Source: an uncultured Actinomycetes bacterium (GTDB lineage Bacteria; Actinomycetota; UBA4738; HRBIN12). From it: DNA of 64,000 bases. Location of the stretch: positions 65,730-129,729 of the forward strand of contig CAVSXK010000016.1 in the NCBI GenBank assembly GCA_963731925.1, in the 5' to 3' direction. Both the position numbers and the translations under genes were made by a program. The notes under the pieces were generated by a model. The model was not told where the DNA came from. It worked only from the letters and a program-made list of their open reading frames with translations, and did no database searches. Every line of letters begins with the position of its first letter. Positions within the stretch are counted from its first letter, which is position 1. Positions 1-64,000 of this stretch are shown piece by piece.

Positions 1-47
1 GCGAGGTCGTGCAGTCGGACGTCGTGGTGGACAGCGGCATCCGCTGA
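1..47 (+). CDS. 3' end of an upstream gene (partial, ...EVVQSDVVVDSGIR*)
   Basis: Open frame from the window edge to TGA at 45-47; too short to identify. Confidence 0.25.
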   Translation, partial: EVVQSDVVVDSGIR

Positions 48-74
48 TCGGGGTATCGGCAGAAGCCAACCCAG

Positions 75-2102
75 GTGCTACCATCGCCGAGGGCTCGGCC
101 GTCGGCAGACGCGCGGGCCCCGAAGCATCTTCGAGGTCCCCAGGTTCGAAAGGAGCGCACCCCTCTGGCAACCGACCCGGGGTCGCCGTACCGCAGGCTC
201 GTCCGTGGCCCGGCGATCTACGTCGTGATCGTCCTCGCCGCGATCTGGTTGTTCGTGCTGTTCAACAGCCGCGGCGCGGCGTCCGAGCCGATGACGATCG
301 GCGAGTTCCAGGCGGAGGTTGACGCGGGGAACGTCGAGACCGCGGAGTTCCTGCTCGGCGACGGCGTGATCCAGGGTGAGCTCTCGGACGGCTCGACGTA
401 TCGCGTCGCGTACGTCGAGGCGACGCAGGAGATCGTGCAACGGCTCGAGGAGAACGGTGTCGACGTCTCGGCCGACCCGCAGAAAGGTTCGGCCCTCGTC
501 GGGTTCCTGTTCCAGCTGATCCCCGTGATCCTGATCGTCGGGGCCTTCATCTTCATCATGAACCAGTCGCAGGGCGGCGGCGGGCGCGTGATGCAGTTCG
601 GCAAGGCCAGGGCCAAGCTCGTCACCAAGGACCAGCCCAAGACCACGTTCGCGGACGTGGCGGGGGTGGAGGAGGCGATCGAGGAGCTCCAGGAGGTCAA
701 GGAGTACCTCGCCAACCCGGCCAAGTTCCAGGCCATGGGCGCGAAGATCCCTCGCGGGGTGTTGCTGTTCGGCCCGCCAGGGTCGGGCAAGACGTTGCTC
801 GCGCGCGCGGTCGCGGGTGAGGCGGGCGTCCCGTTCTATTCGATCTCGGGGTCGGACTTCGTCGAGATGTTCGTCGGGGTCGGCGCCGCCCGGGTCCGCG
901 ACCTGTTCGAGCAGGCCAAGCAGAGCGCTCCCGCGATCGTGTTCATCGACGAGATCGACGCCGTCGGACGTCACCGCGGCGCCGGCCTCGGCGGTGGCCA
1001 CGATGAGCGCGAGCAGACGCTCAACCAGCTCCTCGTCGAGATGGACGGGTTCGACCAGCGCACCGCGGTCATCTTGATGGCCGCGACCAACCGCCCCGAC
1101 ATCCTGGATCCCGCCTTGCTGCGGCCGGGGCGGTTCGACCGGCACATCACCGTGGACCGGCCCGACCTCGAAGGCCGCAAGGGGATCTTGAAGGTGCACG
1201 CGAAGGGCAAGCCGTTCGACGAGACCGTGGACCTGTCGACCATCGCGCGCCGCACCCCCGGCTTCACCGGCGCCGACCTGTCGAACGTGATCAACGAGTC
1301 GGCGCTGCTCGCCGCTCGGTGGGGCAAGAAGGCGATCTCGATGAAGGAGGTCGAGGAGGCGATCGACCGTGTGATGGCCGGTCCCGAGCGCAAGACCCGT
1401 GTGATGAGCGAACGCGAGAAACGCGTGATCGCCTACCACGAAGGCGGGCACGCGCTCGTGGCCCACATCCTGCCGAACACCGACCCCGTCCACAAGATCA
1501 GCGTCATCCCGCGCGGACGCGCGCTCGGCTACACGCTCACCCTGCCCGAGGAGGACAAGTTCCTCATGACCCGCGAGGAGCTCGCGGACGAGCTCGCGAT
1601 GCTCATGGGCGGCCGCGTTGCGGAGGAGCTGATCGTGGGGGACATCACCACCGGCGCCGCGAACGACATCGAGCGCGCGACCAAGGTGGCCCGGCAGATG
1701 GTGACCGAGTACGGGATGTCGGACGCGATCGGCCCGCAGACGCTCGGGCAGAAGCAGCACGAGGTCTTCCTGGGCCGGGACTTCCAGTCGCAGCCCGACT
1801 ACTCGGAGCAGGTGGCGTTCGAGATCGACAACGAGGTCCGCCGGATGATCGACGAGGCGCACGACGAGGCGCTCGAGATCCTGCAGGGTCATCGAGCCAA
1901 GCTCGACGAGCTCGCGACCATGCTGGTCGAGCGCGAGACGCTGGAGCGCGACGAGGTCGAGAGCTTCCTCTCGGACATCCCCAAGCGGGCCCAGCGCGAC
2001 CTGTCGGTCCGTGGCGCCGGCCTCGCGGTGTCCCGGCGAGCGATCCGGACGGGCGGACAGCCGAGCACGCCCGGCACGATCCCACCCAAGCCCATCGGCT
2101 AG
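75..2102 (+). CDS. ftsH: ATP-dependent zinc metalloprotease FtsH
   Basis: Walker A GPPGSGKT, the AAA+ second region of homology, and the HEGGHAL zinc motif are all present. Two N-terminal TM segments. The first ~40 codons may be 5' UTR; the start is uncertain. Confidence 0.93.
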
Positions 2103-2115
2103 GCTTCGCGGCGCG

Positions 2116-2781
2116 ATGGCGGCGGAGCGCTGGGCAACGTTCGACTGCTACGGCACCCTGATCGATTGGATGGGCGGGATCCGCGACACCCTGTCCGACC
2201 TGTGGCCCGAGCACGACGCCGAGCTGTTGCTCTCCGCCTACCACGAGATCGAGCCGGAGGTGCAGCGCGGCCGCGCGGTGCCGTACCGGCAGGTGCTGGC
2301 CGAGTCGCTCGAGCGCGTGGCCCATCGCGAGGGGCTCGACCTCGCGGACGAGGAACGGCAGGCGCTCGGCGACTCGTTGCCCACCTGGCCGCCGTTCGAC
2401 GAGGTCCCGTCGTCGCTCGCCGAACTGCGTTCGCTCGGCTGGCGGATCGGGATCTTGTCGAACACGGATCCGGAGTTCCTGGACGCCTCGCTGGAGGCGA
2501 TCGGCGTTCCCGTGGACCTTCGGATCACGGCCGCCGAAGCGGGTTCGTACAAGCCGGCGCACGGGCACTGGGAGCGCTTCTTCGAACAGACCGGGGCCGA
2601 GCGCGAGCGCCACGCGCACGTCGCGGCGTCGCTGTTCCACGACATCGCCCCGGCGAACGAGCTCGGGCTCCGCGCGGTGTGGATCAACCGGTTGCGCGAG
2701 ACCTCGGACCTGCCACGCGCCGCGGAGCTCGGCGACCTGTCGAAGCTGCCCGAGACGCTCGACGACCTCGTGGGCGCCTGA
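2116..2781 (+). CDS. HAD-superfamily hydrolase (haloacid dehalogenase-like)
   Basis: The DxYGTL-like motif FDCYGTLID sits at the N-terminus and an SNTD motif follows. ATG at 2116 lies just after the ftsH stop; the longer track ORF overlaps ftsH out of frame. Confidence 0.75.
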
Positions 2782-3350
2782 TGGCCGAGATCGATCGAGG
2801 CAAGGTCGAGCAGGCGGTCCGCATGATCCTGGAGGGGATCGGCGACGACCCCGATCGCGCGGGCCTGGTCGACACGCCCCGGCGGGTCGCCGACATGTTC
2901 GGGGAGATCTTCGAGGGTGTCGGGGTGGACCCGACGCCGGTCGCGACCGTGGTGCCCGGCGCGAACTTCGACGAGATGATCATGGTCAAGGACATCCCGT
3001 TGCAGTCGCTCTGCGAGCACCACCTGTTGCCGTTCAGCGGGAAGGCCCACGTCGCCTACATCCCGAACAAGGACGGACGCATCACCGGCCTGTCGAAGGT
3101 CGCTCGGGTCGTGGACATCCTCGCCAAGCGCCCGCAGGTGCAGGAGCGGCTCACCACCGAGATCGCGGACACGATCGAGCGCGCGCTCGAGCCCCGGGGT
3201 GTGTTCGTCGTGATCGAGGCCGAGCACCTGTGCATGACGATGCGCGGCGTGAAGAAGCCGGGTTCGGTCACGGTGACGTCCGCCGTCCGAGGGCTCTTCC
3301 GCAACGACGCGCGAACGCGCCAGGAGGCCCTGCACCACATCGGCAACTAG
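2781..3350 (+). CDS. folE: GTP cyclohydrolase I
   Basis: The conserved block [17 protein letters not shown]...HVAYIP is present. The ATG overlaps the preceding stop (TGATG). Confidence 0.9.
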
Positions 3351-3403
3351 GCCCGATCCGTCGAGCCGCGTTCAGGTTCCCAGCCGGGGCTTACGATGGG
3401 TGG

Positions 3404-4249
3404 ATGGGCGGTCCCATCTGGCGGGTCGGCGATCGCGCGTTCGACTGCTCCGAGCGCACGCTCGTCATGGGGATCCTGAACGTCACGCCGGACTCGTTCT
3501 CCGACGGCGGACGGTTCCTCGATCGGGCCACCGCGGTGGCGCATGCGACCCAGATGGTCGACGACGGTGCGGACATCCTGGACGTCGGCGGCGAGTCGAC
3601 CCGCCCGGGCTCCGAGGCCGTCTCGGCGGATGAGGAGCTGAGCCGCGTTCGGCCGGTGATCGAGCGGCTCGTCGAGCAGCATCCGGCCATCCCCGTCTCG
3701 ATCGACACTCGGAAGGCCGACGTGGCGGCCGCGGCACTGGACGCCGGAGCCACGATCGTGAACGACGTCTCGGGCGGGGTCGATCCGAAGATGTTCGACG
3801 TGGTCCGCGAGCGGGAGGCCGCCCTCGTCCTGATGCACATGAAGGGCGACCCGAAGACGATGCAGGAGGCTCCACGGTACGACGACGTCGTGGGTGAGGT
3901 GCACGAGTACCTCCGCCAGCGGATCGAGGCGGCCGAGCTCGCGGGGATCGCCCCCGACCGGATCGCGGTGGATCCGGGGATCGGGTTCGGCAAGGACCTC
4001 GACCAGAACCTCGAGCTGATGCGCGGGGTGGGTGAGCTCCTCGACCTGGGTCGGCCCGTGTTGGTCGGCCCGTCGCGGAAGCGGTTCATCGGCGCGATCC
4101 TCGACCTGCCGGAGGACGAACGGGTCGAGGGCACGATCGGCGCGGTCGTCTGGATGGTCGGTCGGGGGGCGCACATCGTCCGCGTGCACGACGTGCGGGA
4201 GGTCGTCCGCGCCGTCCGAGTCGCCGACGCGATCGCGAGGGCCGGATGA
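3404..4249 (+). CDS. folP: dihydropteroate synthase
   Basis: The pterin-binding domain carries ILNVTPDSFSDGG and DVGGESTRPG. The start is taken at ATG 3404; the upstream part of the track ORF overlaps folE. Confidence 0.9.
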   Translation: MGGPIWRVGDRAFDCSERTLVMGILNVTPDSFSDGGRFLDRATAVAHATQMVDDGADILDVGGESTRPGSEAVSADEELSRVRPVIERLVEQHPAIPVSIDTRKADVAAAALDAGATIVNDVSGGVDPKMFDVVREREAALVLMHMKGDPKTMQEAPRYDDVVGEVHEYLRQRIEAAELAGIAPDRIAVDPGIGFGKDLDQNLELMRGVGELLDLGRPVLVGPSRKRFIGAILDLPEDERVEGTIGAVVWMVGRGAHIVRVHDVREVVRAVRVADAIARAG

Positions 4250-5151
4250 CCTGGACCGAGAAGCGCCGGGTACGCATCACGGACGGCGAGGTCGCCGTCG
4301 TGGAGGCGGGGGACCCGGACGCGCCGCCCGTCGTGCTGCTCTCGGGTGGGTTCACGTCCTCCTACCTGTGGCGCGGGCTGATCCCGCTCCTCGCGCCCTG
4401 GATGCACGTCATCGCTCCCGATCTCCTGGGGTCGGGCGATTCGGATTCGCCGGAGGGCGCCGACCTGCGTCTCCCGGCCCAGACCGCCAACGTCCGATCC
4501 GTGCTGGAAGCGCTCGGCATCCAACGCTTCGCCGTGGTCGGCCACGGTCGCGGCGCGGGCGTCGCCCAGCTCCTCGCGATCGACGGCGGCGTGGATGCGC
4601 TCGTCCTGATCGATGCGATCGCGTTCGACGCCTGGCCCTCGCCCCGGATCCTTGACCTCCGGTCGCATCTGGACGACGTGGACGCCGCGTTCGTTCGTTC
4701 GTGGTTCGACACGTTCTTCGACGTCGGGATGGGGCATCGCGAACGACTCTCCGACGCCGACCTCGGCGAGTATCGACGGCCGTTCGAGGGCGACGACGGG
4801 GTCGCGCGGTTCGTGCGGATCGCGAGCGCGTTCGACGGCCGGGGACTGGTCGACATCGAGCCTCACCTCGCGCGGCTGGAGATCCCGGCGTTCGTGCTCT
4901 GGGGGGAAGACGACGCCTTCCTGCCCGCCGAGCTCGCCGAACGCCTGGGCGACGCGCTGCCGTGGTCATCGGTGGCGCTCCTCCCGGGGTGCGGTCACTT
5001 CCTGCTCGAGGACGCCCCCGAGACCGTCGGCCCGCTGATCGTGCAATGGCTCCGAACCCGGTACCTCCAGCTCCCGCAGACCCACGCGCACGAGGGAGGC
5101 GCGGTGACCGTGGAGCTCGGCCGGCGCCCGCCCGGGGACGACCGGTGGTGA
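4246..5151 (+). CDS. alpha/beta-fold hydrolase
   Basis: A GHGRG nucleophile-elbow-like motif within an alpha/beta hydrolase-type sequence. The start overlaps the folP stop. Confidence 0.75.
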   Translation: MTWTEKRRVRITDGEVAVVEAGDPDAPPVVLLSGGFTSSYLWRGLIPLLAPWMHVIAPDLLGSGDSDSPEGADLRLPAQTANVRSVLEALGIQRFAVVGHGRGAGVAQLLAIDGGVDALVLIDAIAFDAWPSPRILDLRSHLDDVDAAFVRSWFDTFFDVGMGHRERLSDADLGEYRRPFEGDDGVARFVRIASAFDGRGLVDIEPHLARLEIPAFVLWGEDDAFLPAELAERLGDALPWSSVALLPGCGHFLLEDAPETVGPLIVQWLRTRYLQLPQTHAHEGGAVTVELGRRPPGDDRW

Positions 5152-5495
5152 CCTCGCGGCTGCTCCTCACCGGGATCTCGGCCTCGGGCCATCACGGCGC
5201 GAACCCGGGGGAGAAGGACCGAGCGCAGGACTTCGTCGTCGATCTGGACGTCGAGGTCGAGGTCGGTGACGACGAGCTCGCGTCCACCGCCGACTACCGG
5301 ACGCTCATCCGGACCGCGCGCGAGACCGTGGGGCGTGACTCGTTCGACCTCCTCGAGTCGCTCGCGCACGCCGTGGCGAACGAGGTTCTCGCCCTCGACG
5401 GCGTCGTGAAGGTGCGCGCGATCGTGCACAAGCCCGGCGCGGCGCGCTCGAACGAGGTCGAGGGTGTCGCCGCCGCCGCGACCGCCGAGCGCTGA
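5148..5495 (+). CDS. folB: dihydroneopterin aldolase
   Basis: A ~116-aa product with the start LLLTGISASGHHGANPGEKDRAQDFVVDLDV. The GTG start overlaps the upstream stop by 4 nt (GTGA). Confidence 0.85.
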   Translation: MTSRLLLTGISASGHHGANPGEKDRAQDFVVDLDVEVEVGDDELASTADYRTLIRTARETVGRDSFDLLESLAHAVANEVLALDGVVKVRAIVHKPGAARSNEVEGVAAAATAER

Positions 5496-5497
5496 TC

Positions 5498-5998
5498 GTG
5501 GGAACCGGCGCGTACCTCGCGCTCGGATCGAACCTCGGCGATCGCCTCGAGCATCTACGGGAGGCGGTTCGCCGGCTGGGTGCGACGGACGGGATCGACG
5601 TGGCGCGCTCGTCACGGATCTACGAGACCGAACCGGTCGGCCCGCCGCAGCCGCCGTACCTGAACGCGGTGCTCGAGGTCGAGACGACGCTCTCGCCGCG
5701 TGAGCTGCTCGAGGCGTGTCAGGCCGTCGAGGACGCGCTCGGCCGCGTGCGGGCCGAACGGTGGGGCCCTCGCACGATCGACGTCGACGTCTTGACCTAC
5801 GACGAGCTCACCGTGGATGAACCCGATCTCGTGATCCCTCATCCGCGGATGCACGAGCGGGGGTTCGTCCTCGTCCCGCTCGGCGAGCTGGACGCGGATG
5901 CCGCGCTCCCCGGCGGTCGGCGGCTGTCGACGCTCCGGATCTCCCCCGACGTGGTCCTCGGTGTCCGACCGTTCGCCTCGCCGCTCCCGGTGCCGTGA
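5498..5998 (+). CDS. folK: 2-amino-4-hydroxy-6-hydroxymethyldihydropteridine pyrophosphokinase
   Basis: HPPK motifs LALGSNLGDR and RWGPRTIDVD are present. GTG start. Confidence 0.9.
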   Translation: MGTGAYLALGSNLGDRLEHLREAVRRLGATDGIDVARSSRIYETEPVGPPQPPYLNAVLEVETTLSPRELLEACQAVEDALGRVRAERWGPRTIDVDVLTYDELTVDEPDLVIPHPRMHERGFVLVPLGELDADAALPGGRRLSTLRISPDVVLGVRPFASPLPVP

Positions 5999-7251
5999 CC
6001 GAGTCGGTGTGTTTCCGCTGCGACTGGCGGGGACGCGCCCGAGCGCACGCCTGCCCCTCGTGCGGTGCGCCGCTCTACCGGCAGACCCGAACGGGACCCG
6101 AACCGGGGATCGGACTGCCCGAGGATGACGACGCTCGTCTCGGCGAGGATCCGACGAGGCGAGCGGTACCTCGCGGCCTGGCGATCGCCATCGCCGTCGC
6201 ACTCGCGATCGTCGCGGTCGCGTCCATCGAGCAACGGTTCGGCGACGCGTCCCCCGCCCGGCCGGTCGCCTCGAACCCGGAGGTCGGCTCCGGCGCGCTC
6301 GTCTACCTCGCCCGCGACGACGGGCGAGCGAGGGTGTGGGTCGTCGACCTGCTCGCGGGGGTCGCCAGGCCCGGCCCGACCGTCCCTCGGGGCACGGCGG
6401 AGCTGGTGGACGTCTCGGGTGCGGGGTCGGGGTGGGTCGGCGTCGAGCGTCGTGTGGGCCACCGGATGGTCGCGGCCTCCGTCCTGCGGGGTGTCGCTAC
6501 CAACGCCGACGTCGTCGGGCTCGGTCGCGGCGACCTGGTCGCGTGGGGACCGGGCGGCAGGAGCCTCGTGTTCGCTCGTAACGGGCGGCCGGCTCGTGCC
6601 GGATGCGCGCCGGTCCGCATCAGCCTGGTGACCGTGGTTACCGAACAGGAGGAGTGGGCGCTGGACGATCCCGGGTTCTGCGGGCCGGTTCTGTCGCTCA
6701 GCCGGAGCGCCGCCGCCACCTACTTCACGGCGGCATCCGGCGATCGCCTGAGCGTGTACCTGACCGGGATGGTCGGGGTGCCGCACCTGATCTTCGACGG
6801 GCTCGGGATCATCTCCGCATCCCCTCCCTCGGCGTTCCTCCTGTCGCCCCGGTCCCCTCGAGCTGCGAGGGGGGAGCCCTCGTCGGGCACCGGAACCCTC
6901 CTTGGATGGAAAGGCATCGGCGGTCCGGTAACGGTCGGGAGCGGTGAGCACGTCCTCGCGATCGAACGCATCCTCTCGTGGTCGACGGACGGCAGCCGGG
7001 TGGCGCTCGTCGGCGCGCTCGGCGCTCGCAGGGGCGTGTTCGTCCTGGACGCCGGGTCCGGTTCGGCGACGCGCGTGCCCCGGTACGTCATGCCGGCGGA
7101 GCCGGACCTCGACGGCACGTTCGACGGCCGGGGCCGGCTCTATCTGGTGGCGAGCGGCGAGGTCTTCGTGGCGGATGACGGCCCGCCCCGTCGTCTCCCG
7201 CTGCCGGCGGGAGCGCCACCGCCCTCGGGACCGATCGTCTGGATCCCCTGA
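5995..7251 (+). CDS. membrane-anchored hypothetical protein with N-terminal zinc ribbon
   Basis: A CxxC-X16-CxxC ribbon, one TM helix ([16 protein letters not shown]) and a large Gly/Val-rich, possibly beta-propeller ectodomain. The start overlaps the folK stop. Confidence 0.6.
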
Positions 7252-7268
7252 GCGGGATACTCGGTGGC

Positions 7269-8132
7269 ATGGATCTCGCGATCGTGGGTGCCGGTCGTGT
7301 CGGGACCTCCCTCGCGGTGCTGTGGCGGCGGGCCGGACATCGGATCGTCGGGGTGGCCGGCGGGGCGGCCACGCCGGAGCGAGCCGCGCGCTTCCTCCCC
7401 GACGTCCCGGTGCTCGACGCGGTCGGGGCGGCGACGGCCGCCGAGGTCGTCGTCATCGCGACGCCCGACGCGGTGATCGAGAGCGTCTGCGAGGAGATGG
7501 CCAAGGCGGGTGCGCTCGAGACGGCGGGCTCCGTCATCCACGCGAGCGGTGCGACCGGGCTCGATGCGCTCGAGGCCGCAGCTTCGGTCGGGGCGTCCAC
7601 GCTGTCGGTGCACCCCCTGCAGACCTGCCCGACGGTGGAGGCGGCCGTCGAACGGATCCCCGGCGCATCCTTCGCCGTCACCGCGAACGACGAGGCCGGG
7701 TACGAGCTCGGCGAGCGACTGGCTCGCGATGCCGGCGGACGCCCGTTCCGGATCGCCGACGAGCGCAAGCCGCTGTATCACGCGGCGGCCGTGTTCGCGT
7801 CCAACTACGTCGTGACGGTGACGGCCCTGGCCGAGGAGCTCGAACGCACGGCCGGCGTGCCCGACCCCCTCGGTGCGCTCACCCCGCTGCAGGAGGCCAC
7901 GCTCGCGAACGTGCGTCGCGTCGGGCCGGCGGAGGCGCTCACGGGTCCGGCGGTGCGGGGGGACGCCATCACCCTGCAGCGCAACCTCGAAGCGCTCGCG
8001 CTGCACGCTCCCGAAGCCGTCCGTCCCTACGTCGCGCTCGCCGACCTCGCGCTCGCCCTGGCGGAGCGCTCGGGCCGCGTTCCGCCCGAGGGTCGCGAGG
8101 CCGTCGAGGAGGTGCTCGTTCGCTGGAGGTGA
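7269..8132 (+). CDS. Rossmann-fold NAD(P)-binding protein, DUF2520/ketopantoate-reductase-like
   Basis: An N-terminal GxGxxG motif (IVGAGRVG) within a DUF2520-like sequence. It sits immediately upstream of panC. Confidence 0.65.
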
Positions 8133-8975
8133 TCCGGACGATCGCCGCGACGCGCGCGGCCTGCGAGCGCGCCCGCGCCGAAGGCAGGACCGTCGGATTC
8201 GTCCCGACGATGGGAGCGTTCCACGAGGGCCACCGTTCGCTGCTACGGCGCGCCAGAGGCGAGCGCGACCTCGTCGTGGTCTCGATCTTCGTCAACCCGC
8301 TGCAGTTCGGCGATCCCGCCGATCTCGAGGCCTACCCGCGCGACGAACGGGCGGATCTGGAGATGGCGCGAGGCGAACGGGGTCGATCTCGTGTTCGCGC
8401 CGTCGGCGGACGAGATGTACCCGAACGGTGAACCCGAGTTCACGGTCGACCCCGGGCCGCTCGGTGAACGCCTCGAAGGTGCGTCCCGCCCCGGTCACTT
8501 CCGCGGGGTCGCGACGGTGGTGGCCAAGCTCTTCGACACGGTCGGCCCGTGCACCGCGTACTTCGGCGAGAAGGACGCGCAACAGCTGGCCGTGATCCGG
8601 GGCATGGTCCGCGATCTCTCGCTCCCGGTGGATGTTCGTGTGTGCCCGGTCGTGCGCGAACCCGACGGCCTCGCGCTCTCCAGCCGGAACCGACTTCTCT
8701 CACCCGACGAGCGCGAGGCCGCCACCTGCCTGTTCCTCGCGCTCTCCGAGGCCGCCGAGCTCGCTCGCGCCGGTGAGCGCGAGACCGGCCGGTTGGTGGC
8801 CGCGATGGCTCGCGAGATCGGCGCCACGCCCCTCGCGCACATCGACTACGTGGCCGTCGTGGACGAGCAGACGTTCGAGGAGGTCCGGACGATCGCCGGC
8901 CCCGCTCGCGCGCTCGTCGCCGCTCGCTTCGGCCGGGTGCGGCTCATCGACACACTCCTCCTGCCCACGGCGTGA
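8129..8975 (+). pseudogene. panC: pantoate--beta-alanine ligase PanC, reading frame interrupted by a single-base indel near 8366-8370
   Basis: The N-terminal half is in frame 2 (VIRTIAATR...[14 protein letters not shown]...[24 protein letters not shown]). The C-terminal half is in frame 0 ([15 protein letters not shown]...HFRGVATVV...). The two halves join cleanly if one nt is removed from the gcgcg run at 8366-8370. Confidence 0.7.
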
Positions 8976-9060
8976 CCGGACGGGCGACCGCGCCGGCGCG
9001 AGCCGGATGTCGGGCCACATCCCCGCGTGGCAGGATGGCCGGTCAAGGAGGTGACGACGG

Positions 9061-9843
9061 ATGCTGCTCGCGGTGAACGTCGGGAACTCGAACACCGTGC
9101 TCGGGGTGTTCCGCGGGTCGGAGCTCGAGCACCAGTGGCGTCTGTCCACCGAGACCGAGCGGACCGCGGATGAGCTCGCGGTCCTGTTCGCGGGGCTCCT
9201 GGACCAGACGGGGCTCTCGTTCTCGAACCAGATCACCGGCGTGGTCATCTCGTCCGTGGTGCCGACCTCGACCACGGCGCTGCGAGACATGGTCAACCGC
9301 TACTTCAACTTCCCACCGGTCGTCGTCGAACCCGGGACCCGGACCGGGCTGTCGATCCAGACGGATCACCCGCGCGAGGTCGGGGCGGACCGGATCGTGA
9401 ACGCGCTCGCGGCGTTCAGCCGGTACGGCGGACCGTGCATCGTGATCGATTTCGGGACCGCGACGACCTACGACGTGGTCACCGAGAAGGGAGAGTTCCT
9501 CGGGGGGGCGATCGCGCCCGGTGTCCAGACGTCGAACGCGTCCCTGTCCCGCGAGACGGCACGGCTGCCGCAGGTCGAGCTCCAGGCGCCGAGATCGCCG
9601 ATCGGGAGGAACACCGTCGACGCGATCCAATCCGGACTGATCTTCGGAACGGCCGCGGAGACCGACGGGATGATCGAACGGATCCGCAAGGAGCTCGGAG
9701 GCAGCGCCACCGTCGTCGCGACCGGAGGCCTTGCCCCGCAGATCGTCCCGCATTGCCAGTTCGTGGACGAGGTCGACCCGTGGCTCACGCTCGAGGGTCT
9801 CCGGCTCGTCTTCGAACGCAACGTGGGACCGGCCGATGAGTGA
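9061..9843 (+). CDS. coaX: type III pantothenate kinase
   Basis: Starts MLLAVNVGNSNTVLGVF and carries the DFGTATTYD motif typical of Bvg accessory factor/CoaX. Confidence 0.9.
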   Translation: MLLAVNVGNSNTVLGVFRGSELEHQWRLSTETERTADELAVLFAGLLDQTGLSFSNQITGVVISSVVPTSTTALRDMVNRYFNFPPVVVEPGTRTGLSIQTDHPREVGADRIVNALAAFSRYGGPCIVIDFGTATTYDVVTEKGEFLGGAIAPGVQTSNASLSRETARLPQVELQAPRSPIGRNTVDAIQSGLIFGTAAETDGMIERIRKELGGSATVVATGGLAPQIVPHCQFVDEVDPWLTLEGLRLVFERNVGPADE

Positions 9844-11341
9844 CGAGGCGACCGAGGAGGCCTCCGGCCGCGAACGCGAGGTCCTGAGGACGCGCCGCGA
9901 GAGCCGGGAACGGCTCGGCGACCGGGCGTTCGCCCTGAACCTCGAGCAGGCCCTCGGGGTGCCGGAGCCGGATCCGACGTCGGCGATCCGGGAGGAGTTC
10001 GGGGGGCTCGAGCCCGACACGCTCGGCGAGCAACGCCGGACCGTCGCCGGCCGCGTCGTGCTGAAGCGGGACATGGGCAAGCTCTGTTTCCTGGTCCTGC
10101 GCGACCGGACGGGGGACCTGCAGCTCGTCCTCAACCAGGAGACCGAGCCGCCGAGCCTCGCCCTCCTCGCCGACGTCGACCTCGGCGACATCGTCGGCGC
10201 GACCGGCCGGGTCGGAACGACCCGAAAGGGCGAGCTGTCGATCTTCGTCGAGCGACTCGCGATGCTCACCAAGGCGCTCCGCCCGCTCCCCGAGAAGTGG
10301 CACGGCCTGAAGGACCCCGAGCTCCAGCAGCGGCAGCGCTACGTTCACCTCGCGACCGACCCGCAGGCGCGTCGGCGGCTCGTCGACGTTCGGGCGACCA
10401 CGCTGCGAGCGATCCGCGCCTACCTCGACGAGCGCGGGTTCGTCGAGGTCGAGACGCCGGTCCTGCAGACCGTCGCGGGGGGTGCGATGGCACGCCCCTT
10501 CGTCACGCATCACCGCGACCTGGACATGGAGCTGTACCTGCGGATCTCGCTCGAGCTCTACCTGAAGCGCCTCCTCGTCGGCGGTCTCGAGCGCGTCTAC
10601 GAGATCGGTCGGAACTTCCGCAACGAGGGCGTCGGGTGGAAGTACAACCCGGAGTTCACGATGCTCGAGCTCTACCAGGCCTACGCGGACTACGAGACGA
10701 TGATGGACGTCACACGGGAGCTCGTGCAGGCGAGCGCGCTCGCGGTCGCCGGAACGCTGCAGGTCACCTTTCGCGGACACCAGATCGATCTCGGTGGAGA
10801 GTGGCGCCGGGTCACGGTGCTCGGCAGCGTCTCGGACGCCGTCGGGGAGGAGGTCACGCTCGAGCGATCCGACCTCCCCTCGCTGGCCGAACGGCACGAC
10901 GTTCCCGTCGACCCCTCCTGGCCCACGGGCAAGATCGCTCTCGAGCTGTTCGAGAAGCTCGTCGAGCCGGGGTTGATCCAGCCGACGTTCGTCTGCGACT
11001 TCCCTCGCGAGGTGTCACCGCTCGCGCGGCCGCACCGCGACGACCCGAGGCTCACCGAGCACGTGGACCCCGTCATCGGTGGCATGGAGCTCGGGACGGG
11101 CTATTCGGAGCTGACGGACCCGGACGAGCAGCGCGCCAAGTTCCTGCTCCAACAGCGGGCGCGCGAGGCCGGCGAGCACGAGACCCACCCGTTCGACGAG
11201 GACTTCCTCCAGGCGCTCGAACACGGGATGCCACCCGCCGGCGGGCTGGGGATCGGGATCGACCGGCTCCTCATGCTCCTCGCCGACGTCTCGAGCATCC
11301 GGGAGATCATCCTGTTCCCCCTGCACCGACCGCCCGACTGA
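9836..11341 (+). CDS. lysS: lysine--tRNA ligase (class II)
   Basis: An anticodon-binding OB domain followed by class II motifs (FRNEG, GGLGIGIDRL). The ATG at 9836 overlaps the coaX stop. Confidence 0.93.
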   Translation: MSDEATEEASGREREVLRTRRESRERLGDRAFALNLEQALGVPEPDPTSAIREEFGGLEPDTLGEQRRTVAGRVVLKRDMGKLCFLVLRDRTGDLQLVLNQETEPPSLALLADVDLGDIVGATGRVGTTRKGELSIFVERLAMLTKALRPLPEKWHGLKDPELQQRQRYVHLATDPQARRRLVDVRATTLRAIRAYLDERGFVEVETPVLQTVAGGAMARPFVTHHRDLDMELYLRISLELYLKRLLVGGLERVYEIGRNFRNEGVGWKYNPEFTMLELYQAYADYETMMDVTRELVQASALAVAGTLQVTFRGHQIDLGGEWRRVTVLGSVSDAVGEEVTLERSDLPSLAERHDVPVDPSWPTGKIALELFEKLVEPGLIQPTFVCDFPREVSPLARPHRDDPRLTEHVDPVIGGMELGTGYSELTDPDEQRAKFLLQQRAREAGEHETHPFDEDFLQALEHGMPPAGGLGIGIDRLLMLLADVSSIREIILFPLHRPPD

Positions 11342-11352
11342 GCGGATCGGAG

Positions 11353-12927
11353 TCAGACCGTCTCGAGGCTCGCGGTTCGGAGCGGCAGGGCGACCTTGAA
11401 CACCGCTCCGCCGCCGGGTGCGTCCTCCGCCCACACGTGGCCCCCGGAGGCCGCCGCCAACCCTCGGACGATCGGCAGTCCCAGACCCAGGCCCGGCTTG
11501 CCCGTGGTGTCGCCCCGGTGGAAACGCTCGAACAAGCGCTCGCGCTCGTCGGCCGGGATGCCGGGGCCGGCGTCGGAAACGCTCAGGACCACGCAGTCGT
11601 CCCCCGGCTCCAGCGTCACCCTGATCGGGGGAGCTCCGTACTTGTGCGCGTTGTCGAGCAGGTTCACGAGGATCCGTCGGACGGCGTCCGGGTCGCCGAT
11701 CGTCCAGAGCCCCTCGTGGATCTCCGTCTCGACCGGTCGATCGGTGACGCCGAAGTCGCGGGCGACGGTGCGCGCCAGCTCGGCGACGTCGACGGGGACC
11801 GGGACGGTCGCGGCGACGTCCTGCTCGAGCCGAGCGGCGATCAGCAGTTCATCGACCAGCGACGCGAGGTTCTTGCCGTTGCGCTCGATCATCTCGAAGA
11901 GCTCCGCCGACTCGATCGGCGATTCGGGCTGCTTGCCGGCCTGCGCGGCGGCCAGCACGACCGTGAGCGGCGTTCGGAGCTCGTGCGTCACCAGGCCGAG
12001 GAACTCGGACTTCAGGCGGTCGAGCTCGACGAGCTCGACGACGTGGGCGCGCTCGGCGTCGAACAGCCGGGCGTTGGCGATGGCGACGGCCCCCTGCTCC
12101 CCGAACATGCTGAGCGCCCGAAGCTCGTAGGCATTGAAGGTGCTCCCCGCGTCGGCGTTCACGTTCAGCACCCCGAGGAGCTGATCGCGATGGACGAGCG
12201 GGACCGACATGGAGCTGGCCACCGCCTGGGTCCGGGCGTCGAGCCCGGGGAACTCCTGCGAGGTCGGCTTGCCGTTGATGAGGATCGGTTCCTTCGTCCG
12301 GGCCACTCGGCCTGCGATCCCCTCGCCGATCGCGACCCGTCGCCCGAGCGCATCGGGGTTGTTGCGGACGCATCGTGCGACGAGCTCCTCGCCGTCCACG
12401 AGCATGATGGAACCGCTCGTCCCGGTCAGGAGCTCCAGAGCGCTGTGCAGGATCACGTCCAGCACCGCGTCGAGCTCGAGGGCCGCGTTCATCGCCTTGC
12501 CGGCCTGCAGGAGCAGCGAGAGCTCACGGAGTCGGTTCGAGAGCGCCGCGGTGAGGACCCGCTCGTCGGTGAGGAGCCTCGACAGCTTCTGCAGGTGTCG
12601 TTCCTTGTCGATCGCGTACACGCAGAACGCGATCGACAGCAAGACGATCCCCCATCGAAGAGCCGCTGACGACATCGCCGACCATCCGGAGCTGGGCCAG
12701 ATCGACAGCACGACGACGCAGACGCTGATGCAGACGAGCGTGATCGACGAGAGGATCCACAGCTGGATACGTCGATGCTCGACCGCATCGAGGGAAAGGG
12801 TGTTGAAGTCGCGGAGACCGACGATCCGAGCTTCGGTCTCGATGATCTTCGGCAGGCTCCCGGTCGCTTCACGCTCGGCTCGTGCTGCTCTCATCCTTGC
12901 TCTATCGGGCAGACACGGGTCGGGCAT
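11353..12927 (-). CDS. sensor histidine kinase with two TM helices, GAF domain, HisKA and HATPase_c
   Basis: Carries the H-box HELRTPL and G-box GLGLGLPIV. The first ~58 codons of the track ORF have poor third-position GC, so the start is moved to ATG 12927. Confidence 0.8.
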   Translation of the reverse strand: MPDPCLPDRARMRAARAEREATGSLPKIIETEARIVGLRDFNTLSLDAVEHRRIQLWILSSITLVCISVCVVVLSIWPSSGWSAMSSAALRWGIVLLSIAFCVYAIDKERHLQKLSRLLTDERVLTAALSNRLRELSLLLQAGKAMNAALELDAVLDVILHSALELLTGTSGSIMLVDGEELVARCVRNNPDALGRRVAIGEGIAGRVARTKEPILINGKPTSQEFPGLDARTQAVASSMSVPLVHRDQLLGVLNVNADAGSTFNAYELRALSMFGEQGAVAIANARLFDAERAHVVELVELDRLKSEFLGLVTHELRTPLTVVLAAAQAGKQPESPIESAELFEMIERNGKNLASLVDELLIAARLEQDVAATVPVPVDVAELARTVARDFGVTDRPVETEIHEGLWTIGDPDAVRRILVNLLDNAHKYGAPPIRVTLEPGDDCVVLSVSDAGPGIPADERERLFERFHRGDTTGKPGLGLGLPIVRGLAAASGGHVWAEDAPGGGAVFKVALPLRTASLETV

Positions 12928-12979
12928 GAGGGGGGGAGCTGGGATCGGTCGAGCGCGGATCCGCCGTGGATCTAGGCGT

Positions 12980-13348
12980 TCAGGCGACGCCCTCCGTCGC
13001 CTCGTTGAGCACGAGGATGATGTCCTCGAGTGCCGTTCCCTTGGCGAGGAACCCCGAAGCACCCGCCTCGCGGGCCTCCTTCTCGACGCCCGGGTCGGCA
13101 TGCGCCGTCAAGATCACCACGGGCAGCTCCGGCCGTTCGTGATGGATCCTTCGCATCGCCTCGATCCCGTCGAAGTCGGGCATCGACAGGTCCATCAGCA
13201 CGAGGTCCGGCTCGTCCTTGCGAGCCCGGTCCGTCGCCTCCCTGCCGCCGCCGGCCTCGCCCGCGACCTCGATGCCCTTCACCATCCTCAACGCAGACGT
13301 GAGCGCCCGGCGGAACGCCGGGTGGTCATCAACCACCAAGACCCGCAA
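12980..13348 (-). CDS. single-domain response regulator (CheY-like receiver)
   Basis: The DDHP...D...MPD...K receiver pattern is present and there is no output domain. It lies directly upstream of the kinase on the same strand. Confidence 0.85.
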   Translation of the reverse strand: MRVLVVDDHPAFRRALTSALRMVKGIEVAGEAGGGREATDRARKDEPDLVLMDLSMPDFDGIEAMRRIHHERPELPVVILTAHADPGVEKEAREAGASGFLAKGTALEDIILVLNEATEGVA

Positions 13349-13747
13349 CGTGTCATCTCCTCACTGGGAAAGGATCCTCAGGGAAGATCGAGGTTCCGAT
13401 GCCTGCATATCCTGCCCGACAGGCTCGCCCAAGGAAAACGCCCAAATGGCTGAATTTGTATGGCCCATTCGGGCCATGACCTGCCCGGAGGGACTACATC
13501 TTCTCCATCAGGTCATCTCGGCACCCTGTTTCGCCGAATACACGGGTATGGACCCGATCGCGGGAACGAAGGGGAGCTCCATCGGGTTGCATCTGAGGTC
13601 GGGGGTATACTCCCCTGCGTGGGGCGCTTCGGCGGGCGCACGAGATCGTGCCACACCGAAGCGCTCGACCTGCCTCGGGGGTAGGACGGGGTCCGGTGAT
13701 CCCCGAGGCCGTTCGATAGGTGGGGCTCCGGCCCCGGGGGACTGAGC

Positions 13748-16237
<2,490 letters not shown>

Positions 16238-16293
16238 GCGGGTAGACAGACCAGTGGGTCCGGCGCCACGTCGCCGAACCCCGAAAGACCGAG

Positions 16294-16321
16294 GGCCCGG
16301 CAACCATGTGGCTGCCGGGCC
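16294..16321 (+). terminator. hairpin downstream of clpC (9-bp GC stem ggcccggca/tgccgggcc)
   Basis: A perfect inverted repeat 57 nt after the clpC stop, followed by gttcggtgt. Confidence 0.5.
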
Positions 16322-16378
16322 GTTCGGTGTCCGGGGTCGGCCTGACGGTTTCTCACGAGACTCGGCTACGCTCGGCCC

Positions 16379-16759
16379 ATGTCGCTCGGGAACGAGGAGT
16401 GCTGGGCGGTCGAGACCTCGAGGGACGGCAGCCAGTGGCGTTGGCTCGGCAAGGCATGGAAGTCGCCGAACGAGGCCGTCCTCCTGCACGTCTCGGTGCG
16501 GTTCGTCCGATTTCGGCAACTCCACCCCAGCGAGATCAAAGTTTGGAGCGAACCGCTCGAGACCGAGGGAAGGCTCCCGATGACCATGGTGCGCATGGAG
16601 GATGAGCAACGGGAGGACCTGTGGCCCGGCGACGAGCACCTCGGCCTGCCGATGTTGCTCCCGGGCGGCGAGACCGGCAGGCTCCTCGGGTTCGAGTACG
16701 CGCCCGACGGCTCGAGCTGGAGGTACACGCTCGAGTTCCGCGGCGCCCGCGAGGGCTAG
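16379..16759 (+). CDS. hypothetical Trp-rich protein
   Basis: High third-position GC codon usage and 126 aa. No recognisable motif. Confidence 0.5.
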   Translation: MSLGNEECWAVETSRDGSQWRWLGKAWKSPNEAVLLHVSVRFVRFRQLHPSEIKVWSEPLETEGRLPMTMVRMEDEQREDLWPGDEHLGLPMLLPGGETGRLLGFEYAPDGSSWRYTLEFRGAREG

Positions 16760-16796
16760 GCGTGCGAGCCCGGGTGATCCCGAGCCCGCACGCCCT

Positions 16797-17465
16797 TCAT
16801 CCGACGTCGGCGGTATCCATCCGCCGCTTCGGTTGCCGACGGTGCGACACTCCGACCGCCGCCCTCGATCGTCCCCGCCGCTCCGGCACGAGCGCTTCGG
16901 TCCCGTTCCCGAGAGCCGCGAAGAGCCTGCGCTGTCCGGGGACGCCGCGTAGCTCGTGCAGGCCACGATCCGCGAACCTCAGCTCGCCTCCCGCCACCAC
17001 GTCTCGAACGGTTGCCGAGACGAGGACCTCGCCGGGGCGTGCGATGCTCGCCAAGCGAGCACCCACGTGGACCGCCACGCCGCGGAGCCTGCCGTCCTCG
17101 AGCTCACACTCGCCCGTGTGGACACCGGTGCGAACCTCGAGGCCGAGTTCGATGACCTCGTCGTGGAACGAGCACGCGAACGCCACGGCGTAGGTTGGGA
17201 CGTCGAACGCGGCCAGGAAACCATCGCCCGCAGCGTCGACCTCGCGCCCTCCGAACCGCCCGAGCCGCTCCCGAAACCGCGTCTGGTGCGACCGAAGCAG
17301 CTCGGTCCACGTCCGATCACCGAGCTCCAGCAACCGTCCGGTCGAGTCGACCACGTCCGTGAACAGGACCGTCGTGAGCACGCGCCGAGAGAAGGACTCG
17401 AGGTCCTCGAACCACCTTCGAGAGCTGTTCAGATGTTCCATCTCGGAACAGACCCTTCTCTCCAT
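16797..17465 (-). CDS. class III adenylate/guanylate cyclase (single catalytic domain)
   Basis: Cyclase-domain blocks VLFTDVVDSTG, AAGDGFLAAFD and VRTGVHTGECE are present. The first 44 codons of the track ORF look non-coding (AT-rich third positions), so the start is moved to ATG 17465. Confidence 0.75.
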   Translation of the reverse strand: MERRVCSEMEHLNSSRRWFEDLESFSRRVLTTVLFTDVVDSTGRLLELGDRTWTELLRSHQTRFRERLGRFGGREVDAAGDGFLAAFDVPTYAVAFACSFHDEVIELGLEVRTGVHTGECELEDGRLRGVAVHVGARLASIARPGEVLVSATVRDVVAGGELRFADRGLHELRGVPGQRRLFAALGNGTEALVPERRGRSRAAVGVSHRRQPKRRMDTADVG

Positions 17466-17775
17466 CGACCGCGGATGCGTCGATCCGCCGTGCGGGCGTG
17501 CCAGGTGTGACGGATACACGTTCGTTGACGGCCTCCAAGTCTGGTGTTTCCGGGTTGTGCGAGGAGCAGCCAAATCCGGGATACAACAGGTCGCCACGTT
17601 CCCCCGGGGGCCGGACCTTGGCTAGGCCGAGAACGACATCGGGAGGGACGCGACGATATTGGGGATGGTGGAAGTCACATCCATCGCTTGCCCTCCTTTC
17701 GACGTCGGTGAATCGCGAACCCTACGCCTTCGCGCACCACGATGCAAGTGGTCGTTCAGCACGATCACACGATGG

Positions 17776-18564
17776 TCACATCTCGATCCCGGTCCGCAGC
17801 TCCTCGGGTACGAGGTCGGCGAACTGCCACGAAGTCCACAGGTCGCCGGCCAGCTCTGCTGGAGCGGAGCGCACGCCGAATCGGGCGAAGTGATCGCAGA
17901 TGCGCTGCACGTCGCGTTCGAGCAGCGCGGGGGCGTGTCGGTTCTTGCGAGGGTCGACCGCCTGGGGCAGGTCGATGATCGTGGCGCGACCCTCCCACAC
18001 CAGCACGTTGTACGCGGACAGGTCGCCGTGGATCACGTTGCCGTACAGCATGCGTTCGATGGCCCGCAGGACCTGCTCGAACAGGTCCTGCGCTTCGACG
18101 GGGTCGAGCTTGCACGAACGGAGCTGGGGCGCCGCCCGCTCGTGGTCGCCGACGAAGCTCATCAGGATGGCGTCGCCGGTGGACGCGACGGGCCTCGGCA
18201 CGGGTGCCCCCGAGGCCGAGAGCTCGCGCAACGTCTCCCACTCGCGGCTCACCCACAGTCCGCCCTGGACCTCTCGGCCGAACCGCGTCTTCTTCTCCAG
18301 CGCGGCGCGGATCCTCCGCTCCTCGATCCACTCGCCGTCGCGGTAGATCGACTCGTCGCGGAAGTCCCTGCGGTCGAGCGGGTGGTAGACCTTCAGCGCG
18401 AGGAGGTCCTCTCCGGTGGTCGAACGGTTGGCCAGGCACAGGTGGACGGAGGCTTCCTTGCCGGTCTTCACGATGCGGACGACGTCGGTGATCAGGCCCT
18501 CGGCCAGGAAGTGGTCGAACGCCGTCGCTCCGGTCTCGTCGTCCTCGAGCTGCTGGATGTCCAA
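17776..18564 (-). CDS. RIO-type serine protein kinase
   Basis: RIO-kinase motifs TGKEASVHLC, LKVYH, HGDLSAYNVL and IIDLPQAV are present. The start is set at TTG 18564, preceded by GAAGGGA. The longer track ORF runs through a minus-strand terminator. Confidence 0.72.
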   Translation of the reverse strand: MDIQQLEDDETGATAFDHFLAEGLITDVVRIVKTGKEASVHLCLANRSTTGEDLLALKVYHPLDRRDFRDESIYRDGEWIEERRIRAALEKKTRFGREVQGGLWVSREWETLRELSASGAPVPRPVASTGDAILMSFVGDHERAAPQLRSCKLDPVEAQDLFEQVLRAIERMLYGNVIHGDLSAYNVLVWEGRATIIDLPQAVDPRKNRHAPALLERDVQRICDHFARFGVRSAPAELAGDLWTSWQFADLVPEELRTGIEM

Positions 18565-18626
18565 TCCGGTTTCCCTTCGGTCGGAGGTCGGCGGCACGGC
18601 GGTAGCCCTGGCCGCCGCGTGCCGGG

Positions 18627-18656
18627 AACGAAAGAAGCCGCCCCATCGGGGCGGCT
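18627..18656 (-). terminator. intrinsic terminator (minus strand): AGCCGCCCC-GAT-GGGGCGGCT followed by TTCTTTCGTT
   Basis: A 9-bp perfect GC stem with a T-rich tail in the minus sense. It lies inside the over-long RIO ORF prediction. Confidence 0.55.
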
Positions 18657-18801
18657 CAGGCGTTGGACGCCGGGTCGGTCGGGCTAGCGCCCGATCCCCG
18701 AGGGATGCGGCGAAGCGGCGAGGGCGGTCTCGGCCATCCTGCATCCCTCCTTCCCGGTCGTGGTCCGGTCGACTGCGTCGAGGACCGTGAACCCGTGGAG
18801 T

Positions 18802-19185
18802 CTACCCGGATGCGAGCGGTGGTGAACCCAGGTGTCCGTCGAGATCGGTCGATGGATCCAGCCGGACGATCCGTTCGACGATCGGGAGGGGGATGTGCGT
18901 GACGGCGCGAAGGCCCTCCCCGTCCGGCAGCAGCTCCTGTGCGAGGGAGACGAACCGCGGCCCCTCGCCGACCAGGAACCCGACGGTCCGAACCAGGTAG
19001 TCGTGCCGGCAGTCGTCCGGGCCCTCCTGATCGAGGTCGAACCACGCGTCGTGCCACTCGACCATCGCGAGCGGGTACTCGAACGGCTCCGGAAGGGAGC
19101 GCGCGAGCGGGCCGGAGATCGGCTCGGCCCGGCCGCCGTCGAGCGCGTCCAGGCGTGCGATCCCATCCGCTCGAACCCGCTGCAT
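18802..19185 (-). CDS. hypothetical protein
   Basis: High third-position GC, 127 aa, and a plausible composition. No known motif recognised. Confidence 0.5.
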   Translation of the reverse strand: MQRVRADGIARLDALDGGRAEPISGPLARSLPEPFEYPLAMVEWHDAWFDLDQEGPDDCRHDYLVRTVGFLVGEGPRFVSLAQELLPDGEGLRAVTHIPLPIVERIVRLDPSTDLDGHLGSPPLASG

Positions 19186-19360
19186 CTCCAGCCCTCCAGT
19201 TCCTCCGTTATCGGAAGATCGTGGTCGCAGGTCGATACCCAGGGAAGGGGTTTCCTCGGCCGGGCAGGCCTACGACCATCGGACGTTCGACATCGCACCT
19301 CGAAGGCCGACCCTATCCTCGGTCGCCGACATCCCTCGTCGAGCTCGGCTGTCAGACCCT

Positions 19361-20791
19361 GTGGCTACGGTTCCCGCGATGGGCAAGGTTCGCACGGTGC
19401 TCTCGTGCCGCGACTGCGGGCAGCAGCTCGCGCAGTGGGCGGGGCGCTGCCCGGGCTGCGGCGCGTGGGGGACGATCGAGGAAGGCCGCGGCGGCAACGC
19501 CGCATCGGCCGCAGTCGTGGAGACGCTCGCCCACGATGACGCGGACGAACGAAGGATCTCGACGGGCCTTCCCGGCGTCGACCGCGTCCTCGGCGGTGGG
19601 CTGGTCCCCTCCACCGTGGCCTTGCTCGCGGGTGAGCCCGGCATCGGCAAGTCGACCCTTCTCCTCCAGATGGTTGCCAACCTGTCGGCTGCCGGGCTCC
19701 CCTGCCTCTTCGCGTCCGGAGAGGAGTCGCGCCGACAGGTGTCCGCGAGGGCCCACCGCCTCGGGATCGACGGCTCGAGCCTGTCCTTCGTCACGGGTCG
19801 CGAGCTGCCCGCCGTCGTCGAGGCAGCTCGGTCGATGCGTCCGTTCCTGCTCGCGGTGGATTCGATCCAGTCGCTCCGCGAGCCTTCGGCGGGCCAGGTT
19901 CCCGGGGGACCGTCGCAGGTGCGCGGGTGCGCGGACGCGCTCGTCGGGTTCGCGAAGGCGGAGGGGGTCTCGGTGGTGCTGACGGGCCACGTCACGAAGG
20001 ACGGCGATCTCGCGGGCCCCCGGGCGCTCGAGCACGCGGTGGACGTGGTGCTCGCGTTCGACGGCGAGCCGCGCTCGGGGCTCCGGATGCTCTCGGCCGG
20101 CAAGAACCGGTTCGGCGCCGAGGGCGAGGTCGCCTGGTTCGAGATGTCGGGGGCGGGCTTGCGCGAGATCGATCCGGCCCACCTCCTCCTGCCCGGCGGC
20201 GGAGAGCCGGGTGCCGCCACCGCTCTTCCCCTCGCCGGGCGGCGGGGGCTCGCGGTTGAGGTCCAGGCGCTCGTCGCCGAGGGGGAAGGTGCGGCGAGGC
20301 GGCAGGTCAGCGGTCTGGATCTCCGCCGGTTCCAGCTGGTCGGCGCCGTGCTCGACAGCGCCGGTCTGCGGCTCGGGCGCGCGGACGTCTTCGGCGCCGT
20401 CGCAGGGGGAGCCAGGCTCGACGACCCGGCGTGCGACCTCGCCGTGGCCGCCGCGGTCGCGTCGGCGGTCGCCCGTGTCCCGGCGCCCACCGCGTCGGCG
20501 TTCGTCGGCGAGATCGGGCTGACCGGGGTCGTCCGGCCGGTGCCCGGCATGGGTGCCCGCCTCTCGGCTGCGAGAGCGGCCGGTCTGCACACCGTGTTCG
20601 TCCCGGAGGGAGCGCAGGGGCTCGAGGGGCTCAGCCCCGTCCCGGTCCGACACGTCATGCAGGCCCTGACCTGGGCGGCTGCCAGGCCCGCGTCCGTTCC
20701 GGGACCGCCGCCCGCCGTAGGTCTTCCGGCGAAGGGGAACGGTCCAAAGGGGTCGAAGGGGTCGGAAACAGCCTCTGACCTGGGCTTTTGA
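19361..20791 (+). CDS. radA: DNA repair protein RadA/Sms
   Basis: An N-terminal C4 zinc finger (CRDCGQ...CPGCGAWGT), the RecA-like Walker A GEPGIGKST, the KNRFG motif and a C-terminal Lon-like domain. Confidence 0.9.
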   Translation: MATVPAMGKVRTVLSCRDCGQQLAQWAGRCPGCGAWGTIEEGRGGNAASAAVVETLAHDDADERRISTGLPGVDRVLGGGLVPSTVALLAGEPGIGKSTLLLQMVANLSAAGLPCLFASGEESRRQVSARAHRLGIDGSSLSFVTGRELPAVVEAARSMRPFLLAVDSIQSLREPSAGQVPGGPSQVRGCADALVGFAKAEGVSVVLTGHVTKDGDLAGPRALEHAVDVVLAFDGEPRSGLRMLSAGKNRFGAEGEVAWFEMSGAGLREIDPAHLLLPGGGEPGAATALPLAGRRGLAVEVQALVAEGEGAARRQVSGLDLRRFQLVGAVLDSAGLRLGRADVFGAVAGGARLDDPACDLAVAAAVASAVARVPAPTASAFVGEIGLTGVVRPVPGMGARLSAARAAGLHTVFVPEGAQGLEGLSPVPVRHVMQALTWAAARPASVPGPPPAVGLPAKGNGPKGSKGSETASDLGF

Positions 20792-20867
20792 TTTGCGAGT
20801 CAGGAGTCCCGCGTGCTATCCTTACTCCGTCCCGCCCGTCCCTCGTCGGCCGACTCTAGGGGGTCTT

Positions 20868-21377
20868 GTGTTCCGCAAAGGCGACACGGTTGTGCATCCG
20901 GAACACGGCGCAGCAGTCATCGAAGAGTTGTGCGTGAGGGAGTTCCTCGGTGAGAAGCGCAAGTACTTCAAGCTGCGGGTCTCCTACGGCGATCTGACCC
21001 TCATGGTGCCGATCGACAGCACCGAAGAGGTCGGGCTTCGATCGGTCGTCGGCAAGAACGAGGTCAAGAAGGTCCTGAACGTCCTCCGCGAGGACGAGTC
21101 CAAGATGGCTGCCAACTGGAGCCGGCGCTTCAAGAACAACATCGAGAAGCTCCGGTCCGGCGACATCTACCAGGTCGCCGAGGTCGTCAGGAACCTGTCG
21201 ATCCGCGAGCGCGAGCGGGGTCTGTCGGCGGGCGAGAAGCGCATGATCAACAAGGCCCGCCAGATCCTGGTCTCCGAGCTCACCTACGCCACCGGCGAAG
21301 GCGAGGAGAAGGCCGAAGCCATGATCGACAAGGTGCTCGACGAGTCGCACGGCGCCCGCGTGATGGCCGAGGCCTGA
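20868..21377 (+). CDS. carD: RNA polymerase-binding transcription factor CarD
   Basis: The start F(R)KGDTVVHPEHGAAVIEE matches the CarD/TRCF RNAP-interaction domain. GTG start with an AGGGGG RBS. Confidence 0.85.
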   Translation: MFRKGDTVVHPEHGAAVIEELCVREFLGEKRKYFKLRVSYGDLTLMVPIDSTEEVGLRSVVGKNEVKKVLNVLREDESKMAANWSRRFKNNIEKLRSGDIYQVAEVVRNLSIRERERGLSAGEKRMINKARQILVSELTYATGEGEEKAEAMIDKVLDESHGARVMAEA

Positions 21378-21462
21378 GCCCCTTCATCGGGTCCTGACCG
21401 CCCGCTCACCGATCCGCTCAGGCTCGAGTTCGTCGGCTTGAACCTCCAGTAACCTCGGCGCC

Positions 21463-22131
21463 GTGGACGGTGCCGTCGCGATCGTGCTCGCCGCCGGACG
21501 GGGCGAGCGGATGGACGCGACGATCCCGAAGGCCCTCATGGCGTTCGGCGGCTCGTCGATCGTCGCTCGGGCAGTCGAACGAGCATCGGCCGCCGTCGCC
21601 GTCTCCGGCGTGGTCGTCGTCGCTCCGCCGGGGTGGGAGGACGAGGTCCGCCGTCTCGTCGAGGCCTACCGCGTCGCCGCCGTGGTCGCGGGTGGAACGA
21701 CGAGGCAGGCCTCGGTCGCGGCGGGGCTCTCGGTCGTGCCACCCACCGCGGAGCGGGTGCTCTGTCACGACGCGGCTCGACCGCTCGCGTCGACCGCCCT
21801 GTTCACGCGGACGCTCGAGGCGCTCGAGGGCTGGGACGGCGTCGTCCCGACGCTGCCGATGGTCGACACGGTGAAGCGGGTGCAGGACGGAAGGATCGAG
21901 AAGACCGAACCCCGTGGGTCACTCGCCCTCGCTCAGACGCCTCAGGCGTTCTCGGCGGCGGCGCTCCGAGACGCGCACGAGCGGGCCATACAGGAGGGTT
22001 TCGACGGCTCGGACGACGCGCTCCTGCTCGAACGCGCCGGCTACCGCGTCCGGGCGATCGAGGGGGAGCGGACCAACCTGAAGATCACGACGCCGGACGA
22101 CATCCGCCTCGCGGAGGCGCTCGCAAGGTGA
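21463..22131 (+). CDS. ispD: 2-C-methyl-D-erythritol 4-phosphate cytidylyltransferase
   Basis: The motif AIVLAAGRGERM is present and the overall length matches IspD. Confidence 0.88.
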   Translation: MDGAVAIVLAAGRGERMDATIPKALMAFGGSSIVARAVERASAAVAVSGVVVVAPPGWEDEVRRLVEAYRVAAVVAGGTTRQASVAAGLSVVPPTAERVLCHDAARPLASTALFTRTLEALEGWDGVVPTLPMVDTVKRVQDGRIEKTEPRGSLALAQTPQAFSAAALRDAHERAIQEGFDGSDDALLLERAGYRVRAIEGERTNLKITTPDDIRLAEALAR

Positions 22132-22604
22132 GTGAACAACTCGTGGGTCTCGGTTTCGACGTTCACGCGTTCGCGCCCGGCCGCGCACTGATGCTCGGCG
22201 GGGTCCGATTCGAGGCGCAGGACGGTCTCGCCGGCCATTCCGACGGGGACGTCGTCTGCCATGCGCTCGCGGACGCGATGCTGGGCGCCGCCGCGCTGGG
22301 CGACCTCGGTGAGCACTTCCCCGATACCGATCCGGTCTTCGAGGGGATCGGCGGGCTCGACCTGCTCGGGCGCGCGCGCGAGATGATCCGGGTCGCCGGC
22401 TGCCATCCGGTGTCGGCCGACCTCACGGTCATCGCCGAGCGACCATCGATCGCACCCGTCCGAGATGCGATGCGGCGAGCCCTTTGCGACGCGCTCGGCG
22501 TCCCCGCCGAGCGCGTCTCCGTCAAGGCGACGCGTCCCGAGGGGCTCGGGCTCTCGGGGGACGGCGTGGGCTGCATCGCACTCGTGGTGTTGGCGCGGTC
22601 GTGA
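22128..22604 (+). CDS. ispF: 2-C-methyl-D-erythritol 2,4-cyclodiphosphate synthase
   Basis: The motif GLGFDVHAF...GHSDGDVVCHA is present. The GTG start overlaps the ispD stop (GTGA). Confidence 0.88.
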   Translation: MSEQLVGLGFDVHAFAPGRALMLGGVRFEAQDGLAGHSDGDVVCHALADAMLGAAALGDLGEHFPDTDPVFEGIGGLDLLGRAREMIRVAGCHPVSADLTVIAERPSIAPVRDAMRRALCDALGVPAERVSVKATRPEGLGLSGDGVGCIALVVLARS

Positions 22605-23338
22605 CCACGTCCGTCGTCGCCGGCCGACGAGCGGTCCTCGAGGCGGTACGCGCCGGCACCGCGCAGGAAGTGCTCGTCGGGCGCGGCGCGCGTTCGACCC
22701 CCGGCCTTCGGGACGTGCTCGACGCCTGCCGCGAAGCCGGGGTCCCGGTGCGGGAGGTCGATCGCGCCGAGCTCGACCGGCTCGGGTCCGAGCATCGGGG
22801 CGTCGTGGCGCTCGCCGGGGCACCGGACCCGATCGGCGAGCGCGAGCTCGCGACGTGGCCGTTCGGCGATGACGACCTGCTGGTCGTGCTCGACGGCATC
22901 ACCGATCCGCAGAACCTCGGAGCAGCGGCGCGTTCGGCCGAGGCGGCCGGGGCGAGGATGCTCGTCACCCGCATCCGTAGGGCCGCCGATGTCTCCCCCG
23001 CCGCGATCCGCGCCTCCGCCGGCGCGCTCCTGCATCTGCCGTACGCTCGCGTGGCCAACATCGCCCGCGCGCTCGAACGGCTCAAGGACGCCGGTTTCAC
23101 GGTGGTCGGGCTGGACGAGCGGGCCGAGCGGACGGTGTTCGAGGAGGAGCCGCCCGAGGGCCGCGTCGCGGTGGTGCTCGGCTCCGAGGGCGAGGGCCTC
23201 GGCCGGCTCACTCGGGACGCGTGCGACCTTCTGGTCCGTCTTCCGATGCGGGGCCGGGTCGGGTCTCTGAACGCATCCGCGTCGCTCGCCGCCGCGCTGT
23301 ACGCCTTCGTCCTGCGAACCCGATCGATGGAGGGATGA
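22601..23338 (+). CDS. rlmB: SpoU/TrmH-family RNA 2'-O-methyltransferase (RlmB-like)
   Basis: An SPOUT domain with the GSEGEGL motif. The GTG start overlaps the ispF stop. Confidence 0.8.
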   Translation: MTTSVVAGRRAVLEAVRAGTAQEVLVGRGARSTPGLRDVLDACREAGVPVREVDRAELDRLGSEHRGVVALAGAPDPIGERELATWPFGDDDLLVVLDGITDPQNLGAAARSAEAAGARMLVTRIRRAADVSPAAIRASAGALLHLPYARVANIARALERLKDAGFTVVGLDERAERTVFEEEPPEGRVAVVLGSEGEGLGRLTRDACDLLVRLPMRGRVGSLNASASLAAALYAFVLRTRSMEG

Positions 23339-23447
23339 CGCGAGGTCGGATCGGAGCGGTCGAGATCGAAGGTTCGTCGTGGCGCTCGTCACCGACGAGG
23401 AGCTCTTCGCATGATCCTCGGCTCCCCGCTGCTAGGCTCGCTCGAGC

Positions 23448-23519
23448 GCCGGCGTAGCTCAGGGGCAGAGCAGCTGTCTTGTAAACAGCAGGTCGTCGGT
23501 TCGAATCCGACCGCCGGCT
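23448..23519 (+). tRNA. tRNA-Thr (anticodon TGT)
   Basis: A 72-nt cloverleaf folded by hand: acceptor GCCGGCG/CGCCGGC, D-arm GCTC-AGGGGCA-GAGC, anticodon stem GCTGT/ACAGC with loop CTTGTAA, T-arm GTCGG-TTCGAAT-CCGAC. CCA is not encoded. Confidence 0.85.
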
Positions 23520-23535
23520 CGATGGGAGGTTCGGG

Positions 23536-24708
23536 GTGAGGGAGTTCCGGCGGATCGACAGGCTGCCCCCGTACGTCTTCAACGTCGTCAACGACCTGAA
23601 GGCGGCCGCGCGCCGCGCGGGCGAGGACGTTGTGGACCTCGGCATGGGCAATCCCGACCTGGCCTCGCCCGAGCCGGTCGTTGACAAGCTCACGGAGGCT
23701 GCGCGCGACCCTCGGAACCACCGCTATTCGACCAGCCGGGGCCTCCCGAACCTCCGCCGTGCGATCGCAGATCGGTACGAGCGCCGGTACGGCGTCCCGC
23801 TCGATCCAGAGACCGAGGTGGTCACGACGATGGGGGCGAAGGAGGCGATCAGCCACATCGCGTGGACCCTCGTCGGCTCCGGCGACACGTGCCTGGTCCC
23901 CGAGCCCACCTACCCGATCCACACGTTCTCGGCCGCGCTCGCCGGCGCGGACGTCCGCTCCGTGCCGCTCGGGGCGGACGGGGACTTCTTCTCCGACCTC
24001 CTACGGGCGTTCGAGGGCACCTGGCCGCGACCGCGCCTGGTCCTCACCAGCTTCCCGCACAATCCCACGACCGCCTGCGTGGAGTTGTCGTTCTTCGAGC
24101 AGCTCGTGGCGTTCGCCCGCGAGCACGACGTCGCCGTGATCCACGACTTCGCCTACGCCGACCTGTGCTTCGACGGGTACCGGGCGCCGAGCTTCCTCGA
24201 AGTGCCCGGCGCGAAGGATGTAGGCGTCGAGGTCTTCTCGATGTCGAAGTCGTATTCGATGCCGGGCTGGCGTATCGCGTTCGTCGTCGGCAATCCTGAG
24301 ATGGTCGGGGCGCTGACACGGCTGAAGAGCTATCTCGACTACGGCGTGTTCCAGCCGATCCAGATCGCGGCGATCATCGCGCTCAACGAGTGCGAGGATC
24401 AGGCGGAGGCCTACCGCGACGTTTACCGATCGCGGCGCGACACCTTGATCGACGGGCTGGCTCGCGCCGGGTGGACCGTCCCGGCGCCCCGGGCGACGAT
24501 GTTCGTCTGGGCGGAGATCCCCGAACCCCACAGGGACGGTGGGTCTCTGGAGTTTGCGAAGCTCCTCCTGCGGGAGGCGAACGTGGCGGTCTCGCCCGGC
24601 GTCGGCTTTGGAGTGGCCGGCGACCGGCACGTTCGCTTCGCGCTCGTCGAGAACGAGCAGCGGATCCGTCAGGCCACCCGTGGGATCAAGCGCGCCCTCC
24701 GCGCGTGA
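23536..24708 (+). CDS. PLP-dependent aminotransferase class I/II (AlaT/AspC-like)
   Basis: The fold-type I PLP-lysine region [12 protein letters not shown] and an N-terminal [10 protein letters not shown] block. Confidence 0.9.
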
Positions 24709-24725
24709 GAACGATCCTGCGAGCG

Positions 24726-24914
24726 ATGCAGCGCTACGGGTTGATGCTGGCCGACAACGGGTCCGACTGGTACTTCCAAGGCACGCGCGACGATCACTGG
24801 GGCAACCATCTGCTGGATCAGCTCAAGACCGTCCCCGCGTCGGCGTTCGAGGCCGTGGACGTGAGCGGGTGCATGGTCGACGCGGACTCCGCCAAGGCCG
24901 ACTGTCCCGAGTGA
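24726..24914 (+). other. possible 3' gene remnant (62-aa ORF, ...LMLADNGSDWYFQGT...)
   Basis: Reads like the C-terminus of a larger enzyme. Upstream, its frame overlaps the aminotransferase out of frame. Confidence 0.3.
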
Positions 24915-24944
24915 TCGTCGAAGACCTCGTGCTCGGTCGGAGCC

Positions 24945-27149
24945 TCAGGCCTCGGGTAGCAGGACCTTGAACGAGGCGCCGCCGCCCGGACGGTCCTCGA
25001 CCCACGCCCGGCCGCCGTGGAGCTCGGCGAAGCGAGCGACGAGCGAGAGGCCCACCCCGACGCCCGGGGAGGCGCTCGCCGGGCCGGGACCCTGCCGGAA
25101 CGGTTCGAAGATCGCGTCCTTCAGCTGATCGGGTACGCCGCCGCCCTCGTCCTCGACGACCAGCAGGATGCCGTCGTCCCGTCGATCCACCCGGGCCCAG
25201 ATGCGGCTCTCGGGGGTGGTGTGCCGAGCCGCGTTCGAGAGCAGGTTCTCGACGATCCGCTCGACCTTCGGGGGGTCGACGTCCGCCATGAGCTCGCCCG
25301 ACCCGAACAGCACCTCTCGGCCGCCGAACTGCTCGAACTCGCGGACGGCCTCGCCGACGAGCGCACCGACGTCGGTCCGCCTGCGCTGCGGCGTGATGAT
25401 CCCCCGCTGGAGACGGTCGAGGTCCAACAGGTCGCCGAGGAGGCGTTCGAGTTTGCGTGCGTTCGAGGCGATCCGCTGCAGCAGGTCGATCGCGTCCTCC
25501 CGGGGGATGTCCATTCCCGATCGCTCGAGCGTGACCGCCGACCCGAGGATCGACGTGAGCGGGGTACGCAGGTCGTGCGACACGGCCTCGAGGAACGTGT
25601 TCTTCATCTCGTCGAGGGCCCGCAGCCGTTGAGTCGCCTCGCGTTCGCGATGGAAGGCTTCGGAGTATTTCTGCTCGCTCCGCCGCAGGGCCTGCTCGGC
25701 GCGCTTGCGCTCCGTGACATCGACGATGAGTCCTCGGACCACCGACCTGCCCCGCGCGTCCGCGGCGACATGCACGATGTCGCGGAGCCATAGCGTCTCG
25801 CCCTCTCGCCCACGTGTTCGGTACTCGAGGTCGAGGTCGTCGCCCGGCGTCTCGACGGCGCGTCGGAGCGTGGCCGTCATCGGAGCCCGGTCGTCGGGGT
25901 CGATGTGATCGCCCCAGCGTTGCGGCAGCGGTTGGGCCGCGTCCGTCTCCTCGCCGAGGATCACCGCGGCGCGTCGAGACAGGAACGTGAAGGAGAGCGT
26001 CTGAGGGTCCGCTTCCCAGAAGATCGCGTCGAGCGTCTCGGCGAGCTCGTGGAACCGCTCGAGCTCGCTCACCCGCCGAGCGCTCCCCAGCGCGAGCGAG
26101 GCGATCTGGGCGATCCCTCGCGCGAGATCGCGGTCTCGCTCGGAGAACGAGGAGTCCGTCCCGGTCACCATCGCCAGCGCCCCGAGCTCGTCCGGCTCCC
26201 ATCTCATCGGGGCGACGAGGACATCTGACGGCTCGTCGAGGAGCCAGAACTCCGAGGGGACACGCTCGACGACCTCCCGTTGCATCACGAACGGCTCCTG
26301 GAACGAGCCGAGGAACTGGTTCGCGATCTCGGCCGGGATCGGCGGGGTGGTCGCCGTCCGCTCGGCCGGCAGACCTCGTTGATGGACCAGGGCGAAGTCG
26401 CCGGTCTTCGGGTCGCGGCGGTACGCCGCGACGACCGAGCCATCGATGATCGACGGGACCGCGGTCACGACGCGGGCGAGGACGCTGGAGACGTCTTCGG
26501 CCCCACTGAGCGCCTGCGAGAGCCCGAGCAGTGCGGACGAGGTCTTCGCGGCCTCGCGTTCCTTCTGGAGCAGGCTCGCGTTCTCGTAGGCGACCGCGGC
26601 GTGCGAGGCAAGCACCTCGAGCACACGCTGGTCCTCCTCGTCGAACTGATCGGTCCCGAGGTTCGAGAGCACGATGACGCCGGTCACCTTGTCGCCCACT
26701 TTCAGCGGCACGGCCAGGAGCGACTCGTCGATCTCGTCGGTCCCTTCGATCTGCCATCCCCGCTCGTCGTGGAGGGCGTCGGGCGCGTAGTACGTCTCTC
26801 CCGAGCTCGCCGCATAGCCGGTGATCCCCTCGCCGACCAGGGTGACCAACTCCTCGTGCGTCTCGGACTTGTACTCGGTCAGGTCGCCGCGGAACGTCGT
26901 CGGCCACAGCGTGATCCCATCGTCGAGCAGCAGGTAGATCCGACAGTTGTGGTAGTCGATCAAGGTCCTGAGCTCGGTGGTGATGGCTTCGCCGATCGCG
27001 TCGACGTCGTCGAGCGTGTTCAACCGGGTCGCCAGGGCATGCAGCATCCGGAGTTGCGCGACCGAGCGCAGCTCGTGTTCCTCGACGGTTCCGCTCACGC
27101 GGTTGCTGGTTTCGACCATCCCGGATTGGGCCCCCAACGGGGCCTTCAT
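24945..27149 (-). CDS. cytoplasmic sensor histidine kinase (GAF-GAF-PAS-HisKA-HATPase_c)
   Basis: The H-box SHDLRTPL and G-boxes GVGVGLSLV are present. No TM segments and no adjacent response regulator. Confidence 0.85.
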   Translation of the reverse strand: MKAPLGAQSGMVETSNRVSGTVEEHELRSVAQLRMLHALATRLNTLDDVDAIGEAITTELRTLIDYHNCRIYLLLDDGITLWPTTFRGDLTEYKSETHEELVTLVGEGITGYAASSGETYYAPDALHDERGWQIEGTDEIDESLLAVPLKVGDKVTGVIVLSNLGTDQFDEEDQRVLEVLASHAAVAYENASLLQKEREAAKTSSALLGLSQALSGAEDVSSVLARVVTAVPSIIDGSVVAAYRRDPKTGDFALVHQRGLPAERTATTPPIPAEIANQFLGSFQEPFVMQREVVERVPSEFWLLDEPSDVLVAPMRWEPDELGALAMVTGTDSSFSERDRDLARGIAQIASLALGSARRVSELERFHELAETLDAIFWEADPQTLSFTFLSRRAAVILGEETDAAQPLPQRWGDHIDPDDRAPMTATLRRAVETPGDDLDLEYRTRGREGETLWLRDIVHVAADARGRSVVRGLIVDVTERKRAEQALRRSEQKYSEAFHREREATQRLRALDEMKNTFLEAVSHDLRTPLTSILGSAVTLERSGMDIPREDAIDLLQRIASNARKLERLLGDLLDLDRLQRGIITPQRRRTDVGALVGEAVREFEQFGGREVLFGSGELMADVDPPKVERIVENLLSNAARHTTPESRIWARVDRRDDGILLVVEDEGGGVPDQLKDAIFEPFRQGPGPASASPGVGVGLSLVARFAELHGGRAWVEDRPGGGASFKVLLPEA

Positions 27150-27220
27150 CTTCTCATGCGTCGGCCCGTCGAAGCCTGCCCTGAAGGCGCTGGTCGGAGG
27201 CGTGTTCGGGCACGGGTACC

Positions 27221-30200
27221 ATGTGCTGCGTGAGCACCACGGACGAGGTGACCGCGGGCGCTCTTCCCGCCCCGCTGCTCGAGCTCATCGACGCCAAGGT
27301 GCCGAACGAGCGGGCGGAGCTCGTCAAGGCGTTCGCATCGGCCTTCACGAAGAGGCTGACGCCGCACGACGTCTCCGAGCGGTCGCCGGAGGAGCTCTTC
27401 GGCGTGATCTCGGACGCCTTCGAGCTCGCAGACGCTCGGCGGGCGGACGAGTTCGCGGTGCGGGTGTTCGAACCGAGTCCGCCAGAGAACGGCGACGAAG
27501 CGCCGGGCACGGTGGTCGAGATCAGCGCCCCGGATTCCCCGTTCCTGTACGACTCGGTGGCCGAGGAGCTCGATGCCTGGGGGCTGGACGCCCGTCGCGT
27601 GATCCACCCCGTGATCGGCGTCGAGCGAGGTTCCGATGGCCGGATCGTCCGGGTCCTGCACGTCCGACAGACCGAGGACCGAGAGTCCCTGATGCACTTC
27701 GAGCTCGAGCAGCGGCTGACCGAGCAGGAGCGGACCGAGCTCGAGCGGGCGATCCGAGGCATCCTCGGCGACGTCCGCCTGGCCGTGCGGGACTTCGAGC
27801 CGATGAAGGAAGCGGCACGGGGCATGATCGACATCGCGAGCGGCGGGTCGGCCCTGTACCCGGCGGACGAGGTCGCCGAGACCGTCGCGTTCCTCGAGTG
27901 GCTGCTCGATCTGAACTTCATCTTCCTTGGCTACCGCGAGTACGAGCTCGTCGATCTCCCCGAAGGGCGGGCCCTCGCCGCGGTCCCCGGATCGGGCCTC
28001 GGCATCTTGTCGAAGGTCGATTGGTCGGCGTACGAACAGCCGGTGCCGCTCGAGACGATCGAGCCGAACCTGCGCGCCCGCATCGAGGGCGGCGACCTTC
28101 TCATCTACTCGAAGACGAACCGGCCCTCGACGGTGCATCGGCGCGCCCGGATGGACTACATCGGCGTGCGCAGGGTCTCGCCCGACGGACGAATCGTCGG
28201 CGAGGCGCGGATGGTGGGCCTGTTCACCTCCAAGGCGTACGCGGAGCCCGCGAGCAAGACGCCGCTGCTGCACCGCAAGCTCGAGCAGATCGTGGACGCC
28301 GAGGACCTGTTCGAGGGGTCGCACGACTACAAGGCGGTGGTGTCGATCTTCGAGAGCTTCCCGAAGGACGAGCTGTTCGCCGCTCCCACCGAGGAGCTCC
28401 GACAGCAGGTCATGGGGCTGCTGCAGCTGCAGGAGTCCCGGCACACCCGTCTGTTCGTTCGACGAGACCTCTACGGACGGAGCGTGTCGCTGTTGGTCGC
28501 GATCCCGCGCGACCGCTTCAACGCGGAGGTACGCCAGCGGCTGCAGGAGCTGTTCCTCGAGCGGTTCAACGGCACGACGATCGACGTCCACGTCTCGCTC
28601 ACCGAGAGCGACCTGGCGCAGCTGCACTTCACCGTGCACGTCGGTCAGGGCCAGATCCCGGACGTGTCCTTCGACGAGCTCCAGCGCGACGTCGTCGAGA
28701 TCGCCCGCACGTGGGACGACCAGCTGCTGGACCGGTTGGTCGAGGAGCACGGGCAGGCACGCGCGCGAGAGCTGTTCGAACGCTGGGCGGACCGCCTCCC
28801 CGACTACTACAAGGCGTCGACCGACGTCGCCATCGCCGGCCTCGACATCCTCCGGTTCGACGAGCTCGAGCGTGGCGAGGAAGCCTTCCTGATCGGTCTG
28901 GCGAACGAGACCGAGGAGGGGCAGTCGCTCACGCACGTCCGGCTCTACAAGGTCGATGGCAAGGTCGAGCTCTCGGACTTCGTGCCGACGCTCGAGTCGC
29001 TCGGTCTTCGCGTGATCGAGGAGTGGCCGACCACCCTCTCCGGCGAGGAGGGCGACGAGCGCTTCCTCCACGACTTCGGCGTGCTGGGAGCCGATCACCG
29101 GCCGATCGACGTCGACGCCACCGGTGACCGGGTCGCCGAGTGCATCGCGGCGGTGTGGCGAGGCGAGTGCGAGTCCGATTCGCTGAACCGCCTCGTCGTC
29201 ACCGCGGGGGTCGACTGGAGACAGGTTCAGATCCTGCGCGCCTACCGCAAGTATCACCACCGGGTGAACTCGAGCTTCCCGGTCGAGTACAAGAACGATG
29301 CCTTCGCGGCGCACCCGGCCATCGCCGCCCAACTCGTGGAGCTGTTCGAGATGCGGTTCGATCCGTCCCGGCCGAGGGATCCACAGGCGGTCGAGGCGCT
29401 CGGGGAGAAGATCCGCTCGGATCTGGACGCCGTGCGATCGCTCGAGCTCGACCGGATCCTCCGCAACGCCTTGGGCGTCGTCGACGCGACGGTGCGCACC
29501 AACGCCTACGTCCCGGGGCGACGCGCGATCGCGTTCAAGTTCCGCTCCGCGGCCGTCCCCGAGATGCCCAAGCCGACGCCCCTGTTCGAGATCTTCGTGT
29601 ACTCGCCCGAGATGGAGGCGATCCACCTGCGGGGCGGAAGGGTGGCTCGCGGCGGGATCCGCTGGTCCGAGCGGCGGCAGGACTACCGAACGGAGATCCT
29701 CGGTCTCCTGAAGGCGCAGATGGTGAAGAACGCCGTCATCGTGCCGACCGGCGCCAAGGGTGGCTTCGTCCTCAAGCACGAGGTCACCGATCCACGGGCC
29801 TCGAAGGACGAGGGCACGCGACAGTACGTGACCTTCGTGCGAAGCATGCTCGAGGTGACGGACAACCTGGTCGACGGCACGGTCGTGCATCCCGATCACG
29901 TCGTGGTGCACGACGAGGACGACCCCTACCTCGTCGTCGCCGCCGACAAGGGCACCGCCACCTTCTCGGACACCGCGAACGCGATCTCCGCCGAGTACGG
30001 GTTCTGGCTAGGTGACGCGTTCGCCTCCGGTGGCTCCACCGGGTACGACCACAAGGAGCTCGGCATCACGGCGCGAGGCGCGTGGGAGTCGGTCAAGCGA
30101 CACTTCCGCGAGATCGGGACCGACGTCATGAACGAGCCGTTCACCGTCGTGGGCATCGGCGACATGTCGGGCGACGTGTTCGGTAACGGGATGCTCTACT

Positions 30201-32029
30201 CGGAGCAGATCTGCCTCGTCGCGGCGTTCGACCACCGGCACGTGTTCGTCGACCCCTCGCCGCATCCTGCCGTGGGATACGCCGAACGGCGACGGCTGTT
30301 CGACCGTCCCGGGTCGAGCTGGGACGACTACGACCGTTCGAAGATCTCGGAGGGCGGTGGCGTGTGGCCGCGCACCGACAAGTCGATCGAGATCTCACCG
30401 CAGACGCGACTCGCCCTGGGGATCGAGGCGGACGAGCTCACGCCCGGCGAGCTGATCTCCGCGATCCTCAGCGCTCCGGTGGACCTGCTCTACAACGGCG
30501 GCATCGGGACGTACGTCAAGGCATCGAGCGAATCCGACGCCGACGTCGGCGACCGCGTGAACGACGACCTCCGTGTCGACGGCCGCGACCTCCGATGCCG
30601 GGTCGTGGCCGAGGGCGGCAACCTGGGCTTCACACAGCGCGGCAGGATCGAGTTCGCGCTCGGCGGCGGCAGGATCAACACCGACTTCATCGACAACTCG
30701 GCCGGCGTGGACACGTCGGACCACGAGGTGAACCTCAAGATCCTCTTCGGGCTCGCGGTCGCACGCGGTGCGCTCACGATGGACGATCGGAACGCCCTGC
30801 TCGCCGAGGTCGAGGAGGACGTGGTCCGTCACGTGCTGTACGACAACTTCCTCCAGGCCCAGATCCTCTCGCAGGAATCGGTCGTGTCGCCGAACCACAT
30901 GGAGGCGTACGAGGACCTGATGGTCGGCCTCGAGACGCAGGATGTCCTCGACCGCGAGCTCGAGGCGCTCCCCAACGCCGAGGACATGGCCGAGCGGCGC
31001 CGGTCGACCCGGGGGATGACGCGACCCGAGCTCGCCGTGCTCCTCGCCTACGCGAAGCAGAGCCTGACGAACGCGTTGCTCGCGTCCTCGCTCCCGGACT
31101 CGGCCTACCTCGAGCGTGATCTGCGCGCCTATTTCCCTCCGCAGGTCGTGGAGCGGTTCGGCCCGATGCTCAACGATCACCCCCTGCGCCGCGAGCTGAT
31201 CGCGATGCTGGTGGCGAACGACGTCGTGAACTCGCAGGGCATCACGTTCGTGTCTCGCGTCGTGACCGAGACGGGCGCGGAAGCGGCCGACGTGACGCGC
31301 GCGTACCGGATCGCGCGCGACGTGACCGGTGCCGTCGAACGCTGGGAGGAGATCGAGGCGCTCGTCGGGTCCCTGGAGCCCGCGCTGCTCGACGAGCTGA
31401 TGGCGGGCGTCGACCGGCTGGTGGAGATCACGGCCCGTTGGTACCTGCAGCACCTCCCGGGGCAGCTCGGCCGGGCGATCGAAGCGCACGCGGGTCCGTT
31501 CGAGGCCTTCGCCGGGTCCGTGGCGGCCCTCGCGCCGGACGGATGGCGGCAGGAGCGCGAACGTGCGGCCTGGGCGCTCATGGACCGTGGTGTGCCCGAG
31601 GACGTCGCTCGAGCACACGTGGCGCTGACGTTCCTCGTCCACGGTCCGAACGTGGCCGAGGTCGCAGAGGCCACGGGCCGCTCGATCGAGGACGTGGCGC
31701 GCGCGTTCTTCCTCGTCGGCGAGTCCGTCTACGTCGACTGGCTCGAGGCTCGTCTCTCCGCGGTCTCGACGACGACCCGGTGGCACCGCTGGGCGCTCCA
31801 GGCCCTGGAGGACGACCTGCGGCTGCTCCGCCGGCAGGTGGTCGAGCACGTGCTCGCTCAGGGTGGCGGCCAGCTTCCCGTCGAGGACGCGTTGGCGTCC
31901 TACCTCGAGGAGCGGAGCGAGGTCATGACGCGGCTCGGGAGGTTCATGCGTGGGATCGCGCTCGAAGAGGCGAGCGACCTGGCCGCCATGACGGTCGCGG
32001 TGCGCCAGGTCCGGAGCCTCTCGGCCTGA
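27221..32029 (+). CDS. gdh: NAD-specific glutamate dehydrogenase, large (180-kDa) class
   Basis: A 1602-aa protein with the Bac_GDH catalytic core (...GGSTGYDHKELGITARGAWESV...GNGMLYS...). Confidence 0.9.
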   Translation: MCCVSTTDEVTAGALPAPLLELIDAKVPNERAELVKAFASAFTKRLTPHDVSERSPEELFGVISDAFELADARRADEFAVRVFEPSPPENGDEAPGTVVEISAPDSPFLYDSVAEELDAWGLDARRVIHPVIGVERGSDGRIVRVLHVRQTEDRESLMHFELEQRLTEQERTELERAIRGILGDVRLAVRDFEPMKEAARGMIDIASGGSALYPADEVAETVAFLEWLLDLNFIFLGYREYELVDLPEGRALAAVPGSGLGILSKVDWSAYEQPVPLETIEPNLRARIEGGDLLIYSKTNRPSTVHRRARMDYIGVRRVSPDGRIVGEARMVGLFTSKAYAEPASKTPLLHRKLEQIVDAEDLFEGSHDYKAVVSIFESFPKDELFAAPTEELRQQVMGLLQLQESRHTRLFVRRDLYGRSVSLLVAIPRDRFNAEVRQRLQELFLERFNGTTIDVHVSLTESDLAQLHFTVHVGQGQIPDVSFDELQRDVVEIARTWDDQLLDRLVEEHGQARARELFERWADRLPDYYKASTDVAIAGLDILRFDELERGEEAFLIGLANETEEGQSLTHVRLYKVDGKVELSDFVPTLESLGLRVIEEWPTTLSGEEGDERFLHDFGVLGADHRPIDVDATGDRVAECIAAVWRGECESDSLNRLVVTAGVDWRQVQILRAYRKYHHRVNSSFPVEYKNDAFAAHPAIAAQLVELFEMRFDPSRPRDPQAVEALGEKIRSDLDAVRSLELDRILRNALGVVDATVRTNAYVPGRRAIAFKFRSAAVPEMPKPTPLFEIFVYSPEMEAIHLRGGRVARGGIRWSERRQDYRTEILGLLKAQMVKNAVIVPTGAKGGFVLKHEVTDPRASKDEGTRQYVTFVRSMLEVTDNLVDGTVVHPDHVVVHDEDDPYLVVAADKGTATFSDTANAISAEYGFWLGDAFASGGSTGYDHKELGITARGAWESVKRHFREIGTDVMNEPFTVVGIGDMSGDVFGNGMLYSEQICLVAAFDHRHVFVDPSPHPAVGYAERRRLFDRPGSSWDDYDRSKISEGGGVWPRTDKSIEISPQTRLALGIEADELTPGELISAILSAPVDLLYNGGIGTYVKASSESDADVGDRVNDDLRVDGRDLRCRVVAEGGNLGFTQRGRIEFALGGGRINTDFIDNSAGVDTSDHEVNLKILFGLAVARGALTMDDRNALLAEVEEDVVRHVLYDNFLQAQILSQESVVSPNHMEAYEDLMVGLETQDVLDRELEALPNAEDMAERRRSTRGMTRPELAVLLAYAKQSLTNALLASSLPDSAYLERDLRAYFPPQVVERFGPMLNDHPLRRELIAMLVANDVVNSQGITFVSRVVTETGAEAADVTRAYRIARDVTGAVERWEEIEALVGSLEPALLDELMAGVDRLVEITARWYLQHLPGQLGRAIEAHAGPFEAFAGSVAALAPDGWRQERERAAWALMDRGVPEDVARAHVALTFLVHGPNVAEVAEATGRSIEDVARAFFLVGESVYVDWLEARLSAVSTTTRWHRWALQALEDDLRLLRRQVVEHVLAQGGGQLPVEDALASYLEERSEVMTRLGRFMRGIALEEASDLAAMTVAVRQVRSLSA

Positions 32030-32041
32030 GCGTCCTGCCGG

Positions 32042-32359
32042 GTGCTTGAAGCGTCGGTGAGGCCCGCTACCCTCGGCGTCGTGGGAGCCCAACCGCGCGA
32101 CCTCGCGCCCGAGCTGGACGAACGCACCCGCGCGGTCCTGGATTTCGAGCGCTCATGGTGGTTGGACGGTGGTCCCAAGGAACGGAGGATCCGTGAGCGT
32201 TTCGGGATCTCGGCCACGAGGTATCAGCAACTCCTGATGCGGGCGATCGACCTCCCCGAGGCGCTCAGGTACGACCCGATGCTGGTGCGCAGGCTGCGCC
32301 GGCTTCGGGAATCGCGCAGGCGCAAGCGCCTCGCGCGGCGGCTTGGGCTTCCTTCCTAG
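32042..32359 (+). CDS. DUF3263-family protein
   Basis: The ILDFERSWW...KERRIRERFGIS..RYQQL...DPMLVRRLRRLRE pattern is present. Confidence 0.7.
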   Translation: MLEASVRPATLGVVGAQPRDLAPELDERTRAVLDFERSWWLDGGPKERRIRERFGISATRYQQLLMRAIDLPEALRYDPMLVRRLRRLRESRRRKRLARRLGLPS

Positions 32360-32370
32360 CCCGGGGTAGG

Positions 32371-32967
32371 ATGGGCTCGCACCAGCCGCCGACCAACAGG
32401 AGCTTCTACCTCTCCTTGGCCGCCAGCACGCTCCGGTTCGCGATCATCGTCGCCCTCGTCATCGGGGGGATCGTCGTGATCGACCAGGCCTTCCCGGCGT
32501 TGTCGTCGGACGACGGCGGCGGTGGCGGCACGACGGCACCGATCACCGGCGGCACGGTCGGCGGCGGCACCGGCGAGACCGGAGAGACCGGAGCAACCGG
32601 CGCGACCGCAACCGGCCCGACGGGTGCCGAGGCGGAGCCGCCGACGACCGAAGGCGTTCGGATCGCGGTCTTCAACGGCACCGAGGCGAGCGGTCTTGCC
32701 GGAGAGACCCAGCTCCGGCTCGAGGAGAGGTACGGCTACATCGCGACGCAGGTCCCGGCAGACGCCCCCGCCGCGTACCCGGTCACGACGATCTACTTCA
32801 ACGCACCGAAGGACAGGGTTCAAGCCGAGTACCTGGCGAGCGACTTCTTCAAGAAGCTCGACGATGTCGAGGTCGTCAGGCTCGACCCCGGTACCGGCGA
32901 CATCGATCCATCGACCCAGCTCGCGATCTTCCTCGGAAACGACTACGCCGCCCTCAAGTCCGCCTGA
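32371..32967 (+). CDS. LytR_C-domain membrane protein
   Basis: An N-terminal TM, a Gly/Thr-rich linker, and a C-terminal LytR_C-like domain (RIAVFNGT...). Confidence 0.65.
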   Translation: MGSHQPPTNRSFYLSLAASTLRFAIIVALVIGGIVVIDQAFPALSSDDGGGGGTTAPITGGTVGGGTGETGETGATGATATGPTGAEAEPPTTEGVRIAVFNGTEASGLAGETQLRLEERYGYIATQVPADAPAAYPVTTIYFNAPKDRVQAEYLASDFFKKLDDVEVVRLDPGTGDIDPSTQLAIFLGNDYAALKSA

Positions 32968-33688
32968 CCTCCCTGCGCTCCGCGAACGGGCAGACGTCGC
33001 GGGCATCGCGCTCGACTTCGACGGAACGTTGTCCGAGATCGTCGCCCGGCCCGACCTCGCGCGTCCCGTCGAGGGAGCACGCGACGCGATCGCCGGGCTC
33101 ACCCAGCGTTACCGGACGGTAGCGATCGTCACCGGACGCCGGTCCGAAGAGGTGGCGGCGCTCCTCGACCTGCCGCACGTCATGTACGTCGGGCTGTACG
33201 GGTTCGAGGAAGAGACCCCCGAGCTGCTGACCGCGGTCGTGCCGCTCGTCGAGACCGCAGCCGCCCGAGTACCGGACGCGTGGATCGAGGACAAGGGGAG
33301 CTCGATCGCGGTCCACTACCGGCAGGCGCCCGACACCGACGCCGCGAGAGCCGCGCTGATGGTTGCCCTGCAGCCGGTCGCGAGCGAGTCCGGCCTCGAG
33401 GTGATCGAGGGCAAGATGGTGATCGAGCTCGTCCCGCGTGGCCGGCCGATGAAGGGGGAAGCGCTCGAGCGCATCGTGGGCGAGCACGAGCTCCAGGCCG
33501 TCCTCTATGCGGGGGACGATCACGCCGACCTCGACGCGTTCGAGGCGCTCGACCGGCTGGCGGCGTCGGGTGTGCAGGTCGTCCGTGTCGCCGTCCGGGG
33601 CCGCGAGACGCCGCGGTCGCTGGTCGACGCGGCCGACGTCGTCGTCGAGGGGCCGGCGGGACTCGTCGAGCTCCTGCGAACGCTCTAG
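32864..33688 (+). CDS. otsB: trehalose-6-phosphate phosphatase
   Basis: The HAD-IIB motif DFDGTL and the GDDHADLDAF block are present. The only in-frame canonical start is ATG 32864, which gives a 104-nt overlap with the upstream gene. The start is uncertain. Confidence 0.8.
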   Translation: MSRSSGSTPVPATSIHRPSSRSSSETTTPPSSPPDLPALRERADVAGIALDFDGTLSEIVARPDLARPVEGARDAIAGLTQRYRTVAIVTGRRSEEVAALLDLPHVMYVGLYGFEEETPELLTAVVPLVETAAARVPDAWIEDKGSSIAVHYRQAPDTDAARAALMVALQPVASESGLEVIEGKMVIELVPRGRPMKGEALERIVGEHELQAVLYAGDDHADLDAFEALDRLAASGVQVVRVAVRGRETPRSLVDAADVVVEGPAGLVELLRTL

Positions 33689-35148
33689 CGCCGCCTCCGC
33701 TTCGCGCGCTCGAGGTCCTCGAGCTGACCCCGGACCCACCGTGCCGGAGGGTTCGCCAGCACGAGCCGAGACAGTCCGCGCGAGCGGCGAGTGCGTTCGT
33801 CGACCGGCATCGAGATCGCTTGCTCCAACGCCTCCGCCATCTCGTCGACGTCGAACGGGTTGACGGGCAGGGCGTACCGGCCCAGCCGCCCATAGGCCCC
33901 CGCGTTCCGCGACAGCACCAGGACCCCCCGCCTGCGGTTCAGCAGGGGACCCTCCATCGCGACCAGGTTCATCCCGTCGATGACGGGGTTGACGAACAGG
34001 ACGTCGTACAGTCCGTACGCCGCGATCGCGCCGATGTAGTCGTCCTTCAACCTGAGCTCGATCGGCTGCCAGCCCTCCCGACCGAGGGCGTCGTTGACCC
34101 GGCGGGCCTCCGTCAGGCACGCCTCGGTGTACTCGCGGTACTCGGGAAGCTCCATGCGCGAAGGCGAGAGCAGGGCGAGGAAGCGGACGCGCCCCAGCCA
34201 GGCCGGGTTCCGGCGGAGGAAGAGCTCGTAGGCCTGGAACCCCCGAACGACGTTCTTGGTGAGCTCGAGCCGGTCGACGCGCAGGATCAGGCGGTTGTTG
34301 TCGCGCCACCGGTTGAGCGCGTGCCGGAGGTTGCGCACGCGAGGCGTGGCCGCCTCTTCGCGCATCGCCCGGCCGTCCACCGAGATCGGATGGATGCGGA
34401 CCGTCACCTCTCGTCCATCGGTCACGATGCGCGAGCGAGCGAGGTCGACTCGGGCCCCCGGCAGCTGGCGAGCGGAGAGCAGGAAGTTCTCGGCCCACGC
34501 GGGCGAGTGGAAACCCAGGACGTCGGCTCCGAGCATCCCGTGAAGGACCTGGTCGTGGATCCGCACGGGGAGCATCCTGAAGTACGTCGGACCGGCGATG
34601 GAGGTGTGCGAGAAATGCGCGATGAGCGCGTCGGGTATCAGCTCGCGCAGCATCCGTGGCACGAGCGAAAGGTGGTAGTCCTGGATCAGGAACGCGGTGT
34701 CCCGCCCGAGCGCGTCGCCTTCCTCGGCGAGGGCCTGCGCGAACCGACGATTGACGTCGACGTACTGGTCCCACGCCTCCTCGACGTCCGGACCGAACGA
34801 CGGCGACGTCACCGTGTCCCACAGGTAGTGGTGGGCGAACCACAGCATGCCGTTCGAGATGCGGTTGTAGTAGCCGTCGTAGATATCCGGCGGGATGTCG
34901 AGGTACCGCAGGCGGTAGGAGACGTCACCTTCCGCGTGATCGATGCGGCCGCCCTTCGATTCGGCGACCATCTCGCGGTCGCCCTCGGACATCGCGGCGG
35001 CGACCCAGACGCCTTCGGCTTCGATGAGCGCGCTCGAGAGCGCGGTCACCAGCCCACCGGACCCGCGACGCGCCTGGAGCTCCCCTTTTCGGGCGCGCTC
35101 GAACGTCAGCGGTCCGCGGTTCGATGCGACGATGAGCGGTGGGCTCAT
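33685..35148 (-). CDS. otsA: alpha,alpha-trehalose-phosphate synthase (GT20)
   Basis: A GT20 core carrying VASNRGP and GFHSPAW. The start at ATG 35148 overlaps the upstream stop (ATGA). Confidence 0.9.
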   Translation of the reverse strand: MSPPLIVASNRGPLTFERARKGELQARRGSGGLVTALSSALIEAEGVWVAAAMSEGDREMVAESKGGRIDHAEGDVSYRLRYLDIPPDIYDGYYNRISNGMLWFAHHYLWDTVTSPSFGPDVEEAWDQYVDVNRRFAQALAEEGDALGRDTAFLIQDYHLSLVPRMLRELIPDALIAHFSHTSIAGPTYFRMLPVRIHDQVLHGMLGADVLGFHSPAWAENFLLSARQLPGARVDLARSRIVTDGREVTVRIHPISVDGRAMREEAATPRVRNLRHALNRWRDNNRLILRVDRLELTKNVVRGFQAYELFLRRNPAWLGRVRFLALLSPSRMELPEYREYTEACLTEARRVNDALGREGWQPIELRLKDDYIGAIAAYGLYDVLFVNPVIDGMNLVAMEGPLLNRRRGVLVLSRNAGAYGRLGRYALPVNPFDVDEMAEALEQAISMPVDERTRRSRGLSRLVLANPPARWVRGQLEDLERAKRRRR

Positions 35149-36389
35149 GCCGTGAGCCGCGAGATCAGACGGATGGTGTCCTCGATCTCGCGGATACACA
35201 GGAACCGCTCGCGGACGCGTCCGCGTCCCAGCTCGCCCATCTCCTTTCGCTTCTCCGGATGACGCAGGAGCTCGGTGACGCGCTCGGCGCAGCGGCCGAT
35301 GCCGTCCACGAGGTAGCCGGTCACCCCCTCCTCGATCTGGAGCCGGATGCCCCCCACGTCACCGCCGACGACGGGCTTCCACTTCCACATCCCCTCGGCC
35401 ACGACCAGGCCGAAGCCCTCCCTGAGCGACTTCTGGATGATCACGTCGGAGGCACGCTGGAACGCGTTCACGGCGCTGTCGCCGACGCCGCTCAGGTTGG
35501 TGAGCAGATGGATGTCGGGGTCACCGGCCGCGTGCTCGGTCGTGAGGTCGAGGTAGCGGATGCCCTCGGGGTCGTCGTGCGCGAGCGATCCCACCAGGGC
35601 GAGCTGGACGTCGGGCACCTCACGGCGGACCAGCCTGAATGCATCGATGACGCCGGGCGGGTCCTTCCACGGGTCGAAACGCGAGACCTGGGTGATGAGG
35701 GGCCGGTCGGGATCCACGCCGAAGGGCATGAGGACGCCCCGCCACGTCGACTCCATCATCGGAGCGTTCTTCGGGCTGAGCGGGTCGATCGAGGGCGGGA
35801 TGAACGCCCGGACGGGGCCCTGGACGCCGGGTTGGACGTACTCCTCGGCGGTGAAGATCGCCGCGTCGTAGCGGTTCACGATCGGTTCGAAGAAGTCCCA
35901 GACGGGCCGGTACGGCGCGGACAGGTCGATGTGGCAGCGCCAGATCCATCGGCCCTTGCGGCGAGCGCTCTCCTCGAGGACCTGCAGCATCGCGGCCGGC
36001 TGCGGGTCGTGCACCAGGATCACGTCGAAGTCGACGGGAAGCTCGGCCGCGTTGGCGTGCATCCGTTCCCAGTACGTCTCGCGCATCTCGTCGTCGAGCT
36101 GGGTCTCGGCGCCCTGGAGCGCGTTGTGTACGGCCTTCGTGACGTTGAAGAAGCGGTCGGATCCTTCGATCACGACCCACGACGTTTCGACGCCCAGGTC
36201 GTTCATGAGCGGCACCTGCGTCTGCAGCAGCTCGGACACTCCGCCGCCGTAGGCGGTGCTGCTCACGTTGAGCACGCGGAGCCCCGGTAGCTGTCGGGCG
36301 GCCTCGCGGAGACGGTCGACAGCCTCCTCGCCCGCCGCTTCCGCGTACTCGGACACGTGCTTGGGCTGGATGGGGACGATCGGGAGCAC
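35145..36389 (-). CDS. treT: GT4 glycosyltransferase, trehalose glycosyltransferring synthase TreT-like
   Basis: The N-terminal block RVLNVSSTAYGGGVSELL...FFNVTKAVHNALQG recalls TreT proteins. The GT-B C-terminal domain carries FGLVVAEGMWK. The assignment is from memory of the family. Confidence 0.6.
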   Translation of the reverse strand: MLPIVPIQPKHVSEYAEAAGEEAVDRLREAARQLPGLRVLNVSSTAYGGGVSELLQTQVPLMNDLGVETSWVVIEGSDRFFNVTKAVHNALQGAETQLDDEMRETYWERMHANAAELPVDFDVILVHDPQPAAMLQVLEESARRKGRWIWRCHIDLSAPYRPVWDFFEPIVNRYDAAIFTAEEYVQPGVQGPVRAFIPPSIDPLSPKNAPMMESTWRGVLMPFGVDPDRPLITQVSRFDPWKDPPGVIDAFRLVRREVPDVQLALVGSLAHDDPEGIRYLDLTTEHAAGDPDIHLLTNLSGVGDSAVNAFQRASDVIIQKSLREGFGLVVAEGMWKWKPVVGGDVGGIRLQIEEGVTGYLVDGIGRCAERVTELLRHPEKRKEMGELGRGRVRERFLCIREIEDTIRLISRLTA

Positions 36390-36430
36390 GGGTCGAGTCT
36401 ACTGGGGACGGACGCCGCGGCCGGACGAGC

Positions 36431-36847
36431 TCAAACGCCCAGTTGCGCGAGCTCCTTCTCCCGCCGGAGGGAGCGCTCGGTCGTCGACATCTCCCGGGCT
36501 CGTTCCGCGATCCCGACGAGATCGACGGGCGAGAACGGCTTGGTCATGTACTCGGCGCATCCCGCCCGCCAGCCCGCCTTGCGATCCTCGAGCTGGGTCT
36601 TCGCCGTGAGGAGGATCACGGGCACGTCGCGGGTCTGGGCCCCGTTCGCGAGCGTCCCGAGGACGGAGATCCCGTCCATCTTCGGCAGCATCACGTCGAG
36701 CACGACGACGTCCGGTCGTTCGCGAAGGGCGAGCTCGAGCCCCGCCTCGCCGTTGTTGGCCTCGATCACCTCGTGCCCGGCGAGCTGGAGGTTCACCCGG
36801 CAGAGCATCAGGACGTCCGGCTCGTCGTCGATCACCAGTACCCGCAT
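36431..36847 (-). CDS. single-domain response regulator (CheY-like)
   Basis: Receiver-domain motifs DDEPD, D53 and TAK. It is the first gene of the RR-treT-otsA unit on the minus strand. Confidence 0.85.
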   Translation of the reverse strand: MRVLVIDDEPDVLMLCRVNLQLAGHEVIEANNGEAGLELALRERPDVVVLDVMLPKMDGISVLGTLANGAQTRDVPVILLTAKTQLEDRKAGWRAGCAEYMTKPFSPVDLVGIAERAREMSTTERSLRREKELAQLGV

Positions 36848-36978
36848 GTCGTCTCCGTCCGTAGATCGCTTGCTCCCCGGAGTATCGGCCGTGGCGGGGG
36901 GACTCCATATGGCCCGACGGGACCATCTCTGCGCCCTCCGGACGGGTCATCACGTGCCTCCAGGCACGAGAGGGCTCG

Positions 36979-37007
36979 TTGACACCCCCATACACCCTTC
37001 CTACATT
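36979..37007 (+). promoter_or_regulatory. sigma-70-like promoter TTGACA-N17-TACATT upstream of the rrf2 gene
   Basis: Consensus-like -35 and -10 hexamers with a 17-nt spacer, ~15 nt before the ATG at 37024. Confidence 0.4.
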
Positions 37008-37023
37008 GGGCTGGGAGCCGAGG

Positions 37024-37494
37024 ATGCTGAAGATCTCTCAGAAGCTCGAATACGCCATGCGGGCGATGATCGAGCTGTCCATGCGCCGGGAAACGGGGGG
37101 GCTCGTGCCCGCCCGGGAGATCGCCCAGGCACAACAGATCCCGGTGCGGTTCCTCGAGCAGCAGCTCGGTGCCCTCCACAAGGCCGGGCTCGTCGAGAGC
37201 TTCCGCGGGGCCGGTGGGGGGTGTCGTCTGGCCAAGGAGCCTTCCGAGATCAGCGTGGCCCAGATCGCGGACGCGATCGAGGGGCAGCTCTACCCGATGT
37301 TCTGCCTGGAGCCTACCGACCACACGTGCTTCGCGGATTCGCGATGCGGACTGCAGGGCTTCTGGGGGGAGGTCGCCCTGGCGATCGACGGTGTCTTCCA
37401 GCGGACCACCGTCGCCGATCTCGCCGAGCGCCACCAGCGCACGGCCGGCCCGACGGTGTTCACGTCCGAGCAGCTCCTGTCAGGGCTGAACTAG
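37024..37494 (+). CDS. Rrf2-family transcriptional regulator (IscR/NsrR-like, three-Cys cluster ligands)
   Basis: The N-terminal MLKISQKLEYAMRAM wHTH and a C-X6-C-X5-C motif (CLEPTDHTCFADSRC) are present. Confidence 0.85.
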   Translation: MLKISQKLEYAMRAMIELSMRRETGGLVPAREIAQAQQIPVRFLEQQLGALHKAGLVESFRGAGGGCRLAKEPSEISVAQIADAIEGQLYPMFCLEPTDHTCFADSRCGLQGFWGEVALAIDGVFQRTTVADLAERHQRTAGPTVFTSEQLLSGLN

Positions 37495-37538
37495 GCGTCT
37501 CAAGGCTGGATCAGGCGTCGCGGGCGGAGAGGCTCCCA

Positions 37539-37579
37539 GGCTCCGTTCCGTGCCTGAAACGGAGCCGGGAGGTCCGGCT
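37539..37579. terminator. tandem hairpins between the convergent rrf2 and zinc-ribbon genes (possible bidirectional terminator)
   Basis: GGCTCCGTT-N10-AACGGAGCC followed by AGCCGG-GAGGT-CCGGCT. No U tract. Confidence 0.35.
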
Positions 37580-37593
37580 CCGACCTGGCGGTC

Positions 37594-37743
37594 TCAGGCG
37601 TCGCTCTTGCCCAGGATGCGCATCACCTTGGTGCCGCACTTCGGGCAGATGCCCTGAGCGGCCTTCCGACCGTTCTTGAGTTCGACGACCGTGCCCTCGA
37701 ACTGGACCTTCTCTCGGTCCTTCACGCAGTACCCCTCGTACAT
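37594..37743 (-). CDS. 49-aa zinc-ribbon protein (DUF5679-like)
   Basis: The sequence [49 protein letters not shown] contains a C...C/CxxC ribbon. A GGAGGG RBS sits 11 nt upstream. Confidence 0.6.
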
Positions 37744-37926
37744 GGCCACGTGGGCCCTCCTTCCCCCCGCAGGGTTCGAGGCCGCCTCCGTGGCGGCCTC
37801 GTAGGCACGATGCTGGGGCCTTCCAGGCACGGATGCAAGCACTCGAGGCCCATTCCCCGGAATGCCCTCCCAGCCTGCGGGCCGTACGATGCGGGCCTGT
37901 CGCATCGCGCGAGGGGGGTCTTACCC

Positions 37927-39888
37927 ATGTCGGACGCCGATCAGAACATCGCCGCACTGCTCTCGGAGGAACGTGTGTTCGAGCCCTCCGAGGAGTTCCG
38001 CTCCAGAGCGGTCGTCCAGGACCGAGCGATCTACGAGAGCGCCGAGGCCGACCACGAGGCGTTCTGGGCCGAGCAGGCCGACCGCTTGGGATGGGTCAAG
38101 CGCTGGGACACGGTCATGACGTGGACCCCTCCGTGGGTCAGATGGTTCGAGGGGGGGCAGCTGAATGCGTCGTACAACTGCCTCGACCGCCACGTCGAGG
38201 CCGGTGGGGGCGACAAGGTCGCGTACTACTGGGAGGGCGAGCCTGGCGAGGAGCGGGCGATCACCTACCGGGAGCTCCTGGACGAGGTTTCTCGGTTCGC
38301 GAACGCTTTGAAGGAGCTCGGCGTGCGGAGGGGCGACCGGGTCGCCATCTACCTCGGCATGGTTCCCGAGCTGCCCGTCGCGATGCTGGCCTGCGCACGG
38401 ATCGGCGCGCCGCACTCGGTCGTGTTCGGCGGCTTCTCCTCGGAGTCGCTGCGCGATCGGATCATCGATGCCGAGGCGAAGGTCCTCGTCACGGCGGACG
38501 GCGGATATCGCCGCGGCGCGGTCGTGCCGCTCAAGGCCAACGCGGATGAAGCCATCAAGGAGTGCCCCACGATCGAGCACGTCGTCACGGTCCGGCGGAC
38601 CGGGGGCGAACACTCCTTCGTCGAGGGTCGAGACCTCTGGTACCACGATCTGATCGAGGATCAGTCGACGGTGTGCGAGCCCGAGCCGATGGACTCGGAG
38701 GATCCCCTCTACCTCTTGTACACGAGCGGGACCACCGGAAGGCCGAAGGGGATCGTGCACACGACGGGCGGCTATCTCACGCAGGTCGCGGCCACCCACC
38801 GGATGATCTTCGACATCCACGAGGACGACGTGTACTGGTGCGCCGCGGACATCGGGTGGGTCACCGGGCACTCGTACATCGTCTACGGCCCGCTCGCGAA
38901 CCACACGACGGGCGTCATCTACGAGGGCGCGCCGGACTGGCCGGACAAGGACCGGCTCTGGCAGATCGTCGAGAAGTACCGGGCCACGATCCTGTACACG
39001 GCTCCGACCGCCATCCGAGCCTTCATGCGGTGGGGAACCGAGTACCCGGAGAAGCACGACCTGTCCTCGCTCCGGTTGCTCGGTTCCGTCGGAGAGCCGA
39101 TCAACCCCGAGGCGTGGGTGTGGTACTGGACGTACATCGGCGGTGAGCGCTGTCCGGTCGTCGACACGTGGTGGCAGACGGAGACGGGGTCGATCCTGAT
39201 CACGCCGCTACCCGGCATCACCCCTCTCAAGCCCGGCTCCGCGACCTTCCCCTTCCCCGGAATCGTCGCCGACGTGATCGACGAGCACGGCTCGACCGTG
39301 CCTCTCGGAGGCGGTGGATACCTCGTCCTGAAGCGGCCGTGGCCGTCGATCGCGCGGACGATCTGGGGCGACCCGGACCGCTATGTCGAGACCTACTTCT
39401 CGAAGTACGGCCCCGAGACCTATGTGGCCGGCGACGGCGCGAAGCGCGACGAGGAGGGGTACTTCTGGTTGCTCGGGCGGATCGACGACGTGATGAACGT
39501 CGCGGGACACCGGCTGTCGACGTACGAGATCGAGAGCGCGCTCGTCGACAACCCGAAGGTGGCCGAGGCCGCCGTGGTCTCTCGGCCGGACGATCTGGTA
39601 GGTGAGGCGATCGTCGCGTTCGTCACCCTGAAGAGCGGTTACGAAGGGGACGATGCCGTCGCCGGCGAGCTCCGGGACCACGTCTCCAAGAAGATCGGCA
39701 AGATCGCTCGACCGCACGGGATCATCTTCACTGCCGACCTTCCGAAGACCCGCTCCGGCAAGATCATGCGCAGGCTCTTGCGGGACGTCGCGCGCGGAAG
39801 ACCCCTGGGCGACGTCACCACCCTCGCGAACGCGGAGATCGTCGAGCAGATCCACGGGATGGTGGAGACCGGCGGCACCGACGAGTGA
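37927..39888 (+). CDS. acs: acetyl-coenzyme A synthetase
   Basis: AMP-binding motifs [16 protein letters not shown]-like, and the final SGKIMRR lysine region are present. Confidence 0.95.
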
Positions 39889-39892
39889 CGCG

Positions 39893-40474
39893 CTGCATCG
39901 CCTCGGGGTCGTCGCCGTCCTCGCCACGCTGAGCGTGCCCGTCGGGGTCGCCGCGCGGCCGCTCGGGCCGTCCGGTCCCTCGGGGTGCACGATCTTCGGG
40001 ACCGATGGCAACGACGTCCTTCGAGGGACCCCCCGCCGAGACGTGATCTGCGGCCTCAACGGGGACGACGCGATCGTGGGGCTGGCCGGCGGCGACCGGA
40101 TCGTGGGGGGTCGAGGCAACGATCGGATCGACGGAGGTCCCGGCGCGGACGACGTCAGCGGGGGTCGAGGAGCCGACCTGGTCTCCGGTGGGGGGTCCGA
40201 GGACCACGTCGAGGGCGGACCCAACCGTGATGCGGTCAAGGGCGACGCGGGATCGGACGTCGTGCAGGGCGGCCCTGGGCGCGACTTCTGCGTGGCGACC
40301 GACGACGGCATCGACGGCAACGACGTCGCGAACGGCGGTCCGGGGCACGACGTCTACGACGCGGACGCGGGGGACGTCCTCGTGAGCGTGGAGACGGCCC
40401 GAGACTGCTCGATCGGGGCTCGGATCCCGCGAGACGACCACCTGCGCTTGCCATCCGTCGGTCCGGCTAGGTAG
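39893..40474 (+). CDS. secreted RTX-type calcium-binding repeat protein
   Basis: Six or more GGxGxD nonapeptide repeats and a signal-peptide-like N-terminus. There is no canonical start after the acs stop; CTG 39893 or GTG 39935 are the candidates. Confidence 0.6.
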   Translation: MHRLGVVAVLATLSVPVGVAARPLGPSGPSGCTIFGTDGNDVLRGTPRRDVICGLNGDDAIVGLAGGDRIVGGRGNDRIDGGPGADDVSGGRGADLVSGGGSEDHVEGGPNRDAVKGDAGSDVVQGGPGRDFCVATDDGIDGNDVANGGPGHDVYDADAGDVLVSVETARDCSIGARIPRDDHLRLPSVGPAR

Positions 40475-40481
40475 CATGCCG

Positions 40482-40508
40482 TTAGCACTCGGGCACCGAG
40501 AGTGCTAG
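40482..40508 (+). promoter_or_regulatory. CIRCE operator (HrcA binding site) TTAGCACTC-N9-GAGTGCTAG
   Basis: A near-perfect match to the CIRCE consensus, 80 nt upstream of groEL. Confidence 0.8.
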
Positions 40509-40546
40509 CAGTCGTTGAGGGGATCTGCGGAACGAAGAGCAGGTAG

Positions 40547-42208
<1,662 letters not shown>

Positions 42209-42228
42209 GTCCGGTCGACGGGAACCAG

Positions 42229-42262
42229 GAAGCGGCCCTCCTCGGAGGGCCGCTTCGTTCGT
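42229..42262 (+). terminator. intrinsic terminator after groEL (11-13 bp GC stem)
   Basis: GAAGCGGCCCT...AGGGCCGCTTC followed by GTTCGT. Confidence 0.6.
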
Positions 42263-42293
42263 CCGGTGAACCGTCGCCCGCCCTGTTGGCTCC

Positions 42294-42536
42294 GTGCCAG
42301 AATCGGCCGTGGGCAAGGCGCGACTCCACGTCACGTTCCCGGGCCACCTGGCCTCCGAACCGATCCTGCACCGGGTGGCGAGCGAGTTCGGGCTCGTGAC
42401 CAACATCCGACGCGCGAACATCGATGACCGAGGCGGGTGGGTGATCGTCGAGGTCGACGGGGACGACGAGCAGCTCGCCGCCGCCGTCTCCTGGCTCGCC
42501 GAGCGGGGGTTGGACGTGGACCGGATCGATGAGTGA
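42294..42536 (+). CDS. small hypothetical protein (NIL/ACT-like?)
   Basis: 80 aa with good coding bias. Family not recognised. Confidence 0.45.
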   Translation: MPESAVGKARLHVTFPGHLASEPILHRVASEFGLVTNIRRANIDDRGGWVIVEVDGDDEQLAAAVSWLAERGLDVDRIDE

Positions 42537-42590
42537 CGTCGGCGAGACGTCTCGGGGACGCGCTCGAGGCGGCGAAAGGATCCGCGCCTG

Positions 42591-42989
42591 ATGCTCGAGA
42601 AGCGGATCGAGATCCGTTGGCGAGACGTCGACGCCTACGGTCACGTGAACAACGCCGTGTACCTGAACTACCTCGAAGAGGCTCGGGACGCGTGGGTGCA
42701 GCAGGTCTTAGGGCGGGCCTCGGGCAACACGTGGGACTTCGTCCTGGCTCGGGTGGAGATCGACTTCAGGGTCGAGCTCACCCAGGACGACGGCGCGGTG
42801 ATCGTTCGATGCGCGCTCGACACCTTCGGCCGTTCGAGCGTTGGAACCCGCGAGGAGGTCCGAAAGCTGGACGGGACGCTCTCGGCGGAGGCACGCTCGG
42901 TTGTCGTCCCGAGAGATCCCGAGAGCGGTCGCTCGCGCCCGCTCTCCGACGCCGAGCGCCGAGCGCTGGAAGCCGAACAGGTGGGGTGA
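42591..42989 (+). CDS. acyl-CoA thioesterase, hotdog fold (4HBT/YbgC-like)
   Basis: The motif WRDVDAYGHVNNAVYLNYLEEAR is typical of this family. Confidence 0.75.
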   Translation: MLEKRIEIRWRDVDAYGHVNNAVYLNYLEEARDAWVQQVLGRASGNTWDFVLARVEIDFRVELTQDDGAVIVRCALDTFGRSSVGTREEVRKLDGTLSAEARSVVVPRDPESGRSRPLSDAERRALEAEQVG

Positions 42990-43045
42990 CGGCGCCCGGG
43001 TGGGCATGTCACCCGTAGCCTGGGCGGTCGATCGGATCGGCTCAA

Positions 43046-43315
43046 GTGGGCCCGATCGGGGGAACTCGGCGCTCCGGCACTCGGTCGGCTAGCCTGCCGA
43101 AGGTGCTGGGCGAGCTCGAAGCCGTGGTCGTCGAGGTGAAGCCGTGGGACGTCCACGGCGTGGGGTACGTGGACGTCACGGTCGTCTACCCCGACCGGGT
43201 GCTCGAGACCGCCCGGCTGGGACCCGAGAGCATCCCGGATCACCTGCAGCCGGGCGAGCACGTGATCGTGAACAAGGCGGTCAACATGATCGTGGGGATC
43301 CGGCGTCCCTCATGA
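43046..43315 (+). CDS. small hypothetical protein
   Basis: High third-position GC, ~89 aa from GTG. The stop overlaps the start of the next ORF (TCATGA). Confidence 0.45.
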   Translation: MGPIGGTRRSGTRSASLPKVLGELEAVVVEVKPWDVHGVGYVDVTVVYPDRVLETARLGPESIPDHLQPGEHVIVNKAVNMIVGIRRPS

Positions 43316-43518
43316 TCGATTGGACCTACCTCGATCGGTCCGGCGAAGAGGTCGGACGCTCGCCACGATTCCCCGACGTGGAGCAGGCCGAGGAATGGAT
43401 CGGCGCATCGTGGCCCGAGTTGCTGGAGAACGGCGTCGAGGCCGTCGTCTTGTACGACCACGGCGCTGGCCAGGGACTGGGTAGGAAGCTGTACCGGATG
43501 GCGCTCGGCCCGGAGTAG
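43312..43518 (+). CDS. small hypothetical protein (68 aa)
   Basis: Translationally coupled to the preceding ORF and has good codon bias. Confidence 0.45.
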   Translation: MIDWTYLDRSGEEVGRSPRFPDVEQAEEWIGASWPELLENGVEAVVLYDHGAGQGLGRKLYRMALGPE

Positions 43519-43534
43519 ACGAGCGCTCGACGGT

Positions 43535-44059
43535 CTACGAGGTGGGTCCTTCTCCTCGGACCTTCTCGACCCCCGAGAGGGCTTCGCGCAGGTCCTTCAG
43601 CCATTCGTCCTGTCTCTGGGCGACCAGACGGACGCACCAGGCGAGCGCGTGGCTGCGCGAGCGCGCGACGCCCCCCTCGACGAGCGTGTCGAGCACCCGG
43701 CGCTCCTCCAAGCGCAGCCGCGTCATCGCCGGCACGCTGACGGTGGTGAAGAGCTTGCGAGCGTCCGCGCACTCCGCCCCCCACGAGACACGGCGACCGA
43801 ACCGGTGCTGCGCTTCCTGCGCGATACGCATCCGATGCTCTCGGGTGTCCTCGCGGAACCCGTCGATGCGGGCGACCCGCGCGGCCGCGGCTCCTTCGGC
43901 GGTGGCGTCCGAGGGGAGCTCGGGATCGGAGAGCGTCCCGACCACGAGGATCTCGTCGCGGTCGAAGGAGACCTGCGGCGTTCCCACGAACCAGTCGGCT
44001 GGGATCCTGCCTGCGAACCAACCGCTGAGCTCTTCGTCCGATGACTCGCGTGTGTTCAT
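43535..44059 (-). CDS. hypothetical protein
   Basis: 174 aa with high third-position GC throughout. No motif recognised. Confidence 0.5.
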   Translation of the reverse strand: MNTRESSDEELSGWFAGRIPADWFVGTPQVSFDRDEILVVGTLSDPELPSDATAEGAAAARVARIDGFREDTREHRMRIAQEAQHRFGRRVSWGAECADARKLFTTVSVPAMTRLRLEERRVLDTLVEGGVARSRSHALAWCVRLVAQRQDEWLKDLREALSGVEKVRGEGPTS

Positions 44060-44222
44060 GGACGGATGATTACACCATTACACGTAATCGTCAACCCATG
44101 CCTGGGGAATTGTGGGGCCGGGCGCCCGACGGCTCCACCTTGCTGCTGCTCGAGATGCGCTCGACGCGCCAGGGTCGAGATGGAAGGATGACAGCCGCCC
44201 GGGCTGGCCGAGATTGGGGCCG

Positions 44223-44852
44223 ATGAACCACAGCGAGTATTCGACGCGTGCCTCCATTGGAGGGATCCTGGCGATCATCGGGGGGGCTCTGCTCGCCGTC
44301 GGGTCTTTCCTCCCATGGGCGGAGGTCTCCTGGGGTGGCACGAGCGTAACGGCGCAGGGCATCGACGACTCGTATGGTTACTTCACGCTTGCCGCCGGCA
44401 GCTTTGCCCTCGTCGTCGGGATCGTGATGAGGAGGGGGGCCAAGCGGGAGCTGGCCGTCCTCGCCGTACTCGCCGGGCTCGTTGGCGGTGGGGTGGGCCT
44501 GTACGAGGCGCTGACGATCAGGGACAGCGTCCTCGACGCGGCGGCCGAGCAGCTCGCTCCGAGCTTCGAACTTTCAACCGAGCAGGTGCGGGCGGCGCTG
44601 GACCAGGCGATCGAGACCGGGCAGCTCGGCCTTTCGATCAGCATCGGGTTGTATGCGGTGATCGCAGGTGGCGTCGTCGCCCTGGTCGGAGGGATCGTGG
44701 GTCTGGGTGGTTCGCCGTCCGAGCCTGCAGCCGCCGAGACCTCCTCGGTGGCTCCGGCCGCTCCCGCGGTGACCGACGTCGGCAACGCGCCCTCCGCATC
44801 CTCGGCACCCCCCACCGCCACATCGCCTCCGGCCGACCAGGCGGGTGCCTGA
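44223..44852 (+). CDS. 4-TM membrane protein with Ala/Pro/Ser-rich C-terminal tail
   Basis: The conserved SFLPWAE block, a GIDD loop, and four hydrophobic helices. Paralogous to the next gene. Confidence 0.65.
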   Translation: MNHSEYSTRASIGGILAIIGGALLAVGSFLPWAEVSWGGTSVTAQGIDDSYGYFTLAAGSFALVVGIVMRRGAKRELAVLAVLAGLVGGGVGLYEALTIRDSVLDAAAEQLAPSFELSTEQVRAALDQAIETGQLGLSISIGLYAVIAGGVVALVGGIVGLGGSPSEPAAAETSSVAPAAPAVTDVGNAPSASSAPPTATSPPADQAGA

Positions 44853-45471
44853 GGAAGTGCAGGGACGTTCCGTCGTCGCGGGAGCGCTTGCTCTCGCTGG
44901 AGGCGTGGCCGCGCTCGTGGGTTCGTTCCTCCCTTGGGCCGAGATCACGGCCGGGCCCTTCTCGGAGCAGGCGAGGGGCATCGACGGGTGGGAGGGCAAG
45001 GCGACGATCATCGGCGGTGCGGTCATGATCCTCGCCGGGACCCGCGTCGTCCTGGGATCGCATCAAGCCATCGCTCGGTTGCGGTCTCGTGCCGCGATCG
45101 GCGGTTCGCTGGTCGCAGGGGTCGGTATCTACACCGCGCTCACCGTGAGGGACCAGCTGTTGGACGCGGCCGCGACGCAGCTGCCGAGAGCCGAGGTCGA
45201 GGGCGCCCTGGACACCGGTCTGCTCGAGCTCTCGATCGGCGTGGGGCTCTACCTCGTGATCGCCGGGGGCGCCCAGGGGATCCTCGCCGCGGTGGTCGCG
45301 ATGGGAGCCCGAGACGAGGCCCCCGCCCCGTCCGGCGCAGGCTTGCGGGGATGGTCCAGCGGCCCGGGGGACTCTCCCGGCGGGTCGGCGACGCCTCCGC
45401 GACCCGCCGTCACGGACATCCCGCCGCCACCGGGCCGTGCGCCGAACGAGGGCGGTGGCTCGACGGGGTGA
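44845..45471 (+). CDS. 4-TM membrane protein, tandem paralogue of the preceding gene
   Basis: Shares the motifs SFLPWAE, GIDG, TVRDQLLDAAATQL and LSIGVGLYLVIAGG. GTG start overlaps the upstream stop by 8 nt. Confidence 0.65.
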   Translation: MPEEVQGRSVVAGALALAGGVAALVGSFLPWAEITAGPFSEQARGIDGWEGKATIIGGAVMILAGTRVVLGSHQAIARLRSRAAIGGSLVAGVGIYTALTVRDQLLDAAATQLPRAEVEGALDTGLLELSIGVGLYLVIAGGAQGILAAVVAMGARDEAPAPSGAGLRGWSSGPGDSPGGSATPPRPAVTDIPPPPGRAPNEGGGSTG

Positions 45472-45872
45472 ACACGCAGGAGCATCGCCTCGACACGGGG
45501 GGTCGCCGGGTCCTCGACGTGACCGAACTGGTGCTGGCGTTCTGCTCGTCCGACGGGCGCGACGGTCTGGTCAACGTCTTCGTCCCGCATGCGACGGCGG
45601 GGGTGGCGCTCATGGAGACGGGCTCGGGCTCGGAGGAGGACCTCCAGGAGCTGCTCGAGCGGATCCTGCCGCGCGACGACCGCTACCGGCACCGGCACGG
45701 CTCGATCGGGCACGGTGGCGACCACCTCCTGCCGGTCGTGGTGTCTCCCTCGCTCTCGATCCCGGTGGACGGAGGCCGGCCGTTGCTCGGCACGTGGCAG
45801 CGGGTGGTCGTCGTCGACCCCAACCGGGAAAACGACGAACGGCTCCTGCGTCTCACGTTCGTGCCGGCCTGA
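45468..45872 (+). CDS. YjbQ/UPF0047 family protein (secondary thiamine-phosphate synthase-like)
   Basis: The motifs LVNVFVPHATAGV and LLGTWQRVVVVD are present. GTG start overlaps the upstream stop. Confidence 0.8.
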   Translation: MNTQEHRLDTGGRRVLDVTELVLAFCSSDGRDGLVNVFVPHATAGVALMETGSGSEEDLQELLERILPRDDRYRHRHGSIGHGGDHLLPVVVSPSLSIPVDGGRPLLGTWQRVVVVDPNRENDERLLRLTFVPA

Positions 45873-45897
45873 CTCGGACGAGCCGCCGTCCCCAGTC

Positions 45898-46284
45898 CTA
45901 CAGGTACATCCCCGGTTGACGCTCCTTGCCGTCCGGCGATGCGGATACCGCCTGGACGTCGCGCTCCCGGAGCAGCAGGCAGTCACGGCCATCGAGCTCG
46001 ACCTCGAGCCCGGCCTGGGGCAGATACAGGATCGTGTCGCCCGTCTTCGCGGTGCGTACGTCGGGTCCGACCAAGAGCACGTCGCCCCACACGCAACGCT
46101 TCGGGGCGGGTGCGGCGGTCGCGGGGATCAGCAACCCGCTCCGAGACGTGCGTTCGCCGTTGTCGGGGTTCTCCACCACGATGCGGTCGCCGGTCAAACG
46201 GATGTCGTCGGTCCTCGTCGTGTGGGAGCGCTTCTTCCGCGCCTTCGACGGGCGGGGTTTCGAGGTCTTGGCGGCGTCGGCCAT
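45898..46284 (-). CDS. GroES-family (Cpn10-fold) protein with basic N-terminal extension
   Basis: The C-terminal 100 aa align to the GroES pattern (SGLLIP...P..G.V..VGP...GD.ILY...G.E...DG.D.LLL.E.DV.AV). The rest of the 498-aa track ORF is antisense to prmC. Confidence 0.6.
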   Translation of the reverse strand: MADAAKTSKPRPSKARKKRSHTTRTDDIRLTGDRIVVENPDNGERTSRSGLLIPATAAPAPKRCVWGDVLLVGPDVRTAKTGDTILYLPQAGLEVELDGRDCLLLRERDVQAVSASPDGKERQPGMYL

Positions 46285-46371
46285 GGCAGCGATTGTAGCC
46301 GCGCTCCCACGGGCGGCAGGGTGACGGCACCCGCCCGCGGGTACGATGCTCGCCCGAAGAAGGCGAGGCCG

Positions 46372-47235
46372 ATGAACGCGAGCAAGGTACTCTCGGACGC
46401 CGTCGCGAGGCTCAAGGCGTCGACGGCGATCGACCATTGGCAACGCGATCGCGAGGAGATCGAGGCCGACGAGCTGCTGAGCTTCGCGCTCGGCGTGGAC
46501 CGGATCGACCCCAAGGCGGATGTCCCGGCGGGCGTCCGCCGCCGTTTCGATCGCATGATCGCCCGTCGAGCCACCGGCGAACCGGTGCAGCTCATCACCG
46601 GCCATGCCGTGTTCCGGGGACTCGAGATCGTGGCGCGCCCGGGCGTGTTCGTCCCACGCGATTCGACCGAGTACCTCGCCGAACAGGCGATCCGCAGGCT
46701 CCGAGGCCGCCGGCGCCCGGTCGCCGTCGACCTCGCGACGGGCGGCGGAACGGTGGCCCTGGCGATCGCGAACGAGGTACGTGGGGTGCGCGTGTTCGGG
46801 ACGGACATCTCGCTCACCGCCGTGCGGGTCGCGAGAGAGAACGCCGCGGCGCTCCATCTCCGCGCGACGTTCATCAAGGGGGATCTCTTCGGCGGCCTGC
46901 CGTCGGAGCTCGAGGGGCGCGTCGACGTGATCACCCTTCATCCGCCGTACGTCGCTCGCGACGAGCTGCGCGAGCTCCCCGAGGAGATCCGGCGGTTCGA
47001 ACCGGTCCATACGCTCAGCGACCGCAGCCCGGACGGACTCGGGCTGGTGGGCCGGGCCGCGTCGGAAGGGCCCCGATGGCTGAGGCCGGGGGGCTGGCTG
47101 CTGATCGAGGTGAGTCCGGATCGTTCGCGCTCGGTGGCATCGGTGTTGCGGCGGAACGGGTTCGGGGACGTTCGGAGCACGATGGACCGGGGGTTCAAGG
47201 TGACCCGGGTGCTCGTCGCCCGTTGGCCGGGCTGA
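46372..47235 (+). CDS. prmC: release factor glutamine methyltransferase PrmC/HemK
   Basis: A class I SAM MTase carrying DLATGGG and the NPPY-type motif HPPY. Confidence 0.85.
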   Translation: MNASKVLSDAVARLKASTAIDHWQRDREEIEADELLSFALGVDRIDPKADVPAGVRRRFDRMIARRATGEPVQLITGHAVFRGLEIVARPGVFVPRDSTEYLAEQAIRRLRGRRRPVAVDLATGGGTVALAIANEVRGVRVFGTDISLTAVRVARENAAALHLRATFIKGDLFGGLPSELEGRVDVITLHPPYVARDELRELPEEIRRFEPVHTLSDRSPDGLGLVGRAASEGPRWLRPGGWLLIEVSPDRSRSVASVLRRNGFGDVRSTMDRGFKVTRVLVARWPG

Positions 47236-47292
47236 GCGAGCCTCGTCGTAGATGAGCGCGCCGAACCGATCCGTGCCGGTCGAAGGGGGTGC

Positions 47293-47320
47293 GGGGGGCC
47301 GGTGCCTGACCCGGCCCCCC
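47293..47320. terminator. 10-bp GC hairpin between the convergent prmC and small ORF (bidirectional terminator candidate)
   Basis: GGGGGGCCGG-N8-CCGGCCCCCC. Confidence 0.5.
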
Positions 47321-47414
47321 GCTCGAGAGGGGGCGCGTTCCTCTCGTTGGCGGTTGGAACCGTACCGTGGGTCTGTGACGACCCGGCGGCGCATCGGTGT
47401 CGGCGCCGTGAACG

Positions 47415-47585
47415 CTAGTGCTTGATCGGCCAGGTGGCGGCCGCGAGCGCGGCGCGTCCGATCCTCCGGGTGATGCCCCGCGACTCCATGGCCTTGCCCT
47501 TGCGTGTCGAACGGGCCAGACGCGCGGCCTCGGCCTCACGAACGCGATCGGCGATCTGGTGCCGGGCCATCTCTCCGCTCAGCAT
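47415..47585 (-). CDS. 56-aa basic hypothetical protein
   Basis: A strong GAAGGAGG RBS 6 nt upstream of the ATG. The ORF is MLSGEMARHQIADRVREAEAARLARSTRKGKAMESRGITRRIGRAALAAATWPIKH. Confidence 0.5.
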   Translation of the reverse strand: MLSGEMARHQIADRVREAEAARLARSTRKGKAMESRGITRRIGRAALAAATWPIKH

Positions 47586-47851
47586 CTCCGAACCTCCTTC
47601 TGGAACCTTCGCGCACGGTACGTCCGCGCCGTGGTCGCGAGCGGTGACGTCGCTCACGACCGCGGGGTGACGTCCGTCACGTTGCACGCCGGCCGCTCGA
47701 GGTCGAAGATGCGGCCCGTGATCCCGTCGATTCGCGCTCGGAGCGCGCCTGTTCGTGGCCGTCCTCGTCTGGATCGCTGGCCTCCCCGGGACCGGCTGGC
47801 GGCGCAGTCCGCTTCGCCGAGCCCTAGCGCGGTCCGAGCGTCGCGGGCCAG

Positions 47852-50582
47852 GTGACCGGCGCCCTCGCGGCCGGCTCCAGGCTCACCATCCGTGTCGACG
47901 CGACGATGCCGGGTGGCTGGGAGGCCCTCCATCTCGTGGAGGTGGCCATCGTCTCCGGCGAGCGAGGAGCTCGAGCGGACCTGCGCTTCGACATCGAGGA
48001 CAACAAGCTGACGATCGGCGAGCAAGACGTCATCGTGGGAACGGGTGCGGTCGCTACTGGCGAGTACCTGCGCGTCGGCGGCGCGGACGTCGTCGTGACC
48101 ACCGGCGGCGCGAACCTCTCCTTCGAGGTGGACGCCCGCGTCGTGAAGACCATTCCCGAGAGCTCGCGGTTCGAGCTGAGCGTCGTGGACGATCTCGGGG
48201 CGTCGGCCGAGGTCCTCGAACGCTGGCGGAGCCCGAGGGCGGCGGGATCACCTGGGGGACGGTGGTCGCCCTCATCGCCGCCGCGCTGTTCGCCGGAGGG
48301 TTCGTCGGGAACATGTTCGCGTCCAAGCGCCGGCCACCCGCACGAGCGTCGGTCTACGACGCGGTCCAGCGCCGGCTCGACGATCAGGCGGGCAGTCGGC
48401 CCCGCGCCGATGAGCCGGAGCGTCCGAGCGGGCGTCTACGCGGCTCGTCGAGGACTCGATGGAACGGCCCGAGCGCCAGCGACGGCCGTGGGCTGTGGGA
48501 TCGGCTCGCATGCTGGTCGACCCGACGGAGTTCCGGCCGAAGCTCGCTGACGACATCGAGATGAAGGAGTTCCAGCTACGCTGGGGCAACGACTACGTGA
48601 TGATCGCGAACCCGCGGGATCTCCTGCACTACCGGCTCGAGGCCCGGTGAGATCGAGCTGCTGCCCGCTGATGGACGGCACGCGCACGGTCAAGGAGATC
48701 GTCGTCGAGCGGTTCCGCGAGTCCGGCGACATGGAGCTGTCGGGCGTCGCCGACCTGGTGCGAACGCTTCGGGTCGGCAACTTCCTCGACGGACGCCGTA
48801 CGTCGACGTTCGACGCATGCGTCGAGCGGTCGATCGACACCGCCGAACGCCGCCGCGAGGCCCGGGAGTTCGCGAAGACGCTATCGATCGAATGGAGAGG
48901 GGCGCACCGGCTGGTCAAGTGGCTCTACGGCCACTGCCTGCGGTGGGTCTTCATCCCGGCGGTCGGGGCCGTCGTGTTGCTCGGCGGCGGTCGTCGGCTT
49001 CTTCGCGTTCTGGTCCTCGTACCAGGACGGCACGTTCTCGATCCCGGCGGGTCGCTCGCCGCGAATCGCTCATCCTGCTGGGATCGACTACTTCCTGATG
49101 TTCATGCACGAGCTCGGGCATGCGGTCGTCCTCGTGCACAACGGGCGACGGATCAAGAGCGCCGGGTTCATGATCTACTTCGGATCGCCGGCGTTCTTCG
49201 TCGACTGCTCGGACGGCCTGATGATGGACCGGGGCAAGCGGATCGTGCAGTCGTTCGCCGGCCCGTTCGCGGAGCTCGTCCTCGCCGGCTCGCCTCGGCG
49301 ATCGTCGCCTGGTCGTTCCCGGAGTGGTCGCTCGCGCCGAGCCGTTCTACAAGTTCGCGGTCCTGAACTACTTCGTGATCTTCATGAACCTGATCCCGCT
49401 GCTCGAGCTCGACGGCTACTGCATCCTCGCGGACCTGATCCAGGTCCCCGACCTGCGCCGAAGTCGCTCGCAGTTCATCCGCCACGACCTGTTCCACAAG
49501 ATCCGGCGGCGGGAGCGCTTCACCAAGCAGGAGTCGGGCTCGGCCTGTACGCGATCGTCGGGCGTCGCGTTCACGATCTTCTCCCTCTACTGGTCGGTCT
49601 ACTTCTGGGAGACGGTGTTCGGTGGGCTCGTCGAGCCGGCTGTGGGACGGAGGGTCACCGGCACGCGGTCCTCCTCGTCGCCTGGCGCTGTTCATGACCG
49701 GCCCGCTGATCCGCGGGCTGATCACGCTCCTCCGCTCGCTGTGGCCGGGCGGCGCGAGCGTCTGTCGCGCGATCCGGTTCCGGCTCGAGACCGGGTGGCG
49801 GGTGGAGGCAGCCGAGCTGATCGACGCGCTCCCGATGTTCGAGGACATCCCGGTGGACGTGCTCTGCACGAGATCGCCGGGCCGCGTCCGGCTCCGAGAT
49901 CCTCGGCTGGCAAGTCGGTCTTCCGCCAGGGCGACCGACCCGACGCGTTCTACGTCGTGCGCAAGGGCGTCCTCGAGGTGGTCGAGGAGGATCCGAGAAC
50001 GGGCAAGGAGCGCTCGATCCGGACGCTCGGCCGAGGCGAGTCGTTCGGGGAGCTCGGGCTGGTGACCGGCGCGCCGCGGGCCGCGACCGTGCGCGCCGTG
50101 GAGGACGCCGAGGTGTTCGAGGTGGACAAGGGCGACCTTCGACATCTGCTCGCCGACAAGCTCCAGCTGCCCGACTTCGAGCCGACGCTCCAACAGGTCG
50201 CCGAGCTCCGAGAGCTGCCCTGCTTCGCCTCCCTGGGGACCGACGCAGCTATCGGAGCTGCTCGATCGGGGCGCATGGCGTGAACGTCGCTCCGGGCGAG
50301 CAGATCATCGAGCAGGGCGAGGAAGGGGATTCGTTCTATGCGATCTGGTCCGGCCAGGTCGACGTCGTCAAGGACGAGAGGCTGGTGACGACGATCGGCC
50401 CCGGATCGTATTTCGGCGAGGTCGCCCTGCTGATGGACGTGCCCCGGACGGCAACCGTGGTGGCACGCACGCCCGCCGCGGCTCTTCCGGCTGGACCGGG
50501 AGGGTTCGAGCAGGCTGGTCGCTGGAGCGTTCCGGCGGGGGACGCTCGATCCTCGCACGTCGGTCGGACGTCGCAGCACTGA
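47852..50582 (+). pseudogene. multiply frameshifted gene(s): N-terminal domain + TM, peptidase M50 (site-2 protease, HELGH) core, two cNMP-binding domains
   Basis: Recognisable protein segments succeed one another in frames 2, 1, 0, 2, 0, 2, 1, 0/2, 1, 0. Examples are the HELGHAVVL zinc site (frame 0 at 49098), FGELGLVTGAPRAATVRA (frame 1) and FGEVALLMDVPRTATVVA (frame 0). At least 10 frame changes occur in 2.7 kb. Confidence 0.55.
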
Positions 50583-50602
50583 TGAGCGACGAGAGGCGGA
50601 GA

Positions 50603-50825
50603 CGATGGACTGCTGGCACTGCCAGCGAAGACCGCGGTCGGGGCTGCCGCTTCTGTGGCCGAGGGATCTGCGAGGACCACGTCGAGACGCACCCGTTCAT
50701 CCTCGAGCTGTTCCGGGCCAGTGACGTCACCCAGGGCGCTCGTCGTCGAGGACGCCTTGTTCTGCGGGGCGTGCACGCCCCGGCCCGATCCCCTCGACCT
50801 GCCCGAACTCGACATCGAAATGTGA
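50603..50825 (+). pseudogene. DUF2180-like zinc-ribbon mini-protein, at least 2 frameshifts
   Basis: MDCWHC (one frame), GCRFCGRGICEDHVETHPFILELF (second frame) and ALVVEDALFCGACTPRP...DIEM* (third frame) together rebuild a two-CxxC protein of ~73 aa. Confidence 0.45.
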
Positions 50826-51206
50826 CGTACGTCACCGGTCTCGATGTGACGGAGGTCACATGCGGAGCGGTGACGCGCGACACACCGATCTGAGTGACGC
50901 ACGAGCACGATGATGCTGCACATGGAATCGCAAGCCCACGAGGGCCAGAGCGACGGGGGAGGTGACGATCGTGGCGGAGAAGAAGATCTCCCCGAAGGCG
51001 CCGGCCGCGAAGAGCAAGAAGGAGTACGGCGAAGGCGGCGGCGCACCCGTGTGTCCAAGAAGAGGATCAAGCGGGTCAAGAGGGTCAAGAAGCAGCTGGC
51101 AGATAGATCGCGAAATCCGATCTCCGCACGGCCGGGCTCCGGATTTTCGGGGCCCGGCCTCGTGGCGTTCCCGGGACCATTCGCGAGGGCGACCGGGAGG
51201 CTAGCT

Positions 51207-51933
51207 GTGACGACGCTTGCACCCGTGCCGACGACGGAGCTCAGCGACGCGCTCCTCGAGGGGATGGCCCGAACGCCCCTGTTCGAGGGGGCGTCGCAGA
51301 GACGATCTCGCGCCTCGCCGCGCAGGGCGTGACGCGCCGGTTCCGGCGGGGGACCTACCTGTTCCATCAGGGTGACGAGGCGCCGGACGTCTACTTCCTC
51401 GTCAGCGGTCGCGTGGAGATCAGCTCGCTGTCCTCCGACGGGCACCGCCAGCTCCACACGACGCTCGACGTGCCGCAGTTCTTCGGCGAGCTCGGCGTGC
51501 TCGGTGACCAGCCGCAGGTCGGCGGCGGCTCTCGCGCTCGGAGGATTCGGAGGCCTGGCGGGCGAGCGGTCCCGTGCTCCTCGACTTCCTGATCGAGGAG
51601 CCCACGGCCGCCAGGGCGTTGCTCCGGGCGCTCGCCCGACAGGTGTTGTCGCAGGAGGCCTTCGTCGAGGACCTGCTCTACCTCGATCTGAAGGGCCGCG
51701 TCGCCAAACGGCTCCTCCAGCTGGTCTCGCCGTCGCTCGACGAGCTCCCGGCCGATGGTGCGGTCGTGCCGTCGATCGTGACGCACGCGGACCTCGCGAG
51801 CCTGTGTGGCGGCAGTCGCGAGAACGTCACGCGGATCCTGTCCGACTTCCAGCGCCGCGGGTTCGTCGAGCGCGACGGCAAGCGGTTCGTCTTGAAGAAG
51901 ATCTCCGGGCTCGCCAAGCTGGCCGGCCTCTGA
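51207..51933 (+). pseudogene. Crp/Fnr-family transcriptional regulator (cNMP-binding + HTH), 2 frameshifts
   Basis: The N-terminus is in frame 0 (...MARTPLFEGAS) and the cNMP core in frame 2 (RRFRRGTYLFHQGDEAPDVYFLVSGRVEI...FGELGVLGD). The C-terminal HTH is in frame 1 (THADLASLCGGSRENVTRILSDFQRRGFV). Confidence 0.6.
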
Positions 51934-51938
51934 GACCG

Positions 51939-52259
51939 ATGTCCTATCGCACGTTCCGTCGCAGGCTGAGCGAGGCGACGGCCGCCTACGATTGGCTCGA
52001 GGGCGTCTCGTTCGTCCTCGGGCTGGGGTTCCTGCTCCTCGCGGTCCTGTGCGTCTGGGGGATCGTGACGGCGATCGTGAACATCGGCGACACGGAGGCT
52101 CCGCCGGAGACGCCCGTGGTGGTCGGCTTCCTCGAGGTGACCCGCGGGTTCGCGATCGTGCTGTTCGCCGTGTTCGGTCTGGTCGCGTTCGGCGTCGGGT
52201 GGTTCCTCGCCGGCGACACGTTCAAAGGGTGGTTCGCTCGCGCCAGGTCGCGGAGCTGA
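51939..52259 (+). CDS. small two-TM membrane protein
   Basis: 106 aa with hydrophobic segments GVSFVLGLGFLLLAVLCVWGIV and FAIVLFAVFGLVAFGVGWFLA. Confidence 0.5.
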   Translation: MSYRTFRRRLSEATAAYDWLEGVSFVLGLGFLLLAVLCVWGIVTAIVNIGDTEAPPETPVVVGFLEVTRGFAIVLFAVFGLVAFGVGWFLAGDTFKGWFARARSRS

Positions 52260-52269
52260 CGGCTTCGGG

Positions 52270-53298
<1,029 letters not shown>

Positions 53299-53311
53299 GC
53301 GAGCTCCCAGC

Positions 53312-53596
53312 CTACTCGGCCGACGGGCTTCGGCCCTCGGGAGGTGAGGCGGGCAGGAGCCGCTCGAGCGTGGCGAGCGCGGCCGCGAGCGCATCTGCTC
53401 GCGAGACGCCGCCGGCCACGCTCCCGCCCGTCGCCGAGCCGAGGAGGAAGGCCGCGAGCGGCGTGATCTTGCGTTCGACCCGGTGCGCGACCTCCCGGGA
53501 GACTCCGAGGAGCCGCGTGGTCTCGCTTTCGGACAGGGGATCTTCTCCGAGCGCCGCTGCCAGCCGATCGATCCAGTCCTCCATGGATGCCTCCAT
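53312..53596 (-). CDS. small hypothetical protein immediately upstream of moaA
   Basis: 94 aa, high third-position GC, and its stop lies 14 nt before the moaA start. It is the only credible part of the long antisense track ORF. Confidence 0.55.
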   Translation of the reverse strand: MEASMEDWIDRLAAALGEDPLSESETTRLLGVSREVAHRVERKITPLAAFLLGSATGGSVAGGVSRADALAAALATLERLLPASPPEGRSPSAE

Positions 53597-53677
53597 CGCC
53601 GTCGCGGTCAGCACCGTAGTACGAACGGTGCCGGCCGGGTACGGACGGGCTCGGGGCGCGTCTGGCAGGATGGGTGC

Positions 53678-54922
53678 GTGAGCGGCATCCGCGCCGCCGT
53701 CGTGACCGTTTCCGACGGCGTCACCCAGGGAACGCGAGCCGATGGCTCCGGCGACGCCGCCGAGGCGATGCTGCGCGAAGCCGGGTTCGACGTCGCGGCT
53801 CGCGCCGCGGTCCCCGACGAACGACCGGCCATCGAGACGGTCCTGCGGGACCTGGCGGACCAGCGCGGGTTCGCCCTGGTGGTCACGACGGGCGGCACCG
53901 GTTTCGGGCCTCGAGACGTGACGCCGGAGGCGACGCGGGCCGTCCTCGAGCGGGACGCTCCAGGATTGGGCGAGCTCATGCGCCGTGAGGGGACGCGACA
54001 GACCCCGATGGCCGCCCTGTCGCGTGCGGTGGCGGGGTCGCGCGGCGGCACGGTGATCGTGAACCTCCCCGGGAGCCCGAGGGGTGTCGGCGAGAGCCTC
54101 CGAGCGCTGCTGCCGGTCCTGCCCCATGCGGTCGAGCTCCTGGGCGGCTCGACCGGCGAGCACCACACCGGCCACGCCGATCACAGGAACGACACCCCGG
54201 CCGCGACGACGACCGATCGAGCAGAGGCGTGGGTGCAGGCCAAGGCGGTGAAGGTGCACGGTTCGCCGCCGTGCAAGGTGGGGAACGAGATGCGCATCGT
54301 TCCGGGGGGAGCGGTGCACGGGACGCTGGGATGCGCGGAGTTCGACGAGGCCGCGGTTCGCGACGCCGCCGAGATCCTCGCGTCGGGTGAGCCGGCGACG
54401 CGCGCGTATCACCACGAGCAGGGGGACGTCGAGGTCTACCTCGAACCGCATCGTCCGGCTCCGGCCCTGGTCGTCGTCTCGGCGACCGACGTGGCTCGCG
54501 AGCTCGCGCGTCTCGCACCCGGGCTCGGCTTCTCACCCGTCCTGGTCGAGACGCGCCGCGAACGCGTCACGCCCGCCGACGCGAGCTCGATGCCCGTCGT
54601 CCACGAGCTCGCCGATCTGGAGATCGATGCGGAGTCGCGGGTGGTGTTCACCGATCACGACGCTCCGGGGATCGCCGCGGCGCTCGCCCTCGTGCTCCGC
54701 TCGCCGGCACGGTTCATCGGGGTCATGGGGAGCCGGCGACACGTCGGACCCTACGTCGACGAGCTCCGAGCGATGGGGTTCGGCGACGACGACCTCGCCC
54801 GCATCCGGTCGCCGCTCGGTCTGGATCTCGGCGGCCGCCGGCCGGGGGAGATCGCGCTGTCGATCGCGGCGGGGTTGGTGGCCGACGCGAACGATCGCGA
54901 CGCCGGGTGGATGGACCGGTGA
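53678..54922 (+). CDS. MogA/MoaB-domain fused to XdhC/CoxI-family domain (molybdenum cofactor insertion/maturation)
   Basis: The N-terminal MogA-like block is IRAAVVTVSDG...VVTTGGTGFGPRDVTPEAT...LPGSP. The C-terminal half is XdhC-like, including a Rossmann subdomain. GTG start at 53678. Confidence 0.75.
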   Translation: MSGIRAAVVTVSDGVTQGTRADGSGDAAEAMLREAGFDVAARAAVPDERPAIETVLRDLADQRGFALVVTTGGTGFGPRDVTPEATRAVLERDAPGLGELMRREGTRQTPMAALSRAVAGSRGGTVIVNLPGSPRGVGESLRALLPVLPHAVELLGGSTGEHHTGHADHRNDTPAATTTDRAEAWVQAKAVKVHGSPPCKVGNEMRIVPGGAVHGTLGCAEFDEAAVRDAAEILASGEPATRAYHHEQGDVEVYLEPHRPAPALVVVSATDVARELARLAPGLGFSPVLVETRRERVTPADASSMPVVHELADLEIDAESRVVFTDHDAPGIAAALALVLRSPARFIGVMGSRRHVGPYVDELRAMGFGDDDLARIRSPLGLDLGGRRPGEIALSIAAGLVADANDRDAGWMDR

Positions 54923-55701
54923 GCGGGCCTCGAGGCGCGAAGGCGCCGACGCAGCCCCGCTACGTCCGGCGGAACCGCGCGAGCTGGAACCGCGAGGCGG
55001 ACGAGTACCAGCGCGACCACGCCTCCCAGCTGAACCGTTTCGACCGCCCCGCCTGGGGGGTCTGGGAGATCCCGGAGTCCGAGCTTCGCGTGCTGGGCGA
55101 CGTGGCCGGGATGGACGTGCTGGAGTTCGGGTGCGGCGGCGGGCAGTGGTCGATCTCGCTGGCCCGACTCGGGGCCCGTCCGGTCGGGCTGGATCTGTCG
55201 ATCCGTCAGCTCTCGCACGCGCTCCGGCTGATGGAGGGCGCATCGGAACGGTTCCCGCTCGTCAACGCCAACGCCGAGCGGACGCCGTTCGCAGACGAGC
55301 GCTTCGATCTCGTCTTCTGCGATCACGGGGCGATGAGCTTCGCGGATCCGTACCTCACACTGCCCGAGGTGGCTCGGGTGCTCCGGCCGGGTGGTCGGTT
55401 CGCGTTCAACATCGCGAGCCCGCTCATCTGGCTGTGCTGGGGCGACGGTGAGGAGCCGCCCGGGCCGGAGCTCGTCCGCAGCTACTTCGGCCTGCGCCGA
55501 GAGACGTGGGACTCGGTCGAGTTCCAGCTGCCGTACGGGGACTGGATCCGGCTGTTCCGGTCGAACGGGTTCGAGGTCCTCGACCTGATCGAGCTCCGGC
55601 CGCCGGCCCGCCCGCGGACCACGTATCCGGATTTCGCTCCCCTCGCGTGGGCTCGCCGATGGCCCGGCGAGAACATCTGGAAGCTCCGGAAGCTCGGATG
55701 A
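54907..55701 (+). CDS. class I SAM-dependent methyltransferase
   Basis: Motif I VLEFGCGGG and post-I DLS are present. Confidence 0.8.
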   Translation: MDGPVSGPRGAKAPTQPRYVRRNRASWNREADEYQRDHASQLNRFDRPAWGVWEIPESELRVLGDVAGMDVLEFGCGGGQWSISLARLGARPVGLDLSIRQLSHALRLMEGASERFPLVNANAERTPFADERFDLVFCDHGAMSFADPYLTLPEVARVLRPGGRFAFNIASPLIWLCWGDGEEPPGPELVRSYFGLRRETWDSVEFQLPYGDWIRLFRSNGFEVLDLIELRPPARPRTTYPDFAPLAWARRWPGENIWKLRKLG

Positions 55702-57122
55702 GCACGGACGGGACGGCGCCGCGCGCGGGACGCGGGCGCTCGGGGATGCGGACGGGGCTGGCCGTCGGTCTCGCCGTCGCGGCCCTGGTGTGGAGCGTCG
55801 CGGCCCTGCCACCGGTCCGTGGCCAGGAGGATCCGCGACCGAACGTGATCCTGGTCGTCACCGATGACCAGCCGGCCGACTCGATCCCGAACCCGTACGC
55901 CGTGATGCCGTTCCTCCAGCGCCGAGCGCTCGACCCCGACGACCACTGGGTCGTGTTCGAGAACGGCTACGTGAACACGCCGCTCTGCTGTCCGTCTCGG
56001 GCCACGATGCTCACGGGGCGGTTCGCCCACCACACCGGCGTTCGAGACAACGAGGACGGAGTCTTGCTCGACGAGACCTCGACGCTCGCCACCTGGCTGC
56101 ACGACGAGGGCTACCACACGGGACTGGTCGGCAAGTACCTGAACCGGTATCCGTTCGAACGCACGGCGTACGTGCCCGCCGGATGGGATCGCTGGTGGGG
56201 ACGGCAGTACGGCCCGGCGACGAGCCTGTACTTCGACTACACGCTGTTCGAACAGGATCATCTCGTCCCGTACGGTCACACCGACGCCGACTACGCGACC
56301 GACGCCCTCGCCGACAAGGCGACCCAGTTCGTTCGCGAGGCGCCGGCCGATCAGCCGTTCTTCCTGTGGTTCGGTCCGACCGCTCCCCACCCACCCTGGA
56401 CCGCGGCGCCGAGGGACGAGGGGGCGTTCGCCGGCCTCGTGGTTCCGACGCCGCCCTCGGTCGGAGAGGCCGATGTGACCGACAAGCCGGCCTGGGTCCG
56501 GGACCTCGCCCCGCTCGACGCGGCGGACCGAACGGCGCTCCGCGCCAGCCATCGTCGTTCGTACCAGGCGTTGCTCGCGGTCGACGACGCGCTCCGCGAG
56601 ATCCTGGCCGCGGTTCGCTCGCGGGGTGAGCTCGCCGACACCGTCGTGATCTTCACGTCGGACAACGGTCTCGCGTTCGGCGAGCACCGGTGGACCAAGA
56701 AGAGCTGTCCGTACGAGGCCTGCATCGGCGTGCCGTTCCTGATCCGGATGCCGAGCGTGGCGCACCGGACGGACCCGTCGATCGTCTCGGCCGCCGACAT
56801 CGCGCCGACGATCGCCGAGCTCGCCGGGGCGACGCCGCCGGCGACGTTCGACGGTGTCAGCCTGGTCCCGCTGCTCTCCACCGGGAGCCGTGCCGGGCTG
56901 CCCGGTGAGGTCTTCGCCGAATGGGTGGGCGACCAGACGATCCCGGCGTGGTGGGAGGTCCGAACGAGGCGATTCGCCTACATCGAGCTCGCGACGGGCG
57001 AGCGCGAGCTCTATGCCCTGCGGGACGACCCCTACGAGCTGACGAACGTGGCCGACGATCCGGCGTTCGAGGCCGAGGTGTCGCGGCTCGCGGCGACGCT
57101 CGAGACGTACCGGGGCGCGTGA
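55698..57122 (+). CDS. Cys-type sulfatase (arylsulfatase family) with signal peptide
   Basis: The sulfatase signature LCCPSRATMLTG (C-x-P-x-R with the formylglycine cysteine) and the N-terminal block VVTDDQ are present. Confidence 0.9.
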   Translation: MSTDGTAPRAGRGRSGMRTGLAVGLAVAALVWSVAALPPVRGQEDPRPNVILVVTDDQPADSIPNPYAVMPFLQRRALDPDDHWVVFENGYVNTPLCCPSRATMLTGRFAHHTGVRDNEDGVLLDETSTLATWLHDEGYHTGLVGKYLNRYPFERTAYVPAGWDRWWGRQYGPATSLYFDYTLFEQDHLVPYGHTDADYATDALADKATQFVREAPADQPFFLWFGPTAPHPPWTAAPRDEGAFAGLVVPTPPSVGEADVTDKPAWVRDLAPLDAADRTALRASHRRSYQALLAVDDALREILAAVRSRGELADTVVIFTSDNGLAFGEHRWTKKSCPYEACIGVPFLIRMPSVAHRTDPSIVSAADIAPTIAELAGATPPATFDGVSLVPLLSTGSRAGLPGEVFAEWVGDQTIPAWWEVRTRRFAYIELATGERELYALRDDPYELTNVADDPAFEAEVSRLAATLETYRGA

Positions 57123-58612
57123 AGCGAACCGCGGCGGTCGCCCTCGGGGCGCTCCTGGTCCTGCGTCCGGCCGGCGCGAACGGGCGGGCCGAGGCGGCAG
57201 CGGCCCCCGATCGTCCCCCGGACATCGTCCTCATCGTGACCGACGATCAGCGCTTCGATTCCCTGTGGGCGATGCCGGTCCTGTCCGAGCGCCTGGAGGC
57301 TCGGGGCGTGACGTTCCCGGACGCGTTCGTCGTGAACCCGCTCTGCTGCCCGAGCCGGGCCAGCATCCTCACGGGCAACTACTCGCACACCACCCTCGTC
57401 TACCGGCAGGTCCCGCCGTTCGGCAGGTTCGAATGGTTCGACGACGGCTCGACGCTCGCGACGTGGCTGCACGATGCCGGCTACCGAACAGGGCTCTTCG
57501 GCAAGTACCTCGATGGTTACCAGCACTCGGCGGTGACCGGCTACGTCCCACCCGGCTGGGACCGGTGGGTGGCGTTCGTGCGCTCGGCGCAGGTGGATTA
57601 CACCCTGACGATCGACGGGGCGCTCCGCGAGTTCGGACATGGTCCGGACGACCACGCGACGGAGGTGTTGGCGGACGAGGCCGTCGCGTTCGTGCAGGAC
57701 ACGACCGGACCGCTGTTCCTCGAGCTCGCCACCTCGGCGCCGCACGCCCCGGCGATCCCCTCGCCCGGGGACGAGAGCTCGTTCGCGAGCCTGCCGCCGG
57801 CGCGGCCGCCGTCCTTCGACGAGGCGGAGGTCTCCGATAAGCCGGCGTGGGTCCGAGACCTCCCGCCTCTCACCCCATCGCAGGAAGCGGCGATCGACGC
57901 GTTCCGGGCCGACCAGTACCGATCGCTCCTCGGAGTCGATCGTGCGCTCGGCAGGATCCTCGACGCGCTCGAACGGGCCGGACGGCTCGAGAACACGTTG
58001 ATCGTGTTCACGTCGGACAACGGCATCCTGCACGGCGAGCACCGATGGACCAAGAAGGAAGCTCCCTACGAGGAGGCGATCCGCGTGCCGCTCGTGATGC
58101 GATGGGACGCCGCGGAGTGGACGCCGGGGACCGAGCTCCCGGGCGTGCTCGCGCTGAACATCGACCTCGCGCCGACGATCGCCGACGCCGCGGGGGTCGC
58201 GCACCCGCCGACCGACGGGCGCAGCCTCCTCCCGGTCCTGGCCGGCGACCGGTCGTCGACGCGTTCGGACTTCCTCATCGAACACATGGAAGGGGAGAAT
58301 CCGGTCCCCACGTTCTGCGCCGTGCGCTCGGAGCGTTGGACGTACGTCCGGTACTCGACGGGCGAGGAGGAGCTCTACGATCTCGCGGCGGACCCGTTCG
58401 AGCTCGAGAACGCGGCCGGGGCTCCCTCGATGCGACCGGTACTCGAGGAACGGCGAGCGCGGCTGCGGACGCTGTGCTCACCGGTCCCGCCCGGCTACGA
58501 GGATCGCTCCGGGACCGGCGTCCCGCTCGCCGTCGGCGTGCTCGTGGCACTGGTGCTGCTCGAGGCATTCGCATCGCGTCGCGCGCGCGGCTCCGAGGAA
58601 AGGGCCCGGTAG
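57119..58612 (+). CDS. Cys-type sulfatase paralogue with C-terminal hydrophobic anchor
   Basis: Carries LCCPSRASILTG. It is collinear with the previous gene and shares the blocks TLATWLHD.GY.TGL.GKYL...GWDRW. A C-terminal TM-like segment LAVGVLVALVLL is present. GTG start overlaps the upstream stop (GTGA). Confidence 0.9.
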   Translation: MKRTAAVALGALLVLRPAGANGRAEAAAAPDRPPDIVLIVTDDQRFDSLWAMPVLSERLEARGVTFPDAFVVNPLCCPSRASILTGNYSHTTLVYRQVPPFGRFEWFDDGSTLATWLHDAGYRTGLFGKYLDGYQHSAVTGYVPPGWDRWVAFVRSAQVDYTLTIDGALREFGHGPDDHATEVLADEAVAFVQDTTGPLFLELATSAPHAPAIPSPGDESSFASLPPARPPSFDEAEVSDKPAWVRDLPPLTPSQEAAIDAFRADQYRSLLGVDRALGRILDALERAGRLENTLIVFTSDNGILHGEHRWTKKEAPYEEAIRVPLVMRWDAAEWTPGTELPGVLALNIDLAPTIADAAGVAHPPTDGRSLLPVLAGDRSSTRSDFLIEHMEGENPVPTFCAVRSERWTYVRYSTGEEELYDLAADPFELENAAGAPSMRPVLEERRARLRTLCSPVPPGYEDRSGTGVPLAVGVLVALVLLEAFASRRARGSEERAR

Positions 58613-58623
58613 GCTAGCCGCCC

Positions 58624-60243
58624 ATGAGCACCCCCTCCGGACCCGGGTCGAGGGTTCCGATCCCGAAGAAGCGGTTGCGGCTCTCCCGCCGGCGGGCCGC
58701 GCGGCGTCGAGGGTTCGCGGCGTTCCTCGGCGTGGTGGTGGTCGTCATCGCGGCGCTCGGCTGGGCGGCGACGCGGGACGGGAACGAGCGCGCCGCGACC
58801 GGGCCTTCCGGGGCGACCTCGCCGGCGCCGGGCGCGAGCGGCGGAACGGGCAACGGTGCCTCTCCCAGCCCCGGAGGCGTGACGATCATCCCGGGTGAGA
58901 CGCCGATCGAGCACGTCGTGTTCATCGTCAAGGAGAACCGGACGTTCAACAACTACTTCGCGACGTACCCGGGCGCCGAAGGTGCGACCGAGGGCGGGAC
59001 GATCAGGTGCACCGAGGACGGGTGCCGCGACGGGCCCGTCGTCCGGCTCACCGAGGGGCCCGACATCTATCCGCACGACCTGACCCACTGCTTCCGCTGC
59101 GGACTCACGGCGATCAACGGCGGCAAGATGAACGGCTTCAACCGGATGAACGGGCCGATCCCGCAGTCGGAGAACGCCGACCTGTACGGCGCCGACATGA
59201 CCGGGTACTCCTATCTGGATCGCACCGGGGTCCCGAACTACTGGGCGTACGCCGACCGGTTCGTCCTTGCCGACCACTTCTTCACGTCGATGTACGGCCC
59301 GACGCTCCCCGAGCACCTGTACGCGGTCGCCGCCCAGGCGAACCTCATCGTCGACAACAAGTCCACCACCGATCACGAAGGGAACTATTGCGACGACGCT
59401 ACCGAGGACGCGACGCGGTTCGTCCCCCGCGAGGTGCGTCAGCACGAGGAGGAGATCCTCCGTCTCGAACGCCGCATCACGGAGAACGGCTCGAACGTGT
59501 ACGACATCGCGGACTTCTGGGGAAGCATCCGCCTGTGCTTCGACATCGAGGTGCTGCCCGACCAGCTCGAGGAGGAGGGCATCTCGTGGAAGTACTACGC
59601 GAACGAGAACGCCTGGATGAACGTCCTGCAGATGATCCGCCACGTCCGGTACGGGCCGATGTGGAAGAAGGTCCAGCCGCCCGAGACCTTCGTGAAGGAC
59701 GTCAAGCAGGGCGAGATGCCGGCCGTGTCGTGGATCATCCCGTCCGAGTCCTACAACGAGCACCCCGGTGCGGGGAAGAGCACCTGTGCAGGCGAGAACT
59801 GGACCGTGCACCAGATCAACACGATCATGCGCAGCGAGTACTGGCGCTCGACGGCGATCGTGGTGGTCTGGGACGACTTCGGAGGGTTCTACGACCCGGT
59901 GGAGCCGCCTCAGTTCGACGTGATGGGCCTCGGGCCGCGGACCCCCGCACTGATCATCAGCCCGTACGCGCGCCAGGGCTCGAACCCCGACGGCGGCTCC
60001 GTGGACCACACGACCTACGAGTTCTCCTCGGTGCTCGCCTTCATCGAGCAGCTGTTCGGGCTCGACCCCATGACCGAACGGGATGCCGAGGCCGACCCGC
60101 TCTCGGGCGCGTTCGACTTCGCGAACCCGAGGTTCGACAAGCTCGTCCTGCCGCTCCGGGACGACTGCCCGTACGGCACCTCGGCCTCGCAGTTCCTCGC
60201 GTCCTGGCCGTTCCTGCGGACGATCGGAAGCCCGTTCGACTAG
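58624..60243 (+). CDS. phosphoesterase-family protein (PlcC/AcpA-like phospholipase C/acid phosphatase), N-terminal membrane anchor
   Basis: The family motif HVVFIVKENRTFNNYF and the downstream VVWDDFGGFYDPV block are present. Confidence 0.85.
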   Translation: MSTPSGPGSRVPIPKKRLRLSRRRAARRRGFAAFLGVVVVVIAALGWAATRDGNERAATGPSGATSPAPGASGGTGNGASPSPGGVTIIPGETPIEHVVFIVKENRTFNNYFATYPGAEGATEGGTIRCTEDGCRDGPVVRLTEGPDIYPHDLTHCFRCGLTAINGGKMNGFNRMNGPIPQSENADLYGADMTGYSYLDRTGVPNYWAYADRFVLADHFFTSMYGPTLPEHLYAVAAQANLIVDNKSTTDHEGNYCDDATEDATRFVPREVRQHEEEILRLERRITENGSNVYDIADFWGSIRLCFDIEVLPDQLEEEGISWKYYANENAWMNVLQMIRHVRYGPMWKKVQPPETFVKDVKQGEMPAVSWIIPSESYNEHPGAGKSTCAGENWTVHQINTIMRSEYWRSTAIVVVWDDFGGFYDPVEPPQFDVMGLGPRTPALIISPYARQGSNPDGGSVDHTTYEFSSVLAFIEQLFGLDPMTERDAEADPLSGAFDFANPRFDKLVLPLRDDCPYGTSASQFLASWPFLRTIGSPFD

Positions 60244-61587
60244 TCAGTCGTCGGGGAACCGCGGGCCGACGCAGTCGGTCCGCAGCGGCAGCGGCTCGGG
60301 GGGTCGTGGGGCCTGCTCGAAGTCGAACGCCGAGAGCAGGGGCGTCGCGTCCCGGTCCCGATGCGTGAGCTGGGAGAGCCGCCAGTTGTCCTCGACGAAC
60401 CGAAGCACGCTGGAGAACTCTCCCAGCTCGTGGGTCACGAACCCCTCCTTCGCGTACGGGCTGATGACGAGCAACGGCACCCGGATCCCGAAGCCGAACT
60501 CGTCGACCTGCGGCGGCGGGACGTGATCGTAGAAACCACCGTAGTCGTCCCACGTGATGAAGATCGCGGTCGAGTCCCAGTCCGGACCCTCCATCACCGC
60601 GTTCACGATCTCGGTCGTCCAGTTCTCACCGTGGCACATGCTGTACTCGGGGTGCTCGGAGAGCTCGAACCGGGGTGTCACCCACGTGACGGGCGGCAGC
60701 AGCCCCGACCGGGCCTGCTCGGCGAACCCGTCGACCGGGAAGATGTGGGACCGCCAGTACTCCTCGTCCTCGCGGATGTGGCGAACGGCGTCGTACGCCG
60801 ACCACAGGTATCCGTTCTGGTACTGGGTCGCCGCGTAGTACGCCCACGGGATCTGCGCCTCGGTCAGCAGGTCGCCTTCGGTGAGGAAGTCGAAGCACGG
60901 GGGAACCTTCTTCTCGATGCCCTCGCTGTCGACGACCACGGCGAAGGCGTCCTCCATCGAGTCGCAGCCCCAGGCCTTGAACAGGCCGGTGTCGCGGTGG
61001 CGCTCGCGCAGCTCGTCGATGTCCTGATACACGTTCTCGTGCGTTCCGCCCGACTGGGCGGCGATCGTGTAGAGGTGGTTCGGGAACGACGGCCCCTGCG
61101 CGCTCGCGAAGAACTTGTCGCCCAGCACGAAGGACGATGCCCACGTCCAGTAGTTCGGGAGGTCCCCCGGCTGGAACTGCGTGTAGGCGTATTCGTCGGC
61201 CGTCTCGCTGATCGTCGCGAACCCGTCCATCTCGCCCTCGTTCCAGGCCTGGAGCGCGCAGTCGTAGCAGTGCCTGATGTCCATCTCGAGTCGGTCGACC
61301 GCGGGTGTGAGGGTTCGAGGCTCGCCCCGGTCCATCCCGACCGTGACGCCATCCGCGCCCGGGAACAGGCCGAACATGTTGTCGAAGGTCCGGTTCTCCT
61401 TGATCACGAACACGACGTGCTTGATCGGCGTCGCCGTCTCGAACGCTTCCGCATCGACGGGCGTCGGAGCGACCCCGTAGTCGAGCGGTGGGAGCGGGGT
61501 CCACTCGGGGCCGTCGTCCCCGCACGAGCTGCCCACCACCGCGAACAGCAGGATGAGGGCGAGCGCGCGCAGGGGTGCCTTCGACAT
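60244..61587 (-). CDS. phosphoesterase-family lipoprotein (PlcC/AcpA-like), paralogue of the convergent neighbour
   Basis: A signal peptide with a lipobox-like VGSSC, the motifs [17 protein letters not shown] and [13 protein letters not shown]. Its stop codon abuts the stop of the plus-strand paralogue. Confidence 0.85.
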
Positions 61588-61689
61588 CGGTGTGCGACCC
61601 TATCGCACCTTCCGTTGGAGACCGTTGCGAGATCGCCGTCGTACCGCGATGATGCGACGGGACCGGTTCACGAGTCGAAGGAGGACGAC

Positions 61690-62169
61690 ATGCGACGGTT
61701 CGTCACGGTGGTGTGGGTCACGCTCGCGGGTGTGCTCGCGGCGGGACTCACGAGCGCGTTCGCGGCGACCGGGATCGCCCAGGAGGAGACGGTCGTCCTG
61801 GGCGAGCACACGTTGAAGGGCCGGAACCTCGATCTCGTGGGCGAGGCCAACGACTTCCGGCCGGGCGACCGGTACATCTTCCGGAGCGAGCTCACCGACG
61901 AGCAGGACGCGGTCGTCGGTCACCTGTACGTCGATTGCTCCGTGCAGTTCGGCAAGCGGGACTCCTGCTCGCAGATCTACGACATCCCCGCTCGCGGGAC
62001 CGTGACGGCCGAGGGGCTGATCCCGGTCGCCGAGCTCCACCTCGGGGGCACGTGGGTCCTCGCGATCACGGGCGGCACCGGTGATTTCGAGAACGTCCGA
62101 GGGTCCGTCACGGTCGAAGTCGTCGACGACAGGGGCAACAGCGAGCACACGTTGCATCTGCTGCCCTGA
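61690..62169 (+). CDS. secreted small beta-barrel protein (dirigent/allene-oxide-cyclase-like?)
   Basis: A signal peptide, the ITGGTGDFENVRG motif, and a GAAGGAGG RBS. The family call is tentative. Confidence 0.5.
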   Translation: MRRFVTVVWVTLAGVLAAGLTSAFAATGIAQEETVVLGEHTLKGRNLDLVGEANDFRPGDRYIFRSELTDEQDAVVGHLYVDCSVQFGKRDSCSQIYDIPARGTVTAEGLIPVAELHLGGTWVLAITGGTGDFENVRGSVTVEVVDDRGNSEHTLHLLP

Positions 62170-62204
62170 CGGAGCCGGTTCGGTAGTGGTTCGGCGACAC
62201 GCGG

Positions 62205-63620
62205 TCAGGCGGGCGCGAGCCGCATGCCCTGCTGCTCCGCCATGAACTCGCGCCAGTAACGCTTGCCTTCCTCGGGCAGCGTGGTGATGGGGTCGTAGTA
62301 CGGGTACTCGCGGGAGAGCGCCTCGGGATCGTCGTACTCGATCCCGGTCCGGTAGTTCTTCCGCCAATACGAGATGCCCTTGACCCGGTCGTACGTGTTG
62401 AGCATGTGCACCCATCGCTTGCCGACGAACGGCACGTCGCACACGAACCTCGGGGTCGCGAACCCCGGCAGGTAGCCCATGACCGCGAACTGCAGCTCCT
62501 GCGCCTCCCACACGGCGAGCCGCCAGTGTTCGCTGTTCGGGATCATGTCGCACATGTAGAAGTAGTAGGGCATGACCTTCGCGTGATCCAGGAGCGTGAA
62601 ACAGAGCTCGAGGATCTGGTTCGGCGTCGTGTTCACGCCCCGCAGGAGCACCCCCTGGTTCCGAACGTCTCGGTACCCCATGTCCAGCAGCTTGCGAACC
62701 GCCGATCCGACGAGCGGTGTCACCTGCTGGGCGGCGTTCACGTGGGTGTGGATCGCCACGTCGACCTGCCGTTCGTGCGCGCGCCCCGCGATCGCCTCGT
62801 AGCCTTCGAGCACGTCGTCCTGCAGGAAGTGCTGCGGGATGCCCATCAGCCCCTTCGTCGCGATCCGAACCTCGCGCACGTTCTCGATGTCGAACAGGCC
62901 GAACAGCCACTCTTGGAGCCGCTTGATCGGGACGTTGGCCATGTCGCCGCCCGAGACGACCACGTCGCGCACGCTCGGGGTCCTGCGCAGGTAGTCGAGC
63001 ATCGCGTCCCAGCGCTCGTTCTGCTTCATCTCGAACTTGTACTTCAGTACCTGGGACGTGTCGTTGCCGACGAGATCCATGCGGGTGCAGTGCCCGCAGT
63101 ACTGAGGGCACGTGGGGATCAGCTCCGCCAGCACCTTGGTCGGGTAGCGGTGTGTGAGCCCCTCGACGGCCCACATGTCCGCTTCGTGCAGGGAATCGCG
63201 AGCGGCCATCGGGTGCGACGGGAACTCCTCGTCCCGGTCCGACAGCGCCGGGGCCATGTAGCGCCGAACGGGGTCGGCCCACAGGTCGGTCTCGTCCATC
63301 GTGTTGATCATCTGGGGCGGGATCAGCATCGACATCGTCGCCCGCTCCTGCTGGTCGCGTTCGATGTCCGCGTACAGCTCGTCGGAAAGGTGGTTGCCGA
63401 GCGCGCGCTTCAGCTCGACGAGGTTCTTGATCGTGTGGGCCCTCTGCCACTGGGCGGACTCCCACTGCTCCTTCGTGACGTCAGCGAACCCGGAGAGACG
63501 CGTCCAGTCGGGCTCGACGTACTCGCGCTTCAGCGGGTACTCGAAGGGTTGGTCGGCGGCGTGGGCGTGACCGGCCTCGTGCTTGGGGCGTTCTGCGGTG
63601 TGGTCGCTTCGTTCGCTCAT
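62205..63620 (-). CDS. KamA-family radical SAM aminomutase (lysine/glutamate 2,3-aminomutase-like)
   Basis: The radical-SAM motif CPQYCGHCTR, a Gly-rich SAM region VVSGGD, and a PLP-binding-lysine region are present. The start is at ATG 63620; the upstream part of the track ORF is non-coding. Confidence 0.85.
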   Translation of the reverse strand: MSERSDHTAERPKHEAGHAHAADQPFEYPLKREYVEPDWTRLSGFADVTKEQWESAQWQRAHTIKNLVELKRALGNHLSDELYADIERDQQERATMSMLIPPQMINTMDETDLWADPVRRYMAPALSDRDEEFPSHPMAARDSLHEADMWAVEGLTHRYPTKVLAELIPTCPQYCGHCTRMDLVGNDTSQVLKYKFEMKQNERWDAMLDYLRRTPSVRDVVVSGGDMANVPIKRLQEWLFGLFDIENVREVRIATKGLMGIPQHFLQDDVLEGYEAIAGRAHERQVDVAIHTHVNAAQQVTPLVGSAVRKLLDMGYRDVRNQGVLLRGVNTTPNQILELCFTLLDHAKVMPYYFYMCDMIPNSEHWRLAVWEAQELQFAVMGYLPGFATPRFVCDVPFVGKRWVHMLNTYDRVKGISYWRKNYRTGIEYDDPEALSREYPYYDPITTLPEEGKRYWREFMAEQQGMRLAPA

Positions 63621-63785
63621 CCGTGACTCCGTATCCGCGTCGGGCCCGCGCCCGGTGGTCTTCAGCGAAGCCGGATGAACCGGCTCTCGGAGTGAATGAT
63701 ACCCGCTGTTCCTCCGGTAGATCGGTCTTGAAACCGAAGGATATTCGGCCAGGACAGGCCCGGGATCAGGGAGTTCGAACCGGGT

Positions 63786-64000
63786 CAGCGGCGGCCGCGC
63801 GGGCCGCCCCGGCCGCCGTCGCGCCCGCCCATGCGTGGACGCCGCTCGAACCGGCCCTGGTCCTTCTCGGGCCGCGGCAGCCGAAGACGCAGGGGGGTGG
63901 GTCCGCTCCGTTCGTACCGAACCCAGATGTGATCGATCTCGCGCCGGCGCTCGACCTCGCGCCATCCGTCGGCGAGCAGGTGCTTGTGCCGCCCGGCGGC
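63786..64000 (-). CDS. 3' end of a gene with an RGG/Arg-rich C-terminal tail (possibly a DEAD-box helicase or other RNA-binding protein), partial
   Basis: The open frame ends ...ERRPRMGGRDGGRGGPRGRR* at 63786. It is truncated by the window edge. Confidence 0.35.

Follow-up and report, generated by a model that had tools for sequence, protein, structure and literature searches.

The systems closest to the locus described here are the OtsA/OtsB pathway of actinobacteria, the DUF3263-LytR_C gene pair of mycobacteria with its VirR/Cei proteins, and the trehalose glycosyltransferring synthase TreT of Thermococcus/Pyrococcus and Thermoproteus, which is said to have been reported also from Rubrobacter xylanophilus by Nobre and colleagues in 2008. 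In VirR-type proteins, the LytR_C domain functions at the cell wall (PMC11832169). Translational coupling between neighbouring genes is known at NTGA and TGATG junctions and at stop-start distances of +1 to +3 nt, and ribosomes that have terminated can start again tens of nucleotides to either side of a stop (PMC12548453). Our literature searches turned up no case of coupling in which the second gene lacks ATG, GTG and TTG. In this paper we analyse a window of 64,000 nucleotides from an uncultured Actinomycetes bacterium (contig CAVSXK010000016.1, positions 65,730 to 129,729), in which a gene for trehalose-6-phosphate phosphatase, otsB, follows a LytR_C gene with no canonical start after the LytR_C stop.

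Profile matches and synteny identify the region as a conserved trehalose module of a clade of uncultured soil Actinomycetota (Table 1), with identical gene order in about 40 related genomes and in two loci of a sister lineage (L086/L087). We read the module as a DUF3263-LytR_C-otsB unit that converges with a treT-otsA unit, with a GAF/PAS histidine kinase at one flank of the module and a stand-alone receiver and an Rrf2 regulator at the other. The gene orders given in a preliminary description of this DNA, namely DUF3263, LytR_C membrane protein and otsB on the plus strand and regulator, TreT and otsA on the minus strand, agree with the Pfam matches and coordinates, as do the 41-nt gap between regulator and treT (36390-36430) and the ATGA overlap, in which the treT stop and the otsA start share 35145-35148. 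The stop codons of the convergent otsB and otsA genes overlap at 33685-33688. The two trehalose routes proposed for the locus are likewise borne out by the gene content, with OtsA/OtsB, which would act via trehalose-6-phosphate, combined with TreT, which would interconvert NDP-glucose plus glucose and trehalose. TreT and the receiver are probably accessory, since both have been lost repeatedly inside the clade. The DUF3263 gene is syntenic across all related loci, and its product scores 101.8 bits against the NCBIfam NapA model, under the cutoff of 160. The LytR_C protein has the VirR/Cei-like layout of an N-terminal TM helix, a Gly/Thr-rich linker and the LytR_C domain, and the 3' tail of its gene differs in length among relatives in whole codons only. 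These parts of the module are themselves ordinary, and otsB is the unusual one.

Table 1. Features of the trehalose module and its flanks, in positions of the window.
Feature	Position	Strand	Remark
Orphan cytoplasmic sensor histidine kinase	24945-27149	-	Pfam: GAF, PAS_3, HisKA, HATPase_c
DUF3263 / NapA-like small protein	32042-32359	+	PF11662 E=1.2e-28; opens plus-strand unit
LytR_C solo-domain membrane protein	32371-32967	+	PF13399 E=3.2e-9, whole profile covered
LytR_C stop / otsB junction	32965-33013	+	no canonical start codon
otsB, trehalose-6-phosphate phosphatase	32966-33688	+	conserved coding part, 240 codons plus stop
otsA, GT20 trehalose-6-phosphate synthase, 487 aa	33685-35148	-	PF00982 E=1.2e-99
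treT, trehalose glycosyltransferring synthase, 414 aa	35145-36389	-	GTG start at 36389
TAGACT box	36396-36401	-	6 nt upstream of treT GTG
Stand-alone receiver-domain response regulator, 138 aa	36431-36847	-	PF00072 E=3.4e-25
Rrf2-family regulator	37024-37494	+	PF02082 E=2e-34

The otsB frame matches PF02358 (E=2.3e-33, 115.7 bits) and TIGR00685 (116.3 bits, cutoff 68.05), with the DxDGT nucleophile motif, DFDGTL, at 33014-33031 and a stop that ends at 33688. It had been pointed out that this frame has no canonical start after the LytR_C stop and that its only upstream in-frame ATG lies 104 nt inside the LytR_C gene, and both statements are correct on reading the sequence. Between the LytR_C TGA (32965-32967) and the DFDGTL codons the window holds no ATG, GTG or TTG in the otsB frame, and the nearest canonical start upstream is ATG 32864. 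Further candidate starts in the window are the near-cognate codons ACG 32939, ACG 32945 and ATC 33005. Public contigs encoding the identical TreT protein have otsB begin at TTG 33029, the L of DFDGTL (219 aa), a call that is wrong because it removes the catalytic aspartates. The same lack of a start is seen in about 30 species-level genomes assembled independently, whose junctions were checked by eye, and is therefore neither a sequencing accident nor a chance feature of this contig. A start-codon census found no canonical start anywhere in the open otsB frame of 9 related species, while in 5 others the sole canonical start lies 2-3 codons before DFDG. In L041 and L011, in-frame stops 11 and 14 codons upstream exclude far-upstream starts.

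The sequence between the LytR_C stop and DFDG carries a clear coding signature. Its conserved otsB codons begin with GAC (32966-32968), which, read in the +1 frame, overlaps the TGA, and the 16 conserved codons before DFDGTL encode D-L-x-A-L-R-x-R-A-x-x-x-G-I-x-L. In 32 of the 35 junctions analysed, exactly 47 nt separate the stop from DFDG, and the remaining three are longer by 6, 27 and 36 nt. Codon-position entropy is 0.67/0.63/1.09 in the junction and 0.65/0.69/1.15 in the otsB body, and the three-base periodicity of substitutions starts at the stop-overlapping codon. By these measures the 16 codons evolve as coding sequence. All 8 inspected homologues of 241-244 aa begin with M/V-[LI]-x-x-[LF]-R, which aligns to D-L-P-A-L-R of the window, and their canonical starts align with 32966-32968, at the LytR_C stop. 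The sister lineage has the junction TGA-c-GTG-CTC with a spacing of 50 nt, and in the OtsA tree both of its canonical-start loci branch outside the start-less clade. Within this clade one member has regained an ATG via a 36-nt insertion; L039 has its own otsB ATG four residues before the D-L motif. We suggest that the ancestor had a tightly coupled LytR_C-TGA-c-GTG-otsB junction and that the window's clade lost the GTG codon, yet kept otsB and the 16 codons before DFDG under purifying selection. The dN/dS of otsB in the start-less clade is 0.12-0.53 with a median of about 0.2 (otsA 0.06-0.17), and in about 28 species that have split since the start was lost the catalytic motifs are intact, with no frameshifts or internal stops. 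Five related loci have had otsB deleted outright, in 3-4 independent events. Because 9 species are start-less, the 16 codons are coding-like and dN/dS is about 0.2, we infer that otsB is made by some non-canonical translation route in the window's clade.

The mechanism that seems most likely to us is near-cognate initiation. OtsB would arise, at low level, from near-cognate codons within the final ~27 nt of LytR_C, which in the window are ACG 32939/32945, and ribosomes terminating at the adjacent LytR_C stop would probably help. In the window's strain the fortuitous ATG 32864 may add to the output. All species except one have a near-cognate codon no more than 9 codons upstream of the junction. 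There is no universal near-cognate codon; L035 has none from -20 to +12 codons, L043 lacks an ATC or GTG adjoining DFDG, and no Shine-Dalgarno-like sequence precedes the ACG codons. Initiation at ACG is very inefficient in bacteria where it has been measured. The conservation of ACG itself proves nothing, because it is an automatic by-product of the LytR_C motif N-D-Y-A. The five otsB deletions imply that expression could be marginal. The joint explanation that we favour, which combines the conserved module, accessory TreT and receiver, a separate treT-otsA promoter and near-cognate OtsB initiation after the GTG loss, is tentative and stands slightly below an even chance.

The preliminary description had placed the otsB start at ATG 32864, in a deep overlap. 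For this strain such a start would mean a 104-nt overlap with LytR_C and a 34-residue N-terminal extension rich in Ser, Thr, Pro and Arg. The ATG is in frame, with the frame open from there to DFDG, it is conserved across the near-identical contigs L001-L006, and gene callers pick comparable upstream starts in several relatives (P0001, P0004, P0028). However, the codon is confined to the window's species, and homologue starts align at the LytR_C stop instead, so that the deep overlap is not upheld and we consider this start rather unlikely. It is absent from the closest species-level relatives (L012/L043, with 77-79% OtsB identity), from L007-L017 and from others. Similar ATGs in L030, L045 and L046 arose independently from a rare GAT codon in the LytR_C L-D-[DG]-V motif, and the rate of such GAT-derived ATGs fits the background GAT usage of 13.6%. 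No SD-like sequence precedes ATG 32864, and the extension is a mere +1 reading of the LytR_C domain that is radically different between species. Initiation at this codon would also leave the 9 species with no canonical start unexplained.

A stop-dependent recoding event at the LytR_C UGA, either a +1 shift or an initiator-tRNA-free resumption, with reading continued from GAC-CTC, would yield a LytR_C-OtsB fusion or an Asp-first OtsB. OtsB synthesis would then depend solely on LytR_C translation and on how efficiently it terminates, and the event would have been maintained in about 28 species from the time when the ancestral GTG disappeared in a 3-nt deletion. The stop codon that is +1-overlapped by the first conserved otsB codon is indeed the sole feature common to all start-less species, no otsB start codon is universal, and the differences in junction spacing are all multiples of three. 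In 18 of 27 species the LytR_C stop reads UGA-C, a weak termination context in E. coli. What makes recoding improbable is that eleven different last-sense codons precede the stop, none of them able to re-pair in the +1 frame, that no SD-like stimulator lies upstream and no conserved RNA structure downstream (RNAalifold: 0 pairs), and that the best 120 database matches include no natural in-frame LytR_C-OtsB fusion. The LytR_C TM helix moreover predicts an outside location, so that a fusion would put a cytoplasmic phosphatase outside the cell, and L039, a relative, starts its OtsB at an ATG of its own. For lack of a re-pairing P-site codon, an SD element and a conserved RNA structure, we do not class the junction as a programmed +1 frameshift of the RF2 type.

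Initiation immediately ahead of the catalytic motif is also improbable; otsB would then begin at ATC 33005, or at GTG/TTG in some relatives, with a minimal N-terminus like that of the Thermoplasma TPP. Such a start would leave DLPALRERADVAG outside the OtsB protein, although the 13 codons upstream of ATC 33005 are constrained like the rest of the gene, which is unexplained if they are untranslated. Of 27 species, 22 have ATC here, and in 8 species GTG or TTG follows one or two codons later. The solved Thermoplasma TPP-related protein 1u02 has its N-terminus only about 3 residues ahead of the aligned site, so a short protein could fold. Against this, L043 has no ATC, GTG or TTG here, Ile or Val is already demanded by the first beta-strand, and at the next position GTG is used for 6 of the 13 valines, no obvious enrichment. 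That otsB is unexpressed and decaying, with trehalose-6-phosphate dephosphorylated elsewhere or trehalose supplied by TreT, would suit the clean deletions in five loci and a dN/dS about twice that of otsA, but is very improbable with dN/dS well under 1 across divergences up to dS~0.8 and an intact gene in about 28 species after the start loss.

On the opposite strand, (g)TAGACTCG or TACACT/TAGAGT precedes the treT start by 6-8 nt in each of the 30+ loci, the sister lineage included, and the remaining treT spacer varies while this TAGACT-type box stays. The box persists where treT or the regulator is deleted, and treT-less loci keep it together with the GTG and the first ~5 treT codons ahead of otsA. 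By sequence, all loci show the leaderless pattern of TANNNT 6-8 nt upstream of A/GTG. We predict that the box is most likely the -10 element of a leaderless treT-otsA mRNA, in which case treT-otsA would be transcribed from its own promoter with the receiver as a neighbour rather than the first cistron. The earlier view that the unit is headed by the response regulator is difficult to maintain, as treT has its own conserved -10-like box and probable leaderless start within the 41-nt gap, and as the regulator is absent in several relatives keeping treT and/or otsA and present elsewhere without treT. The treT start codon is GTG or ATG in 33 of 34 loci, and the otsA ATG is conserved among close relatives.

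The 414-aa protein had been called TreT-like, with alignment to characterised TreT proteins set beforehand as the check. It matches the Pyrococcus horikoshii TreT (PDB 2x6q) with E=2.7e-121 over residues 12-410 against 16-412, and the Thermoproteus uzoniensis TreT (6zj4) with E=2.5e-117 over the full length, whereas the best generic GT4 match reaches E=3.9e-11 in the C-terminal half only. The TreT_GT1 N-terminal domain PF21269 scores 182.4 bits (cutoff 27) and the C-terminal GT domain PF00534 80.4 bits. The glutamate of REGFGL is kept (slrEGFGL, versus sirAGFGL in 2xa2, a second P. horikoshii TreT sequence with an Ala replacement). The score of 436 bits lies under the NCBIfam NF041139 equivalog cutoff of 775, as expected for a bacterial orthologue of a model built for Thermococcales. 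These alignments make the protein a genuine TreT homologue and not a generic GT4. OtsA covers positions 3-472 of the 473 of PF00982 (334.7 bits), a full-length GT20 domain, and scores 299 bits against TIGR02400, under its equivalog cutoff of 565.

In 31 orthologues the receiver keeps residues D7-D8, D51, T81 and K103 and the tail M-S-x-x-E-R-x-x-R-R, a conserved basic C-terminal helix, and just 25 residues follow the receiver domain, with no output domain. These features identify a single-domain CheY-like response regulator; its gene is preceded by a Shine-Dalgarno of its own (GGAG), starts at an ATG and shows a dN/dS of 0.10-0.39. The kinase shares 58% identity with the kinase of the sister loci, where that gene lies immediately next to DUF3263, and is found in every related locus with enough flank, regulator-less loci included, being retained in at least 5 genomes without the receiver. 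No DNA-binding regulator stands beside it. A phospho-relay with one of the orphan kinases had been suggested, and synteny and Pfam agree in so far as a canonical phospho-acceptor receiver adjoins the module and this GAF-PAS-HisKA kinase is a conserved neighbour. The kinase is thus a candidate partner of the receiver, and phospho-relay control of trehalose synthesis by the two is a guess from synteny. The Rrf2 protein carries the three-cysteine motif FCLEPTDHTCFADSRC, and its gene always lies divergently beside the treT/otsA unit, whether regulator, treT or otsA stands opposite. A TTGACA-17-TACATT site lies near it at 36979-37007.

A locus with two trehalose routes adds little by itself; what makes this one valuable is otsB, where a tightly coupled stop-start junction lost its start codon and selection has still kept the enzyme gene behind it across a whole clade, a clean natural experiment. 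Whether OtsB is made by near-cognate initiation, termination-coupled restart or recoding, any answer bears on the strictness of start codons in the high-GC, leaderless-rich Actinomycetota. It also affects how gene finders handle start-less genes, as present public calls cut the catalytic motif. The TAGACT/leaderless element, together with the Rrf2 protein, the receiver and the GAF/PAS kinase, offers testable handles on trehalose regulation in abundant yet uncultured soil bacteria.

Compared with known systems, the window protein is homologous over its full length to the TreTs of Thermococcus/Pyrococcus and Thermoproteus, with the TreT-specific N-terminal domain and the motifs FFNVTK, VHDPQPAA, WRCHIDLS, SRFDPWK and REGFGL; unlike the archaeal enzymes it is bacterial, and its gene, in an operon-like unit, immediately precedes otsA, which it overlaps by ATGA. 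The receiver resembles CheY/Spo0F/DivK-type stand-alone receivers in its complete phospho-acceptor pocket, but has a conserved basic C-terminal helix and lies beside sugar-synthesis genes. With the mycobacterial VirR/Cei proteins the locus shares the LytR_C architecture and the DUF3263-LytR_C gene pair (the neighbouring genes Rv0430/Rv0431), whereas here the pair precedes otsB and is translationally entangled with it. As in the actinobacterial OtsA/OtsB pathway, a GT20 synthase accompanies a HAD-type T6P phosphatase with the DxDGT motif, but otsB has no canonical start and the genes are convergent with overlapping stops. The RF2 (prfB) +1 frameshift at CUU-UGA-C likewise has a UGA, in our junctions mostly followed by C, that is overlapped by a GAC, and in both cases the +1-frame GAC continues a conserved protein. 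The window differs from it in having no slippery P-site codon, upstream SD stimulator or conserved structure, and in that the frameshift product would be a topologically implausible fusion. The locus also resembles short stop-start translational coupling, of which the sister TGA-c-GTG is a typical, tightly coupled junction; here the restart codon is gone, while the window keeps the position of the stop and the relation of the two frames.

We assigned the genes of the trehalose module, which lies in a region of 66-72% G+C, by ORF calling together with Pfam and NCBIfam profiles. The gene content and junction details that the preliminary description had read from the sequence are confirmed, including the 41 nt gap between the receiver-only response regulator (RR) and treT and the ATGA overlap of treT with otsA. 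We additionally observe that otsB and otsA are convergent and that their stop codons overlap by 4 nt at 33685-33688. No terminator-like structure is predicted between them, and each transcript would extend antisense into the opposite gene.

Features in and around the trehalose module, in window coordinates
Feature	Position	Strand	Basis
Orphan GAF-PAS-HisKA kinase	27149-24945	-	
NAD-glutamate dehydrogenase (GDH), 1602 aa	27221-32029	+	
DUF3263 / NapA-like	32042-32359	+	PF11662
LytR_C solo-domain membrane protein	32371-32967	+	PF13399
LytR_C stop	32965-32967	+	
otsB reading frame	ends 33688	+	PF02358; TIGR00685 116 bits, cutoff 68
DFDGTL of otsB	33014-33031	+	
otsA	35148-33685	-	GT20, full length
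TreT, 414-aa GT4 protein	36389-35145	-	alignment to solved TreTs, PF21269
TAGACT(CG) box	36396-36401	-	
Receiver-only response regulator, 138 aa	36847-36431	-	PF00072
TTGACA-17-TACATT site	36979-37007		
Rrf2 regulator	37024-37494 (start probable)	+	
DUF5679 small protein	37594-37743	-	

The 414-aa protein had been described as TreT-like. Its alignment with the structurally solved TreTs from Pyrococcus horikoshii (E=2.7e-121) and from Thermoproteus uzoniensis (E=2.5e-117) spans the full length, whereas generic GT4 enzymes reach only ~4e-11 and match the C-terminal half alone, which identifies the protein as TreT and removes the objection, raised in the preliminary description, of a better fit to generic GT4 transferases. 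It also contains the TreT-specific N-terminal domain PF21269 and retains the REGFGL glutamate, where the 2xa2 sequence has Ala. Its score does not reach the NCBIfam cutoff, which is specific to Thermococcales and which a bacterial orthologue would be expected to miss. The TreT and OtsA/OtsB families support the view that two trehalose routes exist in one locus.

An OtsA-based scan with one genome per species returned 79 loci. About 40 of these have the same neighbourhood, with OtsA identities of 52-94%, and belong to MAGs of uncultured soil or groundwater Actinomycetota. In the orientation of the window the order is GAF/PAS kinase(-), GDH(+), DUF3263(+), LytR_C(+), otsB(+), otsA(-), treT(-), RR(-), Rrf2(+), DUF5679(-) and acs(+), where GDH, treT and RR are variable. 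The regulator is missing and treT kept in L019 and L044, treT is missing and the regulator kept in L035, L036 and L039, and both are missing in L027-L029, L033, L034 and L046; treT remnants are found in L031 and L040. Two sister-lineage loci reached via OtsB homologues, L086 and L087, have the same module without GDH. In the window's clade GDH lies between the kinase and DUF3263; since it is missing from that position in L041, L086 and L087, it appears to have been inserted between the two genes of an older divergent kinase-DUF3263 pair. Every locus also has the small DUF5679 protein, annotated with 49 aa on related contigs, conserved between the Rrf2 and acetyl-CoA synthetase genes.

Between the LytR_C stop and DFDGTL the otsB frame contains no ATG, GTG or TTG, exactly as had been reported. 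Canonical-start OtsB homologues (241-244 aa, ~60-66% identity) begin with M/V-[LI]-x-x-[LF]-R. The junction DNA of L086 and L087 reads ...TCC/GGC TGA c GTG CTC...; a single base separates the LytR_C stop from GTG, and the distance between this stop and DxDG is 50 nt. The junction of the window's clade, TGA C CTC..., is the sister junction without the GTG codon. Of the 35 junctions analysed, 32 have 47 nt between the stop and DxDG, and in the three others this distance differs by +6, +27 and +36 nt. Canonical starts were counted species by species within the open reading frame of otsB, and L017 and L041 were re-read by eye. Nine species have none at all, five have their sole canonical start 2-3 codons ahead of DxDG, nine have canonical starts only at least 68 codons upstream, and five carry one between -33 and -38 codons. 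Long overlaps are excluded in L011 and L041, whose otsB frame is closed by a stop 14 and 11 codons, respectively, ahead of the junction. An identical TreT protein is found on 17 soil-metagenome contigs, where the public annotation has otsB run from TTG 33029 as a protein of 219 aa. This TTG is the Leu codon of DFDGTL, and the call (33029-33688, plus strand; L001-L004 and L006) strips the catalytic aspartates from otsB, a systematic mis-annotation across the clade. A second type of start-less junction is found in a more distant relative, L048 (~2320-2460, minus strand; OtsB identity 50%). There, no canonical start precedes the conserved N-terminal P-L-E-R-L-R, the sole canonical start, TTG, comes three codons ahead of DFDG, and an ACG located 5 nt after AGGGG is placed between the LytR_C stop and P-L-E-R-L-R.

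Codon pattern and dN/dS clearly point to a living otsB in the start-less clade. Over the 16 codons that lead from the GAC overlapping the stop up to DFDG, the entropies at the three codon positions are 0.67/0.63/1.09, compared with 0.65/0.69/1.15 in the otsB body, and the Leu, Arg, Ala and Gly codons among them vary synonymously while the amino acid is invariant. Pairwise dN/dS of otsB in this clade is 0.12-0.53, for comparison with 0.06-0.17 for otsA, 0.05-0.29 for treT and 0.11-0.49 for LytR_C. The OtsB protein tree is too short to place the loss of the start, so the OtsA tree was used instead. Here the canonical-start loci L086 and L087 fall outside the start-less clade, and L039, in which a 36-nt insertion brings GTG and ATG, is nested within it. 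In L014, L031, L033, L034 and L036 otsB has been deleted, leaving a clean absence between otsA and LytR_C with gaps of 35-115 nt in the five genomes; the OtsA tree resolves these losses into 3-4 independent events. Most simply, the start codon would have been lost a single time and otsB then kept for long, with one regain of a start and 3-4 complete losses of the gene. An origin of the L039 start by duplication of the LytR_C tail was considered and dropped, as the local alignment score was equalled by 87 of 500 shuffles. L033, L034 and L036 lack treT as well as otsB, and provided that OtsA is used, a second T6P phosphatase must exist there.

For the translation of otsB, the likeliest mechanism, which we propose tentatively and at somewhat less than even odds, is initiation at near-cognate codons within the last ~27 nt of LytR_C, with a plausible supply of ribosomes from termination at the neighbouring LytR_C stop. 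Candidate codons are ACG 32939/32945 in the window and ATT, CTG, AGG, AAG or ATC in other species. Ribosomes are documented to restart as far as tens of nucleotides away from a stop (PMC12548453). No single near-cognate codon is universal, with none from -20 to +12 codons in L035, and the ACG codons are imposed by the LytR_C motif N-D-Y-A, so that our choice of a near-cognate start is only a preference. Avoidance of ATG at the N-D-Y codons is not significant (AAT/TAT 0/45 against a background of 4.5-5.6%, P about 0.09, in a sample of non-independent species). Neither ATG 32864 nor the ACG codons nor ATC is preceded by an SD-like sequence. We found no prior description in the literature on otsB/DUF3263/LytR or on non-canonical starts in reinitiation. 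A start beside DFDG, at ATC 33005, leaves the coding-type constraint upstream of it unexplained, and we argue against it although a comparably short N-terminus exists in a Thermoplasma TPP-related structure. We also argue against a programmed +1 frameshift at the LytR_C stop, which would produce a LytR_C-OtsB fusion. The last sense codon before the stop takes eleven different forms, none able to re-pair in +1, and no SD-like stimulator is seen upstream of the stop. Single-sequence RNA folds vary across species, and in the interval -33 to +87 RNAalifold detects no conserved pair. When an artificial LytR_C-OtsB fusion was searched against 5.8 billion proteins, the best 120 matches were all restricted to the OtsB half, with no natural fusion among them. 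Topology disfavours the fusion too: an extracellular LytR_C domain is expected both from the TM helix at the N-terminus and from the role of solo LytR_C proteins, VirR among them, at the cell wall (PMC11832169). ATG 32864 is indeed the nearest canonical start upstream, overlapping LytR_C by 104 nt; as the otsB start the overlap is unsupported, because this ATG is not conserved and fails as a general answer. It derives from GAT-G within the LytR_C motif L-D-D-V, and nearby ATGs in three other lineages each come from a different GAT. Selection for an upstream ATG can be rejected, as the rate of these four ATGs near -34 codons fits the 13.6% GAT background. UGA reassignment fails because other genes here end in TGA and in-frame read-through does not yield OtsB.

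The regulator has a good ribosome-binding site, with GGAG 6 nt ahead of its ATG, and treT has none. A (g)TAGACTCG block is found 6-8 nt before the treT GTG/ATG in every locus, sister lineage included. The window copy is the TAGACT(CG) box, which is also present in L007-L049, L086 and L087, and the remaining RR-treT spacer varies freely around it. The actinobacterial -10 consensus is TANNNT, and mycobacterial promoters and leaderless mRNAs are known. Judged by its match to this consensus and the right distance for a transcript beginning at the start codon, the box probably serves as a -10 element, and the GTG/ATG of treT as a leaderless start. The treT-less loci L027, L028, L029, L033, L034, L035 and L046 keep the box and GTG before otsA, together with the first ~5 treT codons (GTG CTC CC...), which argues that the element is an expression signal of the treT/otsA unit. 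With a conserved putative -10 element of its own, treT-otsA is probably independent of the regulator's promoter, and the earlier suggestion that the regulator heads this unit is not supported. No terminator is predicted, so read-through from the regulator may still occur.

All phospho-acceptor residues and the basic C-terminal helix of the receiver are conserved in 31 orthologues, and its gene is under purifying selection. Among solved structures, the receiver is closest to receiver domains of the OmpR/PhoB type. In the L014 orthologue (~4010, plus strand) the conserved start position is occupied by CTG, with GGAGG 5 nt ahead of it; this may be a natural CTG start in the clade. The orphan kinase is a fixed neighbour of the module; its pairing with the receiver is possible but unproven, since it is retained in genomes without the receiver. 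No DNA-binding regulator was found beside the kinase, whose other neighbour is an aminotransferase. Rrf2, with the three-Cys motif FCLEPTDHTCFADSRC, is the sole regulator constantly divergent from the treT/otsA unit and would be at least as good a candidate for its transcriptional control. The TTGACA-17-TACATT site overlaps the mechanically called TTG start of Rrf2, so the true start is probably ATG 37024. TTGACA, as GGGGTGTCAAC on the opposite strand, recurs in L019, L027, L028, L044 and L046.

The enzymes of this locus are of known kinds and their arrangement is clade-specific. We suggest that the start-less otsB merits an experiment. Under selection yet lacking a start codon, it is an unusual variant of stop-start coupling.

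Follow-up and report, generated by a model that had tools for sequence, protein, structure and literature searches.

A conserved pair of predicted four-helix membrane protein genes beside yjbQ in uncultured soil Actinomycetota, assigned to a divergent branch of the Trp_oprn_chp superfamily

The window, the whole 64,000-nucleotide stretch of DNA analysed here, comes from an uncultured Actinomycetes bacterium. Positions 44154-45872 have the layout of a three-gene operon, in which a promoter-like element is followed by two genes for four-transmembrane (4TM) proteins, A and B, and then by yjbQ (Table 1). Within 6 kb of A and B we found genes for GroEL, a NIL-domain protein, a thioesterase, AbmR, YjbQ, a Cpn10-like protein and PrmC, and no tryptophan biosynthesis genes. 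The abmR gene was identified by the equivalog model NF058631 (244.9 bits, cut-off 160). The Cpn10-like gene is convergent with yjbQ and matched GroES models weakly (42.6 bits for the best one, cut-off 96). With regard to a possible thiamine-phosphate synthase side activity of YjbQ, the 64-kb window contained neither a TPP riboswitch nor a thi context; a tRNA elsewhere in the window was the sole Rfam match at gathering cut-offs, and permissive Rfam searches returned noise.

Table 1. Genes and predicted regulatory elements around the A-B-yjbQ locus (positions of the window)
Feature	Positions	Strand	Description
abmR	43535..44059	-	174-aa ATP-binding transcription factor AbmR (Rv1265 family)
AT-rich repeat element	44066..44094	-	ATGATTAC / ACCATTAC / ACGTAATC / GTCAA
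Promoter-like element of A-B-yjbQ	44154..44189	+	GATGCGCTCGAC; alignments read by eye
Gene A	44223..44852	+	209 aa, four-TM, A-type paralogue
Gene B	44845..45471	+	208-aa four-TM paralogue; 204 aa with start GTG 44857
Gene C, YjbQ/UPF0047	45468..45872	+	134 aa, GTG start
Atypical GroES-fold (Cpn10) gene	45898..46284	-	~128 aa, basic N-terminal extension

As the earlier note had proposed for two proteins of about 209 aa, A (209 aa) and B (208 aa) are adjacent paralogues on the plus strand, with 38% identity over 185 columns (BLASTP, E 6e-28). The motifs quoted for both copies, SFLPWAE, GIDD/GIDG, T(I/V)RD..LDAAA.QL and LSI.(I/V)GLY.VIAGG, were all confirmed, and a topology check by hydropathy and charge found four hydrophobic segments in each protein, in agreement with the common 4TM architecture described before. 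The TM2-TM3 loop is positively charged in both (RRGAKR in A), and both are predicted to be N-in/C-in. In an AF2 model of A the helices span residues 3-27, 50-70, 75-115 and 141-162, and a beta hairpin (31-45) and a helix (119-132) are predicted to lie outside the membrane. B lacks a 10-residue insertion that A has in outer loop 2, and it carries the conserved motif GLRGWS directly after TM4. The tails of both copies had been described as Ala/Pro/Ser-rich; this holds for A, whose tail is disordered from about residue 165, but the tail of B is Gly/Pro-rich. The cytoplasmic tails of both are disordered and Pro-rich and contain short conserved motifs, a C-terminal P(P/N)(D/E)xGG among them.

Across the A and B orthologue groups, 22 columns are invariant. 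The conserved residues are intrahelical glycines and, in the two outer loops, motifs that lie where TM1 and TM3 end on the outer side or past that point, and the alignment of A and B orthologues contained no conserved charged or polar residue within any TM helix. In addition, A and B have no cysteines and no acidic residue in TM1. The first 30 codons of B are indeed richer in A/T-ending codons, as noted earlier (GC3 of 0.63 versus 0.87 for the rest of the gene), but this is not conserved, the orthologue means being 0.84 versus 0.88. We rejected selection for A/T-ending codons at the start of B because the bias is not kept in its orthologues, and the bias appears to be specific to the window or its lineage.

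The membrane-protein family, which the earlier note did not recognise, could be placed by HMM checks and hhalign as a divergent branch of PF09534 (Trp_oprn_chp)/TIGR02234. In Pfam scans A did not match PF09534, and B reached 15.6 bits (E 0.015), below the gathering cut-off of 29.6 bits; no match to TIGR02234 or any other NCBIfam family was obtained for either protein at E<=1. The relatives provide the connection: PF09534 matched 17 of 27 clade members (best E 7.4e-7) and 96 of 133 representatives (best E 2.5e-12), and three of 10 sampled relatives, all colinear with the PF09534 model, passed the Pfam cut-off (P0379, P0373 and P0347, with 38.6, 33.4 and 31.1 bits). The clade profile (A1) aligned with a profile of relatives (A3) over 169 columns with an hhalign probability of 99.9% (E 9.6e-34), A3 being built from six relatives found with A1, three above the Pfam cut-off and three just below it. 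A is the copy nearer the wider PF09534 superfamily and scored 107 bits with the A3 profile. Both proteins have four predicted TM helices, come from Actinomycetota (MAG sources) and fall within the ~180-250 aa class of PF09534. Taken together, these profile comparisons indicate that A and B are a divergent, fast-evolving branch of the actinobacterial Trp_oprn_chp superfamily (PF09534/TIGR02234), which comprises 1102 clusters at 50% identity (E<=1e-3). PF09534 is itself uncharacterised, so the placement is not a match to a well-characterised family, the outcome that the earlier note had held against the interest of the locus. Searching PDB sequences with the family profile gave no match. The label 'FtsH-binding integral membrane protein', given by JGI to two homologues, was set aside, its sole support being a stray Bax1-I match (E 0.007) in one of 133 representatives; the Streptomyces loci L034, L036 and L037 were also set aside as uninformative, being weak relatives outside trp operons and without a Pfam match.

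The third gene had been called a YjbQ/UPF0047 gene, and PF01894 supports this clearly (88.5 bits, cut-off 27) and TIGR00149 marginally (69.4 bits, cut-off 67.75); matches to structural-genomics entries ranged from E 8e-14 to 5e-4. Overlaps of 8 and 4 nt had been reported between the three genes. The 4-nt overlap of B and yjbQ stands (GTGA, containing the GTG start of yjbQ and the TGA stop of B). The 8-nt overlap of A and B is doubtful, since it depends on GTG 44845 being taken as the start of B. Where two-copy relatives have a clean junction, the start codon of B, mostly ATG, usually lies 2-6 nt past the stop of A (12 nt in two of them). The equivalent position in the window is GTG 44857, which would make the A/B junction a 4-nt gap. 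The xTGA overlap of the 4TM gene and yjbQ recurs in 22 of the 25 distinct loci with two copies, and one single-copy locus has it as well. Furthermore, the arrangement proved to be conserved among related uncultured soil Actinomycetota: A-B-YjbQ or 4TM-YjbQ occurs in 26 of 28 species-level MAGs of the lineage, and in the other two the contig ends first. Outgroup loci with other upstream genes (ArsP permease, NAPRTase, no AbmR) also have YjbQ after a PF09534 protein, and next to it the convergent Cpn10-like gene. The latter is the sole other neighbour retained there and is a possible part of the 4TM-YjbQ module. Apparent Rosetta-stone fusions (P0180, a B-YjbQ protein of 334 aa, P0274 and P0382) were rejected, their Arg-rich out-of-frame linkers pointing to likely frameshift read-through; in loci L009 and L011 the read-through is compatible with a 1-nt indel. 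Our literature search found no case of yjbQ coupled to a membrane-protein gene.

The A and B orthologues formed separate clades in a neighbour-joining tree, and copies are retained unevenly: three loci (L022, L025 and L029) have the A type only, L030 has the B type only and L028 has both. The A/B duplication is thus an old one that gave two clades, one copy having been lost now and then. The single-copy genomes also mean that an A/B heterodimer is not obligatory. Purifying selection acts on the cores of both proteins (dN/dS 0.12-0.48 in A, 0.16-0.33 in B), whereas dN/dS was higher in the tails in seven of nine A/B tail pairs, with a spread of 0.08-1.35. The coding signal in relatives, whose absence would have spoken against the locus, is clearly present, and so is purifying selection. 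An independent polypeptide, P0299, contains two tandem family units with a cytoplasmic linker between them; together with the A/B pair it suggests that these tetraspans act as oligomers.

The promoter-like element upstream of A consists of a -35 box TCGACG (44161-44166), a 17-nt spacer and an extended -10, TGG AAGGAT (44181-44189). In relatives this pattern (-35/17 nt/TGn-nAnnnT) has a fixed 15-nt spacing and remains with gene A where abmR is distant, and the -10 variants retain TG, A2 and T6. A consensus scanner missed it because AAGGAT matches only three of six positions. From this conservation we infer a separate promoter for the A-B-yjbQ operon, conserved and of the extended -10 type; transcription would start near 44195, and the leader, about 28 nt long, would contain a weak Shine-Dalgarno sequence. 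An RNA element in the spacer or leader was rejected; for the leader RNAalifold gave -0.84 kcal/mol and almost no covariation. An in-frame upstream extension of A (GTG 44112, 246 aa) and a mini-ORF, ATGGAAGGATGA, were rejected, the frame not being conserved in relatives and the conserved bases suiting the -10 region.

The AT-rich element is unique in the window (0.01 expected by chance) and is composed of ATTAC repeats at an 8-nt period, two direct and one inverted. An AT-rich palindrome had been reported at 44068-44094, just upstream of the pair; its position was exact, but it is upstream of A by position only and travels with abmR. On the minus strand it contains TTGACG-17 nt-(TG)n AATCAT, a promoter-like -35/-10 pair facing abmR, which would put the transcription start on the abmR ATG or right beside it, at about 44059, and make the transcript leaderless. 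In M. tuberculosis AbmR represses itself and activates the divergent sRNA gene mcr11 through a shared AT-rich operator with 8-nt and ATTA(A) repeats (bioRxiv 10.1101/2021.09.03.458936). The palindrome could likewise be the operator of the 4TM operon, with the operon as an AbmR-activated divergent transcript in the place of mcr11: gene A is divergent from abmR here and in most relatives, the spacer is 124-163 bp in most loci, and the repeats resemble those of the M. tuberculosis operator in period and motif. However, abmR lies 0.5-4.4 kb off or is absent elsewhere, and in the nine loci where A is at such a distance the abmR start codon still has the element 8-18 nt away (usually 8-12), while gene A is accompanied by a promoter-like element of its own that lacks the ATTAC motif. 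Furthermore, outgroup 4TM-YjbQ loci lack abmR, the element coincides with the promoter-like pair directed to abmR, and no Rfam sRNA family matched the spacer. We consider a 4TM operator unlikely; the element appears to be the abmR promoter and a candidate AbmR auto-operator rather than part of the 4TM operon. Where abmR and the operon are adjacent, AbmR may also modulate the latter.

The best fold matches of the A model, which is of medium confidence, were non-transporting tetraspans, with weak Foldseek E values (>=0.04); the B model was poor (pLDDT 64.9, pTM 0.35), gave generic helix-bundle matches only and did not reproduce the tetraspan match. Two tandem 4TM paralogues beside an enzyme-like gene could also form a two-subunit transporter like the paired 4TM SMR proteins EbrAB and YkkCD, for the substrate or product of YjbQ or for a tryptophan-pathway metabolite. 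Two copies would provide eight TM helices, sufficient for a small carrier, PF09534 is named after its trp operon association, and the conserved layout implies tight co-expression with yjbQ. Yet the invariant intramembrane residues are glycines, with no conserved charged or polar ones, A and B are predicted to have the same orientation instead of the antiparallel one of SMR pairs, and both are twice the SMR length and have structured outer loops. No SMR or other transporter family matched in Pfam or NCBIfam, the fold matches of A are non-transporting, and single-copy genomes occur, so that we regard a transporter as distinctly improbable. Alternatively, A and B could be fast-evolving envelope proteins unrelated to YjbQ, kept beside it by inherited synteny only, with the overlap reflecting compact packing in a high-GC genome. 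The YjbQ-linked loci all come from one group of related uncultured Actinomycetota (YjbQ 64-88% identical), so this reading retains some probability; synteny there is wide, from GroEL to PrmC, divergence is much faster in the 4TM proteins (31-76% identity) than in YjbQ, and family members elsewhere adjoin mdh/icd without YjbQ. Four-nucleotide gene overlaps are, moreover, common in Actinobacteria. Nevertheless, the 4TM-YjbQ pair persists with a wholly different upstream region or with downstream gene insertions and outlasts the loss of either paralogue, and the xTGA overlap is retained across pairs at dS 0.3-0.9, at which synonymous sites are heavily substituted. We judge inherited synteny alone unlikely.

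The explanation that we favour overall, tentatively and at a little less than an even chance, is that A and B are ancient tetraspan paralogues that serve as non-catalytic scaffolds in an operon with YjbQ, the palindrome belonging to abmR. The most likely role that we infer for A and B is that of a non-catalytic membrane scaffold working with YjbQ. As scaffold subunits they would pack laterally into homo- or hetero-oligomers via their Gly-rich helices and turn a small extracytoplasmic surface, which is conserved, towards the cell envelope, while their cytoplasmic tails would hold or regulate a cytoplasmic partner, for which the co-translated YjbQ is the best candidate. In this they would act like tetraspan auxiliary subunits of the claudin/TARP type rather than as a transporter or an enzyme. 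A bolder and, in our estimate, improbable extension takes in all of the Trp_oprn_chp superfamily, with its 1100 or more clusters at 50% identity: its members, A and B among them, would be non-catalytic prokaryotic membrane scaffolds of the claudin/PMP22/TARP fold that oligomerise laterally, here as an A/B hetero-oligomer that tethers or gates the cytoplasmic YjbQ through its tail motifs. To our knowledge this fold is known only from eukaryotes, and our literature search found no report of a prokaryotic claudin-type fold. If true, the extension would give the claudin fold a bacterial counterpart and the orphan YjbQ family its first physical partner; a claudin-like fold, should the prediction hold, would also be relevant to how the claudin/PMP22 fold arose. 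Both PF09534 and YjbQ/UPF0047 are widespread and uncharacterised, and the conserved translational coupling of the two offers a testable partner hypothesis for each. In addition, the ATTAC element with its 8-nt period beside abmR in about 25 genomes gives a comparative handle on the AbmR operator, so far described only in M. tuberculosis.

Compared with known systems, the likeness of A and B to the eukaryotic claudin/PMP22/TARP gamma/MP20 proteins lies in the predicted fold only, as drawn from the A model, and does not imply membership. Pfam scans gave no PMP22_Claudin match for A, B or their relatives, A and B lack the W-GLW-C-C signature and, having no cysteines, a loop disulfide, and their outer loop 1 is far shorter and two-stranded, while outer loop 2 is mainly helical. 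With the paired SMR proteins EbrAB and YkkCD they share two adjacent paralogous 4TM genes and a potential heterodimer, but they have no membrane-embedded glutamate and no Multi_Drug_Res match, are 209 and 208 aa long against about 110, and are predicted to be parallel. Gene C resembles the YjbQ/UPF0047 proteins (E. coli YjbQ; PDB 2P6H, 1XBF, 1VE0 and 1VMH) at the sequence level and differs from them in its translational coupling to a membrane-protein gene. Crystallised YjbQ is trimeric. The closest relation is to Trp_oprn_chp (PF09534; TIGR02234; M. tuberculosis Rv1610), which are also actinobacterial four-TM proteins of about 200 aa with Pro-rich tails; the alignment is colinear with model positions 2-146 (3-146 for B, 2-145 for relatives), and the motifs GSFLxWA, DG, Y-x-x-T-x-(K/R)-D and G(L/I)Y-V-I-x-GG are common to both. 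Unlike those proteins, A and B lie outside a trp operon, with abmR, yjbQ and a GroES-like gene as neighbours, and they form a conserved paralogue pair translationally coupled to yjbQ.

The two neighbouring four-transmembrane (4TM) genes, A and B, encode clearly paralogous proteins by BLASTP (38% identity across 185 columns, E 6e-28), and all the motifs that the earlier note had quoted were found in both. The gene directly downstream, C, was matched by PF01894 (88.5 bits) and TIGR00149 (69.4 bits versus a cut-off of 67.75), which bears out its reading as YjbQ/UPF0047; the nearest relatives with solved structures come from structural genomics and are annotated as hypothetical only. An upstream extension of A from GTG 44112 was rejected, as the reading frame lacks conservation in relatives, and ATG 44223 is taken as the A start. 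Both A/B and B/C had been described as overlapping. The 4-nt overlap of B and C (GTGA) is secure; 22 of 25 distinct two-copy loci share the xTGA overlap with yjbQ, as does L029, which has a single copy. The 8-nt overlap of A and B is uncertain and holds only if B starts at GTG 44845. Where the junction is clean, most two-copy relatives start B 2-6 nt past the A stop (two of them at 12 nt) and mainly use ATG, and the B N-terminus (MQGRA or MHGRA) aligns with VQGRS at GTG 44857 of the window. Because of this alignment, a 4-nt gap is no less likely than the overlap; A and B are tightly packed whichever start is right. The reported excess of A/T-ending codons early in B is present in the window (GC3 of 0.65 in the first ~26 codons, 44857-44935, versus 0.88 in the remainder) but is missing from B orthologues (mean 0.84 versus 0.88), so the dip looks like a lineage-specific quirk and not a selected feature.

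Coordinates of the 4TM-yjbQ genes, the spacer elements and neighbouring genes in the window
Feature	Position	Strand	Description
Small ORF	43046-43315	+	89 aa
Small ORF	43315-43518	+	67 aa
abmR	43535-44059	-	divergent from A
AT-rich element	44068-44094	-	unique in window; assigned to abmR
Promoter-like element of A operon	44154-44189	+	GATGCGCTCGAC, 15 nt, then TGGAAGGAT; alignments read by eye
A	44223-44852	+	ATG start, 209 aa
B	44845-45471	+	GTG start, 208 aa
C (yjbQ)	45468-45872	+	GTG start, 134 aa
Cpn10-like gene	45898-46284	-	~128 aa

No Pfam match was obtained for A and no NCBIfam match for A or B, and B scored 15.6 bits on PF09534 (Trp_oprn_chp/TIGR02234), whose cut-off is 29.6. PF09534 was matched by 17 of the 27 members of the clade of close A/B homologues (best E 7.4e-7). 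When 1.84 billion representatives were searched with the clade profile, 1102 clusters (50% identity) were retrieved at E<=1e-3 and 272 at E<=1e-10; PF09534 was present at E<=0.01 in 96 of the best 133 representatives (best 2.5e-12). Among ten sampled representatives, three scored above the gathering score and six more just below, and all were colinear with PF09534 model positions 2-145. In addition, hhalign linked the clade to six of the sampled representatives with 99.9% probability (E 9.6e-34). The profile matches, colinear alignment and hhalign link collectively make a solid sequence-based case for homology to PF09534 and place A and B as a divergent branch of the Trp_oprn_chp/TIGR02234 superfamily; A is the nearer of the two to the rest of the family (107 bits with an outgroup profile, versus 54 for B). 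The membrane proteins that the earlier note did not recognise can thus be assigned to a named family, itself uncharacterised. Its M. tuberculosis member is Rv1610, within the trp operon; our literature search found no functional study of the family, and the papers found only list it or cite it to illustrate how AlphaFold confidence can vary. A search of PDB sequences with the family profile found no solved homologue. Two superfamily proteins have unusual architectures: in P0360 a zinc ribbon at the N-terminus and a Pro-rich linker come before the 4TM unit, and in P0299 (539 aa) a Pro/Glu-rich cytoplasmic linker of ~70 aa connects two full tandem 4TM units, the second starting with Met. P0299 arose either from a separate tandem duplication that genuinely fused or through the loss of a stop codon.

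All homologues of A and B came from metagenomes and MAGs that bear the label Actinomycetota or uncultured Actinomycetes; soil surveys supplied many of them. Gene order was compared in 28 species-representative MAGs of the lineage and two metagenome contigs. In most of these, genes for GroEL, a NIL-domain protein, a thioesterase and, in some, NlpC/P60, followed by two small ORFs (each of these scored as plus-strand), precede abmR (-), A, B and yjbQ (+), the Cpn10-like gene (-) and PrmC (+). A and B fall into separate clades in a neighbour-joining tree. Only an A-type gene is present in L022, L025 (with a B remnant) and L029, only a B-type gene in L030, and both types in L028. From the separate clades and single-copy loci we infer that the duplication predates these genomes and that either copy can be lost, so an A/B heterodimer cannot be obligatory. 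Nei-Gojobori dN/dS values indicate purifying selection on the cores (A, 0.12-0.48; B, 0.16-0.33), with tails usually less constrained (0.08-1.35); YjbQ gave 0.08-0.27.

Several neighbours were also recorded. An NlpC/P60 gene, recorded on the minus strand, lies between the thioesterase gene and the first small ORF in most relatives (L001 3570-4829) and is missing from the window (42989-43046) and a few relatives (L010, L014, L017). The two small ORFs, with abutting stop and start, had no Pfam or NCBIfam match and are conserved across the lineage (52-93% identity for the longer, 58-74% for the shorter); 40-47% relatives of the 67-aa ORF also occur in outgroup loci L038-L040. The Cpn10-like gene encodes an atypical GroES fold with a basic N-terminal extension (MADAAKTSKPRPSKARKKRSH...), scores far under every NCBIfam GroES cut-off (42.6 versus 96 bits) and is convergent with yjbQ in all loci examined, including outgroup loci with differing flanks.

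The 4TM-4TM-YjbQ arrangement is conserved in most MAGs of the lineage, and 4TM-YjbQ pairs extend to the outgroup. Four distant relatives (P0379, P0391, P0393 and P0394) share 31-38% identity with A; three carry an unmarked precomputed PF09534 match, and P0379 scored 38.6 bits in our own scan. Their upstream context (ArsP permease, NAPRTase, M23 peptidase) has no abmR and acyl-CoA dehydrogenase genes are inserted downstream, and each is directly followed by yjbQ and then the convergent Cpn10-like gene. Furthermore, L035 has a frameshifted 4TM gene outside the A/B clades, followed by yjbQ. Superfamily members in L042 (78-746) and L043 (2459-3142) adjoin malate/lactate dehydrogenase (mdh) and isocitrate dehydrogenase (icd) genes, with neither yjbQ nor trp genes, so the superfamily has at least three recurrent genomic contexts. 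Given the distant relatives, L035 and the mdh/icd-linked members, the pairing appears specific to one subfamily, older than the A/B duplication and able to survive flank rearrangement. That persistence points away from pure inherited synteny, which we consider rather unlikely; the evidence that the 4TM and yjbQ genes are functionally coupled is good, though short of conclusive, because all YjbQ-linked examples come from one related organism group (YjbQ 64-88% identical). Apparent B-YjbQ fusions in P0180, P0274 and P0382 were discarded as frameshift read-throughs with Arg-rich out-of-frame linkers, and the B-to-yjbQ read-through in L009 (6622-7626) and L011 is not usable as fusion evidence; single-base indels in MAGs assembled from long reads are the probable cause of all five.

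In Kyte-Doolittle profiles, A and B each show four hydrophobic segments. Basic residues mark the loop joining TM2 and TM3 (RRGAKR in A, four Arg in B), and outer loop 1 contains no Lys or Arg in A and two in B; because of these loop charges, the positive-inside rule predicts for both an N-in/C-in topology that leaves loops 1 and 3 on the outer side. The low-complexity tails after TM4, earlier described as Ala/Pro/Ser-rich in both, are so in A but Gly/Pro-rich in B. These variable cytoplasmic tails retain short motifs: GLRGWS after TM4 in B and, in many members of both clades, a C-terminal P(P/N)(D/E)xGG or close variant. Conservation is concentrated in intrahelical glycines (G20, G21, G59, G85, G90, G142, G149, G150) and in motifs located at the outer ends of TM1 and TM3 or past them (SFLxWAE, GxDG, Y-A-T-x-(R/K)-D, LDAAA). 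The AlphaFold2 model of A (27-sequence alignment; pLDDT 71, pTM 0.51) has an outer beta hairpin (31-45) between TM1 and TM2, a long TM3 (75-115) that protrudes from the membrane, and a short outer helix leading to TM4, after which the tail is disordered. Its claudin-like fold is an unconfirmed lead, not a result: A and B show no claudin signal at the sequence level and contain no cysteines, and a literature search found no paper on a prokaryotic claudin-like fold. The B model was poor (pLDDT 64.9, pTM 0.35), all-helical and matched generic bundles only. Two adjacent 4TM paralogues might also suit a small SMR-like transporter, which seems improbable for a family whose alignment has no conserved charged residue within the membrane. 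The residue pattern, parallel topology, tetraspan-like model, single-copy genomes and P0299 point instead, as the most likely reading, to a non-catalytic scaffold: A and B would oligomerise laterally in the membrane and work with the co-translated YjbQ.

The 163-bp spacer between A and abmR, a gene of the Rv1265 family, holds two separately conserved elements. The AT-rich palindrome that the earlier note had placed upstream of A carries on the minus strand a promoter-like pair (TTGACG, 17 nt, then TG-n-AATCAT) that would start transcription roughly at the abmR ATG, implying a leaderless mRNA. It is conserved 8-18 nt (usually 8-12) upstream of the abmR start in about 25 genomes, and it keeps this distance in nine loci with A 0.5-4.4 kb from abmR. 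Because it stays near abmR when A is distant, the site belongs to abmR and not to the 4TM operon. The second element goes with A wherever A is placed. Downstream variants (TGTCAGACT, TGCCACACT, TGGAACACT) retain only TG, A2 and T6, which we read by eye from the alignments as an extended -10 signature with a -35 (TCGACG) 17 nt upstream; a consensus promoter scanner made no call there, and searches of the leader turned up neither a conserved RNA structure nor an Rfam family. The M. tuberculosis AbmR operator is described as unusually AT-rich, containing four octamer repeats (ATGN5) as well as ATTA(A) repeats, and from it AbmR both represses its own gene and activates mcr11, which is divergent (bioRxiv 10.1101/2021.09.03.458936). 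The window's element resembles this operator in its 8-nt period (ATGATTAC, ACCATTAC, ACGTAATC) and ATTAC repeats, two direct and one inverted, and could help to define a family-wide AbmR operator consensus. By this analogy AbmR might also control the 4TM operon with the palindrome as operator, which is unlikely for a site that tracks abmR.

Taken together, the finding is real and well conserved, and its moderate interest rests on a testable PF09534-YjbQ partnership and the possible claudin-like fold of the A model. The codon bias in B, the abmR-linked palindrome and the uncertain A/B overlap, all raised in the earlier note, have no bearing on it. A/B-YjbQ is a divergent, duplicated, YjbQ-coupled variant of a named, uncharacterised family and not a new kind of system.

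Follow-up and report, generated by a model that had tools for sequence, protein, structure and literature searches.

Frameshifts across a cNMP-linked M50 protease module of an uncultured soil actinobacterium are probably a consensus artefact of mixed strain alleles

Introduction

Has an uncultured soil actinobacterium lost a cyclic-nucleotide signalling module, or does its deposited sequence misrepresent intact genes? The question arises at ~47.7-51.55 kb of the window (the whole 64,000-nt stretch of DNA analysed here), where a GC3 frame plot changes phase repeatedly and no stop or start boundaries accompany the changes. A literal annotation of the block would yield five pseudogenes and a lost cAMP-responsive protease/regulator module, which we argue is the wrong conclusion. 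A previous sequence-only reading had described repeated frame switching within ~3.7 kb. The switching is real and denser than it claimed, with at least 33 changes.

Results

Five frameshifted genes

The block contains five genes that are real, conserved and syntenic, where four open reading frames had been proposed. They and their neighbours are as follows (window coordinates, strand, description, basis).

47421..47585, minus: conserved small gene, 56 aa, left flank (single-frame full-length tblastn and alignment to L001/L002 orthologues, 0 frameshifts)
47709..48409, plus: membrane protein gene, 231-233 aa (coordinates mapped from L083)
48406..50582, plus: peptidase M50 with two cNMP-binding domains, ~721 aa when read correctly (Pfam, alignment vs 121 homologues)
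50605..50825, plus: DUF2180-like Cys-rich zinc-ribbon protein, 71-72 aa (alignment vs L083 and L085 orthologues)
50962..51095, plus: conserved 42-45-aa lysine/arginine-rich small ORF (…VKRVKRVKK) (alignment vs the L083 42-aa and L089 45-aa ORFs)
51207..51933, plus: Crp/Fnr regulator, cNMP-binding and HTH_Crp_2 (Pfam, alignment vs the L001 Crp)
51939..52259, plus: 106-aa membrane protein gene, right flank (0 frameshifts, 99% identical to L083)
52273..53298, minus: moaA (GTP 3',8-cyclase), right flank, intact (single-frame match, 86% identity to L001)

The frame changes extend over 47,713-51,540 (~3.83 kb) at about one per 115 bp and hit all five genes. The first, at ~47,713, lies directly 3' of a conserved ATG at 47,709, upstream of the 47,852 from which the block had been thought to run, and the last is at 51,540. 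Every shift position named previously (48235, 48440, 48648, 48990, 49285, 49320, 49540, 49670, ~50540) corresponds to a called shift, and others had been overlooked (48508, 48788/48814, 49062/49084, 49901, 50245, 50282, 50478).

The product of the first gene, which had no Pfam match, is a membrane protein whose hydrophobic N-terminal segment is followed by a domain of unknown family and by a transmembrane segment at the C-terminus. It had been taken for the N-terminal part of the M50 protein; in relatives it is a separate 231-aa gene with its own stop, which overlaps the M50 start in L083, L085 and L089. The gene has eight frame changes (~47713, 47725, 47776, 47798, 47826, 47966, 47979, 48215). 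Alignment to the 231-aa L083 and 233-aa L085 proteins gave 88% identity once corrected, and a further two 1-nt insertions, both private, sit immediately 3' of the ATG.

For the M50 gene, frameshift-aware protein-to-DNA alignment against 121 homologues called 13-21 frameshifts (mean 16.6), against a baseline of 0-2 calls in intact orthologues. At least 18 frame changes were found (48465, 48508, 48642, 48664, 48788, 48814, 48983, 49062, 49084, 49290, 49343, 49534, 49560, 49636, 49901, 50245, 50282 and 50478), with a few more likely near 49667/49680, 49870-49900 and 50510-50530. The corrected reading carries HELGH (~49107-49121) and NLIPLLELDG (~49387-49416). The M50 gene matched PF02163 at 29.1 bits (cut-off 27.2), a family precomputed on 120/120 listed homologues, and PF00027 at 134.5 bits in two stretches, which places two cNMP-binding domains in tandem on the C-terminal side of the protease.

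The remaining genes are damaged in the same manner. Three frame changes, not two, interrupt the DUF2180-like gene (50629, 50643, 50729), which is 88-89% identical to its L083/L085 orthologues once corrected. PF09947 matched the L083 orthologue at 25.8 bits (cut-off 22.2), covering only positions 1-32 of the 68-position profile, and had no match to the window's copy read naively; the family assignment is to that extent partial. The lysine-rich ORF has the single change previously counted (~51034), and additionally its stop TAG is CAG in the window. Crp (PF00027 55.7 bits, PF13545 52.1 bits) has three changes where two had been reported: 51300 and 51540, both private, and ~51519, where the window, L083 and L088 all have an extra A (CCGC[A]GG) although their codon backgrounds differ. 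Rather than from blending, this base may stem from a genuine polymorphism or from systematic basecalling error.

Indel-only damage between intact flanks

No internal stop codon occurred in any corrected coding path of the five genes, in agreement with the previous observation; the one stop reported for Crp is its own terminal TGA. Damage in the block consists of indels only, and the corrected proteins have normal amino-acid identity to their orthologues. Corrected M50 is 65.6% identical to L001 (63-72% for intact orthologues of sister lineages), and DUF2180 and Crp reach 84% and 73%, comparable to the intact control genes PrmC (74%) and MoaA (86%). The window has 34 private indel events (23 of 1 nt, 8 of 2 nt; 22 insertions vs 12 deletions), while intact alleles have 5-9 each. 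Since these private indels showed no obvious homopolymer association and were not centred on runs, we rejected a simple homopolymer-error model for the block. The profile, with its insertion excess off homopolymers, is unlike that of natural coding indels.

Outside the block, alignment to orthologues ran in a single frame for PrmC, MoaA, the 56-aa and 106-aa genes and every gene as far as 61.9 kb, and the exact MoaA protein is a member of a 687-member 90% cluster. The lesion previously suspected in panC was found, as a frame change between ~8,344 and 8,496; that a housekeeping gene is frameshifted indicates a contig with residual indel errors. A whole-window GC3/Kadane frameshift detector, which flags genes whose coding signal gives out a long way from their stop, lacked specificity; one gene it flagged, at 33.8-35.05 kb, was intact on inspection.

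The locus in conspecific and related contigs

Comparison with the locus in close relatives found intact M50 in L083 and intact Crp in L101, both from the same species as the window. The L083 flanks (41.5-47 kb and 51.75-61.9 kb) differ from the window by ~1% mismatch and 7 indels. Within the block, mismatch rises to 10-15%, with 108/115 indel events, exceeding the indel density of the flanks over 50-fold. M50 and the DUF2180 gene are intact in L083 (frameshifts: M50 0, Crp 1). L101, a short-read contig, has flanks ~98% identical to the window and a block only 55-80% identical, making it a third allele; its Crp and DUF2180 genes are intact and its M50 C-terminus is in frame.

The same syndrome recurred in L088, a contig of the same species from another sample with a Flye-style name. 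It has 22-25 frameshifts in M50, 6 in Crp, and 34 private indel events, the same number as the window. No stops were found with 2/3 M50 references or in Crp, and one with reference P0094. Its left half is 96-98% L083-like, yet frameshifts are already present there. L088 and the window are 73-84% identical in the block and have a few frameshift sites in common. L089 had two frameshifts in M50 and one in Crp.

Short-read contigs were intact. The extra Crp base at ~51519 was absent in 22/22 short-read metagenome contigs found at that site, and Crp was in a single frame in 21/22, the exception being one call in L104. M50 was intact wherever complete (0-1 aligner calls, within aligner noise). Three short-read contigs (L084, L086, L087) all terminate 21-76 nt upstream of one common point, the block border, as is expected at a strain-variable junction. 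A MoaA scan of the genome-contig collection found no conspecific genome, its best match being 80-84% identical. The module was absent in some related genomes.

A mosaic of two alleles

We compared the window with two allele classes, allele A (L083) and allele B (L103 and L085, from a related species with flanks ~80-90% identical to the window), which share ~67% DNA identity. The mosaic stretch is as follows.

48137..51200, no strand: A/B mosaic stretch (three-way and seven-way alignments, runs test, HMM segmentation with controls)

Of the 938 sites that distinguish A (L083) from B (L103), the window has the A nucleotide at 427 and the B nucleotide at 464, with 47 matching neither; it departs from the nucleotide common to both alleles at 58/1,762 sites. 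Matches to A and to B were clustered (runs test z=-8.35), and HMM segmentation placed 24-62 switches between them within 2.8 kb, compared with 0-5 in the controls L085 and L089. The window's private branch length was ~2-4%, vs ~16-17% each for A and B. Private indels were not enriched at A/B switch points (p=0.83), and private substitutions did not cluster near indels (p=0.61). We considered whether L083 might be the mosaic instead. This was ruled out because its M50 gene is intact in a clean single frame and uniformly divergent from all other homologues, so the mosaic is the window.

Discussion

We conclude, with a probability of roughly 0.8, that the frameshifts are artefacts of the consensus sequence, produced by collapsing or mixing haplotypes of a locus that varies between strains. 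Block and allele-variable segment coincide, and the same syndrome is present in a second assembly of like type. We infer that the window derives from a long-read assembly and that its sample contained both allele classes; this assumes a B-type allele between flanks like those of the window, B having been seen in the related species. The proposed course of events would be as follows. The 3.8 kb module would exist in the soil actinobacterial population as very different alleles (~55-75% amino-acid identity) between flanks 98-99% identical. Where a long-read metagenome assembler does not separate strains, the shared flanks would anchor reads of different alleles into one pile-up. The consensus or polishing step might then follow one allele over some tens of bases before changing to the other, with 1-2-nt insertions and deletions entering where divergent reads defy consistent alignment. 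Flye is documented to merge conspecific strains into consensus contigs (PMC8302730), and indels in Nanopore consensus sequences break up gene calls (PMC9262707). The Microflora Danica MAGs rest on Nanopore reads alone, with Flye --meta for assembly and a single Medaka round for polishing (PMC12313526); the contigs of the relatives found here are named in the same way as theirs. Judging from the sequence, the organism most likely carries the five genes intact, and the cAMP module is probably functional in vivo.

The suspicion of a local sequence-quality problem thus held in so far as two alleles are blended and short-read contigs are intact; mere under-polishing does not describe it. That simpler account, in which one genuine allele (a natural recombinant, or a third allele between A and B) lies in a low-coverage, unpolished patch with no blending, is unlikely. 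Reads of other strains would fail to align locally, and the resulting low coverage would leave indel errors like those of raw reads. Indel-only damage, clean flanks and the recurrence in L088 and L089 fit it equally well, and it is favoured by the scatter of private indels relative to the switch points and by frameshifts within the L083-like half of L088. However, a genuine third allele should have substitutions of its own, and the window's short private branch is strongly non-clocklike beside those of A and B; dozens of switches within 2.8 kb between alleles so dissimilar are also implausible for natural recombination. Among 5.8 billion clusters, moreover, there was no intact protein >74% identical to the corrected window M50, while flanking genes had 67-687 relatives at >=90%. 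A natural multiply-recombinant allele may nevertheless be the substrate beneath the indel errors, few reference alleles having been compared.

Real and recent inactivation, by a burst of small indels or by import of a decayed mosaic segment, is very improbable. The frameshifts do stand in the deposited sequence, with fragment ORFs catalogued as proteins; a few sites are common with L088 and one with L083; and the module's absence from some relatives makes it dispensable. That some 33 indels came with neither nonsense mutations nor raised amino-acid divergence nonetheless contradicts known mutation spectra, and the damage ends precisely where the allele-variable block does. The sites common to the window and L088 are not inherited lesions because the two are not sister alleles, and apart from the single Crp site in L083 the lesions are not shared by the closest relatives. 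Conspecific L083, L101 and the short-read contigs are intact, the one Crp call in L104 excepted. The proposal that a whole cAMP module has been inactivated is not supported by this evidence, which includes conservation like that of intact orthologues. Recoding, whereby programmed ribosomal frameshifting or transcriptional slippage would restore the frame, has next to no chance of being correct. Nothing specific speaks for it beyond the +1 Crp site that recurs in three assemblies. Orthologues are encoded in one frame, and over 30 shifts, occurring in either direction and lacking a common slippery motif, are incompatible with any known mechanism; the number and heterogeneity of sites effectively refute it.

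The preferred reading, a blended consensus, most resembles the collapsed-strain errors of metaFlye and Medaka-type assemblies. Both show indel-driven gene fragmentation, a consensus that represents no single haplotype, a strain-heterogeneous region between common flanks, and recurrence in assemblies of the same pipeline type but not in short-read contigs. They differ in that documented strains are >98% identical while the block alleles share far less, and the window's platform is inferred. Such unusually divergent alleles account for a dense block of indels rather than scattered SNP-level ambiguity. Homopolymer indel errors of the Nanopore/454 type likewise give frameshifts without nonsense mutations, and the isolated panC lesion may be one, whereas the block is insertion-biased, often by 2 nt, and off homopolymer runs. 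Pseudogene decay of the Mycobacterium leprae type also interrupts adjacent genes by multiple frameshifts; the block differs in having no stops, no excess substitutions, a single 3.8 kb extent and intact conspecific copies.

The protein family can be placed among site-2-protease-like M50 and cNMP-binding fusions beside Crp/Fnr regulators, with HExxH, NxxPxxxLDG and two PF00027 domains. This architecture has hundreds of homologues (717-780 aa) in Actinomycetota MAGs, and appears to have no characterised member. Two other assignments were rejected. The best NCBIfam match, a daptide/RiPP intramembrane HExxH protease (NF041824), scored 142 bits vs a cut-off of 300, and no RiPP tailoring enzymes were found among the module's neighbours. 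PADLOC matches to the Pycsar anti-phage system were confined to the cNMP-binding stretch (residues ~614-704), and the module contained no cyclase or TIR.

The signs seen here offer a compact diagnostic for such artefacts in long-read MAGs, usable in genome scans: indel-only damage, sharp overlap with a segment that varies between strains, agreement of nearly every nucleotide with one or other of two known alleles, and intact short-read counterparts. A real if modest lead lies in the divergent allele classes. The locus does vary between strains, and M50 proteins of different classes are ~55-65% identical. We lean slightly towards the view that one soil actinobacterial species maintains a 3.8 kb cassette in at least three deeply divergent allele classes between flanks 98-99% identical. 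The same leaning applies to its predicted products: an M50 protease gated by cNMP, a membrane protein, a zinc-ribbon protein, a short basic peptide and the half of Crp that acts as sensor. The right-hand boundary falls within crp and separates the cNMP-binding domain from the conserved HTH domain. From sequence comparison, the locus seems to be an intraspecific hotspot at which alleles of an uncharacterised, putatively cNMP-gated M50 protease module diverge. If true, the cassette pattern would imply either that the cassette is replaced or that strong diversifying or balancing selection acts on a module for cyclic-nucleotide signalling.

Frameshift detection and gene content

The window is actinobacterial DNA with ~69% GC, and because of this high GC content its reading frame is visible in third-position GC. 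A GC3 frame plot showed repeated phase changes at ~47.7–51.55 kb (the block) with no stop/start boundaries at those points. With a frameshift-aware protein-to-DNA aligner written for the purpose, the gene for the large M50 protease contained 13–21 frameshifts (mean 16.6) against 121 references, at positions that agreed across references, while intact orthologues received 0–2 calls. The upstream 231-aa gene had eight frame changes, the DUF2180-like gene three, the lysine-rich ORF one, and Crp three, giving at least 33 between 47,713 and 51,540. The frameshift-riddled cluster described in the sequence-only reading is thus confirmed and extended, and every switch position listed there was among the called shifts. 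No stop codon lay inside any corrected reading path of the block genes; the one stop scored for Crp was its own terminal TGA.

Gene order was kept in relatives L001, L002, L003-L005, L010, L016, L083, L085, and L089:

Conserved gene order in relatives
First: 56-aa gene, minus strand
Second: membrane protein, 231–247 aa, its stop overlapping the M50 start
Third: M50 gene with two cNMP-binding domains
Fourth: Cys-rich protein, 71–72 aa
Fifth: basic ORF, 39–45 aa
Sixth: Crp
Seventh: membrane protein, 106 aa
Eighth: moaA, minus strand

Because relatives share this order, the N-terminal domain and TM previously read as part of the large protein form a gene of their own, and five genes are hit rather than four.

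Known families (M50/S2P, cNMP-binding, and Crp/Fnr) account for the block genes, with only partial DUF2180 membership. Pfam assigned Peptidase_M50 and two cNMP_binding domains to the large gene, and cNMP_binding and HTH_Crp_2 to the regulator. A homology search with the large gene returned >1,200 proteins; the 120 homologues listed had M50 and cNMP-binding Pfam domains and lengths of 668–780 aa, mostly 717–780. Tests for membership of the module in Pycsar defence systems and of the M50 gene among RiPP proteases were negative. The best NCBIfam match of the M50 core (L083:6892-9054, orthologue of window 48406-50582) was the daptide-type intramembrane HExxH protease, at 142 bits against a cut-off of 300, with YydH/LiaK epipeptide proteases matching less strongly. 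These matches hint that the M50 protein, which adjoins two small ORFs, may process peptides.

Conserved lysine/arginine-rich ORF, 42–45 aa, between the zinc-ribbon gene and crp
Window 50962-51095
L083:9417-9545
L089:5405-5542

This ORF (…KKISPKAPAAK…VKRVKRVKRVKK) had no family match, and a GC-rich hairpin (GGCCGGG…CCCGGCC) comes after it. Relatives end it with TAG, where the window reads CAG. The M50/Crp cassette is present or absent across the clade, since no such module was detected between PrmC and moaA in several related Actinomycetota MAGs (L006-L009, L012, L013, L018), where a few kb separate PrmC and moaA.

Indel-only damage

PrmC, the 56-aa gene, the 106-aa gene, MoaA, and all genes to 61.9 kb were in a single frame against orthologues, and the window's intact proteins were members of 90% clusters with 67–687 members each. 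Damage in the block is indel-only, and frame-corrected proteins were as close to their L001 orthologues as those of intact sister lineages.

Identity to L001 orthologues: window (block genes frame-corrected), then intact sister lineages
M50: 65.6%; 63–72%
DUF2180: 84%; 79–90%
Crp: 73%; 70–81%
PrmC (intact control): 74%; 70–83%
MoaA (intact control): 86%; 82–86%

Farther away, the lesion noted earlier in panC (8204–8963, plus strand) was also present, as one frame change between ~8,344 and ~8,496 that places the N-terminal part and the C-terminal FGEKD part in different frames. Isolated in a housekeeping gene, it fits with indel errors remaining in the contig.

The block as a mosaic of two alleles

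We aligned conspecific contig L083 (ena:ERZ25039504:contig_31190, 337,538 bp) to window positions 41,517–61,932. Outside 47.0–51.5 kb the two differed by ~1%, with 7 indel events; the remaining 108 of 115 indel events fell inside, where mismatches rose to 10–15%. The L083 M50 gene read cleanly in one frame over 721 aa and was very divergent, with 54–57% identity to homologues P0001, P0094, and P0016, which are 71–73% identical among themselves.

We aligned the window with L083, taken as allele A, and L085, the contig carrying the best match (P0001), taken as allele B. Of the variable sites in this three-way comparison, the window agreed with A at 765 and with B at 478, and was unique at only 70. 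With related-species contig L103 as B, the counts over 48.4–51.2 kb were 427, 464, and 47 (neither), and where A and B agreed the window differed at 58 of 1,762 sites. As so few sites match neither allele, the window's private branch is ~2–4%, versus ~16–17% for each allele, and the relation among the three is not tree-like. Matches to A and B were clustered (303 runs observed vs 424 expected, z=-8.35), and HMM segmentation placed 24–62 switches in 2.8 kb, compared with 0–2 in control L085 and 1–5 in control L089. L083 was divergent from B-type proteins in A-tracts and B-tracts alike, which rules it out as the mosaic and leaves the window in that role. The window was L083-like up to ~48,130 and from ~51,225, yet carried private indels there too. 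No B-type allele with window-like flanks was seen directly.

Recurrence in long-read-style assemblies

A second conspecific contig, L088 (ena:ERZ25039541:contig_49459), had 22–25 M50 frameshifts and six in Crp. Its alignments contained no stops against two of three M50 references or Crp, and one against P0094. Its right half was a partial A/B mixture, and at 49,515–49,580, for example, L088 and the window carried identical strings that are hybrids of the two intact alleles. L088 and the window each had 34 private indel events, compared with 5–9 in intact alleles. L089 had two M50 frameshifts and one in Crp; L083 had none in M50 and one in Crp.

We scanned a metagenome collection for the Crp site and recovered 22 short-read contigs. 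Crp was in one frame in 21 of these, and M50 was intact wherever complete. In conspecific short-read contig L101 (Ga0209859_1000014; ~98% identity over 51.75–64 kb), which represents a third divergent allele, Crp, the DUF2180 gene, and the small ORF were intact and the M50 C-terminus was in frame. Short-read contigs L084, L086, and L087 all end 21–76 nt upstream of one point, the block's right border, as expected at a strain-variable junction.

An inserted A (CCGC[A]GG) breaks Crp in three long-read-style assemblies (window ~51519, L083 ~9946, L088 ~5945), on two different codon backgrounds, and was absent from all 22 short-read contigs. It is probably a systematic basecalling error, though it could be a real polymorphism. 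Methylation-linked miscalling is a possibility because the true sequence would contain CCGCGG/CGCG.

Outside the block, fragmented genes occurred at L083:5066-5737 (PrmC of 223 aa vs 287 aa in the window), L088:10127-11552 (a split sulfatase), and L089:8766-11611 (several split genes), showing a general indel-error background in these assemblies.

Origin of the frameshift cluster

The genome matches included long-read MAGs of the Microflora Danica project, and those relatives that have 'contig_N' names and neighbouring ERZ accessions look similar to them. That project worked from Nanopore data alone, with Flye --meta assembly and one Medaka round (PMC12313526); Flye collapses conspecific strains into consensus contigs (PMC8302730), and Nanopore consensus indels fragment gene calls (PMC9262707). 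We infer that the cluster is an instance of such collapsed-strain consensus error: identical flanks would have recruited long reads of different alleles, and the consensus of a mixed, poorly alignable pile-up would yield an A/B blend with 1–2-nt indels. The private indels (23 of 1 nt, 8 of 2 nt; 22 insertions vs 12 deletions) were not homopolymer-centred, and because of these sizes, the insertion excess, and the lack of homopolymer centring, a mixed-read consensus fits better than homopolymer error. Among such errors, the block would stand out only for how divergent the merged alleles are and for the indel density that this produces.

The main competing explanation, that coverage was low over a real intermediate allele, is also an artefact reading and draws support from the private indels, which were not enriched at inferred A/B switch points. 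Under either, the frameshift cluster is not a real biological feature, and the sequence-quality problem offered in the sequence-only reading is supported by the allele blend and the intact short-read M50 genes. Real pseudogenisation, the inactivated module of that reading, would make the frameshifts genuine; it is not supported and is very improbable: the corrected paths lack internal stops, corrected identities are normal, and conspecifics L083 (M50, DUF2180 gene) and L101 (Crp, DUF2180 gene) carry intact module genes. To our knowledge, ~30 natural indels without nonsense mutation or excess substitution fit no known bacterial mutation spectrum. Collapse of divergent strain alleles into one consensus is our preferred reading.

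Allele diversity of the cassette

Within the species, the whole cassette appears to occur as three or more deeply divergent alleles set between flanks that are 98–99% identical:

Cassette loci
Window 47650-51560
L083:6150-9990
L101:1-1800

Pairwise M50 identity among L083, L101, and the L103/L085 type was 55–65%. On the left the cassette begins where the 231-aa gene starts; on the right it ends within crp, after the part for the cNMP-binding domain and before that for the HTH domain. What is left of real interest is this divergence of cassette alleles within one species.

Follow-up and report, generated by a model that had tools for sequence, protein, structure and literature searches.

The window analysed here, 64 kb of DNA from an uncultured soil actinobacterium, encodes two sulfatases, two phosphoesterases and, unrelated to these, a radical-SAM aminomutase. 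In the reading that we favour, with a little more confidence than doubt, this locus is the meeting point of two convergent transcription units in a conserved chromosomal neighbourhood, and its exported products would hydrolyse extracytoplasmic sulfate and phosphate esters while tethered to the cell surface, the KamA-like aminomutase being probably just a neighbour. The block is an ordinary, lineage-conserved part of the chromosome and not an unusual accessory island.

Gene organisation

The earlier gene calls are correct, and the features that they describe lie where they had been placed. The features of the locus are as follows.

53678..54922, + strand: MoaB/MogA-XdhC fusion gene (Pfam MoCF_biosynth, XdhC_CoxI and XdhC_C; also NCBIfam)
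54919..55701, + strand: class I SAM-dependent methyltransferase, 260 aa (Methyltransf_11/25, E=1e-20)
55698-57122, + strand: Sulf1, Cys-type (formylglycine) S1 sulfatase with N-terminal signal or anchor (PF00884, 178 bits, E=3e-52; SGSH_C)
57119-58612, + strand: Sulf2, paralogous Cys-type S1 sulfatase with signal peptide and C-terminal membrane anchor (PF00884, 146 bits, E=2e-42; SGSH_C)
58624-60243, + strand: Pe1, PF04185 phosphoesterase, Thr nucleophile (212 bits, E=2e-62, full profile covered)
60244-61587, - strand: Pe2, PF04185 phosphoesterase, Ser nucleophile, predicted lipoprotein (225 bits, E=2e-66)
61588..61689, no strand: 102-bp intergenic region separating the divergent genes of Pe2 and the small exported protein (sequence read)
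61690-62169, + strand: small exported all-beta protein, 159 aa (signal peptide; borderline AOC_like match, 26.3 bits with the cut-off at 25.9)
62205-63620, - strand: KamA-family radical SAM/PLP aminomutase-like protein, 471 aa, cytoplasmic (NCBIfam and 2A5H matches)
63785..64000, - strand: sm96, basic hypothetical protein of 96 aa, of which the window includes the 3′ part of the gene (translation equals the sm96 C-terminus)

Unit A would start on the plus strand with moaB/xdhC and proceed through the methyltransferase, Sulf1 and Sulf2 to Pe1. Its junctions are 4-nt overlaps (GTGA at 54919-54922 between the MoaB/MogA-XdhC stop and the methyltransferase start, ATGA at 55698-55701 between the methyltransferase and the start of Sulf1, GTGA at 57119-57122 between the two sulfatases) or an 11-nt spacer. 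The methyltransferase gene thus fills the region around 55.6 kb that the sequence-only reading had treated as intergenic. Unit B, on the minus strand, would comprise sm96, the kamA-like gene and Pe2. Both units end at the abutting stop codons noticed earlier, Pe1 terminating with a TAG at 60243 and Pe2 with a reverse-strand TGA at 60244-60246. We infer co-transcription within each unit, and hence operon status, from gene spacing; no promoters or terminators were detected. Position and strand of the MoaB/MogA-XdhC gene are unchanged among relatives. The methyltransferase has only generic NCBIfam matches and, since hydropathy reveals no hydrophobic segment, its product is predicted to be cytoplasmic.

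Two Cys-type sulfatases

Sulf1 and Sulf2 are 43% identical (E=8e-99) and share the motif CCPSRxxxLTG (CCPSRATMLTG in Sulf1), in agreement with the earlier description of two paralogous Cys-type sulfatases with overlapping genes. As with the PF04185 proteins below, the PF00884 domain scores are far above gathering thresholds. A hydrophobic 19-mer is seen by hydropathy at the N-terminus of Sulf1. In Sulf2, the C-terminal anchor reported before corresponds to a hydrophobic 19-mer (KD 2.32) with a basic tail behind it, and both transmembrane segment and tail are kept in orthologues. Formylglycine would be formed from the CCPSR cysteine by a maturase whose gene lies at another site. As had been noticed for the vicinity, neither an FGE motif nor a SPASM-type radical SAM enzyme was found in the 64 kb window, in 10 kb beyond it or across related loci totalling 1.34 Mb, which counts against the preferred reading.

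The top solved relative of Sulf1 is the N-acetylglucosamine-6-O-sulfatase BT4656 of Bacteroides thetaiotaomicron (PDB 5G2V, E=4e-45), and this structure and related mucin-desulfating sulfatases (7P24) are the best or near-best solved relatives, with E=3e-39 for Sulf2. The Sulfatase plus SGSH_C architecture is common to them, and the CCPSR formylglycine motif and metal ligands align, although few residues are identical and the alignment falls into two parts. Unlike BT4656, Sulf1 and Sulf2 lie outside any glycan-utilisation context (no glycoside hydrolases or transporters at the locus) and are predicted to be membrane-anchored in a monoderm. Because the nearest solved relatives are GlcNAc-6-O-sulfatases, both enzymes would cleave sulfate esters most likely of sugars.

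Two phosphoesterases of the AcpA/NPC4 type

Pe1 and Pe2 are 37% identical (E=5e-82), and their description as paralogues, one membrane-anchored and the other a lipoprotein, holds. The N-terminus of Pe1 contains RRRAARRRGF and then a hydrophobic segment (KD 2.52), that is, an RR motif with a transmembrane anchor, together with a Gly/Ser/Pro linker. Pe2 has the lipobox VGSSC, whose Cys22 is at least 90% conserved (alignment A1). In the same alignment Pe2 residues E64, N65, D103, H106, S167, H312, D347 and D348 are invariant. The Pe1 motifs KENRTFN, DLTHC, GPTLPEHLY, NEHP and WDDFGGFYDPV are kept in 31 orthologues. Counterparts of AcpA E43/N44/H106/S175/H350/D386/D387 and of NPC4 E23/N24/D76/H79/T158/H264/D299/E300 align in both proteins, and the catalytic residues are kept across 31 Pe1 and 37 Pe2 orthologues. 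The sequence-only reading had made its family assignment depend on these residues, and their retention marks Pe1 and Pe2 as predicted active enzymes. As in AcpA and NPC4, a nucleophile activated by a metal or a carboxylate, Ser in Pe2 and Thr in Pe1, would attack the phosphoester to form a phospho-enzyme, from which a His-activated water would free phosphate.

The closest solved relative of both proteins is the Francisella tularensis acid phosphatase AcpA (PDB 2D1G), prototype of the PF04185 superfamily (E=3e-29 for Pe1; E=9e-34 for Pe2, or 9e-42 with a profile). AcpA, like Pe1 and Pe2, is a single-domain protein lacking the C-terminal domains of phospholipases C. It differs in its low identity, in H287/H288, which are not alignable, in its Ser nucleophile where Pe1 has Thr and in the family-specific TLPEH and YDPV motifs of Pe1, as well as in the predicted membrane tethers and extra Cys pairs (e.g. 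HCYDC) of Pe1 and Pe2.

The PF04185 catalytic domain is also found in the phosphocholine-specific phospholipases C (TIGR03396), namely PlcH/PlcN of P. aeruginosa and PlcA-D of M. tuberculosis, and in plant NPC4 (PDB 8HAV). These enzymes share the Thr nucleophile with Pe1, and an RR-type export signal, present on Pe1 and also on distant Pe2 orthologues, recalls the Tat export of bacterial phospholipases C. However, Pe1 and Pe2 measure 447-539 aa against ~700 aa and have no C-terminal DUF756/CTD domains. They also score just 127-147 bits for TIGR03396 against 580, and the earlier name PlcC therefore does not fit. All NCBIfam equivalog cut-offs are missed widely (for Pe1 and Pe2 also TIGR03397, 145-154 bits against 363); therefore, substrate specificity is not transferable. 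Another family member, SapM of M. tuberculosis, is much shorter (299 aa) and targets host phosphoinositides in a pathogen. Compared by description, SapM is a secreted PF04185 phosphatase that resembles Pe1 and Pe2 in being actinobacterial, exported and single-domain, and its Ser/metal mechanism was shown via mutagenesis of equivalent residues (PMC6635428).

The KamA-like protein as a neighbour

The 471-aa protein had been placed in the KamA family, and its residues 43-403 (~360) do align with lysine 2,3-aminomutase of Clostridium subterminale (PDB 2A5H, E=1e-40). C125/C129/C132 (CxxxCxxC), SGGD, D293 and D330 are kept, and the CPQYCGHC and SGGD motifs are found in 119-120 of 120 homologues. 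In contrast with 2A5H, there are ~40 extra N-terminal residues and a different C-terminal region, at most one Cys at the site of the zinc-binding cysteines, a Lys shifted one position from K337, and always a gene for a small basic, lineage-restricted protein (sm96) before it. The HMM searches that had been proposed gave strong matches for the Sulfatase and PF04185 models, but no Pfam match for this protein, whose best NCBIfam scores (lys_2_3_AblA, 187 bits; TIGR00238, 178.7 bits with a cut-off of 199.2) are both below cut-off. It is a predicted cytoplasmic aminomutase whose substrate is probably a basic amino acid such as lysine. The sm96 gene lies directly upstream, is called in every source contig and is kept there in relatives; no family was found for its product, whose homologues are confined to this lineage.

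Might all these genes serve a single pathway, in which KamA (beta-lysine), the methyltransferase, the Moco genes and the esterases act on one metabolite and the convergent operons are co-regulated? We regard this as improbable. The neighbourhood is stable over ~35 species, and kamA and Pe2 run in the same direction, 41-104 bp apart in 9 loci, each from a different species (41-161 bp in 11 loci in a wider tally). However, transketolase, adenine deaminase and MoaA in the flanks are equally syntenic, and conserved order therefore need not reflect common function. Moreover, the gap between KamA and Pe2 is a variable slot taking unrelated genes, KamA is cytoplasmic while the esterases are predicted to be exported, KamA adjoins MttB and aminotransferase genes in another lineage (L088), and in L087 the backbone and KamA persist without Pe2. 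KamA, which had been counted as part of the block, is probably a functionally unlinked neighbour of the esterases.

A conserved chromosomal neighbourhood

The order AdeDeam–TKT–sm96–KamA–Pe2><Pe1–(Sulf)–MT–MoaB/XdhC–MoaA recurs in ~35 species-level genomes of uncultured Actinomycetota. Pe1 and Pe2 converge in 26 of 27 informative loci, and Pe2 has KamA upstream of it in 28 of 29. The sequence-only reading had also asked whether these were scattered core genes; they are not scattered in relatives, yet the block is conserved in the lineage. Pe1 and Pe2 are core to it, their identities across relatives tracking those of transketolase and adenine deaminase. The sulfatases are optional and diverge faster than these four proteins: among 21 species, 7 have both, 9 only the Sulf1 type, 1 only the Sulf2 type and 4 none, and Sulf2 is missing from many relatives.

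Within each pair the two members have separate orthologue lineages, and paralogue identity is constant across relatives (42% for sulfatases, 37% for phosphoesterases); therefore, the duplications predate the lineage. This answers the dating question raised earlier: both pairs appear in sequence comparison as ancient paralogues and not as an unusual recent tandem duplication, and the closest paralogues of Pe2 (58-65% identical, also lipoproteins) lie at other loci of the same genomes. Nor is the arrangement head-to-tail for both enzyme types as had been described, since the sulfatases are collinear but the phosphoesterases tail-to-tail.

An accessory scavenging island for phosphate and sulfate esters, horizontally acquired and built by recent local duplications, is consequently the least credible of the explanations considered and is contradicted by synteny. 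Sulfatase content and the small beta-protein, the only elements that vary between species, would agree with it, as would exported esterases, which are typical accessory functions. Against it, base composition, GC and GC3 of the block are uniform and match the flanks, no integrase, transposase or tRNA was found at the borders among window genes and the source contig, the whole lineage shares the backbone, its housekeeping flanks and the Pe pair, and the duplications are older than the lineage.

Proposed surface-tethered ester hydrolysis and its possible role

In the preferred reading, four alkaline-phosphatase-superfamily hydrolases would be fixed to the cytoplasmic membrane on its outer side: Sulf1 by a signal peptide or anchor, Sulf2 by its signal peptide and C-terminal tail anchor, Pe1 by an N-terminal RR-type signal anchor and Pe2 as a lipoprotein. 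Their substrates and physiological role are inferred. A link to nutrient limitation through a transporter, a regulator or a Pho box was looked for and not found; a Pho-box search had been suggested earlier.

An alternative, which we put forward tentatively as the less probable one, is remodelling of the cell's own envelope. Here the target of Pe1 and Pe2, possibly joined by the methyltransferase and the sulfatases, would be a polymer or lipid of the cell that contains phosphate or sulfate, such as a teichoic-acid-like wall glycopolymer, a phosphoglycolipid or a sulfoglycolipid, and the release of nutrients would be a side effect. Three to four of the enzymes are predicted to be membrane-tethered and not freely secreted, and Pe1 and Pe2, found throughout the lineage, evolve slowly like housekeeping enzymes. 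The closest Pe2 paralogues lie directly 3′ of a GT4 gene within GT4 and WecG/TagA clusters at 25 of 46 non-syntenic loci, several of which are in the same genomes, and methyltransferase paralogues (42-49% identical) lie next to Pe2 paralogues. This location speaks for a substrate in the cell's own envelope more than for scavenging. However, the window locus has no glycosyltransferase, flippase or LCP gene, function may differ between paralogues, the sulfatases are dispensable, and we know of no PF04185 member acting on wall polymers.

The small exported protein

The start of this gene was corrected to 61690, with GGAGG 6 nt upstream of the ATG. The 102-bp region between it and Pe2 contains no Pho-box pair, Rfam match or consensus promoter. 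Of the secreted barrel described earlier, the signal peptide and all-beta character stand; the AF2 model has 8 strands, but its pLDDT is 51 and it gave no significant fold match. The gene, present in just 4 of 29 informative related loci, is a sublineage-specific insertion on the opposite strand. It occupies the variable slot that separates kamA from Pe2, where other loci have unrelated genes, among them those for a CN hydrolase, an S15 peptidase and a solute-binding protein.

Organisation of the block

The block at 55698-63620 is not an island but a stably maintained segment of the lineage's chromosome, and it holds known enzyme families in an ordinary conserved context. It contains exactly the genes listed in the sequence-only reading. 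The window has a G+C content of about 70% throughout, and outside the block it carries housekeeping genes (GroEL, acetyl-CoA synthetase, NAD-GDH, trehalose genes and MoaA). The genes considered here are the following.

53678-54922, plus strand: moaB/xdhC fusion, first gene of the plus-strand unit
54919-55701, plus strand: SAM methyltransferase, following moaB/xdhC through a GTGA overlap
55698-57122, plus strand: Sulf1, Pfam Sulfatase and SGSH_C
57119-58612, plus strand: Sulf2, Pfam Sulfatase and SGSH_C
58624-60243, plus strand: Pe1, full-length Phosphoesterase domain (PF04185)
60244-61587, minus strand: Pe2, full-length Phosphoesterase domain (PF04185)
61690-62169, plus strand: small exported beta-protein, 159 aa
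62205-63620, minus strand: KamA-like protein, 471 aa
63785-64000, minus strand: 3′ part of sm96, a gene that is complete in L003 (9546-9836)

Two units converge in the block. The plus-strand unit runs from moaB/xdhC through the methyltransferase, Sulf1 and Sulf2, joined by successive GTGA, ATGA and GTGA overlaps, to Pe1 after an 11-nt spacer. The minus-strand unit consists of sm96 (truncated by the window end), kamA and Pe2, and the gene of the small beta-protein lies between the last two on the opposite strand. The paralogy of the sulfatases (43% identical) and of the phosphoesterases (37%), the GTGA overlap and the stop codons that abut at 60243/60244 were all confirmed. Hydropathy likewise bore out the C-terminal anchor of Sulf2, the N-terminal hydrophobic segment of Pe1, the lipobox of Pe2 and the signal peptide of the small beta-protein, and it gave no hydrophobic segment for the methyltransferase or the KamA-like protein. 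Two details had to be corrected: the phosphoesterase genes, described as head-to-tail, are arranged tail-to-tail, and the 55.6 kb region taken to be intergenic is occupied by the end of the methyltransferase gene at 55701, which overlaps the start of Sulf1 (ATGA). A scan for consensus promoters and terminators, uninformative at 70% GC, gave nothing above shuffled sequences, and no riboswitch or sRNA in Rfam was matched, including a Moco riboswitch ahead of moaB/xdhC. Nine metagenome contigs, the longest of 337 kb, encode an identical KamA-like protein, and close homologues all come from uncultured Actinomycetota.

Conservation of the neighbourhood

Is the block an accessory island, as had been proposed? 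When one genome of each GTDB species was searched with a Pe2 profile, 80 loci emerged, which were compared with the window proteins by tblastn; 35 of them qualify at the threshold set for a Pe2 orthologue, at least 60% identity. Pe1 is convergent to Pe2 in 26 of the 27 loci with a long enough contig, with stop codons at most 57 nt apart in 21 of those, and 28 of 29 loci have kamA, together with sm96, upstream of Pe2 and in the same orientation. The flanking genes for transketolase, adenine deaminase, methyltransferase, MoaB/XdhC and MoaA also hold their position in relatives. Because this gene order is conserved across the lineage together with the flanking genes, with a backbone kept in about 35 species, the block is not an island. 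Its composition does not set it apart either, GC being 0.67-0.72 throughout and GC3 inside the window's range, and no integrase, transposase or other mobility gene occurs in the window. Accessory behaviour is limited to the sulfatases (both present in 7 loci, a Sulf1-type only in 9, a Sulf2-type only in 1, none in 4) and to the small beta-protein (4 of 29 loci). What was observed in the sequence-only reading holds, and its interpretation is supported in part.

The gap between kamA and Pe2 measures 41-104 bp in 9 loci, or 41-161 bp in 11 loci in a wider tally. Elsewhere (L013, L015, L017, L024, L025, L028, L030 and L036-L038) it is filled by unrelated genes, namely a solute-binding protein, an S15 peptidase, a CN hydrolase, an extra PF04185 gene, a sulfatase or an unknown gene. 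Since these genes differ with the species, the gap is a variable and recurrent insertion slot. Both duplications predate the lineage, because relatives carry distinct Sulf1-type and Sulf2-type and distinct Pe1 and Pe2 orthologues and paralogue identity stays the same throughout, near 42% between the sulfatases and near 37% between the phosphoesterases.

Sulfatases

Both sulfatases cover the full 301-position profile of PF00884, with 178.2 bits for Sulf1 and 146.1 for Sulf2 (cut-off 25). The formylglycine motif C/S-x-P-x-R-xxxx-TG is found as CCPSRATMLTG at 55986 in Sulf1 and as CCPSRASILTG at 57344 in Sulf2. VTDDQ and TSDNG..GEHRWTKK of Sulf1 align with the metal- and sulfate-binding TDDH and TSDQG..GEHGW of 5G2V, and these motifs are also present in Sulf2. 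The top PDB matches, which bear on a possible place in the GlcNAc-6-sulfatase-like subfamily (S1_11-type), are 5G2V, 7P24 and 7EBP. Because the best solved relatives are the GlcNAc-6-O-sulfatase BT4656 (5G2V), whose metal ligands are aligned, and mucin-desulfating sulfatases, homology points to sugar sulfate esters as the putative substrates, which falls short of proof; every NCBIfam equivalog scores far under its cut-off.

The remark that no maturating enzyme is visible nearby holds for the window. A scan for the FGE motifs (GN[VA]WEW and RGGS) found no gene in the window, in 10 kb beyond it or in 88 related loci (1.34 Mb), the window holds no radical SAM enzyme besides MoaA and the KamA-like protein, and no maturase adjoins the sulfatases in any relative examined. 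The KamA-like protein was considered as the missing anaerobic maturase and rejected: it aligns with lysine 2,3-aminomutase (LAM) over about 360 residues, it has a single CxxxCxxC with almost no other Cys, and it is retained in species without sulfatases.

The C-terminus of Sulf2 (window 58480-58612) and of its orthologues carries a conserved CxP(V/P)PPG(F/Y)xDR followed by a transmembrane segment and an Arg-rich tail. The layout resembles a sorting signal, but LPXTG is missing, PGF does not stand directly at the start of the transmembrane segment, and no NCBIfam C-terminal sorting model was matched.

Phosphoesterases

Pe1 and Pe2 match PF04185 with 211.8 and 224.8 bits (cut-off 23) over profile positions 1-355 of 356. 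The catalytic residues defined for AcpA (E43, N44, S175, D386 and D387, with H106, H287, H288 and H350; PMC6635428) and for NPC4 (E23, N24, D76, H79, T158, H264, D299 and E300; PMC9837106) were located in Pe1 and Pe2 by aligning both with 2D1G and PLC structures, using phmmer and profiles. In Pe2 the catalytic residues are E64, N65, D103, H106, S167, H312, D347 and D348, invariant in 16 orthologues, and Pe1 carries the motifs KEN, DLTH, GPT, NEH and WDD at the same positions, with Thr as the nucleophile; AcpA H287/H288 fall within a region that does not align to either protein. The changes N to E and H to P beside conserved motifs raised the possibility that Pe1 is a dead pseudoenzyme. This was rejected, since neither change hits a defined catalytic residue and since the Pe1-specific variants GPTLPEHLY and GGFYDPV are themselves kept in 29-31 of 31 Pe1 orthologues, which makes Pe1 a constrained enzyme rather than a decaying copy.

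Unlike the phosphocholine-specific phospholipases C (TIGR03396; PlcH, PlcN and Mtb Plc), Pe1 and Pe2 lack the C-terminal tandem DUF756, PF04185 being their sole Pfam domain. They reach 127-147 bits with TIGR03396 (cut-off 580) and 145-154 bits with TIGR03397, the Burkholderia/Francisella AcpA-type acid phosphatase (cut-off 362.75), and so miss both equivalog cut-offs by a wide margin. The designation PF04185 with AcpA-like architecture is justified, the earlier name PlcC is not, and membership of the AcpA-type subfamily is not established. Literature searches found nothing relevant on the PLC structures 8K3G, 8YK5, 9GY2 and 9GYE and nothing specific on PF04185 in Actinobacteria.

The N-terminus of Pe1 (58624-58790) and of its orthologues shows a strongly conserved cytoplasmic PGPGSR(V/L)P(I/V)PR...RRRAARRRGF ahead of the transmembrane segment and a variable Gly/Ser/Thr/Pro linker after it. 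This stretch contains RRxF, possibly a Tat signal anchor. In distant Pe2 orthologues (L041, L042) a clear RRSFL Tat motif is combined with a lipobox.

KamA-like protein and its neighbours

The KamA-like protein matches LAM (2A5H) at E=1e-40. Its CPQYCGHC aligns with LAM C125/C129/C132 and is kept in 119 of 120 homologues, and the SAM-binding SGGD is present in all 120. It scores 178.7 bits with TIGR00238, below the cut-off of 199.2, and matches no Pfam family at E<=0.01, Radical_SAM and LAM_C included. In LAM, Asp293 and Asp330 bind the epsilon-amine of lysine and Lys337 binds PLP. Both Asp residues align in the KamA-like protein, and its conserved Lys (FVGK) stands one position before K337 in an ungapped alignment, which stops at LAM residue 338. 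In contrast to clostridial LAM, with its C-terminal zinc-binding cysteines, the protein has no Cys-rich C-terminus, and the last 110 residues of its homologues contain at most one Cys in 115 of 120.

In another lineage (L088:8001-14309), the gene of a 79%-identical homologue is succeeded by two MttB-family genes with a class-III aminotransferase gene between them, an arrangement that may point to a part in amino-acid or amine catabolism for that KamA subfamily. In a third lineage the backbone is retained without Pe2. From these two contexts we read the KamA-like protein as a neighbour of the esterases and not as their partner.

Almost all relatives carry sm96 directly ahead of kamA. It encodes a very basic protein of 96 aa with a Gly/Arg-rich C-terminal tail, and its homologues form only 65 clusters, all hypothetical proteins from this lineage, with no family and no functional clue.

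As for the small beta-protein, it reaches 26.3 bits with AOC_like (PF18678, an AOC-like/dirigent-type barrel), borderline against a cut-off of 25.9. A single-sequence AF2 model has 8 strands at low confidence (pLDDT 51), and Foldseek returned no match to it at E<=0.001 and only weak CBM-like matches.

Physiological role

The sulfatases would act through formylglycine and the phosphoesterases through a Ser/Thr nucleophile that forms a phospho-enzyme, all of them presumably outside the membrane. This chemistry is well founded, and surface-tethered ester hydrolases in a conserved neighbourhood are, on balance, a somewhat probable general explanation. Scavenging of phosphate and sulfate esters is the default for such families; against it, no Pho box, riboswitch, regulator or transporter is found at the locus. 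A scan with the Streptomyces-type unit GKTCAYYYRSG, a consensus that may not be the lineage's own, gave 84 matches at one mismatch where 67±7 were expected, and none of them was tandem in the intergenic regions at 53.6 and 61.6 kb, which lends a Pho box no support.

Among the rivals of this general explanation, we regard a specific role in envelope remodelling as rather unlikely. Pure scavenging is further opposed by the universal presence of Pe1 and Pe2 in the lineage, by a divergence no faster than that of transketolase and by their tethering to the membrane, and the genomic setting of the nearest Pe2 paralogues speaks against it as well. These paralogues, lipoproteins 58-65% identical to Pe2 with the lipobox AAAC, are encoded at other loci of the same MAGs (for example L008/L060, L007/L068, L010/L070 and L011/L065). 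In 25 of 46 non-syntenic loci (L068:6133-15387, L060:223-5236, L065, L069, L070, L072 and 19 further) they lie directly downstream of a GT4 glycosyltransferase gene. The clusters around them further contain two or three additional GT4 genes, a transferase gene of the WecG/TagA family and a methyltransferase gene paralogous to that of the window (42-49% identical). It is conceivable, though we think improbable, that Pe1, Pe2 and the third lipoprotein paralogue are core membrane-tethered enzymes of envelope glycopolymer or glycolipid metabolism rather than scavenging phosphatases, with a phosphorylated or sulfated polymer of the cell's own surface as the target of the convergent pair and the tail-anchored sulfatase. 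We know of no description of such a role in the AcpA/PLC superfamily. If the link to glycosyltransferase clusters reflects function, it would mean a new envelope role for the PF04185 family, and this association is the one lead worth keeping.

The value of the analysis is otherwise mostly negative, since the supposed unusual island is an ordinary lineage-conserved neighbourhood that needs no special follow-up. The block does add divergent AcpA/PLC phosphoesterase, S1 sulfatase and KamA members from an uncultured soil actinobacterial lineage. Because their scores lie below the specificity-level models, the labels now in use, among them phospholipase C, alkaline phosphatase family and lysine 2,3-aminomutase, are insecure. 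Soil surveys that use such genes as markers of organic-P or organic-S mineralisation should heed that they are core and membrane-tethered.

Other features of the window

A DUF6457 gene (53312-53584, minus strand) lies between moaA and the divergent moaB/xdhC, a position conserved in the source contigs, and its product may be an uncharacterised Moco-related accessory protein. In the roughly 5 kb at 44000-49200 the frame choice by GC3 is ambiguous and most candidate ORFs have no Pfam match, the sole recognised domain being a PrmC-like methyltransferase (45523-47235). In three ENA contigs of the same strain (L001, L002 and L004), the genes for transketolase, adenine deaminase and Sulf2 are broken up or shortened in some contigs and whole in others that are 97-100% identical, which looks like assembly indel errors rather than real pseudogenes. 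Just upstream of GroEL, an ORF at 39632-40474 (plus strand) carries RTX calcium-binding nonapeptide repeats (HemolysinCabind, E=1e-19); several ORFs overlap there, so it is a putative coding region.
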